IMG/VR virus record: IMGVR_UViG_3300031541_000012 | Span: 1 to 64,000 of that record | Source: a virus | DNA length: 64,000 nt | Direction: 5' to 3' (one strand) | Part shown: piece by piece, positions 1 through 64,000 of the stretch | Layout of the letters: the number at the start of each line of letters is the position of its first letter | Position numbering within the stretch: the first letter of the stretch is position 1 | Made by a program: the position numbers and the translations under genes | The notes under the pieces: generated by a model | What the model was told of the DNA's origin: nothing | What the model saw: only the letters and a program-made list of their open reading frames with translations | Databases searched by the model: none

Positions 1-1
1 A

Positions 2-319
2 AACGAGCAAGGTGTAATGTGGGACCAGACAAACATGTCAGCCAAGAAGCGACGCAAAATTCTCAATCGCTTTGACAATCGTTATCGCAAGGAATGTGTT
101 TGCATCCTGCCTCCCTTCACTGCGGATCAGCAGTTGGAATTGGAGCGCCGTTTAGCCAACCGTCCTGGCAAAGAAATCCCTGATCACGTGATGCGCGGTA
201 TGCTTGAAGGCTTTGACCTGCCCAGCACTAATGAAGGGTTTAACCGCATCCTCTACTTTGATCTTGACGGCAGAATGGTTGAACGTAACCAAGCCGAGGA
301 GCTCTTCGGAAAAGGATAA
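2..319 (+). CDS. P-loop kinase (AAA_33/polynucleotide kinase-like), 5'-truncated by window edge
   Basis: WDQTNxSxKKR, LERRLANR lid and EGF tail typical of phage AAA_33 kinases; frame is open to the window start. Confidence 0.65.
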   Translation, partial: NEQGVMWDQTNMSAKKRRKILNRFDNRYRKECVCILPPFTADQQLELERRLANRPGKEIPDHVMRGMLEGFDLPSTNEGFNRILYFDLDGRMVERNQAEELFGKG

Positions 320-324
320 TCAAT

Positions 325-394
325 AGAACTGAGCTAACGGGTCGCAGTTCAGTTCTTCATATCTTGTCGACCCAGTTTATGAGAGGAAAACTCT
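325..394 (+). ncRNA. candidate H-type pseudoknot 5' leader of SPFH gene
   Basis: S1 AGAACTGAGCT(325-335)/AGTTCAGTTCT(346-356); loop GGGTCG(339-344) complementary to CGACCC(368-373). Confidence 0.5.
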
Positions 395-1806
395 ATGCGA
401 ACTCCACGTATGCCCGAACCGGGCAAAATTGTGTTCTATGTGTTCAGTACCATTCTCGCTCTGATTATGGCATTTGGCACCTGGTTCACGACTGAACTGG
501 GCTATAACTATATCGTCCAGAACACACTGACTGGTTCCACCAGCTTCTACAGCGACGCCGGAACCCATTTCAAGATGCCGTTCTTCACGCGCATTCACCA
601 GTACAAGCAAGCTGCAACGATCAACTTCAGCGGTAATGCACAAACTGGTGTTGAAGCAGATTCTGGCCAATTTACCCGCCTTGAACCTGCGATCTCTGTG
701 ACTTTTGCAGACACCTATAGCGGTGACGTTCCTGTCAACTTCCGTTTCCGTCTGCCACGCGACGAAGATTCCATGCTCAAGATCACGAGGAATTCCGTTC
801 CTTTGATAACCTTGTGGATGCCTTGCTCACCAAAAATGCGCGTGACGTGACTGTGATCACTGCTACGCAATATACTGGTGAAGAGTTCTTCCAGGGTGGT
901 GTCAACCAATACAAGGTACAATTGACTGACCAGTTGCGCGACGGTATCTACGAAACTCGCCGCACACAGGTTGTCGTGGAAGACACAACCATTGCTGCCG
1001 TATCCACGGAGAACCGCGATGCCAACCGTCTTGAAGAGACGCAGCGTAAGATCTGGAAAAACGTTATCCAGACTGACCGCGATGGCAACCCGCGCCGCCT
1101 GGAAAGCCCGCTTGAAGAGTACGGCATTGCTGCTACCCAGGTCACCATTGGTAAGCCTGATCCAAGCCCACGTCTAGAGTCCTTGCTGGATAACAAGCGT
1201 GAGCTGGTTGCGACACGTATTGCTGCTATTGAACAACTGCAAACCGCAGAAGCACAAGCGCAGGCTGTCCAGCAGCAGGAAGAGATCGAAAAGCGCCGTC
1301 TGACTCAGATCGCACAGCGTGAAAAAGACCTCGCCGTTATTGCTGCACAACAGCAAGTCGCAGTTGCACAGGAAGAAGCCCGCAAGCAAGAAGTCGAGCG
1401 TGAGCGCGACAAAAACCTTGCAGCTATTGACAAGCAACGTGAACTTGAAATTGCTGAAGCAAACCGCGACATTCAGGAAGCTAACGCCCTGGCCGCTGAG
1501 TTTGAGGCGCAAGCCCTACTTGAAGTTGGTCTCGCAGAAGCTGAAGTTGAGCGCGCCAAGCTCGAAGCAAAACAAGCCGCAAGTGACATCTATATGGCAG
1601 AAATCCAGCGTGACATTGCTCGCGTGATGTATCCTGCACTTGATGGCGTTACAATCGACATGCCTGACTTCTACGCCGGTGGCGGTGAAGGTGCAGCGCC
1701 AAACAGCCTGGAAGTGTTCACCACCCTTGGTGCGCTTGAGCAGATCCAGCAGCGCACTGGCACAGCTAACGATAACATGGGACCGGTGGCCGTACAGGTC
1801 AAGTAA
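395..1806 (+). CDS. SPFH/band-7 (flotillin-like) membrane protein, split by a 1-nt frameshift near 783
   Basis: N-terminal TM, band-7 domain and AE-rich coiled coil; ORFs 395..850 and 814..1806 join as KI-HEEFRSFDNLVDALL if one C is restored. Confidence 0.8.
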
Positions 1807-1823
1807 CCCAGTAACATAAGAAC

Positions 1824-1848
1824 AAAAAGGGCCTACGGGCCCTTTTTT
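1824..1848 (+). terminator. intrinsic terminator
   Basis: AAAAAGGGCC-TACG-GGCCCTTTTTT. Confidence 0.9.
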
Positions 1849-1860
1849 CATGAATAGAGC

Positions 1861-1910
1861 TTGACAACCCAAGGCGTGTTGCTTATATTGTTATGGTAAG
1901 CAAAAGGAGA
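1861..1910 (+). promoter_or_regulatory. conserved early promoter repeat, copy 1
   Basis: TTGACA-17nt-TATATT followed by GTAAGCAAAAGGAG. Confidence 0.9.
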
Positions 1911-1916
1911 TATGAC

Positions 1917-3608
1917 ATGGGTTATGTAGTTTACAACAAAGAAACGACGCGGCTGCTCAATACCAGGAACTATGCCACTGAGCGGGCTGCAAAGGCTGGT
2001 TTGACTCGTGCTGTCAACGCCGACAACACCATGATCCGCGCAGAATATGCGATTGCTGAAAGCAATGAATTCTACAGCAACATCGAAAAGACTGTCACCC
2101 GTACCAACTTGCTGAGCGGCAAGGAGTATCAGGAGAGCGTTAACACGCCCAGCTACTGCTCGCCGAGCTCAGAAGCTTACTGGAGCATGTGATATGACTG
2201 CAAACGCTGCAAAAAAGATGGGCCGCCGTAAAGCTGGAAGCTACGGCCGCCCTGGCAGCAAAATGCAAAAACGCGCCGCGAGCAAAGGTGTTCGTGTTGC
2301 CCGCAAAAAGGAAGTTTGATATGAAAGTATGGGCCGTAAGAGTAAACGCTGACATGACTGAGGGACGTGGTCCAATGGTCATTTGTCAGCTTTTCGAAAA
2401 CAAGGATCAAGCAGATGAATGGGCAATGTCACAAGAGCCTTATGGCTATGTGAATCAATTTACCAAGGTTGAGTCCATGCAAGTGCTTGACTTTGATGCA
2501 GCGAATGAGCTCCTGGAACTGAATTCCAAACGCGGGCAACTCAAGGCCAAACGGCGTGAGTTAGAGGCAGAACTCAAAGAGATTGATAAGCAGATTCGAG
2601 GTCTGGATTCATGATCGCCAAAGTGGTAGCAAGCCCGTTGGGCTTCTATGCATTTGTTGCTTATGGTCCTGGTAATTTGGCTGACGCATTTGGTCAACGA
2701 CATGATACAAAAGAACAAGCTGAGGATGATATTGATTCTATCTTCGCTATCCTCGACGTTGACAACAATCGTGAGTCTGCTATTATGGCAGCAAGGAGTA
2801 TTTAATGAGCTATCATGCAATTGGAAAAGATCGTTGGGAAGAACTACCCAACATCTTCTTGGACACAGAGCTTGCTGAGACCCTCGAGGGAGGCGAGCGT
2901 TTTTGGGCCTATTCGTATATGTTCCCAAGCACCGCACAGCCAGGCGCAACTTGTCACATGGAGGCTGGCATCAGCTACAGCAAGCTGACTGGACTGTTTA
3001 CCAAATACGTTAAAAGTGAAGGAGTGATTCGCGATGGAGCGTAGCACAGACGGTAACGTGTTTATGTTTAGCTTCAGCCAAGAAGGCTTTGAAGCTATCG
3101 TGAACCTCACTGAGCTCGACGAACAGTATGTCATGGCCAAGATGGCTGATGAAAAACTCCCACAGACTGTTGATTCATTGCTGCACATGGTCAGAATTCG
3201 TGCATCAATGAATCAGCACCGTCGCATGGAAGTTTGGCTTGCCAAACTTGATGACAGCTGGACAGACGACGAGCTGTTGGCAATGGCTGATGAAGATCCG
3301 CAGATGGTTGCAAACTTGGCTCGTATGGGCGAATGGCATGCCGGATTCGATCCGCGCCGTGCACAGAGGGCAGTGATTGAATGAAACTGACTGAACCATC
3401 CGTGGCGGCTATACCATTAGTTGACGGAATGTACTGCCTTTGGTTTCCTAGCAATCTTGAAGCAATAGAGGCTTTGGCTGATATCGCAGAAATCGAATCG
3501 ATCACTGAACAACCAACCTTTATCAAACTCATGATGGGTATGGAACGCGGCTGGGGATTTCATGATCACGAGCAAGGCTTTATTGCAAAATGCGCGGTGG
3601 GCGGATGA
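1917..3608 (+). CDS. operon of small hypothetical early proteins (1917-2192, 2194-2319, 2321-2614, 2611-2805, 2805-3044, 3034-3384, 3381-3608)
   Basis: tightly packed or overlapping ORFs behind an early promoter. Confidence 0.7.
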
Positions 3609-3808
3609 AAATCGAACCATTTTACAATCCTCATGATCATAAAATTATCACTATCGATAGTGATACCATGGAAGACGTAGTGTCGGACTTTAGTAAGTAT
3701 GGCATCACTAATAACCATTATGAAATCAAATATTTCTATCAGTGCGGTTATACGCTATGGTTACGATCAACTGAGTCTCAAATTATAGCAAAATTGATAT
3801 ACGGCTGA
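3605..3808 (+). CDS. small protein, C-terminal KL-motif family
   Basis: ends ESQIIAKLIYG*. Confidence 0.7.
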   Translation: MKIEPFYNPHDHKIITIDSDTMEDVVSDFSKYGITNNHYEIKYFYQCGYTLWLRSTESQIIAKLIYG

Positions 3809-3825
3809 GAAAGTCGAAAAAAATA

Positions 3826-3875
3826 TTGACAAACCAAGACACATTGCTTATATTATAAGAGTAAGCAAAGGAGAT
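3826..3875 (+). promoter_or_regulatory. conserved early promoter repeat, copy 2
   Basis: TTGACAAACCAAGACACATTGCTTATATT...GTAAGCAAAGGAG. Confidence 0.9.
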
Positions 3876-3882
3876 ATACAAA

Positions 3883-4340
3883 ATGCCTTTTACTGTTGAA
3901 GCAAACGTTACTGTTGACCCCAACTCGCGCAGTGCCACTGCAAAGGGCCTGGTAGAATACATTACACGTGACATGCGCCACAAGGCTGGTTTCCCTGAGC
4001 GTTCCACCTCGCCCACCAGCAACTTGGTTGGACAGGAAGAACTGCGGGCCGTGACCAAGCTGGTTGGCTACCTGGACGGCAGCGAGTACTTCTAATGGCT
4101 ACCAACTATTACATCCGTGAGGGCTTCACAGCCGAAGCCCTCCTGCTTCAATCGCAAATGTTGGAAAGCCAGTTGCGTGAAATCGGAACGCTTTACAATG
4201 GTGAGGCCGAAGAGCCTCTTTCCACAGTTCAAAAACTTGCTCGTGACAATCATCGCGAAGGCTACGAATACGCCGAACAGATTCATGATCTCTACGCAGA
4301 GATCGGCGCCATTATGGAGGCGCAGGAACAACTCAGTTAA
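3883..4340 (+). CDS. two small early proteins (3883-4095, 4095-4340)
   Basis: SD GGAG; TAATG coupling; bounded by promoter and terminator. Confidence 0.75.
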
Positions 4341-4364
4341 TCCTTGCTTACACTTGGATAACTT

Positions 4365-4391
4365 GGCGCCCCTTCGGGGGCGTCCTTTTTT
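4365..4391 (+). terminator. intrinsic terminator
   Basis: GGCGCCCC-TTCG-GGGGCGTC then T run. Confidence 0.9.
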
Positions 4392-4392
4392 C

Positions 4393-4427
4393 TTGACTCC
4401 GTGAAAAAACCAAAATAGATTGGTGCT
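4393..4427 (+). promoter_or_regulatory. sigma70-type promoter, probably leaderless
   Basis: TTGACT-17-TAGATT, ATG 6 nt after -10. Confidence 0.6.
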
Positions 4428-4661
4428 ATGATACACGCCATTGAAATAGAGCATCCGGATATCAAAGCATTCCTCCGTTTCATGAAGGAGCATCATGATG
4501 ATGTTGATTTTAAATCCATGAACGGATCTGTATACAATCGTTTTAAAATGCGAGAGGGAAGTAACCCGCCTGTTATTTGGAATACCCTATACAATAAGCT
4601 GATTTTGTTCCATGACAGAACTACTTTTGAATGGGTGGAGATGTCGTGGCTGAGATGTTAA
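4428..4661 (+). CDS. small protein, divergent KL-motif family member
   Basis: ends LILFHDRTTFEWVEMSWLRC. Confidence 0.55.
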   Translation: MIHAIEIEHPDIKAFLRFMKEHHDDVDFKSMNGSVYNRFKMREGSNPPVIWNTLYNKLILFHDRTTFEWVEMSWLRC

Positions 4662-4704
4662 AGGATGAATTTGTAGATCCAAGAGGACCCATAAGCGTAG
4701 CGTC

Positions 4705-5262
4705 ATGACAACAATACTGCAACATATCCAAGACCGTCATGTTGACACCAACCTCCACTATGTGTGGATGGATGAAGCTGAACGTGTGGCCAAGTTTCCA
4801 CTGTGGAACTTGAGCGGACAGATGGTCGGCTATCAGGCGTATCGTCCTGATGCGGATAAGGTGCAGAAGAACGACACTAAGGGGCGTTACTACACATACC
4901 GTGGTGAGAAGCTCATCCCCAAGCACTCTAAGAGCGTGACAGTGTGGGGGTTGGAATCTTGGCGCCGTAGCACTACCTTGTTCGTGACAGAAGGCATCTT
5001 TGACGCTGCTCGTCTTACTGAACTAGGCGCAAGTGCTGTGGCAGTGCTCAGCAACGACCCTAGCACCAGCACCAAGAACTGGCTGCTCTGTGTACGACAG
5101 ATGCGCCCGGTGGTTGCTGTCTGTGACCCGGACCGTGCTGGTTATAAGCTAGCTAAGGTTGGACACTTTGCACACACCGTGCAGTTGCCCAACGATCCTG
5201 ACGGTGACTTGGGCGATGCTGATGAACAATATGTAAGGGATCTGCTTAAATGGTACAGCTAA
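4705..5262 (+). CDS. stand-alone Toprim (primase-like) domain protein
   Basis: FVTEGIFDA, VCDPDRAG, D-L-G-D motifs. Confidence 0.8.
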   Translation: MTTILQHIQDRHVDTNLHYVWMDEAERVAKFPLWNLSGQMVGYQAYRPDADKVQKNDTKGRYYTYRGEKLIPKHSKSVTVWGLESWRRSTTLFVTEGIFDAARLTELGASAVAVLSNDPSTSTKNWLLCVRQMRPVVAVCDPDRAGYKLAKVGHFAHTVQLPNDPDGDLGDADEQYVRDLLKWYS

Positions 5263-5611
5263 CCAAACTACAACAGCAGACCCTTACTAACCTCGTGGAC
5301 GGTGTAGGGCTTGTTGATGGGCGGGATCTATGCACAGTCTAGAAAAGAAAGGCCTAGTACGCAAAGGCCAGCCCCAGAACGCCGCCGGCATCATCTAGGT
5401 CGACTATGTTACACGCCACAAGTTCATATACCAAGTCAGCGCGATATCAACACTTGGAAAGGTCACACACTGGAAGTTCATGAAGGACCGGCTGATCAAA
5501 TCGAAGGACATGGCGGCACCTGGACACGGGCGCTCCAGGCTTCCTATCGATTCGATCTCTACAAGCTGATGATCTACCTCCGCGATATCAGAACATTAAT
5601 ACAAGCGTATT

Positions 5612-5914
5612 ATGGACCGTAAATGGGAGCCGTTTTTCAATAATGCTTATGAGTATCGAGACACACGTGATCCCAGTCAATTTGACAGAGTATTCTATCG
5701 TGATGCCCTGGCAGATGCGATGAGAAAATATGACGACGTCCACTATACAGGTGATATGCTGCATAAATGGGCAGATGATCTTTATGAAAGTCATGGCTTT
5801 CCTGATACTTGGATAACAGGATACACAGTTACCTTCAAGTATAGTTTCCAGTTAATGGTAGCGGCTATTATAGCCGCTGTTCACACGGAACTTTATTACA
5901 GAAGTAAAAGTTGA
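5612..5914 (+). CDS. hypothetical protein
   Basis: 100 aa ORF. Confidence 0.6.
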   Translation: MDRKWEPFFNNAYEYRDTRDPSQFDRVFYRDALADAMRKYDDVHYTGDMLHKWADDLYESHGFPDTWITGYTVTFKYSFQLMVAAIIAAVHTELYYRSKS

Positions 5915-5940
5915 CTCTTGAGTAAAATCTGAGTATAATA
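5912..5940 (+). promoter_or_regulatory. sigma70-type promoter
   Basis: TTGACT-17-TATAAT. Confidence 0.75.
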
Positions 5941-5963
5941 CCACTATAATAGAGGAACCTGAC

Positions 5964-6254
5964 ATGAAAGTTCTACAACATCCGCCTACCGAGGAAAATT
6001 GGTCAGTCAAAGTTTACTGCACTGGTTTCGGACATGGCGAAGAAGGTTGTAACGCACGTCTTAAGGTCTATCGTGAAGATCTGCGCTACATGCCATTCAC
6101 TGACGATAAAGAGCAGGCAGTCACATTCAAGTGCATTTGCTGCGGTCAACTGACTGACTTGGGTGAAATGTATTATCCGCTCCACTACAAAGATCTCAAG
6201 CCCTACAAGCGCAAGTGGTTGAAGAATGCAGACGCGACTGACACTAGCGAGTGA
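5964..6254 (+). CDS. putative zinc-ribbon protein
   Basis: C...GC and CxCC motifs; SD GAGG. Confidence 0.55.
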   Translation: MKVLQHPPTEENWSVKVYCTGFGHGEEGCNARLKVYREDLRYMPFTDDKEQAVTFKCICCGQLTDLGEMYYPLHYKDLKPYKRKWLKNADATDTSE

Positions 6255-6522
6255 GGATGAGATCAAACAAACACGCGAGAATGTTCTTGCTTGGTTGGTT
6301 GAAAACGATTACCCAGGGTATGGACACGTCCGTCCCATGTTGGAATTTACACTTAATCTTAATGGACTCGTAAATACGAGTCCAAGACGGAGGAAATTTA
6401 ATGTTTGCATTTCTTTGTTGTGCAGTGGGAGGCTACGGCGCAGGACACTATTATGTGCGACGTGATTGGTTCATGTTTAGTATGTGTGCCTTGCTCGCCA
6501 TCGTTGGATTGGTGATGCCGGT

Positions 6523-6903
6523 ATGAGCAAGCTACCTTACTCAGGACAGACGAGCGCCTATGAGCACAAGCACGGAGACGCTTGGAAAGAAACAACCGGA
6601 GCAGGCAAGCCAGCTGTTCGTGATGTCAAACTGATTGAAGCGCAGTGGACCAACATGCCCATCGAAGTTGAACGCGATGTTGTTGCATTGTGGTATCACC
6701 TTGAATATGGTAATGACGATTACTACTGGCACGGTTCGTTAGACGGCGTTCGTGAATATGGCAAATCAGGCAACTGCGTTAACCGTGAATTCAACGGAAA
6801 AGAATGGGTGGAAGAAGTCAACAACCTTGAGTATCTCATTCAATGATTGGAAGAACAAGGCTTCCAAGAGAATGAACGATTTTTACTTCATTGGTGGTGG
6901 TGA
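6523..6903 (+). pseudogene. hypothetical protein with in-frame TGA at 6844 (probable Trp)
   Basis: YLIQ*LEEQGFQENERFLLHWWW*. Confidence 0.5.
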
Positions 6904-6950
6904 TATTTATCATTCGGCTCATCTTGATGATTTATAATATGAATAAAATG

Positions 6951-6980
6951 AACGGCTGGCTTTGGCTGGGCCGTCTTTTT
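6951..6980 (+). terminator. probable intrinsic terminator
   Basis: ACGGC...GCCGT stem followed by CTTTTT. Confidence 0.6.
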
Positions 6981-7001
6981 GTTTATTATTGGTCTTTAGG
7001 C

Positions 7002-7049
7002 TTGACAACCATGACATCTTGCTTATATTAATACTGTAAGCAGAGGAGG
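7002..7049 (+). promoter_or_regulatory. conserved early promoter repeat, copy 3
   Basis: TTGACA...TTGCTTATATT...GTAAGCAGAGGAGG. Confidence 0.85.
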
Positions 7050-7055
7050 TCGGCA

Positions 7056-7412
7056 ATGCCATCAAAATCGCAAAAAGCAAAGATCCGCGCCTATGCTAAC
7101 GGACAGCGTCGATGCTATTGTGGCGTCCAACTCAATTGGACTGGCAGACATTCCAACAGTGCAACGTTTGAGCATCTGGTCCCCAGAAGCCAAGGCGGTA
7201 CTTGGGCCAAAGAAAATGGCATGATTGTTTGCTCTAAGTGTAATGAAAAACGTGCCAACCGGTGCTGGATCAAATATGTCAATGAGACCAATCCTCCCAA
7301 AAAGGAATGGCTGATACAGAAATACCTGGAAGCCGTCCTACACCAACATATGAAAGGATACGATCTAAAAATTCGCCGCAAGGTGATTGATCGTGCAATA
7401 AGAGAATGTTAA
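7056..7412 (+). CDS. HNH endonuclease
   Basis: CYCG...TFEHLVPRSQGG...N...CSKCNEKR. Confidence 0.85.
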   Translation: MPSKSQKAKIRAYANGQRRCYCGVQLNWTGRHSNSATFEHLVPRSQGGTWAKENGMIVCSKCNEKRANRCWIKYVNETNPPKKEWLIQKYLEAVLHQHMKGYDLKIRRKVIDRAIREC

Positions 7413-7816
7413 CTGAACCGCGGTTACTCGTAACATATCTATACCTACGCTTAGGTGAGCAGATGCCAGAGGACGCTCCTGACGAGTGGTTCTTGCAGCC
7501 TGATCCCTTTGCGATAGATATCAACCGTGTCGAACGTTTCATTGAATGCACTGAAGCTCTGCTTGTACAGTTGCAAGAGCTTGTGCTCAATGAGGCGGAG
7601 CCTGCGTCTCCACAGTATATGACCTTGGTCTATGATGCTGCAAAGGAGACTTTTGATCACGACCGCACTCAGCTGCGCACCTACTTTGCTTGGTTGTACC
7701 TTGTGGTATTCCAACGCGATGAGGGTCCGCGTTGGGGCGACTTTATTGACGTTTACGGCGTTGACAACTTTGTTTCACATGTGCGATCACGGTTCGCATC
7801 ACTACTAGGAGTCTAA
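7406..7816 (+). CDS. stand-alone class I lysyl-tRNA synthetase anticodon-binding-like domain
   Basis: VYDAAK...RTYFAWLYLVVFQRDEGPRWGDFIDVYG resembles LysRS-I C-terminus (F..LY..L.G...GPR.G.F...YG). Confidence 0.65.
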   Translation: MLTEPRLLVTYLYLRLGEQMPEDAPDEWFLQPDPFAIDINRVERFIECTEALLVQLQELVLNEAEPASPQYMTLVYDAAKETFDHDRTQLRTYFAWLYLVVFQRDEGPRWGDFIDVYGVDNFVSHVRSRFASLLGV

Positions 7817-7817
7817 A

Positions 7818-8093
7818 ATGACCACACCTTTGTCAGAATGTTATGTCACCCTCAAGTGGGGTACACTGAAATCCTGGAAGCTTGGCGCTCCTGAGCTAAA
7901 GCCTCTCATTGAAGAGTACAATGAGGAAGGCGCAAGCATCAGCGGAATGATGCAGCGTGATACTCCTCGCCAAAAGGAAATCATCTGTGAGATGATCGAC
8001 ATGATTGGTAAGGACGTTTACCTTGACTGGGATGGTGAATATGTCAGCCCAGAAGACGCCAAGAAATATGTGATGGAATATGGATCTGATTAA
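7818..8093 (+). CDS. hypothetical protein
   Basis: SD AGGAG; 91 aa. Confidence 0.7.
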   Translation: MTTPLSECYVTLKWGTLKSWKLGAPELKPLIEEYNEEGASISGMMQRDTPRQKEIICEMIDMIGKDVYLDWDGEYVSPEDAKKYVMEYGSD

Positions 8094-8170
8094 GCTACAT
8101 AGGGCAAGTTAGTTCAACAAGGTGATTACTTTTTTTGGTAAGAAAACCTGGGTAATCCGAGTCAAAATGG

Positions 8171-8220
8171 TTGACAAACCAAGATGTATTGCTTATATTC
8201 GTAGGGCAACAAAGGAGATA
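8171..8220 (+). promoter_or_regulatory. conserved early promoter repeat, copy 4
   Basis: TTGACAAACCAAGATGTATTGCTTATATT...AAAGGAG. Confidence 0.9.
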
Positions 8221-8223
8221 GAC

Positions 8224-8993
8224 ATGACACAGATTTTGACAAACGACGAAGCAATGCTTGCCGCCGCTCACCAGAGCGCACAAGCTGAAGCAAACCGTGG
8301 AGCACAGGCATTTCTAGACCAATATTTTGGTGGCGAAGACGGTGGTGCATGTGGTTTTGCATGGGTTACATATTACCCTAAAAACAAAGGCAACACCAAG
8401 CTTGGCAAAATGGAGCGCAAGCTGATCGAAGCTGCTGGTTTCCGCAAAAACTGGACTGGAAAAGCTTGGGAGCTCTGGAACCCTGCAGATCATCGCTGCC
8501 AGAGTGTTGATGCCAAATATGCTGGCGCCTGTGCCTACGCTGATCGCTTTTACGCTATCACTGGTGTCAAGCTGATCCCAGGCGAGCGTTTGGACTAATG
8601 GGCAAACTCTCCGATATGATGACTGGGTTCCGCTGGCAATTTCCCGGCGGAGCCGAAAGCTCTATGCGTATGGTGATTCGCCAGATCAACGAGAACCCAC
8701 GCATGAGCAAAGCGCAGAAGCGTGAAATGATTGAGTCAGTTGTTTACATGGCAGGGCACATTTGTTCTGATGTCGCTGGATTGATCAATCAAGAATACAG
8801 TTCTGCGCATAGCAGCGGACTCAAATGGATGAAGTGGCAATTCAGTGATGACGAACCAGGTTGGTTCCTCAAAACGTTCTTTGCCGAGCCACTGCGCCGG
8901 CTGCGCATGAACCAAACTCTCCAGGACGAGAGATTGGTACACAATGTGAATCGCCGAATCCGCGACACATTGGACCAAATTGAAGGTAACTAA
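8224..8993 (+). CDS. two hypothetical early proteins (8224-8598 with GACGFAWV motif; 8598-8993)
   Basis: SD and TAATG coupling. Confidence 0.75.
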
Positions 8994-9300
8994 ATTACAT
9001 CGTGACAGAACGAAACTACCCAGAAGAGCGTGAGGCTCTTGTCCGCGATTTACGCAAGCTGGTATTGAACTATGAGGGTCCCATTGAGGAGAGCCCTCAT
9101 TATTCACAACTGGCCAGGCTGTTGGTCAGTGAATGTATCATTGACCAAAAACGCTTTCCGTCGAATCGTTGACCTGGAATAACTGTAGCTATAATCAAAC
9201 TGCCAGTTATCCACTGATTTTACTGCATTGTTACAAGAATATGTTGTTTTCCTTGAGGAAAACACTTGATTTTTGTTGATTGTATATGCATTTTTTTTTG

Positions 9301-9350
9301 TTGACATACCAAGACACTTTGCTTATAGTATAAGAGTAAGCAAAGGAGAT
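9301..9350 (+). promoter_or_regulatory. conserved early promoter repeat, copy 5
   Basis: TTGACATACCAAGACACTTTGCTTATAGT...GTAAGCAAAGGAG. Confidence 0.9.
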
Positions 9351-9355
9351 AACAC

Positions 9356-9867
9356 ATGTCGCAGCAAGTAGCACAAACCATTCTCGACCAACTCGGCGGA
9401 CGCCAGTTTTTGATGATGATTGGTGGCAAAAATCTTGTAGCACTGAGCAGCGACGGTGGACTTGCCCTCCAGTTTGGCACTGGTGCCAAAAACAAAGCTA
9501 ACCGTATGCGTGTTGAATACGACTACGGTAGCGACACTTACAACGTTGAATTTGGTAAAATCCGCAAGCTTGGGTGGAACACAGTTTCGCGTCATGAAGG
9601 CATTTATGCTGACATGCTGCAAGAGCTGTTTACCGCTGAGACTGGCTTTTACACTTCCCTGCGCTAAGGAGAGCACACATGACTACCACTTTTACCTTTA
9701 CCGCTGGTGACAAACAATTCACCACTCAAGCTGACAATTTTGTGTCAGCGATGGACAAAGCCAACCGCGAGTTTCTCGACGTTGAGGGCATTGATCGTGT
9801 GGGCGCGTGGAATGATGGCGTTACGCCCAACACGTTCTACTGGACTGCTGGCAACTTCTTCGACTGA
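9356..9867 (+). CDS. two hypothetical early proteins (9356-9667, 9679-9867)
   Basis: strong SDs; first begins VAQTILDQLGG. Confidence 0.75.
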
Positions 9868-9868
9868 T

Positions 9869-10429
9869 ATGACCAACTTCGTCCTGCCGTCCGTTTTCAA
9901 TGAACGTCCTACACGTTCTCAGATAAAGCTGTTGCCTGGCATTGAAATGCCAGGTGTTGCAACCAAGGTTGCACGTAACATCTACATTCGCTGCCGCATT
10001 GCAGAAGCACAGAACTGGCGTTGCTGCTGGTGTGGTACAGAGTGCCGCCCAGAGCCGGACTTCCCCAACAGTGCAACGATTGAGCATATCCATCCGCGAA
10101 GTCTTGGCGGTGTTGATCATAGGATTGAAGAAGATCCCTATGAGAATTATGCTATGGCTTGCAACCGTTGCAACCACCGTCGTGGCACACTCAGCATTGA
10201 AGATTTCATGGCTGGCAAAGTTGCTGTTGGCGATGGTGAAACTGCAAAGCGCAACCAACACGAGCGCAATCAGAATCGTCGCTTCAACAAATACGTCCGC
10301 AAGGTCAGCAAGTTCAACGCAACTGGCTGGACACGGGCGGGCAAGCCTTACTGTCCTGAGCAGTGGTTGAGTGATTTGAAGATCACTGACTGCCGCCGTG
10401 ACAAACTGCGCAAGCTAATTGCTGCTTGA
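9869..10429 (+). CDS. HNH endonuclease
   Basis: QNWRCCWCG...TIEHIHPRSLGG...N.AMACNRCN. Confidence 0.85.
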   Translation: MTNFVLPSVFNERPTRSQIKLLPGIEMPGVATKVARNIYIRCRIAEAQNWRCCWCGTECRPEPDFPNSATIEHIHPRSLGGVDHRIEEDPYENYAMACNRCNHRRGTLSIEDFMAGKVAVGDGETAKRNQHERNQNRRFNKYVRKVSKFNATGWTRAGKPYCPEQWLSDLKITDCRRDKLRKLIAA

Positions 10430-10460
10430 CAAATCACAACCAATCACATAGAGTGATTAC
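10426..10460 (+). promoter_or_regulatory. sigma70-type promoter, probably leaderless
   Basis: TTGACA-17-TAGAGT, ATG 6 nt after -10. Confidence 0.65.
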
Positions 10461-11669
10461 ATGTTTTATAACTTTCCGATAATCGAGACAATCACGGATG
10501 TCTTGCCAGCGATTGAAGGTCGCGATGAGTTCATCGTGGCTGAGCGTGATGGCTTTGTTGTGATCAACTACAACGTTGGTTTTGAAGACACCTTCACGAT
10601 TGATGACAACGACCTCATGGTTAACTATGGTCGTGCGATCCCCAAGGGCGTTATGCGTCGCGAGTGCCGCGGCATTATATTCTACCCTGATGGTCGCTTG
10701 ATGTCTCGCCCGTTCCACAAGTTCTTCAATGTTGGTGAGCGTGAGGAAACCCTCATGCACAATATTGACTTGTCACGTCCGCACGTTATCATGGAGAAGA
10801 TGGACGGCTCAATGATCCGTTCTCTTGACATCCACGGCAATACTCGTTTGGGTACCAAGATGGGTGTGACTGACACCAGCAACGCTGCTGAACGTATTGC
10901 AACTGGCGAGCAGTTTGCTTGCCTGCGCGTGAACATGTTGCGTGGTACGACCCTGTTGACTGAATACGTGTCACCAGAGAACCGTATCGTGATCGAATAC
11001 GACAAGCCTGAGCTTGTATTACTTGCGGCTCGTGATAACCGCACTGGTGACTATCTTGACCTAAGCACTGTTGGTGATGACTTCCCGTTCCGTGTTGTGC
11101 CTACTTACGGCAGCGTGGATGGTTCGCTTGATGAATATATTGAGCGTCAGCGTGGTTTGGAAGGTCGTGAAGGCGACATCATTGCTGTTGGCAATATGCG
11201 TTACAAGATCAAGAACGACTGGTACGTTCGTATCCACAAGGTCAAGGACAAGATCCGCACAGACCGTCACATCCTTGCTCTCCTGTTGGAGAACGAGTTG
11301 GACGACGTCTACCCGCACCTTGACGAGAACGACTTCCGTCGCGTTAAGCTCTATGAAGCTGCATTCCACGAACAGTTCAAGGAAACTGCTCGCGTGTTGA
11401 CTGCTGATGTTGGTGTCGTAACTGGCATGGCAGAGGACAAGAAGGATCTTGCGGTGAACATCGTGCCCAAGTCAACTCTTAATGCATTTGGCAAGCAACT
11501 TGCTTTCCGTGTATACGACCGCTTGGACGCTGAAGACTTCGACATCGTGCAGTTCGTGAACGACGAGCTCATGAAGTATGTCCGCAGCAAGCTTGGCAAC
11601 GGTGCCAAGTATAACGAAATGGCTGAGCTCATGGGCTTGCCTTATGAACGTAAGGAAGAAGATGAGTGA
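10461..11669 (+). CDS. rnlA: RNA ligase 1 (T4 RnlA-like)
   Basis: RECRG, PFHKFFN, motif I EKMDGS, EG, KIKNDWY. Confidence 0.9.
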   Translation: MFYNFPIIETITDVLPAIEGRDEFIVAERDGFVVINYNVGFEDTFTIDDNDLMVNYGRAIPKGVMRRECRGIIFYPDGRLMSRPFHKFFNVGEREETLMHNIDLSRPHVIMEKMDGSMIRSLDIHGNTRLGTKMGVTDTSNAAERIATGEQFACLRVNMLRGTTLLTEYVSPENRIVIEYDKPELVLLAARDNRTGDYLDLSTVGDDFPFRVVPTYGSVDGSLDEYIERQRGLEGREGDIIAVGNMRYKIKNDWYVRIHKVKDKIRTDRHILALLLENELDDVYPHLDENDFRRVKLYEAAFHEQFKETARVLTADVGVVTGMAEDKKDLAVNIVPKSTLNAFGKQLAFRVYDRLDAEDFDIVQFVNDELMKYVRSKLGNGAKYNEMAELMGLPYERKEEDE

Positions 11670-12684
11670 GTTTATTGAGCAGCTAGCGAAAACTGATGCT
11701 GCGCGGAAGGCATTCCCAGAGCGCACGACTGAATTGGTTGATCACCAGATTGCCAAAGACGTATCAGGTGTGATTGAAAAGCAATATGCTGTCAGCCCAG
11801 AAGAACAAAACTTCCTGGACTATGAACTGTCTGATCCTATTGGTGATGACCTCCATAGCCCAATCAAGGGCGTTGTGCATCGCCATAACAACCGTGTGTT
11901 GCTCAAGCTGACAGCCAGCTGCACTGTAAACTGTCGCTTCTGCTTCCGCAAAGAACTGCTTGTACGGGGCTCTGAGACACTGACAAACGGTGAAATATCA
12001 GATGCACTGGACTACATTGACGAGCATGAAACCATCAATGAAGTCATTCTCACAGGTGGCGATCCGCTATCACTGAATCAGAGGCGACTGGCTGATGTGT
12101 TTGATCGTCTGTACCATATGTATCACATCAAGAATGTGCGTATCCACACTCGTACTCCTGTTGTGTCTCCTGAAACGATCAACAACGACTGGATTTTGAA
12201 CGCAATTGATCCAGAGGCTCGCAATGTGAACACGCCACTATATATGGTGCTGCATATTAACCATGCTGATGAAATCTCTTATGAGTTTGCTCAGTTGTGC
12301 AGAAAGATGCGCAAGATGGGATTCATATTGCTATCGCAGAGTGTGTTGCTGCGCGGCGTCAATGACAATGTGGCTGCCCTGCAAACGCTCATGGAGCGAT
12401 TGGTTGCTCTGGGCGTCACGCCCTACTACTTGCATCATCCAGATCTCGTTCCTGGCACCGCTCACTTCCGTGTAAGTTTGGATAAAGGGCAACGGATAAT
12501 GACCCGCTTGCGTGAGCGCATGTCAGGTATTGCAGTGCCTGAATACGTGATTGATATACCTGGTGGTAAATTTTTCAAGATGCCCGTCAATGGCGAAACT
12601 GTTGAGCGCACCCTGGATGGATATATTCTCAAGCCACCTGGCACAAATGGGTACAAACAATTTTACCCTGATAAGGCAAAATAA
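11662..12684 (+). CDS. epmB: KamA-family radical SAM lysine 2,3-aminomutase (EpmB-like)
   Basis: CTVNCRFCFRK, ILTGGDPL, RIHTR, HINH, QSVLLRGVND, PYYLH, YVIDIPGG. Confidence 0.85.
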   Translation: MSEFIEQLAKTDAARKAFPERTTELVDHQIAKDVSGVIEKQYAVSPEEQNFLDYELSDPIGDDLHSPIKGVVHRHNNRVLLKLTASCTVNCRFCFRKELLVRGSETLTNGEISDALDYIDEHETINEVILTGGDPLSLNQRRLADVFDRLYHMYHIKNVRIHTRTPVVSPETINNDWILNAIDPEARNVNTPLYMVLHINHADEISYEFAQLCRKMRKMGFILLSQSVLLRGVNDNVAALQTLMERLVALGVTPYYLHHPDLVPGTAHFRVSLDKGQRIMTRLRERMSGIAVPEYVIDIPGGKFFKMPVNGETVERTLDGYILKPPGTNGYKQFYPDKAK

Positions 12685-13714
12685 TGCACTTCTTTGTATT
12701 TCACATACTGATTGGATCTGCAATCGCATACTTTATGCAACCGCAGATCAAAGCGGTGGCTGAGTCAGTCACCCGTTACTCATGGCTGCAAACTGTGATC
12801 AAGATCTTCCTTGATGCACTCATGAGCCTTGCGTGGGTGATTGTTGCACCTGCGATATTGTTTGCACGTTATCAATTGGAGAAGAAAGACGATGGCGAAT
12901 AAAGTTGAACTCAAGAAAGTACAGCGAATCTTTTACACCACACTTGGTTTGATTGCACTCGCTTTGGTGATCGTTACCATGGCAATGTGGCATGGCATTG
13001 CGTTGGTTGCATCTGTATTGGCGATAATTGGTGCAGTGTGTGGCGTTATTTGGGGTCCAGAGATCATCACCAAAACATGGAACAAACATGTGGACCGAGT
13101 AAACCGTCATGAAAGCTGATAAGGTCATTGAAGCTGCCAAGCTGCTTGACCAGCACCGTGCTATCATGAAGTTCTTGGAAGACTCGCCTGATCCGGCAGA
13201 GCTCATGACTATTACATTCCGTAACGGAAAGTACAGCAAGAGCCTCAGCATCAGGAATGAAAACATTCAGCGTGACGTTCGTAGTTACGTTGAGGATATT
13301 GCCCTTGAGATTGAAGAGGCAATCATCAAACTAGGAGTTGACTATGACGGATGAAAAGCGTGAATTTGACATGGACTGTCCGGAATTCGACGAATGGTTC
13401 CGCAGGAACGAAGACCTTTGTCATGAGATGATGAAGCAAGATCCAAAGGAATTGCTTTTTGAAGCCTGGCTTGCTGGTTACGTGAATGGAATGAGCCTAA
13501 TGCACGGCACGCTCACTGCATTTATCGAAGAGGAAGAATGATGCTGCACAAAGTTGAATTGACTGAAAAAGACATGCAGGAAGCCATCAAGGAATATGTG
13601 CGTAAGCAAGTTGGCCATGATGTGACCAGCGTTACGATTGGATCGTCTTCAGGCGATCATAATATGGGTCGAAACTTCCACGCTATCGTAAATCTTGGCG
13701 CAAAAAGGGTTTGA
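12684..13714 (+). CDS. cluster of small hypothetical proteins (12684-12902 and 12892-13119 membrane; 13109-13354; 13344-13541; 13538-13714)
   Basis: overlapping ORFs; first two hydrophobic. Confidence 0.65.
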
Positions 13715-13758
13715 CAAGTAAAGCGTTTTGCCTTATACTGTGGGCGAACAATAAGGAA
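13711..13758 (+). promoter_or_regulatory. early promoter repeat, copy 6 (variant)
   Basis: TTGACA-17-TATACT, TTTGCC/GGCGAA arms. Confidence 0.75.
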
Positions 13759-13763
13759 TAATC

Positions 13764-14231
13764 ATGCTTGTAGTATTTGATTTGGACGGAACCCTTGCAG
13801 ATGTGCGTCACCGGATGCACTTTATCCGTCCTGACCCAGCAGTAGATCCAGTTACTGGAAAGAAGGTCAAGCGTCGCTTTGATCTGTTCCACCACGCATG
13901 TGTTGATGACACTGTGATCGAGCCTGTGGCTTACTTCTATCGCAAGTTTTGCGCTGACCCTAACGTAACTGTTGTGGTGCTCAGCGGACGTGACTTCGCA
14001 ACATCTGACAAGACCGTACAGTGGTTCAAAGACAACGATTTGCCGCTGCCAGACGAGATGCACCTCAAGCAAGGTGATCAGCATCTGCCAGATGTTGAGC
14101 AAAAGCGTACCCGTGCCAACCTGCTTGAGCGCAAGTACGGACGGCCAATTGATATGGTATTTGAAGACCGTGACCGCGTCGTAGCGATGTGGAAAGAGCG
14201 CGGTACATTTGTATTCAACGTGGATCAATAA
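13764..14231 (+). CDS. HAD phosphatase (PNKP 3'-phosphatase domain-like)
   Basis: VFDLDGTLAD, LSGR, FEDRDRVVAMW. Confidence 0.85.
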   Translation: MLVVFDLDGTLADVRHRMHFIRPDPAVDPVTGKKVKRRFDLFHHACVDDTVIEPVAYFYRKFCADPNVTVVVLSGRDFATSDKTVQWFKDNDLPLPDEMHLKQGDQHLPDVEQKRTRANLLERKYGRPIDMVFEDRDRVVAMWKERGTFVFNVDQ

Positions 14232-16842
14232 TGGGACCAGAAATTTTACTAGCTAGACCAGACGTACTCATTTTTGCTGGAGTATGTCTGGTCATATTCT
14301 TATGTATTGGATTTTCCAGCCGCCGCGCCCACGACACGTGGATGAAAACGGTTGTAGACCTTGTGGAAGAAAACAGTGGCATTGCTGAAGTTTCACCTGT
14401 CTTACAGAGTGAATATAATGATCTTAAAACTACGAGTGGCAACTTAAACAGTCTCAAATTATTTGAGGCGGTTGCAGAGCAACATGCTAGGATGTCTGGC
14501 CAAAGTTTTAAGCCTAAGCTAAGTCGTTTTTTCCAGTTCAAGATTGCCGCAGGACCAGGAAGAGAACTGAGTTTTTGGTATGACCCGCACAGCCGTGAAA
14601 TGTTGGACAAGACTATCTATTGGCGTGGCGGTCGTATCAGGTTAAGCTGGGACAACAAAAAGATGCTACGTGATGCCGCTGATCAAGCACTTGTCATGTG
14701 GAAAATGACACAAAATTTGTAAGAGGAATATGATATGGGTTTTTGGGTTATAGTGATTTTTGCTGCATTATTGTCTATCTATGCAGCGGTTTGGATTATG
14801 CTGTTGTCAGGTGCGGCAGTGGTACAGAGTGCAGTGAGATCACAGTTCACGCAATCCTGGAAAGACGGATACTACTCAGTGAGTGATGAATCATATCGTG
14901 AACCAGCGCAGTATCGAATTGACTTTCCTGCAACCAACGGCACACGTTCCTTTAGGGTTGATCATGAAGGAAATATTGTGAGTGGGTTTTCTTGGCGTAA
15001 TATTGACCGCGATGAAATCCAACCATCAAACCGAACTCGCCGTGTGCTAAAAGAATACACTGCACAGATTGCCACCATGCAGAAGCTCTCCAGCAACCTT
15101 GGTTCTGGTGATGATGGCATGGCTGAAGCCAACAACGCGAGCGCCTAATGTTATTCCCCCAACTAAGATTAAAGTGGGCTATTCGTGCCCGCGCTGAAGA
15201 AGAATGGCGACGTCTCCGAGGCCAAGGCAACACACGCTGCGTGGATCTTAAGGAACCAAAACTGTTGGGCCCTGATCATGATCAACGCGAGTATGTGGGT
15301 GCAGTGGGATTCTTCACTGAAGACATGATGTTTGAGGATATTCCACACCTTATTTGGTACTGTCGGCGTGATGGTAACATTTGGGCTGAATGGCAATTGC
15401 GACTCAAAGAAAGCGATCCTCTTTAGGCGCGAGTAAATCGAATGTAGCGACCATTGATTGGGTTCAAGAATACTGAGATTCAGGTCACTGCTCCTATGCA
15501 GCATGAAGATAAAATGATCATCAACAAGATGACTCAAGAGCTGTGGACCCTACATAAAATGGGAAGCGAGACGCTGATATGACCAGTAATTACTTTTCCA
15601 AGCTGATTATCTATAATGGATTTATGTTGGATCAAGAACAAGTTTTGGTTCAAGACTTGGGAAATCGTTACAAATTTATCTGTGCAGATTTCAATAACCT
15701 CGAATATTGGAACCTAACATGGGCGATACATAATGAAGTAGATTATGTTGTGCATAACACAATGACTGTAGGTAGCCGTAGTATTCGCCTACCAGAATCA
15801 GTCAGCAGACAGATTGCAGAAATAAGTGCACCACACGCTGTCATGGCTAAGTTGGTAAGTTGAATGGGAAAAAAGAAAGCAAGTCGGGGTCGAAAACTAC
15901 GAGCCCTTCTAGACAAGGCCATTCAAGATGGTGAAGTTTTTGTCCGTGAAAAATCATCAGAATTCAACTCAAGTCTTGAGGGTCGACGGTCACGATCATA
16001 TCAAGGAAAGAATTGTCGTCAGGTATACGAAATATGTATCGGCTCAGACCATAACTTGTTTGATGATTCTGAGGATTTTTTTGTACCTATCTTTGCATAT
16101 ATCGACACTGACGGCATAGTTACTTGGCAGTTCGCCCGCCCACGACAGCACGTATTAGATCGATCCAATTCCGAATGGCTTACCCAAGAGCTTTCAGAGA
16201 TTCTTGTAATGTATCGCTTAGGCGGGTTTAGAAGCAATCACAAAGCCACTACCTACGGTGAAGAAACCACCGATTATGTATGGCGCTCCTCCCGTAGCAG
16301 ACACAAAAAGAAAAAAAGAGGATTACCACGTGCATATTGATATTATGCTATACCTGTTGTGTTGCTACACCTTTATGTTATGGGTTGGTTGTCCCCTTTT
16401 TCATACACTGACTTTTATGTGGCGATTGCCAAAAGCCGATATTAAGTTTATTGAATACGAAGATCAGGAATTCGAGTTCAATGGGGATACACAAACATTG
16501 GATATTATTACTGTTCACCGATTTCTATTGTGTGAGATATGGGTAACTCAAGACCTATATTATGAATGGCGTATGAGCGAGCGGGGTGATATATTCAAAT
16601 TTAGCAAAGCTGAACTTACCAAACCTAAACATAAACGTATTCGCAATGCACTCCGTATCTGGAAACGACGTAAAAACAATAGTAATGATGACTCATTCAT
16701 GAAATTCCGTCTCCGCAAAAATGTGAGACTATGGTGGCCATTGCGTAAGTATATCGAATCTCAAGTATCTGAGAGATTGGTTATGGCTAAGATAGCCGGA
16801 TTCAAAAAATATCGGTTAGATGATTATGTTAGACGTTCTTAA
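14231..16842 (+). CDS. array of six proteins with KL-type motif near the C-terminus (14231-14722, 14735-15148, 15148-15582 interrupted, 15579-15863, 15864-16340, 16330-16842)
   Basis: ALVMWKM, IATMQKL, LWTLHKM, HAVMAKL, ILVMYRL, RLVMAKI; several have N-terminal TM. Confidence 0.65.
15148..15582 (+). pseudogene. gene interrupted by two in-frame TAG (15424, 15445)
   Basis: reading through gives a C-terminus whose TGA overlaps the next ATG (ATGA at 15579). Confidence 0.65.
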
Positions 16843-16859
16843 ATAAACGTGCTATATAT

Positions 16860-16867
16860 TATAAATA
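16860..16867 (+). promoter_or_regulatory. T4-type late promoter
   Basis: TATAAATA intergenic. Confidence 0.6.
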
Positions 16868-16913
16868 ATAGTGCAGCGGAGAGTTGCACATATATAAACT
16901 GAGGAGATTGGTT

Positions 16914-17186
16914 ATGATTACAGCAGATGAGGCGCGGGTGTTAGCTGGCCCGACAGCAAATGAGATTTTAAATCCTGTATGGGATCAAATCGAAAAAGCA
17001 GCTAAATCCAAAAAATTTAAGATCACATTGCGAGATAATTTCTGGCATCGTGAAGGTTACGATGGAACCGACCTGTATAAAGAATGTATCAATATTCTTG
17101 AAACAGCAGGATACGCTGTCAAATATTTCTTTGAAACAAATCAATTTGTAGATGCTGGTATTACAATCAGTTGGCAGGAGATGTGA
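16914..17186 (+). CDS. hypothetical protein
   Basis: SD GAGGAG; ends TISW-like motif. Confidence 0.7.
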   Translation: MITADEARVLAGPTANEILNPVWDQIEKAAKSKKFKITLRDNFWHREGYDGTDLYKECINILETAGYAVKYFFETNQFVDAGITISWQEM

Positions 17187-17187
17187 C

Positions 17188-18258
17188 ATGACGAAAGTAG
17201 ATGTTGCATTTTTAATTGGAAGATTTCAACCCTTTCACAACGGGCATAAACACTTAATCGACTTTGGACTTGAGCACGCCGAACGTGTGGTCGTCCTAGT
17301 TGGAGGGAGCAACAAAGCTCGCTCATTCAAAAACCCCTGGACATTCGAAGAACGCAAAAAAATGATCCTCAGTTCGTTTGAGGACATCACTGTTGAGCGT
17401 CGTCCGACATTTCAAGATCCTTGTGTAGCAGTTGAACCACTTCCTGACGTACCTGGCAACGATGATGCGTGGCTTGGTAACGTTTACTCAGCAGTATGCA
17501 AGCACTTGCCAGAAGGTGGCAAGCTTGGTGTAATCGGCTTCAAGAAAGACGACTCGAGCTACTACCTCGATCTGTTTGGCGATAACGCTGAAAAGATCTT
17601 GCTCGAAGATGGCTTTGCAACGCTGAGTGCGACACAGATTCGTGATCACTACTTCCAAAAAGCACCTGTATTTCCAGAGCGCCTTGCGCCAACTCCTGTT
17701 GTAGACTTTCTTGAACGTTTCTACAACACCGATGAGTTCCGCTATGTACTAGAAGAAAAAGAGTGGATGGACGACTACAAAGCAAGTTGGGCTGGAGCAC
17801 CATTTCCGCCTACCTTTGTTACTTGCGATGGCGTTTGTACACAGATGGGTCACATCCTGCTTGTTACACGCGGCGGACATCCTGGTAAGGGTCTGCTTGC
17901 ACTGCCAGGTGGCTTTGTAGAAGCACAGAAGGGTGATAGCTTTCAAAATGTTCTACACGAACTTTGGGAAGAAGCTGGCATCCAAGACGAGCGTGGCCGC
18001 ATTCCACGTGGTAAGCTGAAAGGCTTTTACACCGGTGAAGAGCAGCGCTTTGATGATCCAGATCGTTCAATCCGAGGCTACACGCTAACAACTGCATTCC
18101 GCTTCAAGTTCCCCGACGGACCTAAGATGTTCAAAGTGAAGGGCGGCGACGATGCCATTGATGCAAAATGGTATCCGGTCGGTTATATCAAGGAAAACCC
18201 GCAACTGATCTTTGAAGATCATTACTCTATTATAGAGAAGATGGGAGTATTCCAATGA
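17188..18258 (+). CDS. nadM: bifunctional NMN adenylyltransferase / ADP-ribose Nudix hydrolase (NadM-Nudix, NatV-like)
   Basis: IGRFQPFHNGH, NPWTFEER, SATQIR, LALPGGF, Nudix box, GDDA, FEDH. Confidence 0.92.
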   Translation: MTKVDVAFLIGRFQPFHNGHKHLIDFGLEHAERVVVLVGGSNKARSFKNPWTFEERKKMILSSFEDITVERRPTFQDPCVAVEPLPDVPGNDDAWLGNVYSAVCKHLPEGGKLGVIGFKKDDSSYYLDLFGDNAEKILLEDGFATLSATQIRDHYFQKAPVFPERLAPTPVVDFLERFYNTDEFRYVLEEKEWMDDYKASWAGAPFPPTFVTCDGVCTQMGHILLVTRGGHPGKGLLALPGGFVEAQKGDSFQNVLHELWEEAGIQDERGRIPRGKLKGFYTGEEQRFDDPDRSIRGYTLTTAFRFKFPDGPKMFKVKGGDDAIDAKWYPVGYIKENPQLIFEDHYSIIEKMGVFQ

Positions 18259-18370
18259 GTTACGAACATGGACATGGATGCTCTTGCTACGAATGCGAGG
18301 GCAGACGAGAAATGCAGCGCCGAAGCGAACACGCCGGTGTCGCATGGGAAAACAATGGCAGCGGTCATAG

Positions 18371-18553
18371 CGCAGCAAGCGCGGACGTCTCGCACTAATC
18401 AGCAAGGACGGCGAACTTCAAACTGTCCGTGAGGACGAGTTGGTTGGCGACATGCGCTACCCTGGCGTGAACAAATTGGAGACCGTTTTTGAAAACAGCA
18501 ATATCATTAAGACCGAAGCATGGGCCGACGTTACTGCTCGTGCACGTCAATAA
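18371..18553 (+). pseudogene. nadV: 3' remnant of nicotinamide phosphoribosyltransferase
   Basis: startless frame RSKRGRLALI...NKLETVFENS...WADVTARARQ* resembles the NAMPT C-terminus; adjacent to nadM. Confidence 0.7.
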
Positions 18554-18561
18554 ATCCAAAC

Positions 18562-18589
18562 GGAGCGGAATTTTAACAGGGGCCGCTCC
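18562..18589 (+). terminator. hairpin, possible terminator
   Basis: GGAGCGG...CCGCTCC, no U-run. Confidence 0.4.
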
Positions 18590-18609
18590 ACTCATGAATA
18601 AATATTAGC

Positions 18610-19053
18610 ATGGACATAAAAGCTGCAATTGAGCTCGTTAATAAGAGCTTTGTATACACACCAGACAAAAGCCTAACTCTGTTCCCAGAGACTTGGCGTG
18701 TCATTGGTAGTGAAGGTCACGGCGATTGTGAGGACTACCAACTCACAGTGATTTGGCATTACGGTGAAGGCAGTTTGTTACGATAGATCTGAAATGTGCA
18801 CATGGGACCATTCCGTATGTGGTATTGTAAAAGCCCAGGCGGCGGAGGCCATGTGATCACAGAGATAACAAGTGGCGAGTATAAGGGACTGTGGTCTGAC
18901 AACATCACCAAACAGTTCGTGACTCGTGAGACAGTGGACAAGATGGGTTACACGATACAGTTTCCTTACTTCTTTCCACTGCGCACTATCAAAATCATTA
19001 TTGGCTATACTCTAGGTAGTGTGGGCAAACTAATCCGTAAATTCATTGACTAA
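18610..19053 (+). pseudogene. transglutaminase-like cysteine protease (BTLCP/LapG-like) with two in-frame stops
   Basis: GDCEDY...GH V...DN triad in one frame across TAG 18784 and TGA 18790; late promoter TAAATA 18599. Confidence 0.65.
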
Positions 19054-19091
19054 CTGAAGATATGCTGCTATTGTAGTTTTAACAATCTACT

Positions 19092-20022
19092 ATGAGGTTT
19101 AATATGGCTTGCTGGCGACGTTGCGATTGGACTACTGATGTTTTGGACAACCGTTGGGGTTGGGAGAAAACTAGTCTGGACGGAAGCAGCACACAGGGTA
19201 AACACAATGTTGTTCTTATGAGTTGTAGGAAATGTGGCGGCCGCCGTATTGATTGTATTGACCAAGATCCAAAGCTCAATGATTTTGCACTAACCGAACA
19301 TAGTGGTATTAACTTGGTCCGTCTGCTTTGGATTGAGAAGGGTGAAGTTTGGGGTGAAGCTGACAGTAAATATCTGTTATACCTTAACAAAGATCTCGCT
19401 CCAATGGGCGGTTTTGAACAAGTAATCAAGGAGCTCAAATCAGATCCTGAGTTTACCGAGCTGCTCAGCAACCAGATGGTAGACGATGCACTTGGACAAC
19501 TTGAGGTTGCCGTCAAGCTGCACTACAACAACCAACCCAAGGAAGATAAAAATGCGTAACCCTTTTAAAAGACGCCAGTGGTTTGTGATTGCCTTTGACC
19601 CTGGATTTTATACTACCCTTGAATATGAAAATGACAGGAAAGTATCCCACGACATAACTTTTCAAGAAAGCAACTTTGGTGAACGCCGGATGACATACGG
19701 TGATAATGGTTTGCGTCTTTCAATGGCCAAAAGTCATTCATCTATAACCAAAGCAAAACACAAATGGGAACAACAAGGCGTAATACAGCTAACCGTGTCA
19801 GGCGAGGTATATTCAGATGATTATGTGAATATTATAGCGCCCCAAAAGGACCGTACTGGCACGTGGAAACACAAACCAATTACTGAAGTTGGGTTGTTAA
19901 TGAAACAACTTGCGGACAGCCCAGAATTTCAAGAGATACGCAAACACCAAATGGTGGCGGATGCATATGGCGAACTGGAAGCTGTGATTGCCATGCATGA
20001 AAACATTGACACGTCAGAATAG
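19092..20022 (+). CDS. tandem proteins with shared C-terminal helix (19092-19559, 19552-20022)
   Basis: PEFxE...QMVxDAxGxLE in both; promoter TTGACT 19046/TATTGT 19069. Confidence 0.7.
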
Positions 20023-20060
20023 ACCAGTTAAACTGGTGACGAAATAAACAGGAGTCACCA
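20006..20060 (+). promoter_or_regulatory. sigma70-type promoter with palindrome over -10
   Basis: TTGACA-17-TAAACT; ACCAGTT-A-AACTGGT (20023-20037); TGGTGAC/GTCACCA flanking the SD. Confidence 0.7.
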
Positions 20061-20518
20061 TGACACTTACACGCAAAGACCGTTTTGACCCAGACTTTCC
20101 GCTTTTGCTGGAAGGCGCACGTCTCTACATCTTGGTTCGCACTGACATCTCTCAGCTAAACCCTGGTAAGCTTGGTGCGCAAGCTGCACACGCAGGCACA
20201 CAATTTGTGTTTGATGTGTTGAACAAGAACGATGCTGACCTCAATGTGCAGATGAAGGATTGGGCTGACCAAGGTGGTGGCGGTTTTGGTACCAAGATCA
20301 CACTTGCTGCTACTGAGGCTGAAATCCGTGAAGTTGTCGCAGCAATGGCAGGTCGTAACTTCCAGGCTGGTCTTGTGGTTGATCCGACCTATCCGATGCT
20401 CAACTACTTCAAACAACCGTTCACTCGTAGTGAACTGACTTGTGGCTATGTGTTCTGTCCGCCGTCGACTCCTGGGGCTGCTCTAGAAGACTTGAAGCAG
20501 TTCAACTTGCACCCTTAA
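20060..20518 (+). CDS. pth2: peptidyl-tRNA hydrolase type 2
   Basis: LYILVRTD...GKLGAQAAHA, K-I-T-L, VVDPT, T-C. Confidence 0.8.
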   Translation: MTLTRKDRFDPDFPLLLEGARLYILVRTDISQLNPGKLGAQAAHAGTQFVFDVLNKNDADLNVQMKDWADQGGGGFGTKITLAATEAEIREVVAAMAGRNFQAGLVVDPTYPMLNYFKQPFTRSELTCGYVFCPPSTPGAALEDLKQFNLHP

Positions 20519-20526
20519 GGAAAACG

Positions 20527-21003
20527 ATGAGAGAAGCAGATCTCGTCGCAGCCAAGAAGTATATTGAAGTTTTATATAGCCCTGTTTCCCAGGGCTATCT
20601 AATGCAATATTGTTTGGACAATGGCTTCGACATAACATACAAGCACAGCGGCAGACGCTGTGAGCCTGAAGACTTCACATTTCACAGCACTGTTTGGTTT
20701 ACAACAAACGAAGCTGAAATCAGTAACGGTGTTACACCACTGGTGATTGACGACATCATACCTGTTGGTTTTGCACTGTTTGGCGAGAACCAAAACGTTC
20801 TTGTTCTTGAGATCGAAAGTGAACGCTTACGCAAGGTACGTGAAGAGTTTGGTGAGCTATATGGATTAGAAGATGAATGGCCGGATTTCCGTCCACACAT
20901 CAGTCTAAGCTATCGATATCAAGGCGAACTACCTGACGTGGATTTGCCAGACGGCGACCAGCTCGTAGTAGATAACTTAAGAGTAAAAGACCAATACGGA
21001 TAA
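20527..21003 (+). CDS. acb1: 2H phosphodiesterase, Acb1/T4 57B-like (anti-CBASS candidate)
   Basis: two HxT/S motifs FHSTVWF and PHISLSY, plus LVLEIESE. Confidence 0.7.
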   Translation: MREADLVAAKKYIEVLYSPVSQGYLMQYCLDNGFDITYKHSGRRCEPEDFTFHSTVWFTTNEAEISNGVTPLVIDDIIPVGFALFGENQNVLVLEIESERLRKVREEFGELYGLEDEWPDFRPHISLSYRYQGELPDVDLPDGDQLVVDNLRVKDQYG

Positions 21004-21007
21004 GCAT

Positions 21008-21274
21008 GTGGAATGGGCATTGTTGATATTAATCTTCTATTTTGGTATGGGAGGATTGGTCGTTTCACAAGTCAATCGTGGTATGTGGGGAACTGTGCAT
21101 GAAGGCGAAGATCGTGATGATGAAGTCTTTATGACTCTCACGAAGGAAGAAGGCTCTCATGCAGCATTGCTCATGGCGACTTTTACTTTTTTGCTTGGCC
21201 TCTATTTCTGCTTGTTGTTTGGCATGAAATACGTAAAGGAAACATTTAATGTCAAAACTTTTACTGATCGGTGA
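21008..21274 (+). CDS. two-TM membrane protein
   Basis: two hydrophobic segments. Confidence 0.55.
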   Translation: MEWALLILIFYFGMGGLVVSQVNRGMWGTVHEGEDRDDEVFMTLTKEEGSHAALLMATFTFLLGLYFCLLFGMKYVKETFNVKTFTDR

Positions 21275-21890
21275 CATCCACGGAAAGTGGACAAGCTATG
21301 TCGAACTGATCCAAAAATACAAAGAAGTTGGCGTTGAGCGCAGTATCCAGGTAGGCGACTATGGTTGGGGCTTTGAGCCTACTCAAAGTATCCGCTGCAC
21401 CAATCTGATGGACAACCTCGATGACCTCGGCGGTGATCACAAATACTTCCGTGGCAATCACGATAATCCTGGTATGTGTGCTGAACACATTCACTGCCTT
21501 CCAGATGTTTACACTGATCCTGAGATCGGTCTCATGAGCGTCTGTGGTGCTTGGAGTATTGACCACGCTTGGCGTACACCTGACGTTGACTGGTGGCACG
21601 ACGAAGAACTCAGCTATGATGAACTGGATGCAGCTATCCAGACATACGAGGAGTTCAAGCCTCGTGTTATGTTGAGCCATGATGGTCCTGAGAGTGTGAT
21701 TGGCCATATGTTCCCTTGGTATCGCCAGGAGTTTAACAGCCGCACACGCAACGCACTGGACAACATGCTTGCTATCCATCAGCCTGAGCTCTGGGTGTTT
21801 GGTCATTGGCACACTGATTGTGTTTACCATCGTGATGACACAAAATTTGTGTGCCTTGAAGAACTTGGCAGCATGGTAATTGACGTATGA
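21249..21890 (+). CDS. calcineurin-like metallophosphoesterase
   Basis: GDIHG, VGD, GNHD, SH, GHWH. Confidence 0.9.
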   Translation: MSKLLLIGDIHGKWTSYVELIQKYKEVGVERSIQVGDYGWGFEPTQSIRCTNLMDNLDDLGGDHKYFRGNHDNPGMCAEHIHCLPDVYTDPEIGLMSVCGAWSIDHAWRTPDVDWWHDEELSYDELDAAIQTYEEFKPRVMLSHDGPESVIGHMFPWYRQEFNSRTRNALDNMLAIHQPELWVFGHWHTDCVYHRDDTKFVCLEELGSMVIDV

Positions 21891-22863
21891 GTAAGCATAT
21901 CATACCCAATGCCAACAGTATGCCTTATATCAGCAACTGTTATTTGCCTGCATCTGCTCAGGCGGGTACAGTATGGTTTGACAGTAGCACACAATCAATG
22001 CAAGTATATGATGGCAGCACCTGGGTATCACTTCAACCTCCTAAGCCTATGCTAAGTTGGGAAGCTGAGGAAGCACTGGATAAAATTATACCAATGCTCA
22101 ATGGTCAGCCACTCATAGTTGACATGGCTGATAAATATCCTCTAGTAGAGGAAGCACTAGGGCAGCTAGAAGTTGCACTTAAGTTGTGTCAAAATCTTGA
22201 TGGCGACGAATGAAACATCGTTTTTACCAGTGATATGGGCAGGTATCAAAACTGCACTGCTAATTATTCCCACGATCCTAACCATTTGGCTCACTCTGCA
22301 GGTTAGAGCAGTGGATCGTGAACCTGAAATCGTATGCCTTTCCGAAGAGCATTGTGCAATGGAAGTGAAGGGTGTATGGTACCGAATCTCTGGTGTGATT
22401 GATATGGAAACTATCGTCCCACAAGAGTTTAAACTGCGCGATGTAATTCGCGAAGCACAAGAAGCAGCACCAACTGAGCAGGAGTAAATGATGAGTGACT
22501 CACTTATGGAAGGCGTCATGAGAACGCTGGATCGAATTCCTATCAAGGACAAGAAGCATGGAAAATGATCTCAACTATAAGGACCTACAGCGTCGTTACA
22601 AGCAACTTGCAGAAGCAATGGGTGTTAACGCTGATATGGTAGAACATGATAATCTTCTAAACGTTGCACTTATACTAAACAAGATCAAGACAGCTATTTC
22701 GCACGACCGCTATAAAGATACCGGTGTCTACTTCATCACAGGTGAAATGGGCGAAAAAGACGATGTCGGCTTGCCAGAACAAATTCTTATCTGTCCGACA
22801 CATGGATTAGCAGGCTTTGCAGTGTACAAAAAAGTAAAAAATTATACTGAACCTGGCTATTAA
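21887..22863 (+). CDS. three hypothetical proteins (21887-22213, 22200-22487, 22558-22863)
   Basis: packed ORFs; first ends EEALGQLEVALKL. Confidence 0.65.
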
Positions 22864-22866
22864 GGC

Positions 22867-22915
22867 TTGACAAACCAAGGCACTTTGCTTATATTATTAT
22901 AGTAAGCAAAGGAGA
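22867..22915 (+). promoter_or_regulatory. conserved early promoter repeat, copy 7
   Basis: TTGACAAACCAAGGCACTTTGCTTATATT...GTAAGCAAAGGAG. Confidence 0.92.
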
Positions 22916-22919
22916 TGTT

Positions 22920-23813
22920 ATGAAAAACCTGCTCACCACCGCCGCTGTTATTGCTGTTACTGTTACTTCCGCAGTTGCAGGTAGCCACCAAATTCGTGTT
23001 GATGGCAGCACTTATGCCAGCACCAGCCCCAGCCCTAATAGTGCTGAGGGCCACCGCGTGTGGACTTGCACACCCACTCACGTCGAGAGCGGCGAGTGTG
23101 TTGCAGTTGACCAGTCATACTATGACCAGCAGGCGGTCATCCAGCATGGTCCCTGGAACATTCAGCTTTTGACCGGTACGCAAGATAGCGACGGTGCTGA
23201 AGTTCAAATTCTTGCCTTCCGTGGCGGCATTAGCAACGGTGTTGCAAGTGCAATTGACAAAGCTTTCACTGACAATCCCAATGTCGAAACCATTGTGTTG
23301 AGCAGCACTGGCGGTGACATTCAAGAGTCCATGCGTTTGTACGATGTGTTCCGTGAGCATGAAGTCACTGCATGGGTCCCTGAAGGACGTATGTGCATGA
23401 GCGGTTGTGCTGAAGCCCTGCTTGGTGCAAGCGAGATTATTATTACTGGTGTTGTTGGCTTCCACGCCGCAGCATACACCGGCAACATGTTCACTGCCAC
23501 GATGGACAGTGATGAACTTGTCACTACACTGAGCAATCAAGTGCAGAAAGACATCAGCATGTTGCAAGCCCGCCGCCAACTTGGTGGCATGGGTGGCGAA
23601 TTTAACATTGACGTCGCTGCCGCTGAAGGTGAATTTTTGATGTTCACCAGCAGCGCCCAGCTCGACGAATACCGCAATATCGATTGCTTTGACTGTGTCG
23701 ATCATGAACCTCTGCTAATTACGGTTGATGAGGCTCAAGAGATGGACGCAGGTGACAAAGTTGAAACCGGCATTACGATGACCAATCGTGAAACGCTGGC
23801 AACTACCGGCTAA
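22920..23813 (+). CDS. exported ClpP/crotonase-fold protein (COG3904-like)
   Basis: signal peptide; IVLSSTGG, CMSGC, GFH motifs. Confidence 0.6.
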   Translation: MKNLLTTAAVIAVTVTSAVAGSHQIRVDGSTYASTSPSPNSAEGHRVWTCTPTHVESGECVAVDQSYYDQQAVIQHGPWNIQLLTGTQDSDGAEVQILAFRGGISNGVASAIDKAFTDNPNVETIVLSSTGGDIQESMRLYDVFREHEVTAWVPEGRMCMSGCAEALLGASEIIITGVVGFHAAAYTGNMFTATMDSDELVTTLSNQVQKDISMLQARRQLGGMGGEFNIDVAAAEGEFLMFTSSAQLDEYRNIDCFDCVDHEPLLITVDEAQEMDAGDKVETGITMTNRETLATTG

Positions 23814-23825
23814 GTAAAGGCTACA

Positions 23826-25682
23826 ATGACAAAAGAAGATTTCAAAATCCTGAGTGCCCGTGACCATGTAAGAATGCGCACGGGCATGTACTTGGGTAGC
23901 ACTGCAAAAGAGAGCCAGGCTCGGTTTGTGCTTGGTGAATGGCGCAACGTAGAGTTTGTGCCCGCTTTGCTCAAAATGGTTGACGAGATTCTGGACAACT
24001 GTATTGACGAAGCTATCCGCACAAAATTCAAACATGCAAACGAGATAAGTGTCAATGCGCAAAAAAATCGAGTCACTATTACTGATAATGGTCGTGGTAT
24101 TCCTTTAGATCTTGTACGGGACACAGAAACTGAGGAAGAAATGTCGCGTCCTGTTGCAGCATGGACCCGTGTACGTGCTGGAACTAGCTTTGATGACGAT
24201 CGCGTTACTATTGGCGCTAATGGCGTAGGTTCAGCCTGCGTCAACTTCATGAGCAAGCTGTTTATTGGCAACACATGGAGTGGAGGCAAGAGTGTAGAGG
24301 TCCGTAGCACAAACGGCGCCGAGGCAACCATGGTCACTGAGGGCAAGCAAAAAGGCAGCGGTACGTCAGTTGAGTTTCGCCCTGACTTTTCATTGCTGGG
24401 CGTAGACAATCTGAACGAGGGCGATCATTATGAACTGATCCACGACAGACTGAACAGCCTGCAGATTGCTTTCCCTGAGATCAAATTCAAGCTTAACGGC
24501 AAGCTGGTCAAGGCGCGCAACGTTACACAATACGCCAAGTTGTTTGCTGGTGATGATGGTAGCAGTGTGGTTATGAGCCGTGACGATGTTGTGATGATCA
24601 TCACACACAGCGGAGACGGCTTCCGCAGCAACGGTTACATCAACGGCGTCAACACACGCCTAGGTGGTGCATACAACGACTATGTGATGAACGGCGTTGC
24701 TGACGAGCTCATGCGCATGATCAAGCGCAAGTACAAAGTAGAGGTTAACCGTGCTACCATACGTAGCGGGCTGATCTTTGTGCTGTTCGCACGTAACTTT
24801 GTCAACCCACAGTATGATGCGCAAACCAAAGAGCGCCTCACCAGCTCACAGAGCGAGGTTCGTAGGCACTATGAAGCGTGTGACCCACTAACATTTGAGC
24901 AGATCGCCAAGAAGGTAATGGCGGCTGACGATATTATTGAGCCCATTGTTGAGGCTCAAGTTGCAAAGAAGGCGGCCGCTGACAAACGCGCTGCTACACT
25001 TGCACAAAAGAAATTGCGCCGTGTTAAGGTACAGAAACACGTCGCTGCCAGCGGCAAGAACGCCACGTTGTTCCTTTGTGAGGGCGACAGTGCGATGGGC
25101 TTCTTGCTTAAGGTACGAGATCCAAAGACGGTAGGCGGCTTCCCACTGCGTGGTGTTGTTATGAACACCTTCGACAAGAAGCCAGCTGATGTCCTAAAGA
25201 ACAAGGAATTGAGTGAACTGATTGCAGTACTCAACCTTGACATTAATGATCCAGACAGCGTAGACCGTATGGACTACGATAAGATCGCTACCCTCGCTGA
25301 TGCTGACCACGACGGTAACCACATCAGCGGGCTCCTGCTAGCGTTCTTCTACAAGTTCTGGCCCAGGCTCTTTACAGAGGGCCGTATCGCAATAACGCGC
25401 ACCCCTATCATGATCAGCACTAAAGCCAAGCAAACAAAATGGTTTTACAGCTACGATGAAGCTAGGGAGTTCAAGCGCAAGAACACGGGTTGGCATCACC
25501 GTTATATCAAGGGACTTGCATCCTTGACAGAAGAAGAATACGATGTCATTATCAACCAGCCGCGATTTGATGTCATTGAGATCGACAATGACTTGTGGTT
25601 CAATGTCATGTTCGGGAAAGATTCTGAGCCGCGGAAGCAGTGGTTGAAGGATCAAACGCCGGAGATGATCAATGAGCCCTGA
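23826..25682 (+). CDS. type IIA topoisomerase large subunit (T4 gp39+gp60-like, GyrB/ParE)
   Basis: EILDN, DNGRGIP, GANGVG, EGDSA, PLRG, DADHDG, YIKGL. Confidence 0.95.
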   Translation: MTKEDFKILSARDHVRMRTGMYLGSTAKESQARFVLGEWRNVEFVPALLKMVDEILDNCIDEAIRTKFKHANEISVNAQKNRVTITDNGRGIPLDLVRDTETEEEMSRPVAAWTRVRAGTSFDDDRVTIGANGVGSACVNFMSKLFIGNTWSGGKSVEVRSTNGAEATMVTEGKQKGSGTSVEFRPDFSLLGVDNLNEGDHYELIHDRLNSLQIAFPEIKFKLNGKLVKARNVTQYAKLFAGDDGSSVVMSRDDVVMIITHSGDGFRSNGYINGVNTRLGGAYNDYVMNGVADELMRMIKRKYKVEVNRATIRSGLIFVLFARNFVNPQYDAQTKERLTSSQSEVRRHYEACDPLTFEQIAKKVMAADDIIEPIVEAQVAKKAAADKRAATLAQKKLRRVKVQKHVAASGKNATLFLCEGDSAMGFLLKVRDPKTVGGFPLRGVVMNTFDKKPADVLKNKELSELIAVLNLDINDPDSVDRMDYDKIATLADADHDGNHISGLLLAFFYKFWPRLFTEGRIAITRTPIMISTKAKQTKWFYSYDEAREFKRKNTGWHHRYIKGLASLTEEEYDVIINQPRFDVIEIDNDLWFNVMFGKDSEPRKQWLKDQTPEMINEP

Positions 25683-25817
25683 GGCAAAAGCTATCAAACA
25701 AAATACGCTTGAGCGTTACCGTTACTGTGTCGAAGACCGCGTCACAGGATTCGATGAGAGGCTGCGAGAAGCAGAGAAAAAACCAGACATTTATTGGGAA
25801 GAACAAGCACAAAGGAC

Positions 25818-25867
25818 TTGACAAACCAAGGCACTTTGCTTATATTAATATGGTAAGCAACGGAGAT
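25818..25867 (+). promoter_or_regulatory. conserved early promoter repeat, copy 8
   Basis: TTGACAAACCAAGGCACTTTGCTTATATT...GTAAGCAACGGAG. Confidence 0.92.
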
Positions 25868-25872
25868 ACCTT

Positions 25873-27453
25873 ATGTCGATTCGTTTGGAAGACTATGTTG
25901 TAGACCAGCACGGTGACATCAAGTTGCTGGATGGTTATCGTCTTGTGTACCTCGACGAAGCCGGTATTTACGGTGATGTTGACCCCTACAGTGATGAGGG
26001 TATTGAACTGTTCCGTGCATGGTTGGTAGAGGCTGGCGTTTCGTCATATTCCCGCACACGTGAAGATTTCTTTATGTTTGAGGCCTGGGCCCAAGCTGAA
26101 GAGGAAGGCAACAACTACCTTGTTGTGGAGGATTTGTCATGAAACTCCCCAGTCTCACCTGGCTGCAACGGCGTCGTTTTAAAACTGCACTACGCACAAT
26201 CAACGAGCAAGGAGAATTAACGTTTTCTCAAATAAGTTGTATTGTTGGCAATCCAGTCAAAAATGCACTTGCATTTGAGCTTGCTCATTCAATTGGTGAA
26301 GGCAAGATCACGGTTCGTTATGATGCGGTACAAGAAGGCATTTTTGTCGAATCACAAACATCAATTTTGGACTTCAGCAACAGCATCGATGTGTTTAATG
26401 ATGTTGAAGCTGTTTATATGAAGAAGGTGTAATTATGACTGACCTTATTAACATGCCCGCAGACCAGGTGCGTGAACTGGCAAAAACGGATCCTGATGCA
26501 TTCGTTGAAAGCTTTGCACAAATGCTTTACGATCATGCAGAACGCGCAGGCGATGCTGAAGACAACGCAATTACCGAAGCAATCAAGGATCGTTATAACA
26601 CCAAGATGCAGACCTACTTTGGTGCTGCTGAATATGTTCGCGGAATTTTGAGGGACTGAAATGGCTTATATTACGACACTCAGCCCTAATGACTTGCGCA
26701 ACCATTTGATGATGGAAATGCGTATTGAACGAAGTGGTCGACTTGATGAATTCAAAACGCCATATGGCAAACGAGTTTTTTTGTTCGCACTCAAAGAATA
26801 TCTTGAGGAGCGTGGCTGCAATACTGTTCCTGACGATCCACGTACCCGTTACCAATATGTTGTAACTGACACTGATATTGACACTGTATTGTCGCGTGTC
26901 TCAGAGGAGTTCAACCAATGAAATCTTATGAAGAAGCCGTTTATACTGTTGCAGAACAGTATGCACACGAGGCACACGACAGCATGTTCGCTCGCGTCAA
27001 TGCCGACAAGGTAGCGATGATTGCATTTATCTTTGACAAAGATTCTGGTGATGTATCCAAAGACGTTATGGGTACGTTTGTCGACAATCGTGAGGTATTT
27101 TGGAGGTGAAACTTTACGGATATATTTTGCCGGTAAGCGTCAACCTCCGAATAGTTCAAGAACGTGTTCGCAAGATGGTTGCGGACTCCAATAACGATAT
27201 TGGTGAATGTATTTGGCAAGCGTCTGACGGTCGTAACCTGAAACTTCACGAAATGTCTGATTTGCATGTAAATAACTGCATCACATTTCATCTTGACAAT
27301 ATCTCCCTTGGTAACTATCATCATAATGAAGTATTGACGGCACTTACAAGTGCCTTTTTGATGCTGGTATACCGCCAACATCGCATAAGAAACAAAAGCT
27401 GGACATTGGGCACTAAGCTCAAAGCCTACCATAATGAGCCAATAGAAGAATGA
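25873..27453 (+). CDS. six small hypothetical early proteins between the topoisomerase subunits (25873-26142, 26139-26432, 26435-26659, 26661-26921, 26918-27109, ~27106-27453)
   Basis: coupled ORFs. Confidence 0.7.
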
Positions 27454-28772
27454 CAACAAAACAATATCAATTGAGCGACGTCGCAGAAAACGAAATGCTT
27501 AACTTCGCCAAGTATACAGTTGCTAGCCGTGCAATCCCTAGCATGATTGACGGGCTCAAGCCCGTGCAGAGATTTTATCTTTACTCAAGCCTGCAAAACA
27601 GCCGCCGTGACTTCAAGAAGGTCAGCGCAGTGAGCGGCGTGTTGAGTGACTATGGTTACAACCACGGCGAGGTTAGTGCAGCAGGCGCTGGCCAACTCAT
27701 GGCTGCGACCTGGAAGAACAACGTGTGCCTTGTGGAAGGACGTGGTAGCTTTGGTACTCGCCAAGTGCAAGAGGCTGGCGCGGCGCGTTATGTCTACACC
27801 AAGGTAAGCGACAACTTCGACAAATATATCAAGGACCTTGAGCTCAGCCCTGAGCATGAGGACCCAGAGCATCAGCCTCCGGCATTTTATATTCCTGTTC
27901 TGCCCCTTGTACTACTCAATGGGGCGTCAGGCATTGCGACAGGCTTTGCGACAAACATTCTGCCGCGCAGTGAAGCTGACGTTACTGCATACATACGCAC
28001 ACTGGTACAGGGCAAGCAACCCCGCCGTGATATTGCTGTTGAGTTTCCCGACTTCCGTGGTACCACAACATACGATGCCACAAATGATCGCTATGTCTGC
28101 AAGGGCCTGTTCCGCAAGGTTGGCAAAACAAAACTGATCATCGAAGAGATCCCTTACGGATTTGATCGTGAAAGCTACATCAAGGTGTTGGACGATCTGG
28201 AAGACGGCAGCCTCATCTACAGCTACGAAGACCAGACTGATAGTCGTGGATTCCGCTTTGAGGTAACACTCAAGCAACAGACATCTGCTAAGTGGAAGGA
28301 CGCAGAGATTGAGCGGAAGTTCAAACTCAGCAAAAACCACAGCGAAAACCTTAACGTGATTGGTTGGAACGGGGAGTTGCGTGAGTACACTGATGTTCGT
28401 GACATTATCTGTGACTTCGTGGACTTCCGCCTAGGCACACTCAAACAGCGCATAGCTCGTGAGATTGCTGAACACACTGAACTGTTGCGTTGGCTTAAAG
28501 TCAAGATTGAGTTTATTGAGGGTGTGTTGGACGACAAGATCACATTCAAAGGCAAGACACGCAAGCAAGTCAGCGAGCAAGTGATCAAGGTGACAAGTGC
28601 CCTGGACAGCGACGTTAGCCGTCTGCTTGCACTCAACATTCTCAGCCTTACTAAGGAGCAAGTGGTCGCACTCCGGAAAGAGATTGCAGAAGCCAAGAAG
28701 TCTCTTACTTACTGGAAAAAGACTACAGCCACTGACCAATACATAGAAGACCTGGACGAACTCGATGCCTGA
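27450..28772 (+). CDS. type IIA topoisomerase medium subunit (T4 gp52-like, GyrA/ParC)
   Basis: RAIPSMIDGLKPVQR, YxHG, G.GSFG, AARY, NGASGIATGF. Confidence 0.95.
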   Translation: MTTKQYQLSDVAENEMLNFAKYTVASRAIPSMIDGLKPVQRFYLYSSLQNSRRDFKKVSAVSGVLSDYGYNHGEVSAAGAGQLMAATWKNNVCLVEGRGSFGTRQVQEAGAARYVYTKVSDNFDKYIKDLELSPEHEDPEHQPPAFYIPVLPLVLLNGASGIATGFATNILPRSEADVTAYIRTLVQGKQPRRDIAVEFPDFRGTTTYDATNDRYVCKGLFRKVGKTKLIIEEIPYGFDRESYIKVLDDLEDGSLIYSYEDQTDSRGFRFEVTLKQQTSAKWKDAEIERKFKLSKNHSENLNVIGWNGELREYTDVRDIICDFVDFRLGTLKQRIAREIAEHTELLRWLKVKIEFIEGVLDDKITFKGKTRKQVSEQVIKVTSALDSDVSRLLALNILSLTKEQVVALRKEIAEAKKSLTYWKKTTATDQYIEDLDELDA

Positions 28773-30027
28773 TGATCTTTCACTTGCAATGACTGATGTG
28801 ATGTATGACATCATGCGTGAGGATGCCGACGCGCTCAAAAGCATAACTTTTAATGGCGACAGGTATATCCTGTTTGATTTTGATGACCGTTATGATACTG
28901 ATACCTCATATATGTGGATCATGGATTGGGTCTATCGACATGGAAACTTTGCCTGCGCACTGCCCCAAGAGCCATACTGGCTTGGTGCGGTATTGCGCTC
29001 ACCAGGCAACCCAGACCATATGGTACGTATGGAGGTACTTGACGACGAAGTGTTTGTCATGTTAAAGTTACAATATGGCTAAACAAACATATCAATATAC
29101 CAAACGCCGACACCGCAGAAAGTATGCGTTGCATCCGGCACAATTCAATCCTAATATTTGGATTGATGGTCCTGGCATGTATGCTGATTGTCCTCATCTT
29201 AAGGGTCTGGAATTCAGTGAGAAACAAGAGTCGGACTGGAGCATCAGACTGGCAAAAATACTGCGCGATGAGTGGAACATTAATGCCAGCAACCTAACAC
29301 TTGAATGGCAGGAAGAACATCGTCGTTACAAATTGAACTTCAATGACGACGAAGAATTTATCATGGTAAAATTGATACATGGCTAGATTAAAAGTGGAGG
29401 GAGGGCGAAAATTGCCCCGACAACCTGGAAACATTGACATGGTCAAGACCCGGCTCTTAGACACATGGCCCAATGGTCGTCCATTCAAGCATGGTGCTAT
29501 GGAAATACATTTCATCTTCCGGCCAGCCAGTCGTATCAGTGCTGAGGCTGATGTTGAAGCGGCAATGGAAGATTTACTTGGCTACACGCGCGGCAAGGAA
29601 TACCATATCCCAGGTTGGAATTATCCGTCCGCATGTGATCGCGGTGAGTTTTGGAAGCAGCACCTCACGCTAACCTTCAATGACGACGAAACATTTGTAA
29701 TGACCAAACTGATGTGGGGAATCAATGATACGTCCGGAGATTAGAGTACTGACTGATCACAGTCCTGAACAACCAAATAGAGTTTTCTTTGAGTATCATT
29801 GTCAAACCAATAACGATGCTTGGTTGTGTGTTAAGTGTATCATGGAATTTTTAGACTTGCATGATATTGATTACACAGTACATGCATTCCAGGCCAATCA
29901 AACACTCATGGAAATACCGTCACCTGAAGATCGTACAATATTACGACTGGCGTTTCCTCTTGCAATTGATGAACGTCGTGATGATAGCATGGATGGCTAC
30001 AGCGGCACAAGTATATTGATAATTTAA
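28765..30027 (+). CDS. four tandem KL-motif family proteins (28765-29082, 29075-29386, 29379-29744, 29725-30027)
   Basis: DDEVFVMLKLQYG, DDEEFIMVKLIHG, DDETFVMTKLMWG, PEDRTILRLAFP. Confidence 0.75.
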
Positions 30028-30034
30028 GGCGCAC

Positions 30035-30075
30035 TTGACACGTTGGACTGAATAGTGTATTGTGATACAAAGGAG
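30035..30075 (+). promoter_or_regulatory. sigma70-type promoter
   Basis: TTGACA-17-TATTGT, AAAGGAG. Confidence 0.7.
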
Positions 30076-30192
30076 AAATCATGAGGTTTCTTTTATTTGC
30101 AGCGTTGTTGGCATTGCCGGCATGTGATGCAAGCTTTAACTGTTGGTGGCCTGAGAGCGACGGGACAGTTTTAAACGAGGTAATATGTAAAA

Positions 30193-30732
30193 ATGACAAC
30201 TTGGGCAATGGTAGACCTTGAGACTACCGCAACCATGTATGACGCTCGTGTTCTGACAATCGGCGCAGTAAAGTTTGACCCGTTCAGCTGGCGTGATACC
30301 CACAGCGATTTCTATATGCGTCTTGAGATTGAAGACCAGGAAGCCTGTGGACGTCGGGATGACCCCAACACACTTGATTGGTGGGGCCGTCAGGATCCAG
30401 CAGCAATTGAAGAAGCATTTGGCGACAATGGCGACCGTGTTGCGGTTATTGATATGCTCCGTGCACTCAAAAAGTGGTACGTGGGCTGCGATGGCATGTG
30501 GAGCCAGGGCAACATGGATATCGTTATACTAGAGCACATGTGCGATACGTATGGTGAGCCAATCCCATGGGCGCACTGGCAAGTGGGCGATAGCCGCAGT
30601 ATCTTGCGCCGTATGGCTACAGATCCGCGCGGAGAAGCGCCCAAGTTTTTGGCGCACCATGCACTGGAAGACGCAAAGGCGCAAGTATGGGCTTGCCGTA
30701 AAGCGTTCCAGCATTTTAATATGACACGATGA
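30193..30732 (+). CDS. DEDDh 3'-5' exonuclease (DexA-like)
   Basis: MVDLET, IGAVKF, MDIVIL, HHALEDA. Confidence 0.85.
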   Translation: MTTWAMVDLETTATMYDARVLTIGAVKFDPFSWRDTHSDFYMRLEIEDQEACGRRDDPNTLDWWGRQDPAAIEEAFGDNGDRVAVIDMLRALKKWYVGCDGMWSQGNMDIVILEHMCDTYGEPIPWAHWQVGDSRSILRRMATDPRGEAPKFLAHHALEDAKAQVWACRKAFQHFNMTR

Positions 30733-31413
30733 GTATTGACTGTCCAGGATCAGGTGGCATGCCACCTTATGTAGATAACGGATCAGTTGGATTGCGAATT
30801 CGACTACGATGGCACGACGATGGCGATGAAGGCGGCACGATGCAAGTATGGCACACCAATCCAACGCGCCATTATGAAATGCCAGTTCAACTTGGTCACC
30901 GTACCAACTTCAGTAAAAACTTACAACTAATGATCGGTGAACAAGTCACAACAGAATATTTTATAACTGAGTCCAATCGAAACCACACAGTGTTTGACTT
31001 TCCTAACAATGAGGATTTTACGCTGGCAAAGCTTTTGTATGACGGACCTAATCTACGTGACCTCGTAAACAATTATATTGAAAATTAGATCATGGAAGAT
31101 ATGTTACGTGAACGTTCTGGGAGTTAATACACATCAGGAGAGCAGTTACGTTAGCATTTATTTTCGTGACCATCTAGCAACATACATGACTGACTCCAGG
31201 AAGGCGCGTTGCCACTGCTCACAAATTGAAGTCTGGCTTGAAAACACGCATGGTATCAAACACACTGAATACATTATGCGTGACGTGTTTAGCCAGCCCA
31301 AAAGTCGACAAGGACACATACCAAATTTTTCATACACATTGCTCGACATGCATGATGAAGAAAATATCGTAGCACTAAAAACCTTTTATCCAGAATATCG
31401 AAGAGGAATCTAA
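30729..31413 (+). CDS. two KL-motif family proteins (30729-31088, 31078-31413)
   Basis: [14 protein letters not shown]; [13 protein letters not shown]. Confidence 0.65.
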
Positions 31414-31414
31414 T

Positions 31415-32032
31415 ATGACACTAGTCCCAATGGTAGTTGAGCGCACCAGCGAAGGTGAACGCGCATTTGACATTTACAGCCGCTTGCTCCGTGACCGCAT
31501 CGTAATGCTCAATGGTCCAGTGGAAGACACTATGGCAAACTTGGTTGTTAGCCAGTTGCTCTTCCTGGAGAGTGAGAATCCAGACAAGGACATTACGATG
31601 TTTGTCAACAGCCCAGGCGGTGTTGTTACCGCAGGACTGAGCATCTACAACACCATGCAGTATATCCGTCCTGACGTCGCCACAGTGGTTACAGGACAAG
31701 CGGCAAGCATGGGTAGCTTCCTAGCGCAAGCTGGTGCTAAAGGCAAGCGCAGTATGTTGCCAGAGAGTCGTCACATGATTCACCGCGTCAGCAGCGGCGT
31801 TCATGGCACCAGTGGCAGCGTTTATGTTCAGGACCTTGAGATGGAAGACATGCAACGCCATCTCGCTGAAAGTCACAACTTGAATGATCGCTTGACTGAG
31901 ATTTACGTCAAGCATAACAGCGCAGGCAAGAAGCTCAAAGAGGTCAAAGAGACCATGAAGTTTGACACCTTCCTCAGCGCCAAAGATGCAGTTGAATGGG
32001 GCTTGGCTGACAGCATTATCGAAAGCAGGTAA
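31415..32032 (+). CDS. clpP: ATP-dependent Clp protease proteolytic subunit
   Basis: LVPMVVE, DIYSRLL, NSPGG, AASMG (Ser), MIH (His), D triad. Confidence 0.95.
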
Positions 32033-32239
32033 CATGGAAGAGCATACCCGTCAAGTTCAAGATATGGGACTGGGTTGTGGTTTTTATCTGTGCTGACATT
32101 ATTTCCAGTGCATTGTTTGCAGTCCTGGCTGGATCATTTGGTATGATTCTTTGGATGGCACTTGCCGCGGCATTTTGGTGGTTACACGAAGAAACTGTCA
32201 AGGATCAGGTCCGAAAGGGACTGCGATAAGGAGACTTTT

Positions 32240-32446
32240 ATGGATAGAAAAGAACAGCTATTTGACTTGGCAAAAGGATATGCCAATACATATGGCACTG
32301 ACACATTAACACGTATCATTCTTGAAGAGCGTGGTGAGTTGACTGAAGAACGTGCCAAAGAAATTGACGATAGTGGACTTAAACTGGAAGAACTTATCCG
32401 CAAGACTGTTCGGATGGGTTTGAATACTGAAAGCACAACTAAATAA
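32240..32446 (+). CDS. hypothetical protein
   Basis: SD AAGGAG. Confidence 0.65.
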   Translation: MDRKEQLFDLAKGYANTYGTDTLTRIILEERGELTEERAKEIDDSGLKLEELIRKTVRMGLNTESTTK

Positions 32447-32452
32447 CACAGT

Positions 32453-33007
32453 ATGAAAATAATACTCTATGTCAAACAACACAATGTAACCAAACTGAAA
32501 TACTTTGGCAAAACAACCAAAGACGATCCATACGGCTACAAGGGTTCAGGAAAGTATTGGCGTAAACATTTGAAGAAACATGGTAACGATGTCACAACTT
32601 TAGAGATTTTTGAATTTGATGATATTGAATCTTGCGAAACATTTGCGCTTGAATTTTCTCACAAACATAACATTGCTGAATCGACTGAATGGGCTAATTT
32701 AATACTAGAGAATGGTCGAAATGGTGTTCCAACAGGAACACCAGGTCTCAAAGGCAAAGATAGTCCAACCTATGGTATGACTGGTGAACTTAATGGGTTT
32801 TATGGCAAGAAGCACACACCTGAAAATTTAGCATTGTTTCGTTCTTTTACTAGAGGGAAAAATGCAAACGCTAAACGTTGCCGAACACCATTGGGTGAAT
32901 TTGAATGTACTAAAGATGCAGCAGATGCACACAAATTACATTTCGCAACCATAAGAAAATGTATTCATAATGGTAAACCTGATTATGAATACATACAAGA
33001 GGTCTAG
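32453..33007 (+). mobile_element. free-standing GIY-YIG homing endonuclease with NUMOD3 motif
   Basis: LYVKQH...KYFGKT, YKGSG, N-L; NGFYGKKHT; own late promoter TAAATA 32440. Confidence 0.8.
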
Positions 33008-33080
33008 AGCTCGTCCCTCTTAAAAGATTCCGCGCACATGCGTAGATTAATGCCCTTATTCTACGCAAATCTTACGGAGA
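32997..33080 (+). ncRNA. preQ1-I-like riboswitch candidate in queD leader
   Basis: AAGAGG/CCTCTT stem, 13-nt loop ending in C, A-rich tail; competing AAGATT/AATCTT helix next to the SD. Confidence 0.6.
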
Positions 33081-33086
33081 ATAGGA

Positions 33087-33587
33087 ATGAACCAACCAAT
33101 AACTTACAAATACGTTAGCACAAAGGAATACCACGATGAGTTTCCATGTGCATACCGCCAGTGGCGAGCAGACTCGCACTGCAACTTAATCCACGGCTAT
33201 AGCTTCAGCATAAAGTTCTACTTTGGCACAAATGAATTAGATGTGCGCAATTGGGTAGCTGACTATGGTGGATTGAAAGAACTAAAAGGCTTCCTCAAGG
33301 ACCAGTTTGATCACACTCTGCTTGTGGCAGAAGATGATCCTGAGTTTGAGATGTTCCAGCGGTTGCAAGAACGCAAGCTTGCAAAACTAACTGTCCTACC
33401 CAAGCTGGGCTGTGAAGGACTCGCTGATCAACTTTATAGGTATGTGAATGGAGTTTATATCCCGGATATGTGGGGTCCTACGGAAGCGAAAAGACTTTGG
33501 TGTTTCAAAGTTGAAGTTCGCGAAACCCAGAGCAATATGGCTTACCGCGAAGGCCACAGAGAATGGAATGAGGACTTGTTCGCCTAG
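33087..33587 (+). CDS. queD: 6-carboxytetrahydropterin synthase / PTPS family
   Basis: HCNLIHGY, DYGGLK, FDHT, GCE, VEVRET. Confidence 0.85.
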   Translation: MNQPITYKYVSTKEYHDEFPCAYRQWRADSHCNLIHGYSFSIKFYFGTNELDVRNWVADYGGLKELKGFLKDQFDHTLLVAEDDPEFEMFQRLQERKLAKLTVLPKLGCEGLADQLYRYVNGVYIPDMWGPTEAKRLWCFKVEVRETQSNMAYREGHREWNEDLFA

Positions 33588-34214
33588 ATCTTTCACAATA
33601 TACAATCACAATCGTTATGATGTGATTGAACGCGGATCTTATGACGAATACAACATGCTGATCAATATTGCTGACTTCCTGGAGTCAGACTCTATGAGAC
33701 AGAAGCTGATCATACTCGCCCACCTTGCGCATGAAGTATGTGACGATATTGCACAGCACGTTGAACTACATATGAACTTCAAGTTGGGCAGATACACTGA
33801 CACCCAATCTTGTACTTTGTATGTATATGAGCCCGAGCGCTCAGCAATGGTAAAGTTGACATATAGTTGACAGACGATCTACAACTCAATATTGAGACTA
33901 CTTGGATTGAAGAAACTGGCACCAATTACAACAGAGTAGTGGTGCTAACCTTCTTTACATCTGACTGTTTTAGTAGTGATGGCGATAAAATGCTACGCAC
34001 AGTGGGAGAGCCACTCAGAGAGCGCGTGTCTGAAAAGATAGAACGCGAAGTGGGGCTCAAACATCATGAGGATTATATCTTTCATGCATATGACGATACT
34101 GTTATGCGTGAAGGACGTTGGGCACCAGCACCGCTTGTAGGCGACATGCGCACTGTTATTCGTATCAGAGAGGAAGAGCATTTTGCAATGTTCAAACTAC
34201 ATTATTCATGGTAA
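33568..34214 (+). CDS. two KL-motif family proteins (33568-33870, 33867-34214)
   Basis: PERSAMVKLTYS*; EEHFAMFKLHYSW*. Confidence 0.65.
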
Positions 34215-34507
34215 CTAAAGAAGAACTGATAAATAGGTATAAGGAAGTTCACGATCCCGAAGTATCTGTTAACGTATACGACCTTGGGTTGATATATGAG
34301 ATAGATATTAACAAAGAAGGCAAGGTGGACGTTCTTATGACTTTGACGAGCCCGTTTTGTCCTGCAGGAGACGAAATCATCAATGACATTGTAGCTGCGT
34401 CTTATCACGCAGGAGCAACGGAGGTTGAGGTTAACATAACATTCCAGCCGGAATGGGGCCCAGACAAGATTTCCGAAGAAGGTAAGTTAGAGCTGGGACT
34501 GTTATAA
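34208..34507 (+). CDS. Fe-S assembly protein SufT/PaaD (DUF59)
   Basis: V.DPE..VNVYDLGLIY, MTLTSPFCP, PEW. Confidence 0.9.
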   Translation: MVTKEELINRYKEVHDPEVSVNVYDLGLIYEIDINKEGKVDVLMTLTSPFCPAGDEIINDIVAASYHAGATEVEVNITFQPEWGPDKISEEGKLELGLL

Positions 34508-34521
34508 CGGGGGTAGGACCG

Positions 34522-34833
34522 GTGATACTTGACCAACTTGAACGCGCATTTATGGTCATTGGAGACAGGGTAATTACGGTAGGCAGTGGACCGAAAGCAC
34601 TAGATGAATATGACATTAAGAATGAAAATGTCACAGCCGAACTAGTTGTTAAGCCGCGCCCAGTGATGCCACAGGAACCAATTGAGACCAGAGCAAGCCT
34701 AAACAACATGACCAAGCAAAAAATTTGCGATCTGAGCACTGAACGTTTTGGGGTCGAATTAAGCTTCCGCATAGAGAAGAAACATCTTATTACAGAATTT
34801 CTAAATTTGCAGGATGCAGAAACAGGAGTCTAA
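34522..34833 (+). CDS. hypothetical protein
   Basis: 103 aa ORF. Confidence 0.6.
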   Translation: MILDQLERAFMVIGDRVITVGSGPKALDEYDIKNENVTAELVVKPRPVMPQEPIETRASLNNMTKQKICDLSTERFGVELSFRIEKKHLITEFLNLQDAETGV

Positions 34834-35190
34834 ATGACAGACTTTGTATTGCCGAAAGGCGCTACACCACAAGCTGTTGCTATGAGTGACAGTGCAGTTA
34901 AACACTTCGCCTCAATTGCTGAAGGTAAAGTTGTAAAATTCGGAGTTGAGGGCGGAGGATGTGCCGGCTTTCAATACTCCTGGAAGATACTTGATGATCG
35001 GGATGCACTATACCCAGATGATGAGATCACTGAGTATGACAATTTCACATTCGCAGTCGACGGAGCAAGCATGATGATGCTAATAGGTTCACAGGTCGAC
35101 TATCTTACAGATATCACAGGAAGCCATATCGAAGTAATCAACCCGCTAGCAAAGGCAGGTTGCGGATGTGGTGTGAGCGTTAACTTTTAA
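34834..35190 (+). CDS. iscA: A-type Fe-S carrier (IscA/HesB)
   Basis: GGGCAGFQY, NP.A..CGCG.S. Confidence 0.92.
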   Translation: MTDFVLPKGATPQAVAMSDSAVKHFASIAEGKVVKFGVEGGGCAGFQYSWKILDDRDALYPDDEITEYDNFTFAVDGASMMMLIGSQVDYLTDITGSHIEVINPLAKAGCGCGVSVNF

Positions 35191-35199
35191 GAGAAATTC

Positions 35200-35602
35200 A
35201 TGACACAAGAGAAACTAATGCCGCATATTTCTAAGAATTTTGCGGTTAAATTTTCAGATTCCGACTTTGAGTTCTTGACGAATCAAATAACAAATATCGA
35301 AACCATATATGGAAAAAGTAGGGTCCTATCATTTAAAATGACTGTGCGGGACTCAATTGGTAAAAAAATTTGCATCTCAATTGTTTGGCATATTAGACAG
35401 TTACCAAGATATTCAGATCGTACAAATGTTGCATGATGAACAAGGCAGATTAAATCCTGTCAGAACCATAACTTTGGAAAATGTGACCTTCGAAGAAATA
35501 ACTCATCTTGGTTTAGATTACAGCGGATCTATAGGTAAGGGTTATGTTGAATGGCAACTTGAAGGCCATGCGCTCAAATATACAATAGAGGAAATAGAAT
35601 GA
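35200..35602 (+). CDS. possible tail-tube-like protein, frameshift in A7 run near 35362
   Basis: frames join as RDSIGKKFASQL...LDYS; family assignment tentative. Confidence 0.4.
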
Positions 35603-36000
35603 CAGCAGATCTATCACGCTACGATCATTTCGTAGAGAGTGTAACTAGTGACACCAGCACCAACCTTGACCTATTCGTCAAGCGACTACATGAACTAGAA
35701 AACGAAGGTATCAATCCAACACTACTCTTAACAGCAAGCACAGGACTTGCAGGTGAGAGTGGCGAGTTTGCTGAGATCGTTAAAAAGCTTAACTGGCACG
35801 GAAAAGAGCTCACAGATGAGCTGCGCGCCCACATGAAGAAAGAGTTAGGCGACATCGTGTTCTATTGGATGATGAGCTGTCAAGCCCTTGGCTTAGACGC
35901 CAACGACGTTATCATCCAGAATGTGGAAAAGCTGCAAGCCAGATATCCCGGCGGGTTTTCTGTAGATCGCAGCGAGAACCGTGCTGAGGGCGATGTTTAA
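35599..36000 (+). CDS. mazG: MazG-like NTP pyrophosphohydrolase
   Basis: GLAGESGE..E..KK, ELGDI, N.EKL.ARYP. Confidence 0.88.
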   Translation: MTADLSRYDHFVESVTSDTSTNLDLFVKRLHELENEGINPTLLLTASTGLAGESGEFAEIVKKLNWHGKELTDELRAHMKKELGDIVFYWMMSCQALGLDANDVIIQNVEKLQARYPGGFSVDRSENRAEGDV

Positions 36001-36186
36001 TCGTCCCCGTGCAGTTTAAGGTTCAAGGAGAGAAGTTTGTGCTGATGTTTGATCATTTTGTCTTCGTCATGTGCGAGGCAGGCTTTGATCAATTTTCTCT
36101 GAGTTCGAGCAATCTTCTCTACTAACTTATTAATTTCCTTAGTCATCTTGACTTCTCCTTTTTCTTGTTGTATAAGTATATATCAC

Positions 36187-36408
36187 ATGAACAAAAAGAA
36201 TACAAAACAAAATCCAATTGTCGAGCTAGAAAATCGACTGCAAGAACTGAACAAAAAGCGTTTGCAAGCGTATAGCGCACAACTCAATGGTGCAGTGATC
36301 ACACAGCTAGACAACATGATTGCAGAAACACAGCTCGAGCTCTACACCGAGGTCGAGTTGGAAAAAAATCGTCGCAAGGACGACGATGGTGAACAGTGGA
36401 TTGTATGA
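36187..36408 (+). CDS. small coiled-coil protein
   Basis: behind TTGACT(36148)-17-TATAAG. Confidence 0.6.
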   Translation: MNKKNTKQNPIVELENRLQELNKKRLQAYSAQLNGAVITQLDNMIAETQLELYTEVELEKNRRKDDDGEQWIV

Positions 36409-36914
36409 GAACCAACCAGTTACATCAAGTTATCATTAATGAAAGCGACATGATCGACGTGTTTTATCGCGACGAGCATGTGGGTCCTATCATTGTTGAT
36501 GATCCACAGTGGGTCAAGCGCCTTAACCGCAGCCTATCGGACTATGGCATTACCGTGTTGCAGTGGGAGGAAGAGAGTGAACTTGATCCAGACGAATTTA
36601 TACTCAAAAATCGTAACGAATGGCACATGCCTGCTGAGTATGCAGAGATCGACATAGAGAATTATCTGCTAAGTAAATGTGACACAGATGATCAACGTGA
36701 ACGAGTCAACATGGAATTAGCAGAGTACAACCAAAGAGATATGATTGTCGTATTGCAATGGTTGAAGTATTTTGTAGATACGATGCGTGAAAATGGACTA
36801 GTTTGGGGCGTTGGGCGTGGCTCAAGCGTCGCAAGCTATGTTTTGTTCCTACTCGATGTGCACAGAGTAGACTCATTGGCATACGAACTAGATATTAAGG
36901 AATTCCTCAAATGA
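36405..36914 (+). CDS. DNA polymerase III alpha (DnaE) N-terminal palm fragment
   Basis: ERVNMEL, WGVGRGSSVASYVLFLL.VH.VD; only about 170 aa. Confidence 0.8.
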   Translation: MRTNQLHQVIINESDMIDVFYRDEHVGPIIVDDPQWVKRLNRSLSDYGITVLQWEEESELDPDEFILKNRNEWHMPAEYAEIDIENYLLSKCDTDDQRERVNMELAEYNQRDMIVVLQWLKYFVDTMRENGLVWGVGRGSSVASYVLFLLDVHRVDSLAYELDIKEFLK

Positions 36915-37279
36915 AACACAGAACAGCCAAGGGCCGCATGATTGATATGGCTGCATTAGCAAAGGCGAATGAAACCGTTCGTGCAGTTGGTAACGTGCCA
37001 ATGAATGCTAAGGGTGACAAGATCGATGCAAGCGGCAATGTTATTGAAACCGTGCAAGCAAAGGCACGTAAGCAACACTCAACAACCAGCGCACCAGAGA
37101 AGCGCAAGCTGAGTGATGCACCAGGCAACAAAGAAGCTAAAAAGCCCCGACCCAAGGCTAAGCCTAAAGCAGAAGGCCCAAGCATTGTAAACAGAACTGA
37201 AAAAACACGTGATGATGGAACACGCTACGCAGAAGTCGAATACGATGACGGTAGCATGGACGTACAAGAGTTGGATTAA
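36911..37279 (+). CDS. hypothetical protein
   Basis: RTAKGRMIDM...AVGN..MNAKGD. Confidence 0.7.
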   Translation: MKHRTAKGRMIDMAALAKANETVRAVGNVPMNAKGDKIDASGNVIETVQAKARKQHSTTSAPEKRKLSDAPGNKEAKKPRPKAKPKAEGPSIVNRTEKTRDDGTRYAEVEYDDGSMDVQELD

Positions 37280-37593
37280 TGAGAATACTTACACCACTAA
37301 ACGACAAAGTTATTGGCCGCATGGTAGATGTCATGGGTCAAAACCGCCGAACATCAGGCGGTATTATTATCACAGACAATGCAGGCGATGAGCAGTTTGT
37401 TCGCCCGCGTTGGTTTGAGGTAACTCACGTAGGACCAGAAAATGAAGACCATACAGTTGGCACATATGTTCTTGTTGAACATGGTCGCTGGGGGCGTGGA
37501 TTTACACTAGACGGCAGCATGAACGAAGAGAACAAGCTCTTCCATTTGGATACAGACAGCATGTTAGCTGTGAGTGATGACAGACCAGTATAA
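37279..37593 (+). CDS. groES: co-chaperonin GroES (gp31-like)
   Basis: LTPLNDKV, TSGGII, V.HVGP, VG..VLV. Confidence 0.8.
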   Translation: MRILTPLNDKVIGRMVDVMGQNRRTSGGIIITDNAGDEQFVRPRWFEVTHVGPENEDHTVGTYVLVEHGRWGRGFTLDGSMNEENKLFHLDTDSMLAVSDDRPV

Positions 37594-38072
37594 TGACTTT
37601 TGGTAAAACAAGAGAAGACATAATCACTAATATGTGTTATACTTGGGATCATGCATATGGCGCTCCCTTCCAGCCTTTTACTGAAATCTTTGGTTGCGAC
37701 GAAAAAGATTTGCCCGAAGGTGCAAGTGAAGGCATAGGATACACAGACGAAAAGCGCAAAGCGCTTTGGAACGACATGGCGCAGATATTTGACAACGATA
37801 TTGCGCCGCACATGATTATTGGTCCGTACCGCATTGATCCTCCTAAGGGTGGCTGGCAATTGGAGTTTACGGACGAAGAGAAAGCAAAGCTGCGCCCAAT
37901 TGCAGAAACTCTAGCAATGCTAGATGGCAACGCTTTCTTTGGTAACTCGACAGAACGTGATGGCAGAATCATCGAGTGGTATGAACAGTATCTGCCAGAA
38001 GCAGCCGCACTCTACAACGGTAATGGTGGAGACAACGGCTGGGCAGGCGAATCAAGCATTAATAAAGGTTAA
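37593..38072 (+). CDS. hypothetical protein
   Basis: TAATG-coupled ORF. Confidence 0.65.
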   Translation: MTFGKTREDIITNMCYTWDHAYGAPFQPFTEIFGCDEKDLPEGASEGIGYTDEKRKALWNDMAQIFDNDIAPHMIIGPYRIDPPKGGWQLEFTDEEKAKLRPIAETLAMLDGNAFFGNSTERDGRIIEWYEQYLPEAAALYNGNGGDNGWAGESSINKG

Positions 38073-38074
38073 AC

Positions 38075-38998
38075 ATGGCAGCGAGCGAACTATGGGTTGA
38101 GAAGTATCGCCCTAAAACCGTTAAAGAGTACGTATTTAAAGACCCCAAACAGCGCAAGCAAGTTGAGTCCTGGATTGCTGACAAATCAATCCCGCACTTG
38201 ATTTTTTATGGTGGCGCAGGCACAGGTAAAACAACACTTGCAAAAGTGCTAGTGCATGAGCTAGACGTACAAGAAGCTGACTTTATGTACATCAACGCCA
38301 GCCGCGACAACGGTGTTGACTATGTGCGTGAGCGCATCAACCGCTTCTGTAGCAGTATGCCCTGGGGAGAGTTTAAGATTGTGTTGTTGGATGAGGCGGA
38401 CTACCTATCCCATAACGCACAGGCTATCCTGCGTGGCATGATGGAACAATTTGCAGGTGAGGTTCGTTTTATTCTAACTTGTAACTATCCGCAAAAGATC
38501 ATGCCTGCGATTAAGAGCCGTAGCCAAGAGTTTCACATCAGCCAACATGACCAGACTGACTTTACTGCACGGGTTGCAGAGATTTTGGTTACTGAAGATG
38601 TTGACATTGACCTTGAAACCATTGACACTTATGTCCGCGCAACGTATCCTGACTTGCGCAAAACTATCCAAGCAGTGCAACAGAACGTTGTAGACGGGCG
38701 TCTTCAGCCGCCAGAGGCAACAGACGAGCTTGCTAGTGACTGGCGCCTGTCCATGGTTAGCTTGTTCCGCGAAAAGAAGCTACGCCAAGCACGTGAGCTC
38801 ATCTGTAAGAGTGCAACGCCTGAAGAGTTTGAAGACATGTTCAAGTGGCTATACCGCAACTTGGAGTTCTTTGGTAGCAGCGATGAAGAGCGTGATGCTG
38901 CGGTTGTGATTATCCGTAACGGCATGGTCAAGCATACACAAGTTGCTGATCCTGAGATCAATTTCAGTGCAACAATGATTGAATTGGAAAACATCTAA
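38075..38998 (+). CDS. clamp loader AAA+ subunit (T4 gp44/RFC-like)
   Basis: LWVEKYRP, GGAGTGKTT, INAS, LDEAD, FILTCN, SR, PDLRK. Confidence 0.95.
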   Translation: MAASELWVEKYRPKTVKEYVFKDPKQRKQVESWIADKSIPHLIFYGGAGTGKTTLAKVLVHELDVQEADFMYINASRDNGVDYVRERINRFCSSMPWGEFKIVLLDEADYLSHNAQAILRGMMEQFAGEVRFILTCNYPQKIMPAIKSRSQEFHISQHDQTDFTARVAEILVTEDVDIDLETIDTYVRATYPDLRKTIQAVQQNVVDGRLQPPEATDELASDWRLSMVSLFREKKLRQARELICKSATPEEFEDMFKWLYRNLEFFGSSDEERDAAVVIIRNGMVKHTQVADPEINFSATMIELENI

Positions 38999-39950
38999 TG
39001 GAACGCCAGAATCGTAATGGCGAGTATTTTGAAATCGACCGTGCGGCGTCTCAACGTGGGCATGACGAATTGATGCATCGTGTCACTGAAGTGCGTAACC
39101 AGTTGCACAAAGATGGATTTACAATACATGATGTGCGTGTATCTCGTAAGGAAGAACCTTATTTCATGCATAAGGGTTACAGATCTCATAGTTACGATGC
39201 ATACATCTCAAATACAATTCGTTATACAGCCGAGTTTGATATGGCTGTTAGCTTGGGCCAAGCAGAAGATTTCCTGTCAATAGCAAAAAAATATGAATAT
39301 TTGTCTGATCGTGTCCAACAAGTTGAACGAAACAATGACATCCTATCAAAAGAAGTTGCCGTCAACAGAACCACGCGACATGATCTTAAAAAAGTTCTCA
39401 CTGAAAATCCTGGAATAGCTGACCAGTGGGATGAAATGCTCACATTACTTAAACTAGCAGGGTTTGACGGTGTTTTAACGTAAATACATCACTATGGAAA
39501 GTGAATGTAGAATACGCTACTCTGTACGAGTGCCGTTTCCAGACGCAGATTTATACTGTTTTGTGCTTGACAATTCAGGTAAAGTGTCTTACTATGGAAA
39601 CATGGAGGATGCCCAAGCTGTGGCATCGCAATACAAAGACGCACTTGTGATGGAGAACAAATATTATGGATTCTAGTGTTGTATACGCCCTGGTTATGAT
39701 CACTTACAATGCTGTGAGTGGCGGCATGGGCGCCGAACCGCAAAGCTTCCACATTTCGCCTAGCGACTGTGCACAGGAAATTACTTTCCAGAACAGCCGT
39801 GGCCGCAAAGAAACCTACAACCGCAAATACACCTGCGTCCGTCTTAACGACGCGGTCCGTGCTGCTCAGGTTCGTGCTGCACACGGATATGGCGGTAACG
39901 GCCAAGCGCGTCGCGCAAGCGGTGGACGGATCGTTATCGAATTCAACTAA
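38998..39950 (+). CDS. hypothetical proteins (38998-39483, 39494-39676, 39666-39950)
   Basis: packed ORFs; TAAATA at 39481. Confidence 0.55.
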
Positions 39951-39958
39951 GTAGCTTT

Positions 39959-40932
39959 ATGGCTAAAACAGCGACTTACGAGAGGCTCTGGAGAGACTTA
40001 TACGTTACCCTACTTAATGGTCAGCGTGTATACTACCCAGAGCCTCAATATTTTATGCAAGAACAACTTGGGCGCAGGTGTTGCACCATCTTTAAGATGA
40101 AGCAGCTAGTGCCCAATGAACTTCTAATGGATCTTCTCGTAGAAGAATATCCCGAAGAGAAGATGCGCAGAAATATCCAGACAGATCTCTACGCAAATCG
40201 TCTCAAACAAGAGATTGCAGAAAAAACATTTAACGACGCCAAACGTCCACTCAGCCAACGTATTACCAACCAATGGCTCAGCAATCCATTTGAAGAGTGG
40301 CTGGAAGAAAAATGCCAATGGCATTGGATGACGGCTGAGTGGTATCAAGATCGAGAAGATGGTCATGATCCGTTCGGCGACTATGCCTTTATGGTGAGTG
40401 TACACACGCCAGTTCTGCAGAGCGTTGAATCGTTTGACGAAGAGTATGGCGAAGCTTTTGTAATGACCAAATTGATGTACGGATGAAGTTTTCAGGAGAA
40501 AGACAATACCCAACAGACATGCTACCAGTATCGTTTCGCAAGAAGCACATGCTAGGGCTGCTATTCCGTTGTGAGATATTATTTACTGATGACATCCATT
40601 ATGAGCCGGACGAAATCAGCATGGACACCAGGGTACCACCTGGCAGGCGTGATTTTGATAGCTTTATGCGCGGTCTTAACGAACGTTATGGTAATGTTGA
40701 CCAAAACATAATGCGAGAAATATTCCCAGGGTTTCCAACAGGACCTATAGAAGAATGGGCAATTGACTACAACGATCTGTTCTACTTAGAGTTTACAGGC
40801 TACTATGATGCATCAAGTGTTAAGCCTGTGATGATTGCAAAAGCACTGGGCGAAACCAATGTGCATTGGACTGAGTATGCAGACACATACTGCCAGGCCC
40901 TTACGATGGAAAAATTGAGGAGTGGACTATGA
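39959..40932 (+). CDS. two KL-motif family proteins (39959-40486, 40483-40932)
   Basis: GEAFVMTKLMYG*; QALTMEKLRSGL*. Confidence 0.7.
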
Positions 40933-41165
40933 ATCAAGAAATTCTTGACAAATTGCACGAAGGTGTTACAACTGTGGTGTTCACCAAAGTTAACGGTGAA
41001 CGTCGCGAGATGCGATGCACACTGAACGAAGACTTACTGCCGCCACGGGAGGAAAATAACTCCCGGCAAGCGCGTAAGGAAAACCCAGCAGTGCAAAGTG
41101 TCTGGGACGTGGATAAACAAGCATGGCGGAGTTTCCGCTGGGAGAACGTGATCGATGGAGAATGA
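40929..41165 (+). CDS. WYL_2/SH3-barrel protein
   Basis: V.FTKVNGE.R.M.CTL, VWDVDK.AWRSF. Confidence 0.8.
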   Translation: MNQEILDKLHEGVTTVVFTKVNGERREMRCTLNEDLLPPREENNSRQARKENPAVQSVWDVDKQAWRSFRWENVIDGE

Positions 41166-41469
41166 TTGGGCTTTGTCCGCTAGGGTTGGTATAATTGCAC
41201 TTGGCATTGTCTCAGTAGCATGGGCTGCCACTGTTTCTGATTCAAACTTGGCAGCGTCGAGAGCGGAAGGACTTTCTGCCTGCGTCCAAGTAGAAGGAAT
41301 GGAATATGTCAGAGGCAATTGTCGTCCAATACAATCTGATTGAGGACGTTACGCCTGAACACCGCGACATCGTGGAGTTTGCTAGCGGCCAAAAATTGGA
41401 AGAGCTAGACATTGACGATGTGAATAGCTTCCTCAATGGACTGCAATTATATATGGGGGAAGGATTACC

Positions 41470-42057
41470 ATGGAAAAACTGATTGTAACAGATGTTGATG
41501 GTGTTCTCCTGGATTGGGAGAACCATTTTCATGACTACATGCATAGTCAAGGACATGAGCGCGCCTACGGCCAACCTAGCTATTGGCAAGAGCTGCATTA
41601 TCCAGAGTTGAGCAAGGTTGAAGCTCGTAAAATGGTGTATCATTTCAATACCAGTGCGTGGATTATGGGCATCCCTGCATTCCGTGACGCTCGCAGCGGT
41701 GTTGCACGGCTTGTAGAAGGCGGCTATAAGTTTGTTGCCATTACTGCTATGGGCAACGATTCTTATAGCCATATGGCACGTAAGTTTAACTTGGAACAGA
41801 TGTTTGGTAGTGATGTTTTTGTTGACGTTATCTGCACTGACATGTATGACCCCAACGGCAAGCGAGCTGCACTAGCTAAGTATGTCAGGAACGGACGTCT
41901 GTGGATTGAAGATAAGCCTAGCAACGCCGAATTGGGCGCTGAGTGTGGATATCGTAGTGTTCTTATGTTGCATCCTCATAATGAGGAGCATGTATCGGAT
42001 AACGTAGAGCAGGTGAACAGTTGGGCGGACATTTGTGAAATCGCTTTAAACGATTAG
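41470..42057 (+). CDS. HAD 5'(3')-nucleotidase-like protein
   Basis: TDVDGVLLDW, WIEDK..N, HN. Confidence 0.8.
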   Translation: MEKLIVTDVDGVLLDWENHFHDYMHSQGHERAYGQPSYWQELHYPELSKVEARKMVYHFNTSAWIMGIPAFRDARSGVARLVEGGYKFVAITAMGNDSYSHMARKFNLEQMFGSDVFVDVICTDMYDPNGKRAALAKYVRNGRLWIEDKPSNAELGAECGYRSVLMLHPHNEEHVSDNVEQVNSWADICEIALND

Positions 42058-42791
42058 TCTTCGTCTCCGTAGAGTTTCAATACCTCCTTTACAGCGGGAT
42101 GGCGCTCTACGTCATTTTTATCAAACTCGACAGCGCCAATACGTGTTGAACGTTCTTCAAGACGTGCAATAATGTCTCTCAGTCCGTTGGCTTCGAATCC
42201 TCTATCATGCTGCGTGATGTCGCCTGTTACAACCACTCGACTGTTTTCTCCAATGCGTGTTAGTAGCATCTTCATTTGGTTCGGTGTTGCGTTTTGCATT
42301 TCGTCAGCTAGGATCCATGCATTTTTGAATGTGCGCCCACGCATATAAGCAAGTGGTGCAATTTCAATAATGTTCTCGGCTATTAGTAACTCGATTTCTT
42401 TTGGTGAGTAATATTCCTCGAACACGTCAAAGATTGGCCTTGTCCAAGGGGCCATCTTTTCAACTAGTGTACCAGGCAAAAACCCGTGTTGCTCGTCCAC
42501 GCTCACTGCGGGACGGGTAACGACGATTTTTTCGCATTCACCAGCTTTCAGCGCCCTAATGGCTGCAAGCACGGCAATCATTGTTTTGCCAGTTCCTGCT
42601 GGTCCTGTGGCAAATACGATGTCTTTACCTGGATTATCAAGAAGTGCGAGATAATCTTCTTGTGCTAGGTTTTTGGGTAGAATCTTTACCCTGTTCTCGC
42701 GTTGTTTGAAACGGCTAAAATCAATCACCTGGTGCTGATTTTGCTGTTCCTGATATTGAGCCTTACGTGCTCTTCTTTTTGCTTTTGACAC
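42054..42791 (-). CDS. phoH: PhoH family ATPase
   Basis: GPAGTGKT, GFLPG, LAYMRGRTF, DEMQN, LTRIG, GD..Q.D; - strand TAAATA at 42842-42847. Confidence 0.95.
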   Translation of the reverse strand: MSKAKRRARKAQYQEQQNQHQVIDFSRFKQRENRVKILPKNLAQEDYLALLDNPGKDIVFATGPAGTGKTMIAVLAAIRALKAGECEKIVVTRPAVSVDEQHGFLPGTLVEKMAPWTRPIFDVFEEYYSPKEIELLIAENIIEIAPLAYMRGRTFKNAWILADEMQNATPNQMKMLLTRIGENSRVVVTGDITQHDRGFEANGLRDIIARLEERSTRIGAVEFDKNDVERHPAVKEVLKLYGDED

Positions 42792-42924
42792 TTGTTATGT
42801 CTCCCTGTTGGTTAGCACAACGCCTCCCAACTGTCCAAAAATATTTAGCGGGTTTCAAGTTAGAATGCGCAGATATGCAATCTTTTGGAAACGGCATAAA
42901 TAGTGTAAAGCACAGGATATCTGT

Positions 42925-43993
42925 ATGATTGACATTAACGAAATTGCAGCTACAATAAGTGGAGTTAAGAAAAACCGTAATACTCTTGACTTACTTCTTG
43001 AATTTGAGGGCGTCCTAGATGACCTCAACATTTATGCATATGAAAACTGGATTAAAGGTGAAGTAATTAAAGGCCCAATCATTTCCAAGTATTGGGTTGA
43101 AGTTTACCTTATGTATCCCAAGAAGCACATGCCAAACCCAGTGGCAGCGGAGCGTCTTATTAAACATGGCTGCTATGTATTTTTCCAGGAAGATACACTA
43201 ACCAGCAACGTAAAAATTAAACAGCCGGAGGATTTAGTTCCGGATCCTGATGATCCAGGTAAGCGTAAGCCTGATACAAAAGAAACAGAAGTTTTTGTCG
43301 TTAAAATTGTTATGCCACGCCACCTGCTAACAGATTACAATGTGAAAAAGATCAGCGCGATGACTGGTGAGATTGACCTAGACGATGTTGTTGATGCATA
43401 CGACCAAGGTCTTGATGTAGATAGAAATGCAAGAACTGAAGATGAAGACCAAGAGCAAGAGAACCCAGAAGAAAATTTTTGAGGGTCTCGAGTTCGAGGA
43501 CCTCAAAGGACTAATTGACGATAATGTCTTGATCGACATGCATAAGCCAAAAATTGGCAATGATGAAGATACTGTAGTTGTCGCATTTGACGTCACTTAT
43601 GAAGATCCAGCCAAGGATCTTAGCCAGTTTATTGAAACTGGCGCACTAGAACACCTAGATGTGGAGACTAGCACATCTCCAGACCAAGACGGCACTTGGA
43701 AAGTGTTTGTTGAGTTTATGCGTGATCATGAACTTTACGAAAAAATCGAGGCGTTGCTTGACAGCGTTAGCCAAATAACTAGCCGAGAAGATGGTGCGTG
43801 GACTTATCGCGCTTACAACGTAAAAGAGCCAAAAGAGTTCAACGAAGAAAACTTTAAAAACGATATTATCGACAGTCGTTACGAGTATCGTAAAACGTAT
43901 ATGAGTGATGACAAAACATACGACGAGCCAGTAGATGAGTTGGAAGAAAGCTGGTTGAGTCGAGTAAGAAATTACCAGAAGCTTAATGCCTAA
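42925..43993 (+). CDS. two acidic late hypothetical proteins (42925-43482, ~43427-43993)
   Basis: late promoter TAAATA 42897. Confidence 0.75.
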
Positions 43994-44207
43994 GGAAGAA
44001 ACGCTAACAATGAGCGGCACAGTAATTGAGTGCCTGCCCAATGCAACATTCAAGATTCGCCTCGAAAACGATCATGAAATCTTAGGCATCATTAGCGGAC
44101 GGATACGTAAGTTCAATATCAACATCTTGCTGGGTGACCATGTTGACGTTGAAATCGCACCATATGACCTCAGCAAGGGTCGTATTACCTATAGGCACAA
44201 AAAATGA
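43986..44207 (+). CDS. infA: translation initiation factor IF-1
   Basis: [37 protein letters not shown]. Confidence 0.95.
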
Positions 44208-44737
44208 TTCAATTAGCAAGGCTATTTACACCAAAGTTCTTTAGAGGTCTCCTGTTCGCAGTTGTTCTGCTAGCAGTTCTGCTAGCAGTGGGCGGTACAA
44301 TTTTTGCAGGCTATCAATATGCGACTGGGTTGCAAGACGAAAACACACGCCTCACAACAGAGAACGCAACACTGGAAGGCAACAATGTGCAACTTGAACA
44401 AGCCATTGTTGAACAACAGAACACTATTGCGTCACTAGAGCGTGATATCCAACTGCAAGCTGAAATTTTTAATGAGACCAACGAGCAATTTGAACGCGCT
44501 CGTAACCAAGTTGACAGTCTACGTGAGCGACTTGGTGAACACGAACTGAGTTCACTAGCACTGGCTCGACCAGGACTGGTAGAAAGAGTAATTAACAATG
44601 CAACAGATTCAGTTGGACGCTGTTTTGAGATTGCAGCAGGGGCACCACTGACGGACGCAGAGCTTAATGCTACACTGCCAAGTCAAATCAATAGGGAATG
44701 CCCAGACTTAGCAAACCCTAATTATGGAGGTGATTAA
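44204..44737 (+). CDS. i-spanin (Rz-like)
   Basis: N-terminal TM plus coiled coil, followed by a lipoprotein gene. Confidence 0.7.
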
Positions 44738-45129
44738 TGAAATACATCGTATTTGTTGCGCTCTTAGGTCTAGCAGCATGTGCTAGACCAGAACCTGAGT
44801 CAACTAATCCAGTGGTTATACAAAGTGAACCGATTGCCCGACCATCGCTCAATCTGCCTAATGTGGACCGATATACATCGCGTCCTGTAGAGTGGATTGT
44901 GGTAACTCCAGATAACGTGGATGAAGTTTTTAATGAGATGGAGTCGCGTGGTGAAGATCCTGTCCTGTTTGGCGTCAATGATGAGGGCTATGAAAACATT
45001 GCAATCAATACACAAGAAAGTCTGCGTGTTATCTTACAGCAACAGGCAGTGATTGACGGCTATCGTGAATACTACATTGCAGCAGATGGAAGTATCCGCG
45101 AGCATAACGCAAACATACCACGAGAATGA
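44737..45129 (+). CDS. o-spanin (Rz1-like lipoprotein)
   Basis: lipobox LAAC, Pro-rich region. Confidence 0.7.
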   Translation: MKYIVFVALLGLAACARPEPESTNPVVIQSEPIARPSLNLPNVDRYTSRPVEWIVVTPDNVDEVFNEMESRGEDPVLFGVNDEGYENIAINTQESLRVILQQQAVIDGYREYYIAADGSIREHNANIPRE

Positions 45130-45758
45130 ACCCTTTCAAGGTTTTAAACATAAACCCCACGGATGACAAAATGACCATCCGTCGCGCGTATGTACGTGAA
45201 GCAAAGTTGCACCATCCTGACCAGGGTGGTGACGAAGGGCATTTCCGCCTTATACAAAAAGCGTATGAGGGATTGATCAACAATGATTTTGATGTAGAGA
45301 TCCTAGAAACAGATGTTGCATTGGACCTCAAGGACTTTTTACTTGGATGTACAGCGGTTGCAGTAATCAAGAACGGCGTGTTCAAAGGCACTGCAATTGA
45401 GTTCAAAGTGCCAGCGTACACATACCCTGGTACAGTGCTAGAGTTTCACGACTCTGGATTGACAGACAAGCTCGTTCGTGTTAAATTATTTGAAGCTAAA
45501 CAAGATCACTACACGAGGCTTGGATCAAGCATAGTCTCCAAGCATAAAATAAATATGCTTGAGGCAGAACTCGGCAAAGAAATCGAAGTAACGAACTTCG
45601 ACGATAAATCATATAAAATAAGAGTATCGCCAGAGACCACCGCAGATCGTTTGATCTATAATTTTGAAGGTGCAGGTTTTTACGACAAGCTAACGAAAGT
45701 CCGTGGTAATTTCACGGTCGTAGTAGAAGTAGACAAGAGAAGGTTATTTGATGTCTGA
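45126..45758 (+). CDS. DnaJ-domain co-chaperone
   Basis: NPFKVL, IRRAY, HHPD, DnaJ C-terminal-like region. Confidence 0.85.
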   Translation: MNPFKVLNINPTDDKMTIRRAYVREAKLHHPDQGGDEGHFRLIQKAYEGLINNDFDVEILETDVALDLKDFLLGCTAVAVIKNGVFKGTAIEFKVPAYTYPGTVLEFHDSGLTDKLVRVKLFEAKQDHYTRLGSSIVSKHKINMLEAELGKEIEVTNFDDKSYKIRVSPETTADRLIYNFEGAGFYDKLTKVRGNFTVVVEVDKRRLFDV

Positions 45759-47985
45759 AGAGAGATTACAGCGCATTGTGCAGATGGCATTTCAAGAAGC
45801 AATTAGCCGTCAACATGAATATGTGACGATTGAACATTTGCTTATTGCAATCCTAGGCGATGCAGATATTCTCCAAGTCCTAGAGGACATGGGTATAAGC
45901 AGCCAAAGCATTCTTGATGATGCTAAAGATTATTTAGATACAGATATCGAAAAAATGGCTGACCAAAGCAATGGTGCGAAAAAGACTGTTGCACTAGAGC
46001 GCGTGTTCCAACGTGCGGTTGCGCAAGGCTACTTTGTTGGCCGCTCAATTGCAGATCCGCTAGACGTGTTGGGCAGTATCCTCTCAGAGGAAAACAGCCA
46101 CGCCGCTTTCTTTTGTAACACCCACGGCCTCACAAAAGACTCACTGACTGAAAATATTGCAGACATCATTCAAGATGATGGCATGGCAACTACCAACGGT
46201 GAAGAAGCGCCAACAGGACGCCGTAAGCGCCAAACTGCACTTGAGCAGTATTGTGTCAACCTCAATGAGCTGGCAGAAGAAGGCAAGGTGGACGATCTCA
46301 TTGGACGTGATTGGGAAGTGGAAAGCCTTGTGCAGACACTTGCCCGCCGTAAAAAGAACAACGCTATGATGGTTGGTGATCCTGGTGTTGGTAAAACTGC
46401 AATTGCAGAGGGACTTGCCAAGCGCATCATTGAAGAAGATGTCCCTGAGACAATGCTTGGTAAAACTATCTACAGCCTGGATATTGGCTTGCTACTAGCA
46501 GGCAGCAAATATCGCGGAGACATGGAGGAACGCCTCAAGGACGTTCTCAAAGAGCTCGAGACTAAAGAGAACAGCATCCTCTTTATCGATGAGATCCATA
46601 TGATCCTTGGAGCAGGGGCGGGCGGCAACAGTGCAATGGATGTTGCAAACTTGCTCAAGCCAGCTCTACAGCGCGGAACGCTGCGTTGTATTGGTTCCAC
46701 AACCGTGGAAGAGTTCCAAGAAAAGATCGAAAAGGATGCAGCACTCAAGCGACGTTTTGAGCGTGTTAACGTAACTGAGCCAAGTGTTGAGGATGCAAAG
46801 GCGATCCTCATCAACAGTATGCCAGCTTACGAACTATTCCACAACATGGGTATTGACAAAGAGGCAGTTGAAGCCGCTGTTGAACTCAGTGTCAAGTATA
46901 TCCATAACAAACGACTACCAGACAAAGCCTTCGACTTGGTTGACAGTGCTTTTGCCCGCCAGCGTACATACCCAGACGAACAACAGGTAGACGTTATCAC
47001 TAAGAATTTGATTGAGCGCGAAGCATCACGCCTAAGCCGTATCCCGCTCAGCATCATCACAACAAACGACGAAACATCAGAAGAGGTACACGACATTGAA
47101 GCCGGTCTACAGCTAACAGTATTTGGCCAAAACCCAGCAGTGGAAACACTTGCTAGTGCTGTTTACGTCGCACAGTCAGGATTGAACGATCCTGAAAAGC
47201 CGCTAGGCTGTTACCTGTTTACTGGACCAACTGGTGTTGGTAAAACAGAAACTGCAATTGGCCTCGCTAACCTACTGGGTGTCAAGCTTGTGCGTTTTGA
47301 CATGGGTGAGTTCATGGAGAAGCACACAGTGAGCCGCCTTATTGGTAGTCCTCCAGGCTATGTAGGATATGGTGATGGTAAAGCCGGTGCTGGTGAGCTT
47401 ATCACTGAGATTGAGAATAATCCTAATTGTGTCCTGCTATTGGACGAGGTCGAGAAAGCACACGAAGACGTGCTCAACGTACTCTTGTCACTGATGAGCA
47501 CAGGCATGATATCCAATAGCAGCGGTAAAGAGGTCAATGCTAAAAACATTATCCTTATCATGACCAGCAACCTTGGTGCAGCAGATGCAGAAAGAAACAA
47601 GATTGGTTTCGGTGCTACTGACAACACTGATGCAAGTACAGAAGCCGTCAAGCGTTTCTTTACACCTGAATTCCGTAACCGCCTAGACGCCGTGGTGCCA
47701 TTTAGCAAGCTTGACAAAGAAATTGTTATGCAGGTTGCAGACAAGTTCCTCAAGGTTGTTAAGGAGAGCGCAGCAGAGCGCGGCTACAAACTAAAGTGGA
47801 ACAAGAGTGTCCTCAAATGGCTCAGCCAGGACGGGCGTGGATTCGATCCTGCGATGGGAGCAAGACCAATGAAGCGGGCAATCTTCGATCACATCAAGAA
47901 GCCCCTTGCAAGGCAGATGTTGTTTGGTAGCGTTGACAAGACGATTACCCTAAAGATTGAGGATGACGAAATTAAATTCCAGTGA
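45751..47985 (+). CDS. clpA: ATP-dependent Clp protease ATPase subunit
   Basis: Clp N domain HEYVTIEHLL, two AAA modules (GDPGVGKT, GPTGVGKTE), no middle coiled coil. Confidence 0.92.
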   Translation: MSEERLQRIVQMAFQEAISRQHEYVTIEHLLIAILGDADILQVLEDMGISSQSILDDAKDYLDTDIEKMADQSNGAKKTVALERVFQRAVAQGYFVGRSIADPLDVLGSILSEENSHAAFFCNTHGLTKDSLTENIADIIQDDGMATTNGEEAPTGRRKRQTALEQYCVNLNELAEEGKVDDLIGRDWEVESLVQTLARRKKNNAMMVGDPGVGKTAIAEGLAKRIIEEDVPETMLGKTIYSLDIGLLLAGSKYRGDMEERLKDVLKELETKENSILFIDEIHMILGAGAGGNSAMDVANLLKPALQRGTLRCIGSTTVEEFQEKIEKDAALKRRFERVNVTEPSVEDAKAILINSMPAYELFHNMGIDKEAVEAAVELSVKYIHNKRLPDKAFDLVDSAFARQRTYPDEQQVDVITKNLIEREASRLSRIPLSIITTNDETSEEVHDIEAGLQLTVFGQNPAVETLASAVYVAQSGLNDPEKPLGCYLFTGPTGVGKTETAIGLANLLGVKLVRFDMGEFMEKHTVSRLIGSPPGYVGYGDGKAGAGELITEIENNPNCVLLLDEVEKAHEDVLNVLLSLMSTGMISNSSGKEVNAKNIILIMTSNLGAADAERNKIGFGATDNTDASTEAVKRFFTPEFRNRLDAVVPFSKLDKEIVMQVADKFLKVVKESAAERGYKLKWNKSVLKWLSQDGRGFDPAMGARPMKRAIFDHIKKPLARQMLFGSVDKTITLKIEDDEIKFQ

Positions 47986-48811
47986 ACTAAGGGCACTAAT
48001 TGAGGGTGCAGGCATCAAGTACAAGCCTGCACCTAAAATCTTCTACCCCAAAGAGGGTGGCCTCCCCTACAAAGTAGAGTTACGCCCCAAGCATCGTGGC
48101 AAAGGACTGGGCGGTGTTAGTGGTAAGCGCAGTTGTCAAATTGACATCACCAACCCTATAAAGGCGCGAGAAGAGCTTGCAGCGTTCAATGATCGCATGG
48201 ACAAAATCATATCCAATGTCGAATACAGACGTGAGATATGTAATTTTGTTAAACGACTCCCACAAGTAGAATACAAAACACGTATGGGCGGAGATAACAA
48301 CCTGTTTTATTTCCGTGATCCTGAATTGGTTATGGTATTGGTCAATCGTTATCATGATGTCATTAACAGTGTAACTGGACCAATTAATGATACACATGAA
48401 GAACGTATTGGTGAACGTAATGTGCAGATGCGCAAGACGCTTTACTTCAACAAATACCGCTATTACCTAGAGTTTGAACGTAGTGACGAGTTTGTTACTC
48501 GTACAGCACCACGTCTACTTGAAGCACTTAATCATATCGAGTCTGGTAATTGGCGTGAACACAAGCTGACTAGTATCATTAAATTCTACGAAGCGCACGG
48601 CAGCATAAGAGGCAACAGATCTGCAACTGCTACTATTATAGGCGGTCAGCCAAATGTAGCACCAGCAGCATTCAATATGCCTTACTCATTCCCACCTCGT
48701 GCAGTAGCACTTTATCTGGTTGATCCAGAGGACTATGTCTACCTCAAGCTATTAGCAGCAGAGCATATCAAATCTAACCATGAACTTGTGCTTTTTGACG
48801 AGTTAACCTAG
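47963..48811 (+). CDS. hypothetical protein with KL-type motif
   Basis: LYLVDPEDYVYLKLL near C-terminus. Confidence 0.7.
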   Translation: MTKLNSSELRALIEGAGIKYKPAPKIFYPKEGGLPYKVELRPKHRGKGLGGVSGKRSCQIDITNPIKAREELAAFNDRMDKIISNVEYRREICNFVKRLPQVEYKTRMGGDNNLFYFRDPELVMVLVNRYHDVINSVTGPINDTHEERIGERNVQMRKTLYFNKYRYYLEFERSDEFVTRTAPRLLEALNHIESGNWREHKLTSIIKFYEAHGSIRGNRSATATIIGGQPNVAPAAFNMPYSFPPRAVALYLVDPEDYVYLKLLAAEHIKSNHELVLFDELT

Positions 48812-48849
48812 TGTTTAACCATAAATAGATATAGCACAGGAGATATCAC

Positions 48850-49023
48850 ATGGCACAATTAAATGAAAGTGTTGTCGTTGTCAAGGTCAGTAAATTAGTC
48901 AAAGACGGCGAACAAATCGATGAGTTGCTTGATGCAGAAACACTAACCAATGTTGAAGCTGTTTTGGAAGAGCTAGTTAATGATCCAAAGGCGATGATTG
49001 AGATTATCGTAGCAGACGAATAA
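48850..49023 (+). CDS. small late protein (57 aa, not in ORF track)
   Basis: TAAATA 48822, SD AGGAG, MAQLNESVVVVKVSKLVKD... Confidence 0.75.
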   Translation: MAQLNESVVVVKVSKLVKDGEQIDELLDAETLTNVEAVLEELVNDPKAMIEIIVADE

Positions 49024-49093
49024 GCACTTTTTGACACAAAAACGATAAATAAATGTAAGCGCACATGAGCGCACACATTTTAGGAGATACCAA

Positions 49094-49474
49094 ATGGTAG
49101 ATAAAATTAACCCAGTATACAAGCCAACCGTTGCTCGTTCATTCAACGGTAAGAGCGTACAGCACCTAACAGTTACTATGGCTGTTGACATCACAGGTTC
49201 AACTGCACCAGAGGGCGCAATTGACGCAATTGTTAAGACTCTAGGTCTTCGTGCAACTCCAGTTCTTCTTTCTGCAATCGCAGCAGGCGGATTTGACGTT
49301 TACTTCGAAGGCGAGTTCCCAACAGACGACTACAACAGCGACGACAGCGCGACAACATTCGCTGCACAGGTACAAGCAGACATTGTTGCACTAGGTACAG
49401 TAGACACACTAGACCTAAGAGGCACAACTGTTGCTGAGACAGCATTCTTCCAAGCTGATCAGATCAACGAGTAA
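49094..49474 (+). CDS. probable virion structural protein
   Basis: late promoter 49046, strong SD, A/T/V/D-rich, own terminator. Confidence 0.6.
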   Translation: MVDKINPVYKPTVARSFNGKSVQHLTVTMAVDITGSTAPEGAIDAIVKTLGLRATPVLLSAIAAGGFDVYFEGEFPTDDYNSDDSATTFAAQVQADIVALGTVDTLDLRGTTVAETAFFQADQINE

Positions 49475-49501
49475 TAGCTTAAAAATACACACTTCGGAAT
49501 T

Positions 49502-49526
49502 GGGCGGGCTTTGTGCTCGCCTTTTT
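49502..49526 (+). terminator. intrinsic terminator
   Basis: GGCGGGC-TTTGT-GCTCGCC-TTTTT. Confidence 0.8.
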
Positions 49527-49573
49527 CTATGAACAAGCAATAAATACTGTTGCAATGATTAGGGAGAGGGTCA

Positions 49574-49927
49574 GTGCAGGAGGATAACGTGAATAGAAAC
49601 GGATGGTTCTGGTTAGCACCAGAATATTTCAACAGGTGGAGAGTATTTCCACGCGCCTTTATTGTATTTTATTTTTGGCTATGTATGGAAACAGCAATGT
49701 GGTTTATGGGCTTACCTAATCCAGGAGCCGCCCAAGCTGCATTTGCTAGTGCAATTATCTCTGCAGGTGCTGCCTGGTTTGGCTTATATGTAAACAGTGG
49801 TTCATTTAACTCTCGTGCATCAACACCACCGACAGCAGTACAGCAACCGCAGCCAGTTGTTATGCCGCCACCAGTACAAACAGAAACTGACCCTCGCGGC
49901 GTCAAGGAATATCAGGTAAAGGGCTAA
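49574..49927 (+). CDS. two-TM late membrane protein (holin candidate)
   Basis: TAAATA 49541; WRVFPR then two TM helices. Confidence 0.5.
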   Translation: MQEDNVNRNGWFWLAPEYFNRWRVFPRAFIVFYFWLCMETAMWFMGLPNPGAAQAAFASAIISAGAAWFGLYVNSGSFNSRASTPPTAVQQPQPVVMPPPVQTETDPRGVKEYQVKG

Positions 49928-50493
49928 TGAGCGAACACTACATGCGTCTGCTTACAGACGTTGAGCTTAATCCAAAGCAAAAGCAAACGTGGTATCGTGT
50001 GGTCGAGAAGTTTCTAGGTGCAGAATATGCAACACAGCCTACAAACTTTCTCGACACACTTACCAGCCAACGCGCTGAACTAGAGGGGGACGAAAACTTC
50101 CCTTACGTCTACGTTGTTTACCTAAGTGACGATATTGATGCTACTCTTGCAGAACAGATTGTTGCACTATGGAACAAGATCTATCCACGTGACTTTGAGA
50201 TTGAAAGCAGTGCTGAGTATGATGCTGATTGTTGTGACCATTGCGCCGTTGAGATCGACGATGCGATGCACGAAGAGATCCAACGTCGTGCTAGCAAGTT
50301 CCTACACAACCGCTGGGTAGAAAGCCAAGTTGACGCTGGCTGGCGTTACGGCACAAGCATCAGCGAAAGCGATAAGACCAACCCACGTCTACGCGACTGG
50401 GATAGCTTGCATGAAGATTATCGCCGTGTCCTGGAAATGGACCGTGAGCAAGCTACTAAATTTTTCAAGACATATCCACACCTTTTTGTTTGA
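49927..50493 (+). CDS. RyR-domain protein
   Basis: LHNRWV.....GWRYG......KTNPRL..WD.L. Confidence 0.7.
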   Translation: MSEHYMRLLTDVELNPKQKQTWYRVVEKFLGAEYATQPTNFLDTLTSQRAELEGDENFPYVYVVYLSDDIDATLAEQIVALWNKIYPRDFEIESSAEYDADCCDHCAVEIDDAMHEEIQRRASKFLHNRWVESQVDAGWRYGTSISESDKTNPRLRDWDSLHEDYRRVLEMDREQATKFFKTYPHLFV

Positions 50494-50536
50494 CAACCAA
50501 AGCGTTTTACTTTATATTATAAAAGTGAGCAAGGAG
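50490..50536 (+). promoter_or_regulatory. early promoter repeat, copy 9 (variant)
   Basis: TTGACAACCAAAGCGTTTTACTTTATATT...GTGAGCAAGGAG. Confidence 0.85.
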
Positions 50537-50543
50537 TTGTGGA

Positions 50544-51143
50544 ATGACATCAGTAGTTGAAAGACCAACATGCGGAGTGCCAGGATGCGGCCGCCTTGCT
50601 GTCAATGTTGTTACCAAAACAGACAAAAGATATCCATATTATAGACGTGCAAACTGGATTTTTGAGCGCCATCCAGAAGCTGAAAGCAACTATTGTTGCA
50701 GCAGATGTCATAATCATGAAACTGCTCGGAGAAATGGAACAGAAAGTGCTGCACACCTTACAGCACAACGCAGGGGGTTTAAGCGTCCCGCAGAAATGCG
50801 TAACAACACACATAGCTATCGTTATGTGCTCAATCAAGTTTCACATTGTCAAAATGCAGACGGGCGACTAGGGTTTACATGTCCATGTGACCCGACTATG
50901 TTCGAACCAGGCATGTTGCAGGCTGATCATATTGATGGCAACCATAAAAATAATATGCGTATCAACCTTCAAGTAATTTGTGCTTGCTGCCATGCTCGCA
51001 AAACTACATTGTTCAAAGATATTTTGCATTGGAAAGACAAGCCTCAAGAACTTGTTACTCGCATACACAAGGTGACATGGGATAATGTAAAAGATCTTAA
51101 ATCTATGAATATTCCCATTGACGGCAACCCATTTATTAAGTAA
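50544..51143 (+). CDS. HNH endonuclease
   Basis: LQADHIDGNHKNN...NLQVICACCH..KT. Confidence 0.85.
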   Translation: MTSVVERPTCGVPGCGRLAVNVVTKTDKRYPYYRRANWIFERHPEAESNYCCSRCHNHETARRNGTESAAHLTAQRRGFKRPAEMRNNTHSYRYVLNQVSHCQNADGRLGFTCPCDPTMFEPGMLQADHIDGNHKNNMRINLQVICACCHARKTTLFKDILHWKDKPQELVTRIHKVTWDNVKDLKSMNIPIDGNPFIK

Positions 51144-51152
51144 TATCTGCAC

Positions 51153-52184
51153 ATGTTTGACCAATCCGTACAACGTGTAGGCTTTGCCTGCAAATATATG
51201 CATCCTGACCAGACACTTCCGCCCAAGAAGCTGAAGTCCATACAGGGTCGCATGACTGAGAGTGTTACTACCAATGCGTGGATGCAGCGCCAGACACACC
51301 GCGATGCCTACGACAAGCTGTGGACACTTATCCAGCACAACACACAAGCTGTTTACAATCTTATACAGTATGTTGGCGGCTTGCCTGCAGGACAGCGCAT
51401 GGTACGACTTGGCAGCGATCAGTTACCCTTCTACACACTTGACCCCTGGCGTGACTTCTACAAACGCAATGACGTTCGTAACTTTCTCGAGCGCCAGTAT
51501 ATACGTGCAGGCGATCTTGCGCGTGAGCATGACGTACGCCTATCCATGCACCCTGGTCAGTTTACAGTGCTAGCTAGCGACAATGACGATGTCGTTGAGC
51601 GCAGCCTAGAGGAGATGGAATACCACACTGACATTGCACGTTGGATGGGCTATGGCAACATGTTTGGTGAGTTCAAGATCAACGTACACCTTGCTGGCCG
51701 CCGTGGTGTTGACGGCTTCCGTGCTATACACAATCGCTTGTCGCCCGAGCTGCGCAACATGATGACTGTGGAGAATGACGAGTATGCTAGCGGGCTTGAC
51801 GACATTATCCAGCTTGCTGACGACTTTGCACTTGTATTTGACACACATCATCACTGGATACACAGCAACGAGTTTATCGCACCTGACGACGACCGCTTCC
51901 AGCGTGTTATCGAGTCCTGGCGTGGTGTGCGTCCTGCAATGCACTATTCTGTATCGCGAGTCGAGTACCTGGCTGACGTTGACGACGCCACACTGCCCGA
52001 CCGTGACTTGCTCAAGGAGGCTGGCTATGCTAGCAACAAACTACGTGCACATTCGGACCTCTATACACATACAGCCAGCAACGACATGATTGCTGCATTT
52101 TGGCCACATGCTGACATTATGGCCGAAGCCAAGCACAAGAACCTAGCGAGTACTGCGCTATACAACTATCTTATGGAGAACTGA
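51153..52184 (+). CDS. uvsE: UV damage endonuclease
   Basis: RVGFACK, RLSMHPGQF.VLAS, VEND, FD.HHH, HYS, AHSD, M.EAK.K. Confidence 0.93.
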   Translation: MFDQSVQRVGFACKYMHPDQTLPPKKLKSIQGRMTESVTTNAWMQRQTHRDAYDKLWTLIQHNTQAVYNLIQYVGGLPAGQRMVRLGSDQLPFYTLDPWRDFYKRNDVRNFLERQYIRAGDLAREHDVRLSMHPGQFTVLASDNDDVVERSLEEMEYHTDIARWMGYGNMFGEFKINVHLAGRRGVDGFRAIHNRLSPELRNMMTVENDEYASGLDDIIQLADDFALVFDTHHHWIHSNEFIAPDDDRFQRVIESWRGVRPAMHYSVSRVEYLADVDDATLPDRDLLKEAGYASNKLRAHSDLYTHTASNDMIAAFWPHADIMAEAKHKNLASTALYNYLMEN

Positions 52185-52431
52185 TATGCGATTTTTACTT
52201 GGACTCTATGTGGTCTACATGCTGTTGGCTTTCGTATTTGACATTCTTGGAACCATGGCCTGGATGTTGGGAATGACCACAGTCAGCTTGGGGTACATTT
52301 GGGTCTGGTAGGGCGTTTCCAGATTCATTGAATTCCTGTTCACCGCTGGGCAATGCGCAGATCGTTATCTGGACAGCAAGACATACTACCACGACGACTT
52401 CAGAAAGTGGTAAAATAATTCATCTTTTTGG

Positions 52432-52480
52432 TTGACAAACCAAGGCACTTTGCTTATATTTTTTTAATATAAGCAAAGGA
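52432..52480 (+). promoter_or_regulatory. conserved early promoter repeat, copy 10
   Basis: TTGACAAACCAAGGCACTTTGCTTATATT...TAAGCAAAGGA. Confidence 0.9.
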
Positions 52481-52486
52481 AAAGCT

Positions 52487-52864
52487 ATGCGTAACGACGA
52501 AGACAAAACAATCAACAGCCATCCTGCAGGCGCTTTTGCAGCCGCAGCCGCGATGGACATTGAACGTCGTAACGCAAAGGCCTACAAAGACAACCAGGAG
52601 TTCTACGATGACCCTGACCATTCTGCTCGTGTCGACGCTGTTCGTGCTATTCTCAAGTCTTTCTTTGGTCGCAACTTCGACCTCTATGAGAACCAGCGTC
52701 CTAACTGTGGCGATCCCTACACGGCGCTCAAAGTAACCAACCACACTTTCCCTGTCATGAGCTTCAAGCGCAAAGAAGCTGATTACACACAGCCTCTCAA
52801 AAAGCTTGGTGTTGTTACTAAATTCATGAAAGGCACCAACAGCTACGTTTACGAGGTCCGTTAA
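52487..52864 (+). CDS. hypothetical early protein
   Basis: behind early promoter. Confidence 0.75.
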   Translation: MRNDEDKTINSHPAGAFAAAAAMDIERRNAKAYKDNQEFYDDPDHSARVDAVRAILKSFFGRNFDLYENQRPNCGDPYTALKVTNHTFPVMSFKRKEADYTQPLKKLGVVTKFMKGTNSYVYEVR

Positions 52865-52912
52865 CATAACCAAAAAAAAATGAGTGAGACCGAGTTCAAA
52901 GGATTCTTTTAA

Positions 52913-53113
52913 ATGGACAACGAACAAAAATGCCCAGATGGCGGCAAATGTCACCATCTTTGTCATCCTGATAATTGTTTCCGAGTTGGCTTTTGTGGGC
53001 CATTTAGCAATGTTTATCCTAATGATGAATAGCCTGAACATTTAATCTTTGATGTCGATTTACATTTATTGTATCTTGAATCTAAAGATGTGCTAGATAA
53101 ATTAAAATCTTAA
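52913..53113 (+). pseudogene. small Cys/His-rich protein with in-frame TAG at 53030
   Basis: CPDGGKCHHLC...CFRV..CGP...YPNDE*PEHL. Confidence 0.45.
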
Positions 53114-53135
53114 CAGCTCTCCGATAAATATCGAT

Positions 53136-53202
53136 AGTTCAGTAGTGCCCGCAAGGGACTTATGGGGACCCACCCCGTAGCGGCTAGAACCTGCATTGGA
53201 CT
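53136..53202 (+). ncRNA. perfect four-way-junction 5' leader RNA
   Basis: P1 53136-43/53195-202; P2 53144-60 (GCAA loop); P3 53161-79; P4 53180-94; starts 5 nt after TAAATA 53125-53130. Confidence 0.7.
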
Positions 53203-53220
53203 TCTATTAAGGAGAAAACA

Positions 53221-53817
53221 ATGGGTAGACCTATTAACAAACGCTTTATTGGTGATAATCCAGGAAGCATCAAAGTTTCACATCACTTCCGTGTTGGTGA
53301 AAGTGAAGTAGCAGGTGGCGATGACACATACATCGTTAGCCAGCGCTCAAATACAAAATTCCTAATTTCAGACACATCAGAAGGCTGGAGCGAAGTTCTC
53401 GTGCTAGCTGACAAAGATGCAGGCTCACTTGCAGAAGGCGAGTTCCGCATTGCAGCAACTGATGAACTAGGTGCAGACGTAAACGCAATCCGCCTTTATA
53501 ACCGTACAATACGTGTCACAGGTCCTAAGAAGGTTAAGTGGAGCATTGATGCACCTGAGTCACAGGCAATCACAGGCATCACCCAAGCTGATCCAGCAGT
53601 TGTTACAGTTGCAGACACATCAGTTTACAATGACGGCGACACTGTTACAATCAGTGGTGTTGTTGGTATGACTGAGATCAACGGCCTCAGCAGCACAATT
53701 ACCATTCTTAATGCAACAACCTTTGAGCTCGACACAATTGACTCAACAGGCTTTACTGCATACACAAGCGGCGGTACAGTAAGTGTTGGCGGAAGCATTG
53801 ACGACCAAGACGCATAA
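53221..53817 (+). CDS. late structural protein with C-terminal E1-FCCH-like beta domain
   Basis: MGRPINKRF N-terminus; ITGITQADPAVVT...GDTVTISGVVGMTEING. Confidence 0.7.
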   Translation: MGRPINKRFIGDNPGSIKVSHHFRVGESEVAGGDDTYIVSQRSNTKFLISDTSEGWSEVLVLADKDAGSLAEGEFRIAATDELGADVNAIRLYNRTIRVTGPKKVKWSIDAPESQAITGITQADPAVVTVADTSVYNDGDTVTISGVVGMTEINGLSSTITILNATTFELDTIDSTGFTAYTSGGTVSVGGSIDDQDA

Positions 53818-53839
53818 GTCACCCCTCTACACTCTAGAG

Positions 53840-53885
53840 ATGAAAACCCTGTCGCTGCTAAATATAATAAAGGCAGGGTTTTCAT
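53840..53885 (+). promoter_or_regulatory. late promoter inside 12-bp hairpin abutting start codon
   Basis: ATGAAAACCCTG/CAGGGTTTTCAT around TAAATA 53859. Confidence 0.75.
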
Positions 53886-55478
53886 ATGACAATCACCAAA
53901 GCACAACTCAATAATCTTGAGCAAGCAGCTGACAAAGTATTTGGCAAACTAGGACTCGATATTGAGTTTACACGACATTTCCTTGACAGAGCAAACGACG
54001 AACGCAACAGCAAGCCGATCACAATCAAAGAGCTGGCTGAATTATTCGTAAAAGAGTACAGGCGTTGGGGCAACAAAATCGCAAAGATGGACTTTGACGC
54101 CGAAGCAGTCATGAAAGACCTCACTAGCCAGATTAACATTCCATTTGTTATCAATCCAGATGGCAACGGAAAAGACCTAGTAGCGAAAACAGTTATGCGT
54201 AAAAAGAATTTCACATCACCAGATCCAACACTTCCAGTAGAAAGTGTAACCGAATCACGTGACTTGTGGTACTTACTAGTTGACGGCGATGAATACAATG
54301 AGTGGGGCACTGGTTCAGTGATTGGCACTAAAAACGAAATGGGTAAATTTGCTAAAAAAATTCGACGAGAATACAGAAAAGAAAATGGACGTGATCCAGA
54401 TATTATGTTTGTACGAGCAGAGCCAAAACGAATTAAAAAACTACGACCGCATAAAAGCGTCAATGAAGAAGGACACGATAAAAACCTTTACTATGTTCAA
54501 CCAGATGGCGAATGGAAAAAGGGTGGCGATGGTCGTTCAAAAGGCCGCAAGCGCAAGAACATTCCCAAGGGAGCAAAAATCGTGGAAAGGAAAGTAAAAG
54601 AAGACAGCGTTTGCTGGGATGGATACGAAAAGGTACCAGGCAAGAAGGACTACGAAAAAGGTAGTTGCCGCAAAAAGAACAAAAACGAAAATAGTTATCC
54701 CAAACCTATTTCAGGGAGAGATATTACAGACTCTGTAACCCAAGCAAATGTAAAAGTTCTTGGGCAAAGCGTCAAAGAAGAAAAGCATGGTGCGAAAAAA
54801 GGCACACAAGCTAAAGGCAAATCACCTACACCAAAGAAAAGCCGTCCAACAGCAGGTAGTGAAACACCACACCCAATGCGTGGTAAGCTAGTTGGCGAAA
54901 ATGCAAAGCTAACTGAGCGCTGGAAGCATAATATCTGGGGCGGTGAGACGGCAGACGGTGTTAAATTTAAGGTTGATAAACTTCAAGGTAAAAATCCGCG
55001 TTATCTTGTTCGCTACAATAATGATGATAAGGCAGAGTTTGACAATCTTATGGTTTATTACGATGATTTTGACACCGTAATGGACATTGTCAACCAAAAC
55101 TTTGATGCTGCCGTTGCTGGTGGTGAAAAGTTCCGTCGCACTGGACGCACAGCACACAAAGGCAGCTATGAATTCATTAAGCCCGTCCGTGAATCACTTA
55201 CTCTTGAAGAACAATGCCTACTGCAAAAAGGTGCATGGGAAGTAGAGCAGATCCGTAACTCAGTAACCGAAGCAATTCGTGATCCACGTGAACTTATCCT
55301 TCAAAAGGCATTGGAATATTTAGACAAGATGGTCGCAAGCCGTGGCAGCAAGCAAGACGTTGGCGGTTATGCATTTGACATTGCCCGCAGTTTTGACCTA
55401 CGTGATATTGCAACTGCAAAAGAGCTAGCCGACATGTACCATGAATGGAAGGGCATCAAGCCCCATGCGCTACGCTGA
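53886..55478 (+). CDS. modular lysine-rich protein, putative internal head polyprotein
   Basis: modules separated by SVTE, SVNE, KVKE, SVKE, KLTE, PVRE; N-terminal FTRHFLDR module. Confidence 0.6.
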   Translation: MTITKAQLNNLEQAADKVFGKLGLDIEFTRHFLDRANDERNSKPITIKELAELFVKEYRRWGNKIAKMDFDAEAVMKDLTSQINIPFVINPDGNGKDLVAKTVMRKKNFTSPDPTLPVESVTESRDLWYLLVDGDEYNEWGTGSVIGTKNEMGKFAKKIRREYRKENGRDPDIMFVRAEPKRIKKLRPHKSVNEEGHDKNLYYVQPDGEWKKGGDGRSKGRKRKNIPKGAKIVERKVKEDSVCWDGYEKVPGKKDYEKGSCRKKNKNENSYPKPISGRDITDSVTQANVKVLGQSVKEEKHGAKKGTQAKGKSPTPKKSRPTAGSETPHPMRGKLVGENAKLTERWKHNIWGGETADGVKFKVDKLQGKNPRYLVRYNNDDKAEFDNLMVYYDDFDTVMDIVNQNFDAAVAGGEKFRRTGRTAHKGSYEFIKPVRESLTLEEQCLLQKGAWEVEQIRNSVTEAIRDPRELILQKALEYLDKMVASRGSKQDVGGYAFDIARSFDLRDIATAKELADMYHEWKGIKPHALR

Positions 55479-55665
55479 TCTAATAGAAAATTTCAAGGAC
55501 GACAAAGTTAAAGGCAATAGCCGTCCAGGCAGAGCAAAACGCGCTGGTGTTAATTGCTCTAAGAGTGTGAGTGCTCTACGTAAACAAGCAAGCAACAGTT
55601 CAGGCGAAAAGCAGAAGATGGCACATTGGTGTGCAAATATGAAAAGCGGTAAGAAAAAGAAATGA
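55465..55665 (+). CDS. small basic putative internal head protein
   Basis: MRYADLIE N-terminus. Confidence 0.65.
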   Translation: MRYADLIENFKDDKVKGNSRPGRAKRAGVNCSKSVSALRKQASNSSGEKQKMAHWCANMKSGKKKK

Positions 55666-56504
55666 AAGTTCGTGATATCGTTAATGAAATGCGAGCAAAT
55701 ACTTCGCCACTTAGCAAACGCCTAACCCATGATGTAGGCGATTTGTATGGCGTTATCAAGCAAATTGCTAGCGGTGATATCAGCCGTTATCTCAAGCGCA
55801 TTGATCCAACACAGGTCAAAGCATCACAAAGTTGGCTAGACGACTTTGGTGGCGGTGATCCAGTATTCCATGATGTACCTGAAGAATTTTGGGAGTATCC
55901 TATCATAGCGGATCTAGGTGATGAAATGGTAATTATTGACGGACATCACCGTATAGACCGCGGTTCTGACCAAGCACTGGTATTCCCTGTCCAACTTGCT
56001 GAAAATACAGAAATACAAAAGCCTCATCCAGACGACACACTAGGCGTAGAGCGCAAGCACATGCCACAAGTGCATCGTGACCATTACCCAGAACTTATCA
56101 AATACCTCGAAGACCATGGCAACAAATTTAGCCACGGCGAAATGCATGCCAAAGAACTCCGTGCTACACAAAAGGAGTTCAGTGATAAAGGCGTGCGTAA
56201 GATGATGAAAACAGGCGGGCGTCCAAGTGACAGTGCTGGTAAAGCATCCAAGCCACTCATCGTCAGTAGCGACAACTATATCCTTGATGGTCATCATCGT
56301 TGGCTAGCAGCCTGGAATCAAGATGATGTTGTGCCAGTTATGAAAGGCACATTGCCTATCAAGAAACTATTTCAGTTGGTGAACGATTTCGAACACACAA
56401 CGTATAAGGACATACATGAGGAGGTAAGTTCAAATGAAAAAGAAGTTGGAAGAAGAAGACATCCTAGCAACAGAAGGGCCAATGAACGCCGTAGCAATGG
56501 ATGA
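55662..56504 (+). CDS. tandem ParB/Srx-like domain protein, putative internal head protein
   Basis: MKVRDIVNE; IIDGHHR and ILDGHHRW. Confidence 0.7.
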   Translation: MKVRDIVNEMRANTSPLSKRLTHDVGDLYGVIKQIASGDISRYLKRIDPTQVKASQSWLDDFGGGDPVFHDVPEEFWEYPIIADLGDEMVIIDGHHRIDRGSDQALVFPVQLAENTEIQKPHPDDTLGVERKHMPQVHRDHYPELIKYLEDHGNKFSHGEMHAKELRATQKEFSDKGVRKMMKTGGRPSDSAGKASKPLIVSSDNYILDGHHRWLAAWNQDDVVPVMKGTLPIKKLFQLVNDFEHTTYKDIHEEVSSNEKEVGRRRHPSNRRANERRSNG

Positions 56505-57158
56505 TGCGCGAGCATACCTAGGGCTTGAAAATCGAACACACCTCACACCAGTAGAAGAAAAGCAGCTAAGAGCTAAAAAGAAAAAGATAGTAACAGCGTC
56601 GAAAAAGATGGATCGCCGTGTAAACCGCGAATTGACACGCCGCGCAGACCGCTTGGAGTAATAAATACCAATATGAAAATCCAGGATATCATAACAGAAA
56701 CCTCAGCAGGAAGCATTGGCGCAGTTGCAGCACCACTTGGTAGTGGTGATCCTGCCGCAAGCATTTACGGCAAGAAGAAAAAGAAAAAGAAAACCGAGAT
56801 GATCAAACGTTCCGCTACCAATGAAGATGTATTTTTGCCATTTATAGGCGGATCGATTGTATTCTCTCTTATTCTACTATACATTGCTACCTCAGGGGCC
56901 TGGCAGTGGTATAAAAAGAACAAATACAAATCTGAAGTTAAAAGAACAATTAAAAGAGTCATCGAAGAAATTAAAACAGATCCTAAAAAGCGTGAAATAC
57001 TCGATGATCTTCAACACAATTACATAAAAAACGGAAGATTCCGTCCTGGTATGAAAAATGCAGGACTCAAGAAAATTCACGACCTATTAGATGGGCAACC
57101 ACAAGACATGATTCAGCAAATGGTGTCATCTATCAAAACAACAAGAACGGAGAAATGA
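56434..57158 (+). CDS. two late proteins (56434-56661; 56673-57158 with MKIQDIITE leader and TM)
   Basis: TAAATA 56662. Confidence 0.65.
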
Positions 57159-58315
57159 CGATGGTCAGAGTAGTAACTAATCGTTATCAAAGAGTACATG
57201 GCAAAAAGCCACGCGGGACTGGACAGTGGATGTTCACATCCAACGAATATGGTGACATTGACTTTAACGATGACACGACATTCTTCCAGGCACCGGTCAG
57301 CCTACCACTAGCAAAAGCAGCGGCTCACGCTAAGCGTTGGGGCAAAGAAAACGGACACACGGCTATTTACGTTGCTGAAGAAGGATTGAATGAAATCCAC
57401 TACGGTACAGAAGATGAATGGAAAGCAAAAGTGAAAAAGACAGCAGACGCAGCACGCAAGGGCATGACTAAGAATCACGAAAAGCGTAAGGCGGCAATGG
57501 GAGAAGATAAGAAACCATTAGGCGGCAAGTTTAAAGTTGGACAGCGTGTTCTACCAAGCAAGAGCAGTCAAAAAGTAATGACTATCACAGGGTTTGACCG
57601 TGTTAAATATATGGGCAAGATGAAAACATTTGCTGATGGTAAGGACGATCAAGGTCGCAACATGCGTCGTCCACTAAGCACACTTGTCGCTATTAACGAA
57701 TCCAAGCAGCTAACAGAAGGCGTGCTAGACGAAATGGATGATGACGGCTTCATGGCAAAGCGTCAACTATACGATCTAGCAAAGTATTCAATCCAGCTAC
57801 ATAAGATGATTCAAGACTCAGACAACTTAGAACCTTGGGTGCAAGCAAAGATTACAAAAGCAGCAGACTATATTGACACAGTCAAGCACTACCTAGAATA
57901 TCAGGATGTACGTAGCGATGAAGCACATGCGGATTTTGGCGACATAGATGACCTAGCGCCAGCAGTTGATGCTATGGCTCCAGACATGCCAGTTGAACAG
58001 GAAATGATGGAATTCCAAGATGAAGGATTTTCAGGCGATGACTTGTTACAACATGCAGTGTTGCGCGGCATTGTTGGTCCTGATGCTGTTCATGATCCTG
58101 CAATGCAGGGCGTTGCAGATGACACAGCAGAGTGGTATTTTGCTGACGCTGAAGAAATTGGTAGCAGCGATATCTCAATTGCACTCAAGTCATTTGCACG
58201 TGATTGTGTTGCACAGGGTTGCAATCTAAACGGCGCTAATGCAGAACGTTATGTGACAGAAGTAAAGGCTGCAAACATCTATAGCCAGATGATGAAGCCA
58301 TTGAAAGGCAAGTAA
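57155..58315 (+). CDS. modular protein, putative internal head polyprotein
   Basis: GLNE, AMGE, AINE, QLTE junctions; LEPWVQAKITKAADY module. Confidence 0.6.
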   Translation: MTMVRVVTNRYQRVHGKKPRGTGQWMFTSNEYGDIDFNDDTTFFQAPVSLPLAKAAAHAKRWGKENGHTAIYVAEEGLNEIHYGTEDEWKAKVKKTADAARKGMTKNHEKRKAAMGEDKKPLGGKFKVGQRVLPSKSSQKVMTITGFDRVKYMGKMKTFADGKDDQGRNMRRPLSTLVAINESKQLTEGVLDEMDDDGFMAKRQLYDLAKYSIQLHKMIQDSDNLEPWVQAKITKAADYIDTVKHYLEYQDVRSDEAHADFGDIDDLAPAVDAMAPDMPVEQEMMEFQDEGFSGDDLLQHAVLRGIVGPDAVHDPAMQGVADDTAEWYFADAEEIGSSDISIALKSFARDCVAQGCNLNGANAERYVTEVKAANIYSQMMKPLKGK

Positions 58316-58316
58316 T

Positions 58317-60446
58317 ATGAAGATCAGGGACGTAAAAGGCAAAGTAAAAGAAGGACGGGAGAGACTTCCAGATATTGATCGTGAGCATCAGAAAAAGGTC
58401 AAAGAAGGCTTTTGGAGTGGTGGCAAGTATCACACAATGGGCACAGCATATTATTTGATTGTTCCGCGTACAGATGGCCGCCTTGATATGTCACAATGGT
58501 CAGTAATGTCATATGAAGACACACCTGGTAGCAATCCACTGCACCTCAGCAAGATGCTAGACAAACACAGTGAATCACTTGGCTGGGATGGCTGGGACGT
58601 ACAGGCATCATGGAATGGTGACATTGACCAAGAGATTGCTCGGTTAGAAAAGCAGCGTGATGATTATGCGGATAAGAAAGATTCTTTCCCAACACAGTAT
58701 TATGATGGTCTAAACGGTGCTAAAAAGCTACACCAGGCTAAAGAAATCATGCAGACAGCAGACGAAGCCAAGCCTGACAAAGTTGAAGAAGCAAGTAGCC
58801 CAATGGGTGTCATCAATAAGTTCTTGGATAAAAAGAAATCTAAAGAACGTCGCAGTGCAGACCTAGCAAAGAACCCACACAAAGTTGGACAACTCAAGAG
58901 CGATGAAGTGGAATTCCAACGCGACCTAGAAGCAGTACGCAACGGTGAAGCTGATGCAAGCGAAATGGCAGAGAAGTGGGGACCGCGTGGTGGCGCATTC
59001 CTTAATTTTATCAAGACAGATACGGTTGATGAAAATATCAAAGGCTGGAAGAACGCTGCAAATGACATCGCAAAGCATCGTGCGAAAAAAGGTAAAAACG
59101 TTAAACTAGTCAGGCTCAAGAAGGACGGCAGTGAATGGATATTTGATCCAATCACAAAGAAAACAACAGTTAAAGAAGCTATGCCAAATATGGGCAAGAA
59201 GGTCATCATTGCATACAAAGGCAAAAAAGTTGGCGAATTTGCTGTTCAGCCTAATGCTCGTGTACACCACTTTGATCAAGAGCTTCGCAAACTAAGCGGA
59301 CGTATTGACATGAGTGATTTTGAGCGTACTCAGGTAGCACGTGACCTAGCAGCAGGCAAGACAGTTAAACTACCAAGCGGATACGCAATGCAGCAACAAG
59401 ATACTCGTCCGCGTGAAATGGAAAGCGTACAAGAAGACGGACGCGAAACAGCTAGTGCCGCAGTAAAGCGCAGTGAAAAGGCACGTCAGCGCAACATCAA
59501 CAAGGCAAAGAGCATGATGAAGCGTGGGTTTGATGCTGAAACCGCAGCCAAGGAGCACGGTGTTCGTGCTAAGGATCTCGAAGAGTCTACAGGCAGCTTT
59601 AAGGTAGGCGATGTTGTTATCCCTAACCGTGGTCCGCACAAGGGACAAAAGCACGAAGTGATCCATTGCTTTGATGATGGTAGCTGCAACGTTAAGCCAA
59701 TTGGATTGTCACCCAACCGTATCCGTTACGGAATGGGTGCAGCCAAAGCACAGCCTGAAGATTTACAACTTGCAGAAGCTAGCTGGCCAACACAGGCAGA
59801 CAATACGCCAGACCACACACCAACAAATAGCCCAACGGTTTCAACCAGCTCACATAATGATCGTGTGTTCCGTATTGCTGACCTTAGACTTGAATACAAA
59901 AAGCTAACAGGTAAATCCGCACCACGTGATCCTAGTCTCGATGTTGAAGACTACGAAAAGATGGTTGCTGATGCTCGCGAAGCACTTGGCGAAAATGGCA
60001 AAGGACTGTACCACAATGTTAACAAGCGCAAGAAGACAGGAACCAGCCGTCCAAAAAGCCATCCAAAAGCACCAACTGATAAGGCGTGGAAGGATGCAGC
60101 TAAAACAGCAAAAGAGTCAACAGAAATTACTCTAGAAGACACACAAGACTTCCACGAAGAGTTTGGTTACTTAGGCTACAGCCTAGACGAAAACGACTTG
60201 TTTGAAGCTGATTACCAGGGACGCAAGGTCAAGCTTAACAAGCCAATGGCTGGTGACGTTAAGAAGTTCAAAGTTTACGTTAAAGATCCAAAGACAGGCA
60301 ATGTCAAGAAAGTCAACTTTGGCCAAAAGGGTGTCAAGATCAAGAAGAACAACCCAGAGCGTCGTAAGAGTTTCCGTGCTCGTCACAACTGCGACAACCC
60401 AGGGCCAAAGACCAAAGCACGTTACTGGTCATGCAGAAAGTGGTAA
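58317..60446 (+). CDS. 709-aa modular lysine-rich putative internal head polyprotein
   Basis: MKIRDV leader; about 11 [VL]-x-E junctions; C-terminal YQGRKVKLNKP...YWSCRKW module. Confidence 0.65.
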   Translation: MKIRDVKGKVKEGRERLPDIDREHQKKVKEGFWSGGKYHTMGTAYYLIVPRTDGRLDMSQWSVMSYEDTPGSNPLHLSKMLDKHSESLGWDGWDVQASWNGDIDQEIARLEKQRDDYADKKDSFPTQYYDGLNGAKKLHQAKEIMQTADEAKPDKVEEASSPMGVINKFLDKKKSKERRSADLAKNPHKVGQLKSDEVEFQRDLEAVRNGEADASEMAEKWGPRGGAFLNFIKTDTVDENIKGWKNAANDIAKHRAKKGKNVKLVRLKKDGSEWIFDPITKKTTVKEAMPNMGKKVIIAYKGKKVGEFAVQPNARVHHFDQELRKLSGRIDMSDFERTQVARDLAAGKTVKLPSGYAMQQQDTRPREMESVQEDGRETASAAVKRSEKARQRNINKAKSMMKRGFDAETAAKEHGVRAKDLEESTGSFKVGDVVIPNRGPHKGQKHEVIHCFDDGSCNVKPIGLSPNRIRYGMGAAKAQPEDLQLAEASWPTQADNTPDHTPTNSPTVSTSSHNDRVFRIADLRLEYKKLTGKSAPRDPSLDVEDYEKMVADAREALGENGKGLYHNVNKRKKTGTSRPKSHPKAPTDKAWKDAAKTAKESTEITLEDTQDFHEEFGYLGYSLDENDLFEADYQGRKVKLNKPMAGDVKKFKVYVKDPKTGNVKKVNFGQKGVKIKKNNPERRKSFRARHNCDNPGPKTKARYWSCRKW

Positions 60447-60449
60447 AGA

Positions 60450-60776
60450 ATGCAGTTAACTGAGATCAAGGAAAAGATCCGTAACACTCGTATGCCACGC
60501 CGCATATATGATGAAGTTATGGCTCAAGAAGTTGACACAGTTGGAAAAGACAGTCAACAAGAAAAGCACCAGCTGGCAGATCAGATGCTACGTGGCCAGC
60601 CAAGCGGAGCCATTGTTAAGGTTCCGCTTACAAAGGAAGTACAGAGCTATTTGCTTTACAAATCACTTCCAAACATGATTGACATTGCTAAAGACAATAT
60701 GAATCGTCGACTAGTAAATAGTTTACAGAAGTTCCAGGCACGTTTACATGCCAAGTTGGTAGGAGTTGAAAAGTAA
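60450..60776 (+). CDS. putative internal head protein
   Basis: MQLTEIKE N-terminus. Confidence 0.6.
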   Translation: MQLTEIKEKIRNTRMPRRIYDEVMAQEVDTVGKDSQQEKHQLADQMLRGQPSGAIVKVPLTKEVQSYLLYKSLPNMIDIAKDNMNRRLVNSLQKFQARLHAKLVGVEK

Positions 60777-61399
60777 TGTTAATTGAAGACATCATTAATG
60801 AAGGACCAGGTGACGGGCTGCCAAAGGTCGTCCTGTATCCAGGTCGTTTTCAGCCACCACACATTGGACACATGAAAGCATGGAAACATCTTAAAGGTGA
60901 ATTTGGCGATGCTAAAATTGTCACCAGTGATAAGGTAGATCCGCCACGCAGCCCATTCAACTTCCAGGAAAAGAAAGCACTGCTAAAACATGCAGGTGTT
61001 CCTGAAAATGCTATTGTGCAAGTTAAAAACCCATACCTTGCAAACGAGATTGTCGATAAAATGGAAAAGGAACAGTTTGTGCTGATTTTTGCAATAAGTG
61101 AAAAGGACATGGACGAAGATCCACGCTTTACATTTAAACCAAAGAAGGACGGGAGCCCAAACTACTTCCAGCCATACAAGCAGAATAGAGGCAAACTAGA
61201 GCCTGCAAGCAAACACGGATATATCACAACCGTTCCTACGTTCCCGTTCAATGTCGCAGGTGAGCCAATGCGTAGTGCTACTGAGTTCCGTGCCAATTTT
61301 GCTAAGGCTGATGAACAAAAGCAAGCGCAAATGATCAAGGACCTATATGGCAAGTATAGCGATAAGGTACACGCGCTATTGGCAGACAAAATTGTCTAA
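60776..61399 (+). CDS. HIGH-family nucleotidyl/cytidylyltransferase with capsid-targeting-like leader
   Basis: MLIEDIINE; YPGRFQPPHIGH, PF.F.EK, SATEFR. Confidence 0.8.
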   Translation: MLIEDIINEGPGDGLPKVVLYPGRFQPPHIGHMKAWKHLKGEFGDAKIVTSDKVDPPRSPFNFQEKKALLKHAGVPENAIVQVKNPYLANEIVDKMEKEQFVLIFAISEKDMDEDPRFTFKPKKDGSPNYFQPYKQNRGKLEPASKHGYITTVPTFPFNVAGEPMRSATEFRANFAKADEQKQAQMIKDLYGKYSDKVHALLADKIV

Positions 61400-62057
61400 C
61401 GGAGTCGTATACGACTGCGACGCTTGGAATAGATATCCCCGACATCGTTGGTTATTCAACAAACTGGACCTGAGCCTTAAACTAGGCTATGCAGCAGGAC
61501 CAGGAGGTACCAGTGTGCCTAGTGATGGCGACTATATTGTACGCCCTATAATGAACCTCAGCGGCATGGGCGTAGGAGCAACACGCCAACAATTGAAGCG
61601 CAATGACTATAAAACCGTGCCGCCAGGTTATTTTTGGTCTGAATTCTTCCACGGTCCTAATGTATCAGTTGATTATGAATGGGTTGTTGAGGGCAGTAAA
61701 AACATGCTCAAGCCAGTGTTCGCAGCAGAAGGATATCGTACCAGCAGTGATCTATATCGCTTTAATGGTTGGAAACGCATTGATCCTCCTTATTGGGACT
61801 TGCCTGAATGGATTAAAGAGCTACATGACGTGCCACGTTTCAACATAGAGTTTGTATACGACAAAATAATTGAGATACACCTACGTCCAGGTAATGACTT
61901 CCCAGACGGTGCGACACAGATCATTCCAATTTGGAGCGACATGAGCGGACATGACATAGACAGATTTATACGCGCAGGTTACACACAAGTTACAAATTTC
62001 GATGATGCTGACGGTCACCTTAAAGAAGTTAAACGCCTAGGCTTTCTTTGGAAATAG
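61392..62057 (+). CDS. ATP-grasp-like phage protein
   Basis: NKL.LS.KLGY..GP.G, YIVRP..NL.GMG, F.G..VSVDY, IIEIHLR. Confidence 0.5.
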   Translation: MSNGVVYDCDAWNRYPRHRWLFNKLDLSLKLGYAAGPGGTSVPSDGDYIVRPIMNLSGMGVGATRQQLKRNDYKTVPPGYFWSEFFHGPNVSVDYEWVVEGSKNMLKPVFAAEGYRTSSDLYRFNGWKRIDPPYWDLPEWIKELHDVPRFNIEFVYDKIIEIHLRPGNDFPDGATQIIPIWSDMSGHDIDRFIRAGYTQVTNFDDADGHLKEVKRLGFLWK

Positions 62058-62099
62058 CTGATTTTCCAATAAATACGTATGTTATAGAGGAGAACCAGC
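62057..62099 (+). promoter_or_regulatory. late promoter inside hairpin that sequesters the endolysin SD
   Basis: GCTGATTTTCC/GGAGAACCAGC around TAAATA 62070. Confidence 0.7.
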
Positions 62100-62100
62100 A

Positions 62101-62898
62101 ATGGCAGTCATCAAAAACCATCGCCTAGAAGGCGCACCATATGTTGCATCACCAAACAAAGGTGGCAAGATTACCCCTAAGTTCATCGTGCAGCATTACA
62201 CAGCAGGTTACACAGCACAGTCAGCAATCAACACACTCACCCGCAAGGGCAGTGGCGTAAGTGCTCACGTTACTGTGGACCTAGACGGAACAATTACACA
62301 ACACGTACCATTCAACGTAAAGGCTTGGCATGCCGGACCAAGCACATGGATGGGCTACAGCGGACTCAACAGCCACAGTATTGGTATTGAGATTGTAAAC
62401 ATTGGCTGGCTTCGTCCAGCAGGCAACGGTATGTACCAGGATGCATATGGTAACACTCGTACAGACTCAGACTTCCCTAACGGCTTCGTTATGGCACGTA
62501 ATAGTCGCGTTGGCAGCGGCACATTTGCTTGGCCACGTTACCCACAAGCACAGCTAGAGGCAGTAGACGTGCTGACAGAGGCTCTCTGCAACAAATATGC
62601 AATCATGGACATCGTTAGCCATGAACAGATTGACACACGTGGTTGGAAAGTTGATCCAGGTCCGGCGTTCCCAATGAACTTGGTTAAGCGTCACCTTACA
62701 AGCGACCGTGGAGACGATGATGAGAAGTGGGAAGTCACAGCTAGCAGCCTACGTGTTCGCGGCGGCCCTGGCACACACTTCGAAACACTGGGCAGCCTTT
62801 CACGCGGCACTATGGTCAATGTTATTGCTCGCAGCGGTGACTGGGGTCAAATTGACGCAGAAGGTTGGGTACACGCTGGCTACCTACGTCGCGTTTGA
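62101..62898 (+). CDS. endolysin: N-acetylmuramoyl-L-alanine amidase (Amidase_2) plus SH3b
   Basis: IVQHYTAG, SAH, AWHAG, SIGIE, H....R..DPGP.F; L.VR.GPG...WVH..YL. Confidence 0.92.
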   Translation: MAVIKNHRLEGAPYVASPNKGGKITPKFIVQHYTAGYTAQSAINTLTRKGSGVSAHVTVDLDGTITQHVPFNVKAWHAGPSTWMGYSGLNSHSIGIEIVNIGWLRPAGNGMYQDAYGNTRTDSDFPNGFVMARNSRVGSGTFAWPRYPQAQLEAVDVLTEALCNKYAIMDIVSHEQIDTRGWKVDPGPAFPMNLVKRHLTSDRGDDDEKWEVTASSLRVRGGPGTHFETLGSLSRGTMVNVIARSGDWGQIDAEGWVHAGYLRRV

Positions 62899-62928
62899 CA
62901 AATTAAGTGGCTTGCGCTATAAAAGCGT
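62895..62928 (+). promoter_or_regulatory. sigma70-type promoter, probably leaderless
   Basis: TTGACA-17-TATAAA, ATG 5 nt after -10. Confidence 0.7.
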
Positions 62929-63393
62929 ATGCCACTGAAACCTACCACTCTGGATGATCTTGAGCTGTTCCAATACGAACGGGGCGGCAAGTATTACAAG
63001 ACTTGGACTTGGAATGATACTCTGCACAGTGTGGAGGATCATCCAAGTCTTATCATTCGTGACGGTCAGGGCGCGATCATTGAGCAACAATGGCACACAC
63101 ATGGTATGCGCCACCGCGATGGTGACAAGCCAGCCTGGATCAAAGATGACGTGATGCTGTTTTACAAGAATGGCGAGATGCATCGTGATGACGGTCCTGC
63201 ATGGGAAGGTATTACAGAGCAAAAATGGTATCGCCACAATCAGCTACATCGTTTAGATGGGCCCGCTGTTGAGGGGCTCAAAATAGCCCCACAGTGGTAT
63301 CTTGATGGCTATGCTATAACTATGCAGCAATGGGGCGATGATCCTAGGGTAGATAATGAACTTTTTGTGTATTTTAAGCTAATTTATGATTGA
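62929..63393 (+). CDS. HRxDGPA-repeat protein ending in KL motif
   Basis: HSVEDHPS, HRDGDKPA, HRDDGPA, HRLDGPA; ends NELFVYFKLIYD*. Confidence 0.75.
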   Translation: MPLKPTTLDDLELFQYERGGKYYKTWTWNDTLHSVEDHPSLIIRDGQGAIIEQQWHTHGMRHRDGDKPAWIKDDVMLFYKNGEMHRDDGPAWEGITEQKWYRHNQLHRLDGPAVEGLKIAPQWYLDGYAITMQQWGDDPRVDNELFVYFKLIYD

Positions 63394-63438
63394 CAACCAA
63401 GGCGTTTTGCTTTATGATATAAGAGTAAGCAAAGGAGA
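63390..63438 (+). promoter_or_regulatory. conserved early promoter repeat, copy 11
   Basis: TTGACAACCAAGGCGTTTTGCTTTATGAT...GTAAGCAAAGGAG. Confidence 0.88.
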
Positions 63439-63443
63439 TACAC

Positions 63444-63857
63444 ATGTTTAAGGTTTTCCAAGTCGAACTGCCCGCCGCTAAGGCAGACGAAGTTAACGCA
63501 GCAGGTTGCTGGAGCAAAGTTACCTGGGGCAAGGCATACTTGGACCTCACCAATGGCTTTGGTGAACTGAACCTGGAGATGGTTCTTGCCGCCGCTGAGC
63601 ATGATCTCATCAAGCACACGATGACAATTGACGCCGTAGAGCTCGAGGAAGTTTTTGCCCTGGGCAACGGCATGGGCGACATGTCCAAAGTTACCGAGCA
63701 CTGCCGCCACAAGAGCATGAGCGTTGGTGACATTGCTATCCGTGAAGATAGCCGCGGTGGTGGCATTGTTGCTGCATTTGGTTTTGAAGTGCTCAGTGAG
63801 AAGGAAGCCAAAGAGTTCGAAACTGTTGTTCCCCAGAAAATGACGCTGAAGGTGTAA
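63444..63857 (+). CDS. hypothetical early protein (YodL-like SMSVGD motif)
   Basis: LEEVF...N...SMSVGDI. Confidence 0.65.
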   Translation: MFKVFQVELPAAKADEVNAAGCWSKVTWGKAYLDLTNGFGELNLEMVLAAAEHDLIKHTMTIDAVELEEVFALGNGMGDMSKVTEHCRHKSMSVGDIAIREDSRGGGIVAAFGFEVLSEKEAKEFETVVPQKMTLKV

Positions 63858-64000
63858 TATGCAAGTCCGTGTTATAGACGAAAGCTACTGATACTTCGGA
63901 AAAATTGCCGAAGTAGTCAACACTGTTTGGTTTGGTGACATGGCCGTTCACCAGCTAGAGATCGCCAGCGACATTGGCAACGCTACTATTTCGTTCGCCA

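Follow-up and report, generated by a model that had tools for sequence, protein, structure and literature searches.

In Escherichia coli, the leader of rpsO forms a pseudoknot that loops out the Shine-Dalgarno sequence (SD), and excess S15 represses translation (PMC3985624). A leader pseudoknot of phage T4 gene 32 was proposed to serve feedback by gp32, and a review from 2010 regarded it as possibly the sole viral autoregulatory pseudoknot then known (PMC3014915). The RNA described here lies in a window of viral DNA, by which we mean the whole stretch of 64,000 nucleotides that was analysed, and is a further copy of freshwater-2, a catalogued RNA motif without known function. Freshwater-2 reportedly stems from the 224-motif screen of Weinberg et al. 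in 2017. The motif is not named in the main text of PMC5737381, the supplement of which may already describe genes or pairings given here. It is not discussed in the available part of PMC10690425, and the literature searched contained no functional study of freshwater-2 or its Rfam entry RF02980. As a discovery the copy is modest, since the motif was already catalogued. The locus provides the orphan motif with a context: a late leader, a probable virion-protein gene, T4-like jumbo phages and, usually, a neighboring capsid gene. It also adds a subclade-specific helix, the rejection of one proposed pairing (TAGAA with TTCTA), and moderate support for pairing with the start-codon region.

The Rfam covariance model of freshwater-2 (RF02980, type Cis-reg) matches positions 53144–53223 of the window with a score of 59.5 bits, above the gathering cut-off of 49.9 bits, and an E-value of 1.6e-06. 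The match spans the full length of the model (positions 1–84 of 84) and is the sole Rfam match at the gathering level in the window, which contains no Rfam match to a riboswitch family. The RF02980 alignment comprises three adjacent hairpins, a UAUG/CGUA stem base and a CUAGAAC loop, followed by the SD and AUG. The first-pass annotation of this DNA had not recognised the RNA as a named family and had stated that a match to a described Rfam motif would make it not novel; the Rfam scan that it proposed returned such a match, and the element is not a new family. The Rfam model begins at hairpin P2 and draws neither the closing helix P1, which is added by the subclade of the window, nor a start-codon contact. 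Two of five complete genomes searched hold freshwater-2 members that score under the Rfam cut-off, and the family is therefore wider than the model. At loci L394, L397, L400, L406, L411, L415, L391, L398 and L416, the family has diverged: the base of P3 is altered (TTATTGCGG, TTCGCGG or a bulged nucleotide), and the RNA stands ahead of MAR, MAK, MAN or MAS genes. Locus L390, from the same search, scores under the Rfam cut-off.

All parts of the element are on the plus strand. TAAATA at 53125–53130 is the predicted core of a late promoter. The 5′ strand of P1 (53136–53143), which probably begins at the transcription start, pairs with the 3′ strand (53195–53202) through eight base pairs, two of which are G·U. 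P1 encloses three hairpins without linker bases. P2 (53144–53160) has a bulged G and a GCAA loop and is variable in the family. P3 (53161–53179) has a near-invariant UAUG/CGUA base and the loop ACCCA (53168–53172). P4 (53180–53194) carries the loop CTAGAAC (53184–53190) with UAGAA at 53185–53189. TTCTA (53202–53206) overlaps the last base of P1 and a possible weak hairpin, CUUCU/AGGAG (53201–53214), which covers the SD AGGAG (53210–53214) and shares two bases with P1. The start ATG is at 53221. TAAATA, the four linker-free helices, TTCTA and the SD were all found in the sequence as the first-pass annotation had described them.

The four-way fold is both the minimum free energy and the centroid structure of positions 53136–53202 (67 nt, −24.5 kcal/mol). 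Its stability does not exceed chance (z −1.5; 17/200 and 80/1000 shuffles fold as well), and folding energy was rejected as proof of the element on this ground. A linker-free four-way junction arises in one of 1000 shuffles. With the SD region included, the pair probabilities of P1 drop to about 0.4 (to 53223) or about 0.7 (to 53240), and P1 competes with the CUUCU/AGGAG hairpin. The hairpins are judged to be real because of the comparison with relatives.

Relatives were collected with a protein profile, regardless of whether they carry the RNA (protein-first loci; best 80 of 321 and best 80 of 353 confirmed). Among the matches listed, the freshwater-2 core is present in 98 of 109 distinct full-length protein-first leaders, and 97 of these 98 keep UAGAA. 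The 11 core-less leaders among the matches listed comprise eight downstream paralogs of an RNA-led gene, one unrelated short ORF, and loci L340 and L363, the latter of which also holds another RNA-led start. Pairing was counted in the 95 distinct protein-first elements with a promoter among the matches listed. In this set, P4 comprises 33 different stems with 310 of 334 cells paired, and P3 exhibits C-G/G-C and G-C/A-U/U-A swaps. The leaders of MGRP-starting homologs, to which the first-pass annotation had pointed as the place to look for covariation, thus covary strongly in P3 and P4. P2 is shrunk to a few bases in loci L218 and L341. The distance from the end of P4 to AUG is 12–29 nt in 95/95 unique elements among the matches listed. 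At locus L065, the RNA is intact and the expected start is ATC instead of ATG, reflecting a sequencing error or a dead gene.

The 159-kb fragment G000 and all five complete genomes (5/5) each hold one strong copy of the RNA. Some loci have tandem runs of up to three paralogous MGRP-family genes (L289:1584-3490; L290:2501-3780; L320; L325; L222; L227), and in these the RNA precedes the first gene only. Atu_ph07 gp498 (L206:4016-4996), its counterpart in phage Phosso (L377:1201-1905) and metagenome locus L340 possess TAAATA and the gene without the RNA, and therefore serve as natural controls; the first two are from cultured soil and creek phages. Because these three keep the MGRP arm, RNA binding cannot be read from the basic N-terminus. 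Searches with blastn and tblastn found no cultured phage carrying the RNA. Four GTDB bins of unrelated taxa hold the gene together with the RNA; they look like binned phage contigs, and no host can be inferred from them.

Among the matches listed, 97 of 98 protein-first relatives have TAAATA ahead of the element, and in G000 it stands just upstream of many genes. The related jumbo phage CBB has ATAAATA as its predicted late promoter (PMC5259590). We infer a transcription start near 53136: the spacing from TAAATA would be that of T4, and 75 of 95 protein-first relatives among the matches listed have a purine at position 6 after TAAATA. In most relatives among the matches listed, a helix is predicted to begin 0–3 nt from the inferred start (median 1). 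P1-less relatives among the matches listed have a 5′ GTC and a GAC before UUAUG in 44 cases, neither in 16, and only one of the two in 14. Because GTC goes with GAC in these relatives, the 5′ end looks paired with or without P1. In P1-less members among the matches listed, the SD is predicted to be largely unpaired (median pairing 0.18). The relatives and the placement of TAAATA support the original proposal that the RNA is structured, probably acts in cis and opens a predicted late transcript.

The 3′ strand of P1 is present in 21 and absent from 74 of the 95 protein-first elements among the matches listed, and eight of the 21 form at least seven contiguous P1 pairs. In a fixed register, 7/7 pairs form in 6/21 protein-first elements among the matches listed and in 3/76 RNA-first elements. 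A hand-picked alignment of 32 sequences was assembled from 31 of 97 strand-bearing elements and L317, with the short-leader freshwater group and near-duplicates omitted. In this alignment, two-sided changes occur at three of eight P1 pairs, 78% of the P1 cells are paired (reached by 5/500 shuffles), and the covariation score is 0.209 versus 0.161 (0/500 shuffles). Measures that count pairs or types in the same alignment are not significant (263/500 and 299/500 shuffles), and RNAalifold retains just three P1 pairs. A cross-pairing control with 20 distinct strand pairs resulted in 119 versus 114.8 (152/10000). Locus L341 has kept P1 and lost P2, and of the nine best P1 cases, the window and L182 are the only two whose fold leaves no junction base unpaired. 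Given this support and its spread across relatives, P1 is probably real in the subclade of the window; the marine group has it in imperfect form, and most of the family lacks it. The perfect four-way junction of the first-pass annotation therefore stands as the minimum free energy fold of the window, with moderate support in its subclade, and does not extend to the family, as shown by the 74/95 elements among the matches listed that lack the closing strand.

The P3 loop of the window, ACCCA, is perfectly complementary to UGGGU (53222–53226) in the start region AUGGGU. CC is present in 52 of 60 distinct P3 loops among the matches listed, beyond what letter shuffles give (192 versus 162, 0/2000). 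The protein-first set, in which all starts are AUGGG, displays no covariation between loop and start (1275/2000 re-deals reach the observed value among the matches listed), and members with AUGGC starts were therefore added to the comparison. Among the matches listed, GCCA loops occur in 6/20 AUGGC versus 0/90 AUGGG combinations, and CCCA loops in 1/20 versus 31/90. Re-dealing the starts over the combined AUGGC and AUGGG set gives 380 versus 362 (0/3000, among the matches listed). Sixteen rows were left out of this comparison as unparsed; six of them are AUGGC, and three of those read GCCAA by eye. When proteins are clustered at 50% identity, such loops occur in 6/12 AUGGC versus 1/14 AUGGG clusters. 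At 40% identity all GCC-loop cases merge into one cluster, and the loop changes are therefore not proven to be independent. GCC is missing from 12/20 AUGGC loops and CC from 8/60 distinct loops among the matches listed. Taken as sequence comparison, these counts give moderate support to pairing of the P3 loop with the start-codon region, the loop shifting to GCCA in part of the members in which codon 2 becomes GCN. The P1-type members L315, L317, L341 and L210 have P3 loops without CC (ACATAA, ACAAAA, ACAGAA), which gives the impression that members with P1 and the SD hairpin have given up the start contact.

A T-loop is defined by a five-base U...A pair stacked on a Watson-Crick pair and followed by one to three bulged bases (PMC2615604, PMC6158498). 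UAGAA fits the five-base U...A pattern in 97/98 protein-first leaders among the matches listed. The base before UAGAA is C, A, U or G in 58, 20, 14 and 3 of 95 elements among the matches listed; in the window, no pairing partner compatible with P4 is available to it. By the definitions in these two sources, UAGAA could be a lone-pair triloop.

The gene behind the RNA (53221–53817, plus strand) encodes an MGRP-family protein of 198 amino acids with an N-terminal domain of about 110 residues and a C-terminal E1_FCCH-like β-domain. The N-terminal domain, modelled with a pLDDT of 89.5, is homologous to Atu_ph07 gp498 (probability 96.7, E-value 4.7e-10), and a 326-residue Atu_ph07 protein is the second-ranked Foldseek match (rmsd 2.5). 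A structure search with the full-length protein was filled with matches of the C-terminal domain. The N-terminal domain had no match as a single-sequence locus query, an Atlas search yielded no usable family, and a sequence search with the 198-residue protein matched no RNA-binding family. Atu_ph07 gp498, the mass of which was checked, is represented in the proteome of the phage particle by 23 peptides at a coverage of 75.5%; carry-over is possible because the virion preparation was PEG-purified (PMC6102473). A major capsid gene is located within the 2.5-kb flank in 115 of 160 protein-first loci among the matches listed. It is not near in close relatives with long flanks (L287, L289, L290, L315, L341, L244), and G000 has no capsid match. 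The 198-residue product is thus likely a virion surface protein, with a probable role at the capsid surface.

G000, the fragment of an uncultured giant phage that carries the element, is estimated to be 44% complete and encodes replication and baseplate proteins like those of T4. The closest matches of its large baseplate wedge protein (35–44% identity) are in jumbo phages of the Atu_ph07, XbC2, Munch and PA5oct type. Near the element are genes for a Clp-type ATPase (45748–47985, identified by eye from the translation), a RyR-domain protein (49927–50493) and a UvdE UV-endonuclease (51153–52184). Elsewhere, G000:C1:99700-133700 holds about 30 minus-strand genes, many of which encode 320–490 amino acids with CxxxW/CxxxCxxC-like starts; by eye, the block looks like a radical-SAM and glycosylation cluster.

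We hypothesize that freshwater-2 at this locus forms the 5′ leader of a late mRNA and controls its translation as an operator: the P3 loop would engage the start region, with a phage protein as the ligand; we estimate the probability of this reading at about one half. Sequence comparison provides its basis: the P3-P4 core, the fixed place between TAAATA and an MGRP-family gene, the single strong copy per genome, the confinement to the leading gene of tandem runs, and the shift of the loop with codon 2. The P3 loop would pair with the start-codon region through three to five base pairs. A contact of that size is too weak alone, and a ligand would therefore be needed as a clamp. The ligand might read the near-invariant UUAUG/CGUA and UAGAA and clamp the contact between loop and start, which would block or trap the 30S subunit. 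The likeliest ligand would be a phage late protein in unassembled excess, with the product of the gene itself as the first candidate, and such feedback would match the supply of this protein to that of the capsid. P1 would be a subclade add-on that pairs the 5′ end and competes with the weak SD hairpin.

The leader could instead be constitutive, protecting the 5′ end and enhancing translation of a high-copy protein without any switch. The predicted helix at the inferred start, the GTC/GAC association in P1-less relatives and the open SD of these members, all counted among the matches listed, fit this explanation. However, a plain stabiliser needs a stem rather than an invariant UAGAA, a conserved UUAUG/CGUA or a loop that tracks codon 2, and we regard it as doubtful. 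A host factor or a small molecule might also act through the same start-codon contact, as in a riboswitch. The compact core of several helices, in which loop and junction bases are invariant, and a start pairing so weak that it would need a stabiliser are compatible with that. Such an operator is nonetheless quite unlikely, as the RNA heads one probable virion-protein family and not metabolic genes among the matches listed, and is spread over marine and freshwater lineages, the hosts of which probably differ.

The first-pass annotation suggested that TAGAA of the P4 loop pairs with TTCTA; in a switch built on this, the pairing would free the SD, or P1 would alternate with the SD hairpin. The complementarity is present in the window, P1 and the SD hairpin have similar computed weights, and 15 of 21 protein-first P1-type members among the matches listed can form five pairs over the SD. 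Against this, TTCTA follows P4 in 3/95 and TTCT in 8/95 protein-first elements, whereas UAGAA is kept in 97/98 (among the matches listed), and no pair of TAGAA/TTCTA is altered on both sides among the relatives compared. In the close relatives L171, L289 and L291, TTC is changed to TCC, which breaks the pseudoknot and retains the SD hairpin. The TAGAA/TTCTA pseudoknot was thus rejected for the family. The SD hairpin likewise lacks two-sided covariation among relatives, because the SD hardly varies; confined to the P1 subclade, it was rejected as a conserved switch. Overall, a switch of either kind is very unlikely. A tRNA mimic or a processed stand-alone RNA, also raised in the first-pass annotation, is suggested by the length of 67 nt, the four helices and the 7-nt 3′ loop. 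ARAGORN found zero tRNA genes, no CCA end follows P1, and 14/95 elements among the matches listed have U where a tRNA has U54. The closing strand is absent in 74/95 elements among the matches listed, and P2 is reducible to a few bases. A processed RNA is further contradicted by the lack of a terminator at the end of the element and by the SD and AUG that follow close downstream in every element among the matches listed. Both forms are unsupported and exceedingly unlikely, and even the switch, mimic and processed RNA taken together are improbable.

Assembly feedback through the start-codon operator thus stays the leading idea. In its complete form, freshwater-2 would be a feedback operator of aquatic jumbo phages, in which an unassembled capsid-surface protein clamps a start-codon pseudoknot and one subclade adds a four-way junction; we advance this version tentatively. 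If the feedback is true, a virion protein of a tailed phage regulates its own translation via a folded RNA.

Among known systems, rpsO with S15 and T4 gene 32 are precedents for protein-stabilised pseudoknot operators, to which freshwater-2 may be compared by analogy. The likeness to rpsO concerns the way of working, and no homology is claimed: the ligand of rpsO is S15, whereas ligand and repression are putative in freshwater-2, and the pairing partner in freshwater-2 is the start region, unlike in rpsO. With T4 gene 32 it shares an RNA structure in a phage leader and a proposed feedback by the product of the gene. However, gp32 is a nucleic-acid-binding protein, whereas the freshwater-2 gene encodes a probable virion surface protein, and the gene 32 pseudoknot is located well upstream of the start, unlike the putative start-region contact of freshwater-2. 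The hairpins of the T4 e/soc type resemble freshwater-2 in that folded RNA sits where translation of a late gene begins, but their late promoter lies inside the hairpin, whereas the whole freshwater-2 element is downstream of its promoter (PMC3014915). The T4 e/soc design does occur at the gene that starts at 53886, next after the MGRP-family gene, and encodes 530 amino acids. A 14-bp hairpin at 53840–53885 (z −6.2, 0/200 shuffles) encloses TAAATA (53859) and extends to the ATG of this gene. A read-through mRNA would hide the start region, whereas a transcript that begins within the loop would leave it exposed.

Follow-up and report, generated by a model that had tools for sequence, protein, structure and literature searches.

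Why does a phage carry, side by side, genes whose long products read as strings of short modules joined at [VLI]xE? We examined this question in a window of 64,000 nucleotides (positions 1 to 64,000 of IMG/VR record IMGVR_UViG_3300031541_000012), which comes from an uncultured jumbo phage whose assembled fragment is 44% complete. An earlier note, made from the sequence alone, had described a late block of capsid-targeted polyproteins punctuated by sites of the type cut by the T4 prohead protease gp21. Its coordinates and open reading frames (ORFs) were right when checked against the sequence, and all 23 sites that it listed (11 + 8 + 4) and its six leaders are present. Our analysis indicates that the block probably encodes a modular cargo, packed in the prohead, cut at the [VLI]xE joints by a gp21-type protease, retained as pieces and possibly ejected with the DNA.

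The block is flanked by ClpA on one side and an amidase on the other (Table 1), and its synteny is kept in three close relatives. The leader MRYADLIE belongs to the start at the second Met (55465, 66 aa) of the 55441 frame. The 75-aa gene (56434-56661) was absent from the earlier gene list; its 3' end is conserved in the DNA that precedes the following gene in the relatives L043, L044 and L045. Among relatives, the position of the 280-aa gene holds an enzyme chain of 663-1365 aa, and the Gly/Ala- and Lys-rich peptide of the 161-aa protein is a gene of 54-60 aa. As a lead only, the start of the 161-aa protein resembles the last module of gp53 from Agrobacterium phage Atu_ph07 (E 8e-4, low complexity). 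The last module of the 709-aa ORF (631-709) is very basic, weakly DUF5754-like and widespread in marine phages, and homologs of the 207-aa nucleotidyltransferase are reported from cyanophage virions (available part of PMC10665884). Most modules of the window have no known activity; a RebB Pfam match on the 530-aa ORF, of 16 residues and under the cut-off, was rejected.

Table 1. Position and character of the features of the block within the window
Feature	Position	Strand	Remarks
Hairpin, 14 pairs	53840..53885	+	TAAATA (53859-53864) in loop; covers ribosome-binding region of 530-aa gene
530-aa mosaic protein, no leader	53886..55478	+	conserved first module, 299-338 and 463-530; swappable modules between
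Module 1-119 of 530-aa protein	53886..54242	+	predicted compact alpha/beta fold; ends at invariant Glu119; phrog_23027
66-aa basic protein, leader ending E8	55465..55665	+	in relatives' long proteins, module fused behind Glu site
280-aa protein	55662..56504	+	leader and two ParB-like modules, split at E114
75-aa basic ORF	56434..56661	+	Lys-rich leader-like start ending E7; 3' end kept in relatives
TAAATA, late-promoter-like	56662..56667	+	same place in three relatives
161-aa protein	56673..57158	+	leader, Gly/Ala- and Lys-rich peptide, then added stretch with hydrophobic segment
386-aa mosaic protein, no leader	57155..58315	+	swappable modules 1-75, 81-117, 118-182; conserved acidic end 189-386
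709-aa mosaic protein with leader	58317..60446	+	about ten modules
108-aa protein, leader ending E8	60450..60776	+	conserved in relatives
207-aa HIGH-family nucleotidyltransferase (cytidylyltransferase-like), 9-residue leader	60776..61399	+	PF01467 E 3e-8

Sites fall at E12, 30, 158, 239, 287, 373, 423, 487, 559, 625 and 630 of the 709-aa ORF, at E123, 194, 239, 298, 338, 344, 436 and 462 of the 530-aa ORF and at E80, 117, 182 and 188 of the 386-aa ORF. The 709-aa ORF has a further module border, at E600, that the earlier note overlooked. The description of the modules as basic and of 30-120 aa applies to many of them as to charge, but the pieces between sites are 5 to 198 aa long and several are acidic (31-158, pI 4.9; 488-559, pI 5.0; and 601-630, pI 4.1, in the 709-aa ORF; 189-386, pI 4.2, in the 386-aa ORF). 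The motif [VLI]xE[GASND] occurs 18 times in the three long ORFs, against 6.0 ± 2.3 in shuffles (0 of 2000 reached 18), and its ratio in the genome's remaining 175 proteins is 1.14. The motif is thus above background, mainly owing to the 709-aa ORF, which ranks first of 110 proteins (z 5.8); the 530-aa ORF ranks 12th (z 1.9) and the 386-aa ORF 43rd (z 0.6), that is, not enriched. Neither [VLI]xD nor [VLI]xK controls were enriched in the long ORFs, and [VLI]xQ showed a slight excess (15 vs 8.9, p=0.025).

The leader pattern, a propeptide ending in L/I-x-E that was defined post hoc, after the block had been seen, begins six of the nine block genes and none of the 175 others. The 530- and 386-aa ORFs lack this leader, so that loading of a polyprotein by a single targeting signal, as suggested earlier, is compatible only with the 709- and 280-aa ORFs.

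Homology borders between modules coincide with the sites. Among 60 non-redundant homologs, 111 of 474 internal alignment ends lay within two residues of a site (36 expected), as did 110 of 515 internal starts (39 expected); xD, xK and xR controls at these boundaries gave 0.6-0.9 fold, and alignment ends showed a modest excess (1.4-1.5 fold) of other Glu motifs as well. Likewise, clean module insertions among homologs placed 87 of 202 junctions on [VLI]xE, with 24 expected, and a fresh homolog set placed 23 of 50, with 6.7 expected and 1-3 of 50 for control motifs; junctions without a strict site numbered 115/202 and 27/50, respectively. All 51 homologous ends in homologs of the 386-aa ORF begin at a [VLI]xE site, and a second border has such a site in 34 of 34. 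For instance, modules 374-487 of the 709-aa ORF were found inside P0099, an ortholog of the 386-aa protein, between sites, and the module of the 66-aa gene, which stands here alone with a leader, is fused in P0128, a long protein of a relative. Partial homologs of the mosaic proteins numbered 3609 and 938 in two homolog sets, in which the rare inner modules 124-194 and 240-298 of the 530-aa protein were thinly sampled. Together, these alignments show that modules have been exchanged between proteins at the motif joints.

Glu119, along with other columns, is invariant in an alignment of 47 sequences of module 1-119. The predicted structure of this module has a pLDDT of 82, with confidence below 50 at residues 119-123. 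Foldseek gave no match at E≤0.001; its top seven rows were RelE/ParE/HigB chains, all weak (best E 0.032, TM 0.42), and the model bears a weak resemblance to RelE/ParE (BECR) toxins and to T4 RegB. Designed beta-trefoils, the sole matches of a PDB sequence search, were taken as chance, and the ESM Atlas gave no family name to either of two conserved modules.

As the earlier note had proposed, expression of the block is likely late, because relatives share both the late-promoter-like TAAATA and a blocking hairpin. The hairpin (-21.1 kcal/mol, z -4.6) has a counterpart in L043, L044 and L045, its letters changed yet paired (z -5.0 to -5.4, each of the four genomes being folded singly). It is likely a late-only expression switch, by analogy with T4 gene e, the precedent for control through such a hairpin (PMC3014915). 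Upstream of genes genome-wide, TAAATA was not significantly enriched (13 vs 8.1 ± 2.8), and scans for sigma-70 promoters and terminators gave chance levels.

Close loci were recovered with an alignment and with a closer homolog as queries; the whole 386- and 530-aa proteins as queries retrieved none. Matches of the block in tblastn came from marine and soil phages only. A gp21-type protease and gp23 are present in each of the five long genomes that carry the 1-119 module, and in the four whose genes were read the scaffolds and the starts of the capsid proteins are dense in the same motif; the lineage thus has the protease that the earlier note invoked, and its likely substrates bear the motif. 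The PF03420 profile had no match in the phage's own 44%-complete fragment and in 0 of 5 short fragments, an uninformative result; the protease gene of this phage probably lies outside the assembled fragment. Across relatives, the modules include nucleotidyltransferase, GNAT, HD, CCA-adding, 5'-nucleotidase, kinase and sigma-region-4 domains. One chain of relative L126 carries ParB-like, HD, CCA-type and NT5C domains, and L044 and L045 also have multi-domain chains.

Virion gel proteomics of a cultured phage, Atu_ph07 (PMC6102473, Table S5), allowed the cargo reading to be compared with protein data; table rows were assigned to genes by annotation, and all masses agree. Among 123 virion proteins, 8 have the leader pattern, against 10 of the 533 remaining ORFs (p=0.01); admitting Trp, a post hoc change, raises the virion count to 22 of 123 and leaves the other at 10 of 533. 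Atu_ph07 encodes a gp21 homolog, gp204. On a gel of coarse slices, with many proteins smeared over many bands, the strongest band of gp63 (41.4 kDa) was at ~29 kDa (28.0 for the predicted piece), that of gp482 (31.7) and of gp483 (33.7) at ~15 kDa (15.6+15.1 and 16.3+16.9 for the predicted pieces) and that of gp53 (87) at ~21 kDa; these sizes fit cutting at an internal site. The predicted joints are E119 of gp63, E146 of gp482 (or the Glu directly ahead of it) and E147 of gp483. Leader-bearing gp54, gp196 and gp394 ran at or above full size, leaderless proteins (terminase gp109, gp42 and gp475) shifted too, and the available part of PMC10665884 notes, as a caution, that enzymes of this kind may co-purify with the virions. 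The syntenic polyprotein of L045 has a module that matches the GNAT module of gp63 (E 8e-18), and both end at a site; Atu_ph07 proteins in the fetched stretch gave no match to the window's own proteins at E≤1e-4, so that the link runs via relatives. The prohead-protease reading is in this way backed in part, by an association of the leader with virion presence and by the fragment size of some multi-module proteins.

From the motif, leaders, module shuffling, synteny and gp21/gp23 head of the relatives, established above, we infer loading, cutting, retention and ejection for the block proteins of this phage. Late-expressed chains of interchangeable modules would likely be built into the prohead, by their leader in the case of six genes and by another route, perhaps conserved end modules or a partner, in that of the 530- and 386-aa proteins. 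The phage's gp21-type protease would then probably cut at the joints, and the freed modules would likely be retained in the head, and would then pass with the DNA into the next cell. The end of a leader and an internal joint would be the same signal, and a module could therefore be a small leader gene or a link of a chain, depending on the phage. The cargo is mixed: in this phage, basic peptides and folds without an assigned action, all of them small; across relatives, the enzyme and sigma-region-4 modules named above. The latter point to a role of part of the cargo in early host take-over and counter-defence, as a prediction.

The strongest competitor, which we consider unlikely, holds that the pieces are packed and cut but structural, as core filler or DNA-neutralising peptides, most of which leave the head or idle in the cell like T4 gp22, gp67 and gp68. 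Indeed, gp21 cuts T4 core proteins into many fragments (PMC9026906, in the text available), many block modules are short, with a pI of about 10 and no family, and the acidic, core-like Atu_ph07 gp200 and gp213 also run small. However, the scaffold and core genes of the relatives are separate, beside the protease, while the block adjoins ClpA and the amidase; different phage groups have kept the modules, and one module has a confidently predicted fold; whole enzymes sit in the same slots in relatives; and purified Atu_ph07 particles give a fragment-sized signal.

Less probable still is that the chains are packed and function uncut, the joints being leftovers of leader tails after gene fusion. 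By itself, fusion would leave such a motif at every joint, and the junction statistics would come out the same; the 66-aa gene and P0128 illustrate a module either lone with a leader or fused, the two-domain gp54 of Atu_ph07 runs whole, and 13 of 14 mapped cuts in SPN3US remove N-terminal propeptides only (PMC10052503, as far as available). Yet usually only the final three or four residues of such tails are left at a joint, and the joints persist over long distances (Glu119 in 47 sequences; 34/34 and 51/51 at two borders), gp53, gp63, gp482 and gp483 peak at fragment size, and an exposed motif would be hard to spare within the prohead.

It is very improbable that the motif is the by-product of a DNA feature, with short A-rich look-alikes as recombination joints and proteins that need not be in the head: a few joints do carry 15-17-nt near repeats (families D1 and D6) and Val codons differ slightly between sites and elsewhere (p=0.04), but all four Val and several Leu codons are used at sites, the share of GAA among Glu codons is alike (330/404 at sites vs 3269/4173 elsewhere, p=0.13), and the same motif closes the leaders and abounds in scaffold and capsid starts. 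Micro-homology may assist shuffling and yet not be the cause.

If true, the modular-cargo reading would extend the three internal proteins of T4 to a large modular system, and would offer a key to thousands of mosaic phage proteins now labelled 'hypothetical', to be split at the joints with each piece a candidate injected protein. It would also explain the recurrence of nucleotidyltransferases and kinases in cyanophage virion proteomes, and suggests a natural route by which one gene could load a phage head with several proteins. Cultured Atu_ph07 and four of its proteins are a place where the central claim is testable. More tentatively, and with the balance somewhat against it, phages with a T4-type head, a range that extends from marine myoviruses of 140 kb to jumbo phages like Rak2 and Atu_ph07, might use the head protease as a polyprotein protease, any module between Glu joints being packed, released and injected; this would amount to a plug-in library of hundreds of ready-made early effectors, most uncharacterised, reshuffled against host defences.

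We found no description of such cuttable capsid cargo polyproteins in the literature, and the available portions of PMC9964418, PMC7318152, PMC5259590, PMC7824862 and PMC13326640 contain no leaders or internal cuts of this kind. By analogy, the block would work like the T4 internal proteins, but as shuffled polyproteins. According to the available parts of PMC9026906 and PMC7411985, T4 IPI, IPII, IPIII and Alt have a capsid-targeting sequence that gp21 removes; they share with the block a short N-terminal leader ending in hydrophobic-x-Glu, a gp21/gp23-type head (here from the genes of relatives) and small basic cargo that varies between phages. In T4, however, only end propeptides are lost and each gene gives one product, whereas the block has up to about ten modules with internal joints, shuffled between genes, and two of its chains are leaderless; Pfam and PHROGs scans of the block revealed no homology to IPI, IPII, IPIII or Alt. 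Polyvalent proteins (Iyer et al. 2017; PMC5512222, in the part available) combine, like chains in relatives of the block, several unrelated domains, including GNAT and nucleotide-handling domains, with mosaicism between relatives and a proposed injection with the DNA. Their processing is ascribed to zincin-like metallopeptidases, in contrast to the head-protease motif and capsid leader of the block; Pfam scans of the block or of 60 homologs found no zincin-like metallopeptidase, MuF or ArdC, and 'prohead' appears in that available text only in a reference title. The ejection proteins of phiKZ and SPN3US, cut by gp175 and gp245, resemble what is proposed for the block as jumbo-phage head proteins cut after x-x-Glu several times per chain, but in another lineage and at A-x-E, and the cuts chew long propeptides to leave one mature protein (13/14 sites; accessible text of PMC10052503). 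T4 core gp22, gp67 and gp68 resemble the block in having many sites for gp21 on each chain; most of their fragments are lost from the head and their genes lie in the head cluster, whereas the block is outside it and its modules are conserved and mobile. Finally, gp53, gp63, gp482 and gp483 of Atu_ph07, which have no direct match to the window's proteins and figure as hypothetical structural proteins in the description available, carry in virions a leader and modules bounded by the same motif, and have GNAT, kinase and DUF6934 modules in common with relatives of the block.

The ORFs, leaders and 23 cleavage-type sites that the earlier note described in the block at 53886..61399, a set of nine probably late ORFs, were all found as described. 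In the three long ORFs (530, 386 and 709 aa), [VLI]xE[GASND] was counted 18 times, compared with 6.0 expected by chance, with an observed/expected ratio of 1.14 in the other 175 proteins of the window's genome; control motifs ending in D or K are flat, and that ending in Q is slightly raised. The enrichment derives mostly from the 709-aa ORF, first among 110 proteins of at least 150 aa, and does not extend to the 386-aa ORF, which is at background (rank 43). A leader pattern, defined after inspection of the block, occurs in six of its nine genes and in none of the 175 others; the 530- and 386-aa ORFs have none. The description of the modules as basic needs correction, since four sizeable pieces are acidic.

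The proposed agreement between module borders and sites held. Homolog searches yielded 3609, 938 and 107 proteins, of which the best 120, 120 and 107 were used, with the query's own record in each list; nearly all matched only part of the query. In 60 of 242 proteins, with less than 50% identity to each other, 111 of 474 internal alignment ends (36 expected) and 110 of 515 starts (39 expected) lay at most two residues from [VLI]xE. The ratio to expectation was 0.5-1.6 for six control motifs that differed in the third residue and, at alignment ends, 1.4-1.5 for Glu lacking a preceding hydrophobic residue. Likewise, clean insertions of at least 25 residues carried the motif at 87 of 202 distinct junctions (24 expected; maximum of 35 across 300 random draws), or at 119 if M, F and T were also allowed; the strict site is absent from over half of the junctions, which are not fully independent because the proteins are related. 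In a fresh set of 106 proteins, the motif stood at 23 of 50 junctions, against 6.7 expected and 1-3 for the control motifs.

Modules 374-487 of the 709-aa ORF were found, flanked by sites, within P0099, an ortholog of the 386-aa protein, and the last module of P0128, an ortholog of the 530-aa protein, is the counterpart of the window's 66-aa gene. Borders projected onto homologs had a site in 34/34 cases at E338 (530-aa ORF) and 51/51 at E188 (386-aa ORF), and less often at E123 (44/91) and E630 (25/73). Four of the 21 tested pieces of the long ORFs had no homolog at 70% coverage (residues 124-194 of the 530-aa, 81-117 of the 386-aa, and 240-287 and 488-559 of the 709-aa ORF). Synonymous codons vary at the sites, indicating that it is mainly the protein rather than the DNA that is constrained.

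Three close relatives (L043, L044 and L045) share the gene order ClpA ... tail-like, 530-like, ParB-containing chain, small leader gene, 386-, 709-, 108- and 207-like, except that no match to the 108-aa protein was found in L043, nor to the 709-aa protein in L045. The slot of the window's 66- and 280-aa genes holds chains of 663-1365 aa in these loci and in a further relative, L126, with GNAT, DUF6934, HD, CCA-type nucleotidyltransferase and 5'-nucleotidase domains; the L126 chain (see table) is a candidate tRNA-repair and nucleotide-signal kit. Additional homologs, among 60 proteins scanned, contain sigma-70 region 4, zeta-like kinase and GNAT modules. Two block modules also occur in the T4-like phages Melnitz, phiM12, HTVC008M, C48C1 and immuto, in proteins that often begin with short Glu-ending leaders, which we take to be like T4's own.

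Within the block, the 280-aa protein contains a pair of ParB-like modules and the 207-aa protein belongs to the HIGH family of nucleotidyltransferases; cytidylyltransferase- and NMNAT-like proteins have been reported from virions of several cyanophages, although the source cautions that such proteins may co-purify (PMC10665884). Module 1-119 of the 530-aa ORF has a confident predicted fold (pLDDT 82), with confidence collapsing at the joint, invariant His31, Asp34, Arg35, Asp38, Arg40 and Arg105, and weak structural likeness to RelE/ParE and RegB (best E 0.032); it is possibly an RNase. Very basic and widely distributed, the final module of the 709-aa ORF gave a DUF5754 match below threshold. 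Its range extends to small phages of Pelagibacter and Roseobacter and to a spindle-shaped archaeal virus (MT375519, MT375529, OQ401623, BK067786), and it is therefore not tied to T4-type heads. Family searches gave nothing for most other block modules. Atlas models of whole proteins had low pTM (0.22 for 709 aa, 0.28 for 530 aa), which fits loosely linked pieces but is also expected of poor models.

Coordinates of the hairpin copies and of other features in the window and related genomes
Sequence	Positions	Feature
Window	53840-53885	Hairpin upstream of 530-aa gene
L043	9946-10010	Hairpin copy
L044	9865-9929	Hairpin copy
L045	9937-10001	Hairpin copy
Window	31415-32032, 43986-48811	ClpP-like, IF-1-like, DnaJ-like (named by eye) and ClpA genes, upstream of block
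Window	49927-50493	188-aa protein, RyR domain (PF02026, E 7.5e-10); kept in L044, L045
Window	51153-52184	UvdE UV-damage endonuclease; 80% identity to L043 and L044 copies
Window	53221-53817	Tail-like protein with E1_FCCH domain, immediately upstream of block; two copies in L043; N-terminal start similar to those of gp466 and gp498 of the Atu_ph07 virion
Window	62929-63393	Repeat-containing protein 3' of amidase
L045	17384-18898	Four tandem paralogs of the repeat-containing protein
L126	11498-15148	1216-aa chain; Glu joints separate ParB-like, HD, CCA-adding-type nucleotidyltransferase and 5'-nucleotidase domains
Atu_ph07 (MF403008)	39484-52173 (L036)	gp53-gp63, about ten leader-bearing virion paralogs in tandem
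G000 C1	about 99000-133700, minus strand	About thirty genes ahead of baseplate genes; many start Cys-rich, radical-SAM-like (by eye)

The Cys-rich gene run of G000 C1 is perhaps concerned with fibre or surface modification.

The window covers the initial 64 kb of a linear viral fragment of 159,002 bases, estimated 44% complete. The best cultured-phage matches of its ClpA are Sinorhizobium phage Phosso (45%) and Agrobacterium phage Atu_ph07 (43%), so the phage is probably allied to the Rak2/Atu_ph07-like jumbo myoviruses, in which the head is built with T4-like gp20, gp21 and gp23 (PMC6102473 Table S3). The gp21 protease had no match in the 44%-complete fragment; gp21 and the gp23 capsid protein are encoded in all five long block-related genomes examined. 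Scaffold, core protein and capsid start are motif-dense in the four whose genes were inspected, and likewise in Atu_ph07.

A hairpin of 14 pairs ahead of the 530-aa gene (z -4.6) encloses TAAATA and covers the ribosome site; all three close relatives retain it, with changed letters that still pair (z -5.0 to -5.4). The same layout confers late-only translation on T4 genes e, soc, 49 and I-TevI (PMC3014915), gene e likewise having TAAATA in the hairpin and a hidden ribosome site. The hairpin could also serve as a terminator for the upstream gene. Genome-wide, TAAATA was not clearly enriched upstream of genes (13/183 vs 8.1).

We used the virion gel/mass-spectrometry table of Atu_ph07 (PMC6102473 Table S5) with positions 15,000-419,400 of its 490,380 bases; 123 of 140 rows, including single-peptide ones, could be mapped, the other 17 being outside or at the edge. 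In this stretch, no Atu_ph07 protein directly matched window proteins (E<=1e-4). The window-defined leader pattern occurs in 8/123 virion proteins and 10/533 other ORFs (p=0.01), or 22/123 and 10/533 after a post hoc change allowing Trp; the 533 ORFs were called within this analysis and may include false genes, and 11 of the 22 are the adjacent, mostly paralogous gp53-gp63. Among proteins with at least four peptides, at least 20 kDa and a main band within 3-13 (band sizes in part hand-set), internal [VLI]xE per 100 aa had a median of 1.81 in 14 peaking far below their mass and 1.21 in 39 others (p=0.005). Protein gp63 (41.4 kDa) peaks among ~29-kDa proteins, with a predicted cut at E119 giving 12.4 + 28.0; gp482 (31.7 kDa) and gp483 (33.7 kDa) peak among ~15-kDa proteins, with predicted pieces of 15.6 + 15.1 and 16.3 + 16.9; and gp53 (87 kDa), which reads as a leader plus five modules, peaks at ~21 kDa. 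The GNAT module of gp63 matches one in the L045 chain, with a site at the end of each, gp483 resembles the DUF6934 modules of the L043 chain, and the gp53 kinase module matches another homolog, P0168. Both gp53 and gp63 have extra modules within their tandem family. However, gp54, gp196 and gp394 bear leaders yet run whole, and terminase gp109, gp42 and gp475 are shifted despite the absence of a leader. The published data examined give no peptide-level cut site for Atu_ph07 proteins.

In all, we regard the observation on the block as real, and consider it probable that its proteins are packed and internally cut. Chains would be produced from late transcripts and docked on the core by their leaders, or by another anchor for the two leaderless chains; the gp21 homolog would cut exposed joints in maturation, sparing fold-buried motifs, and the pieces would be retained in the head and then ejected. 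Speculatively, the ClpA encoded beside the cargo genes might help their unfolding or loading. As three or four residues suffice for a joint, module gain or loss by recombination there would leave the remainder unharmed. That a substantial fraction of the modules in the window itself act in conflict is a tentative proposal, its chances a little under even.

We found no account of head-protease-jointed cargo polyproteins in the open-access literature searched. In SPN3US, cuts are described as removing propeptides (PMC10052503). The block is similar to polyvalent proteins (PMC5512222), but Pfam scans of the block and of 60 homologs gave none of their hallmark domains (zincin-like metallopeptidase, MuF, ArdC). 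It would work like the T4 internal proteins IPI-III and Alt (PMC9026906, PMC7411985), but shows no homology to them in Pfam and PHROGs scans and, unlike them, is predicted to yield many products per gene.
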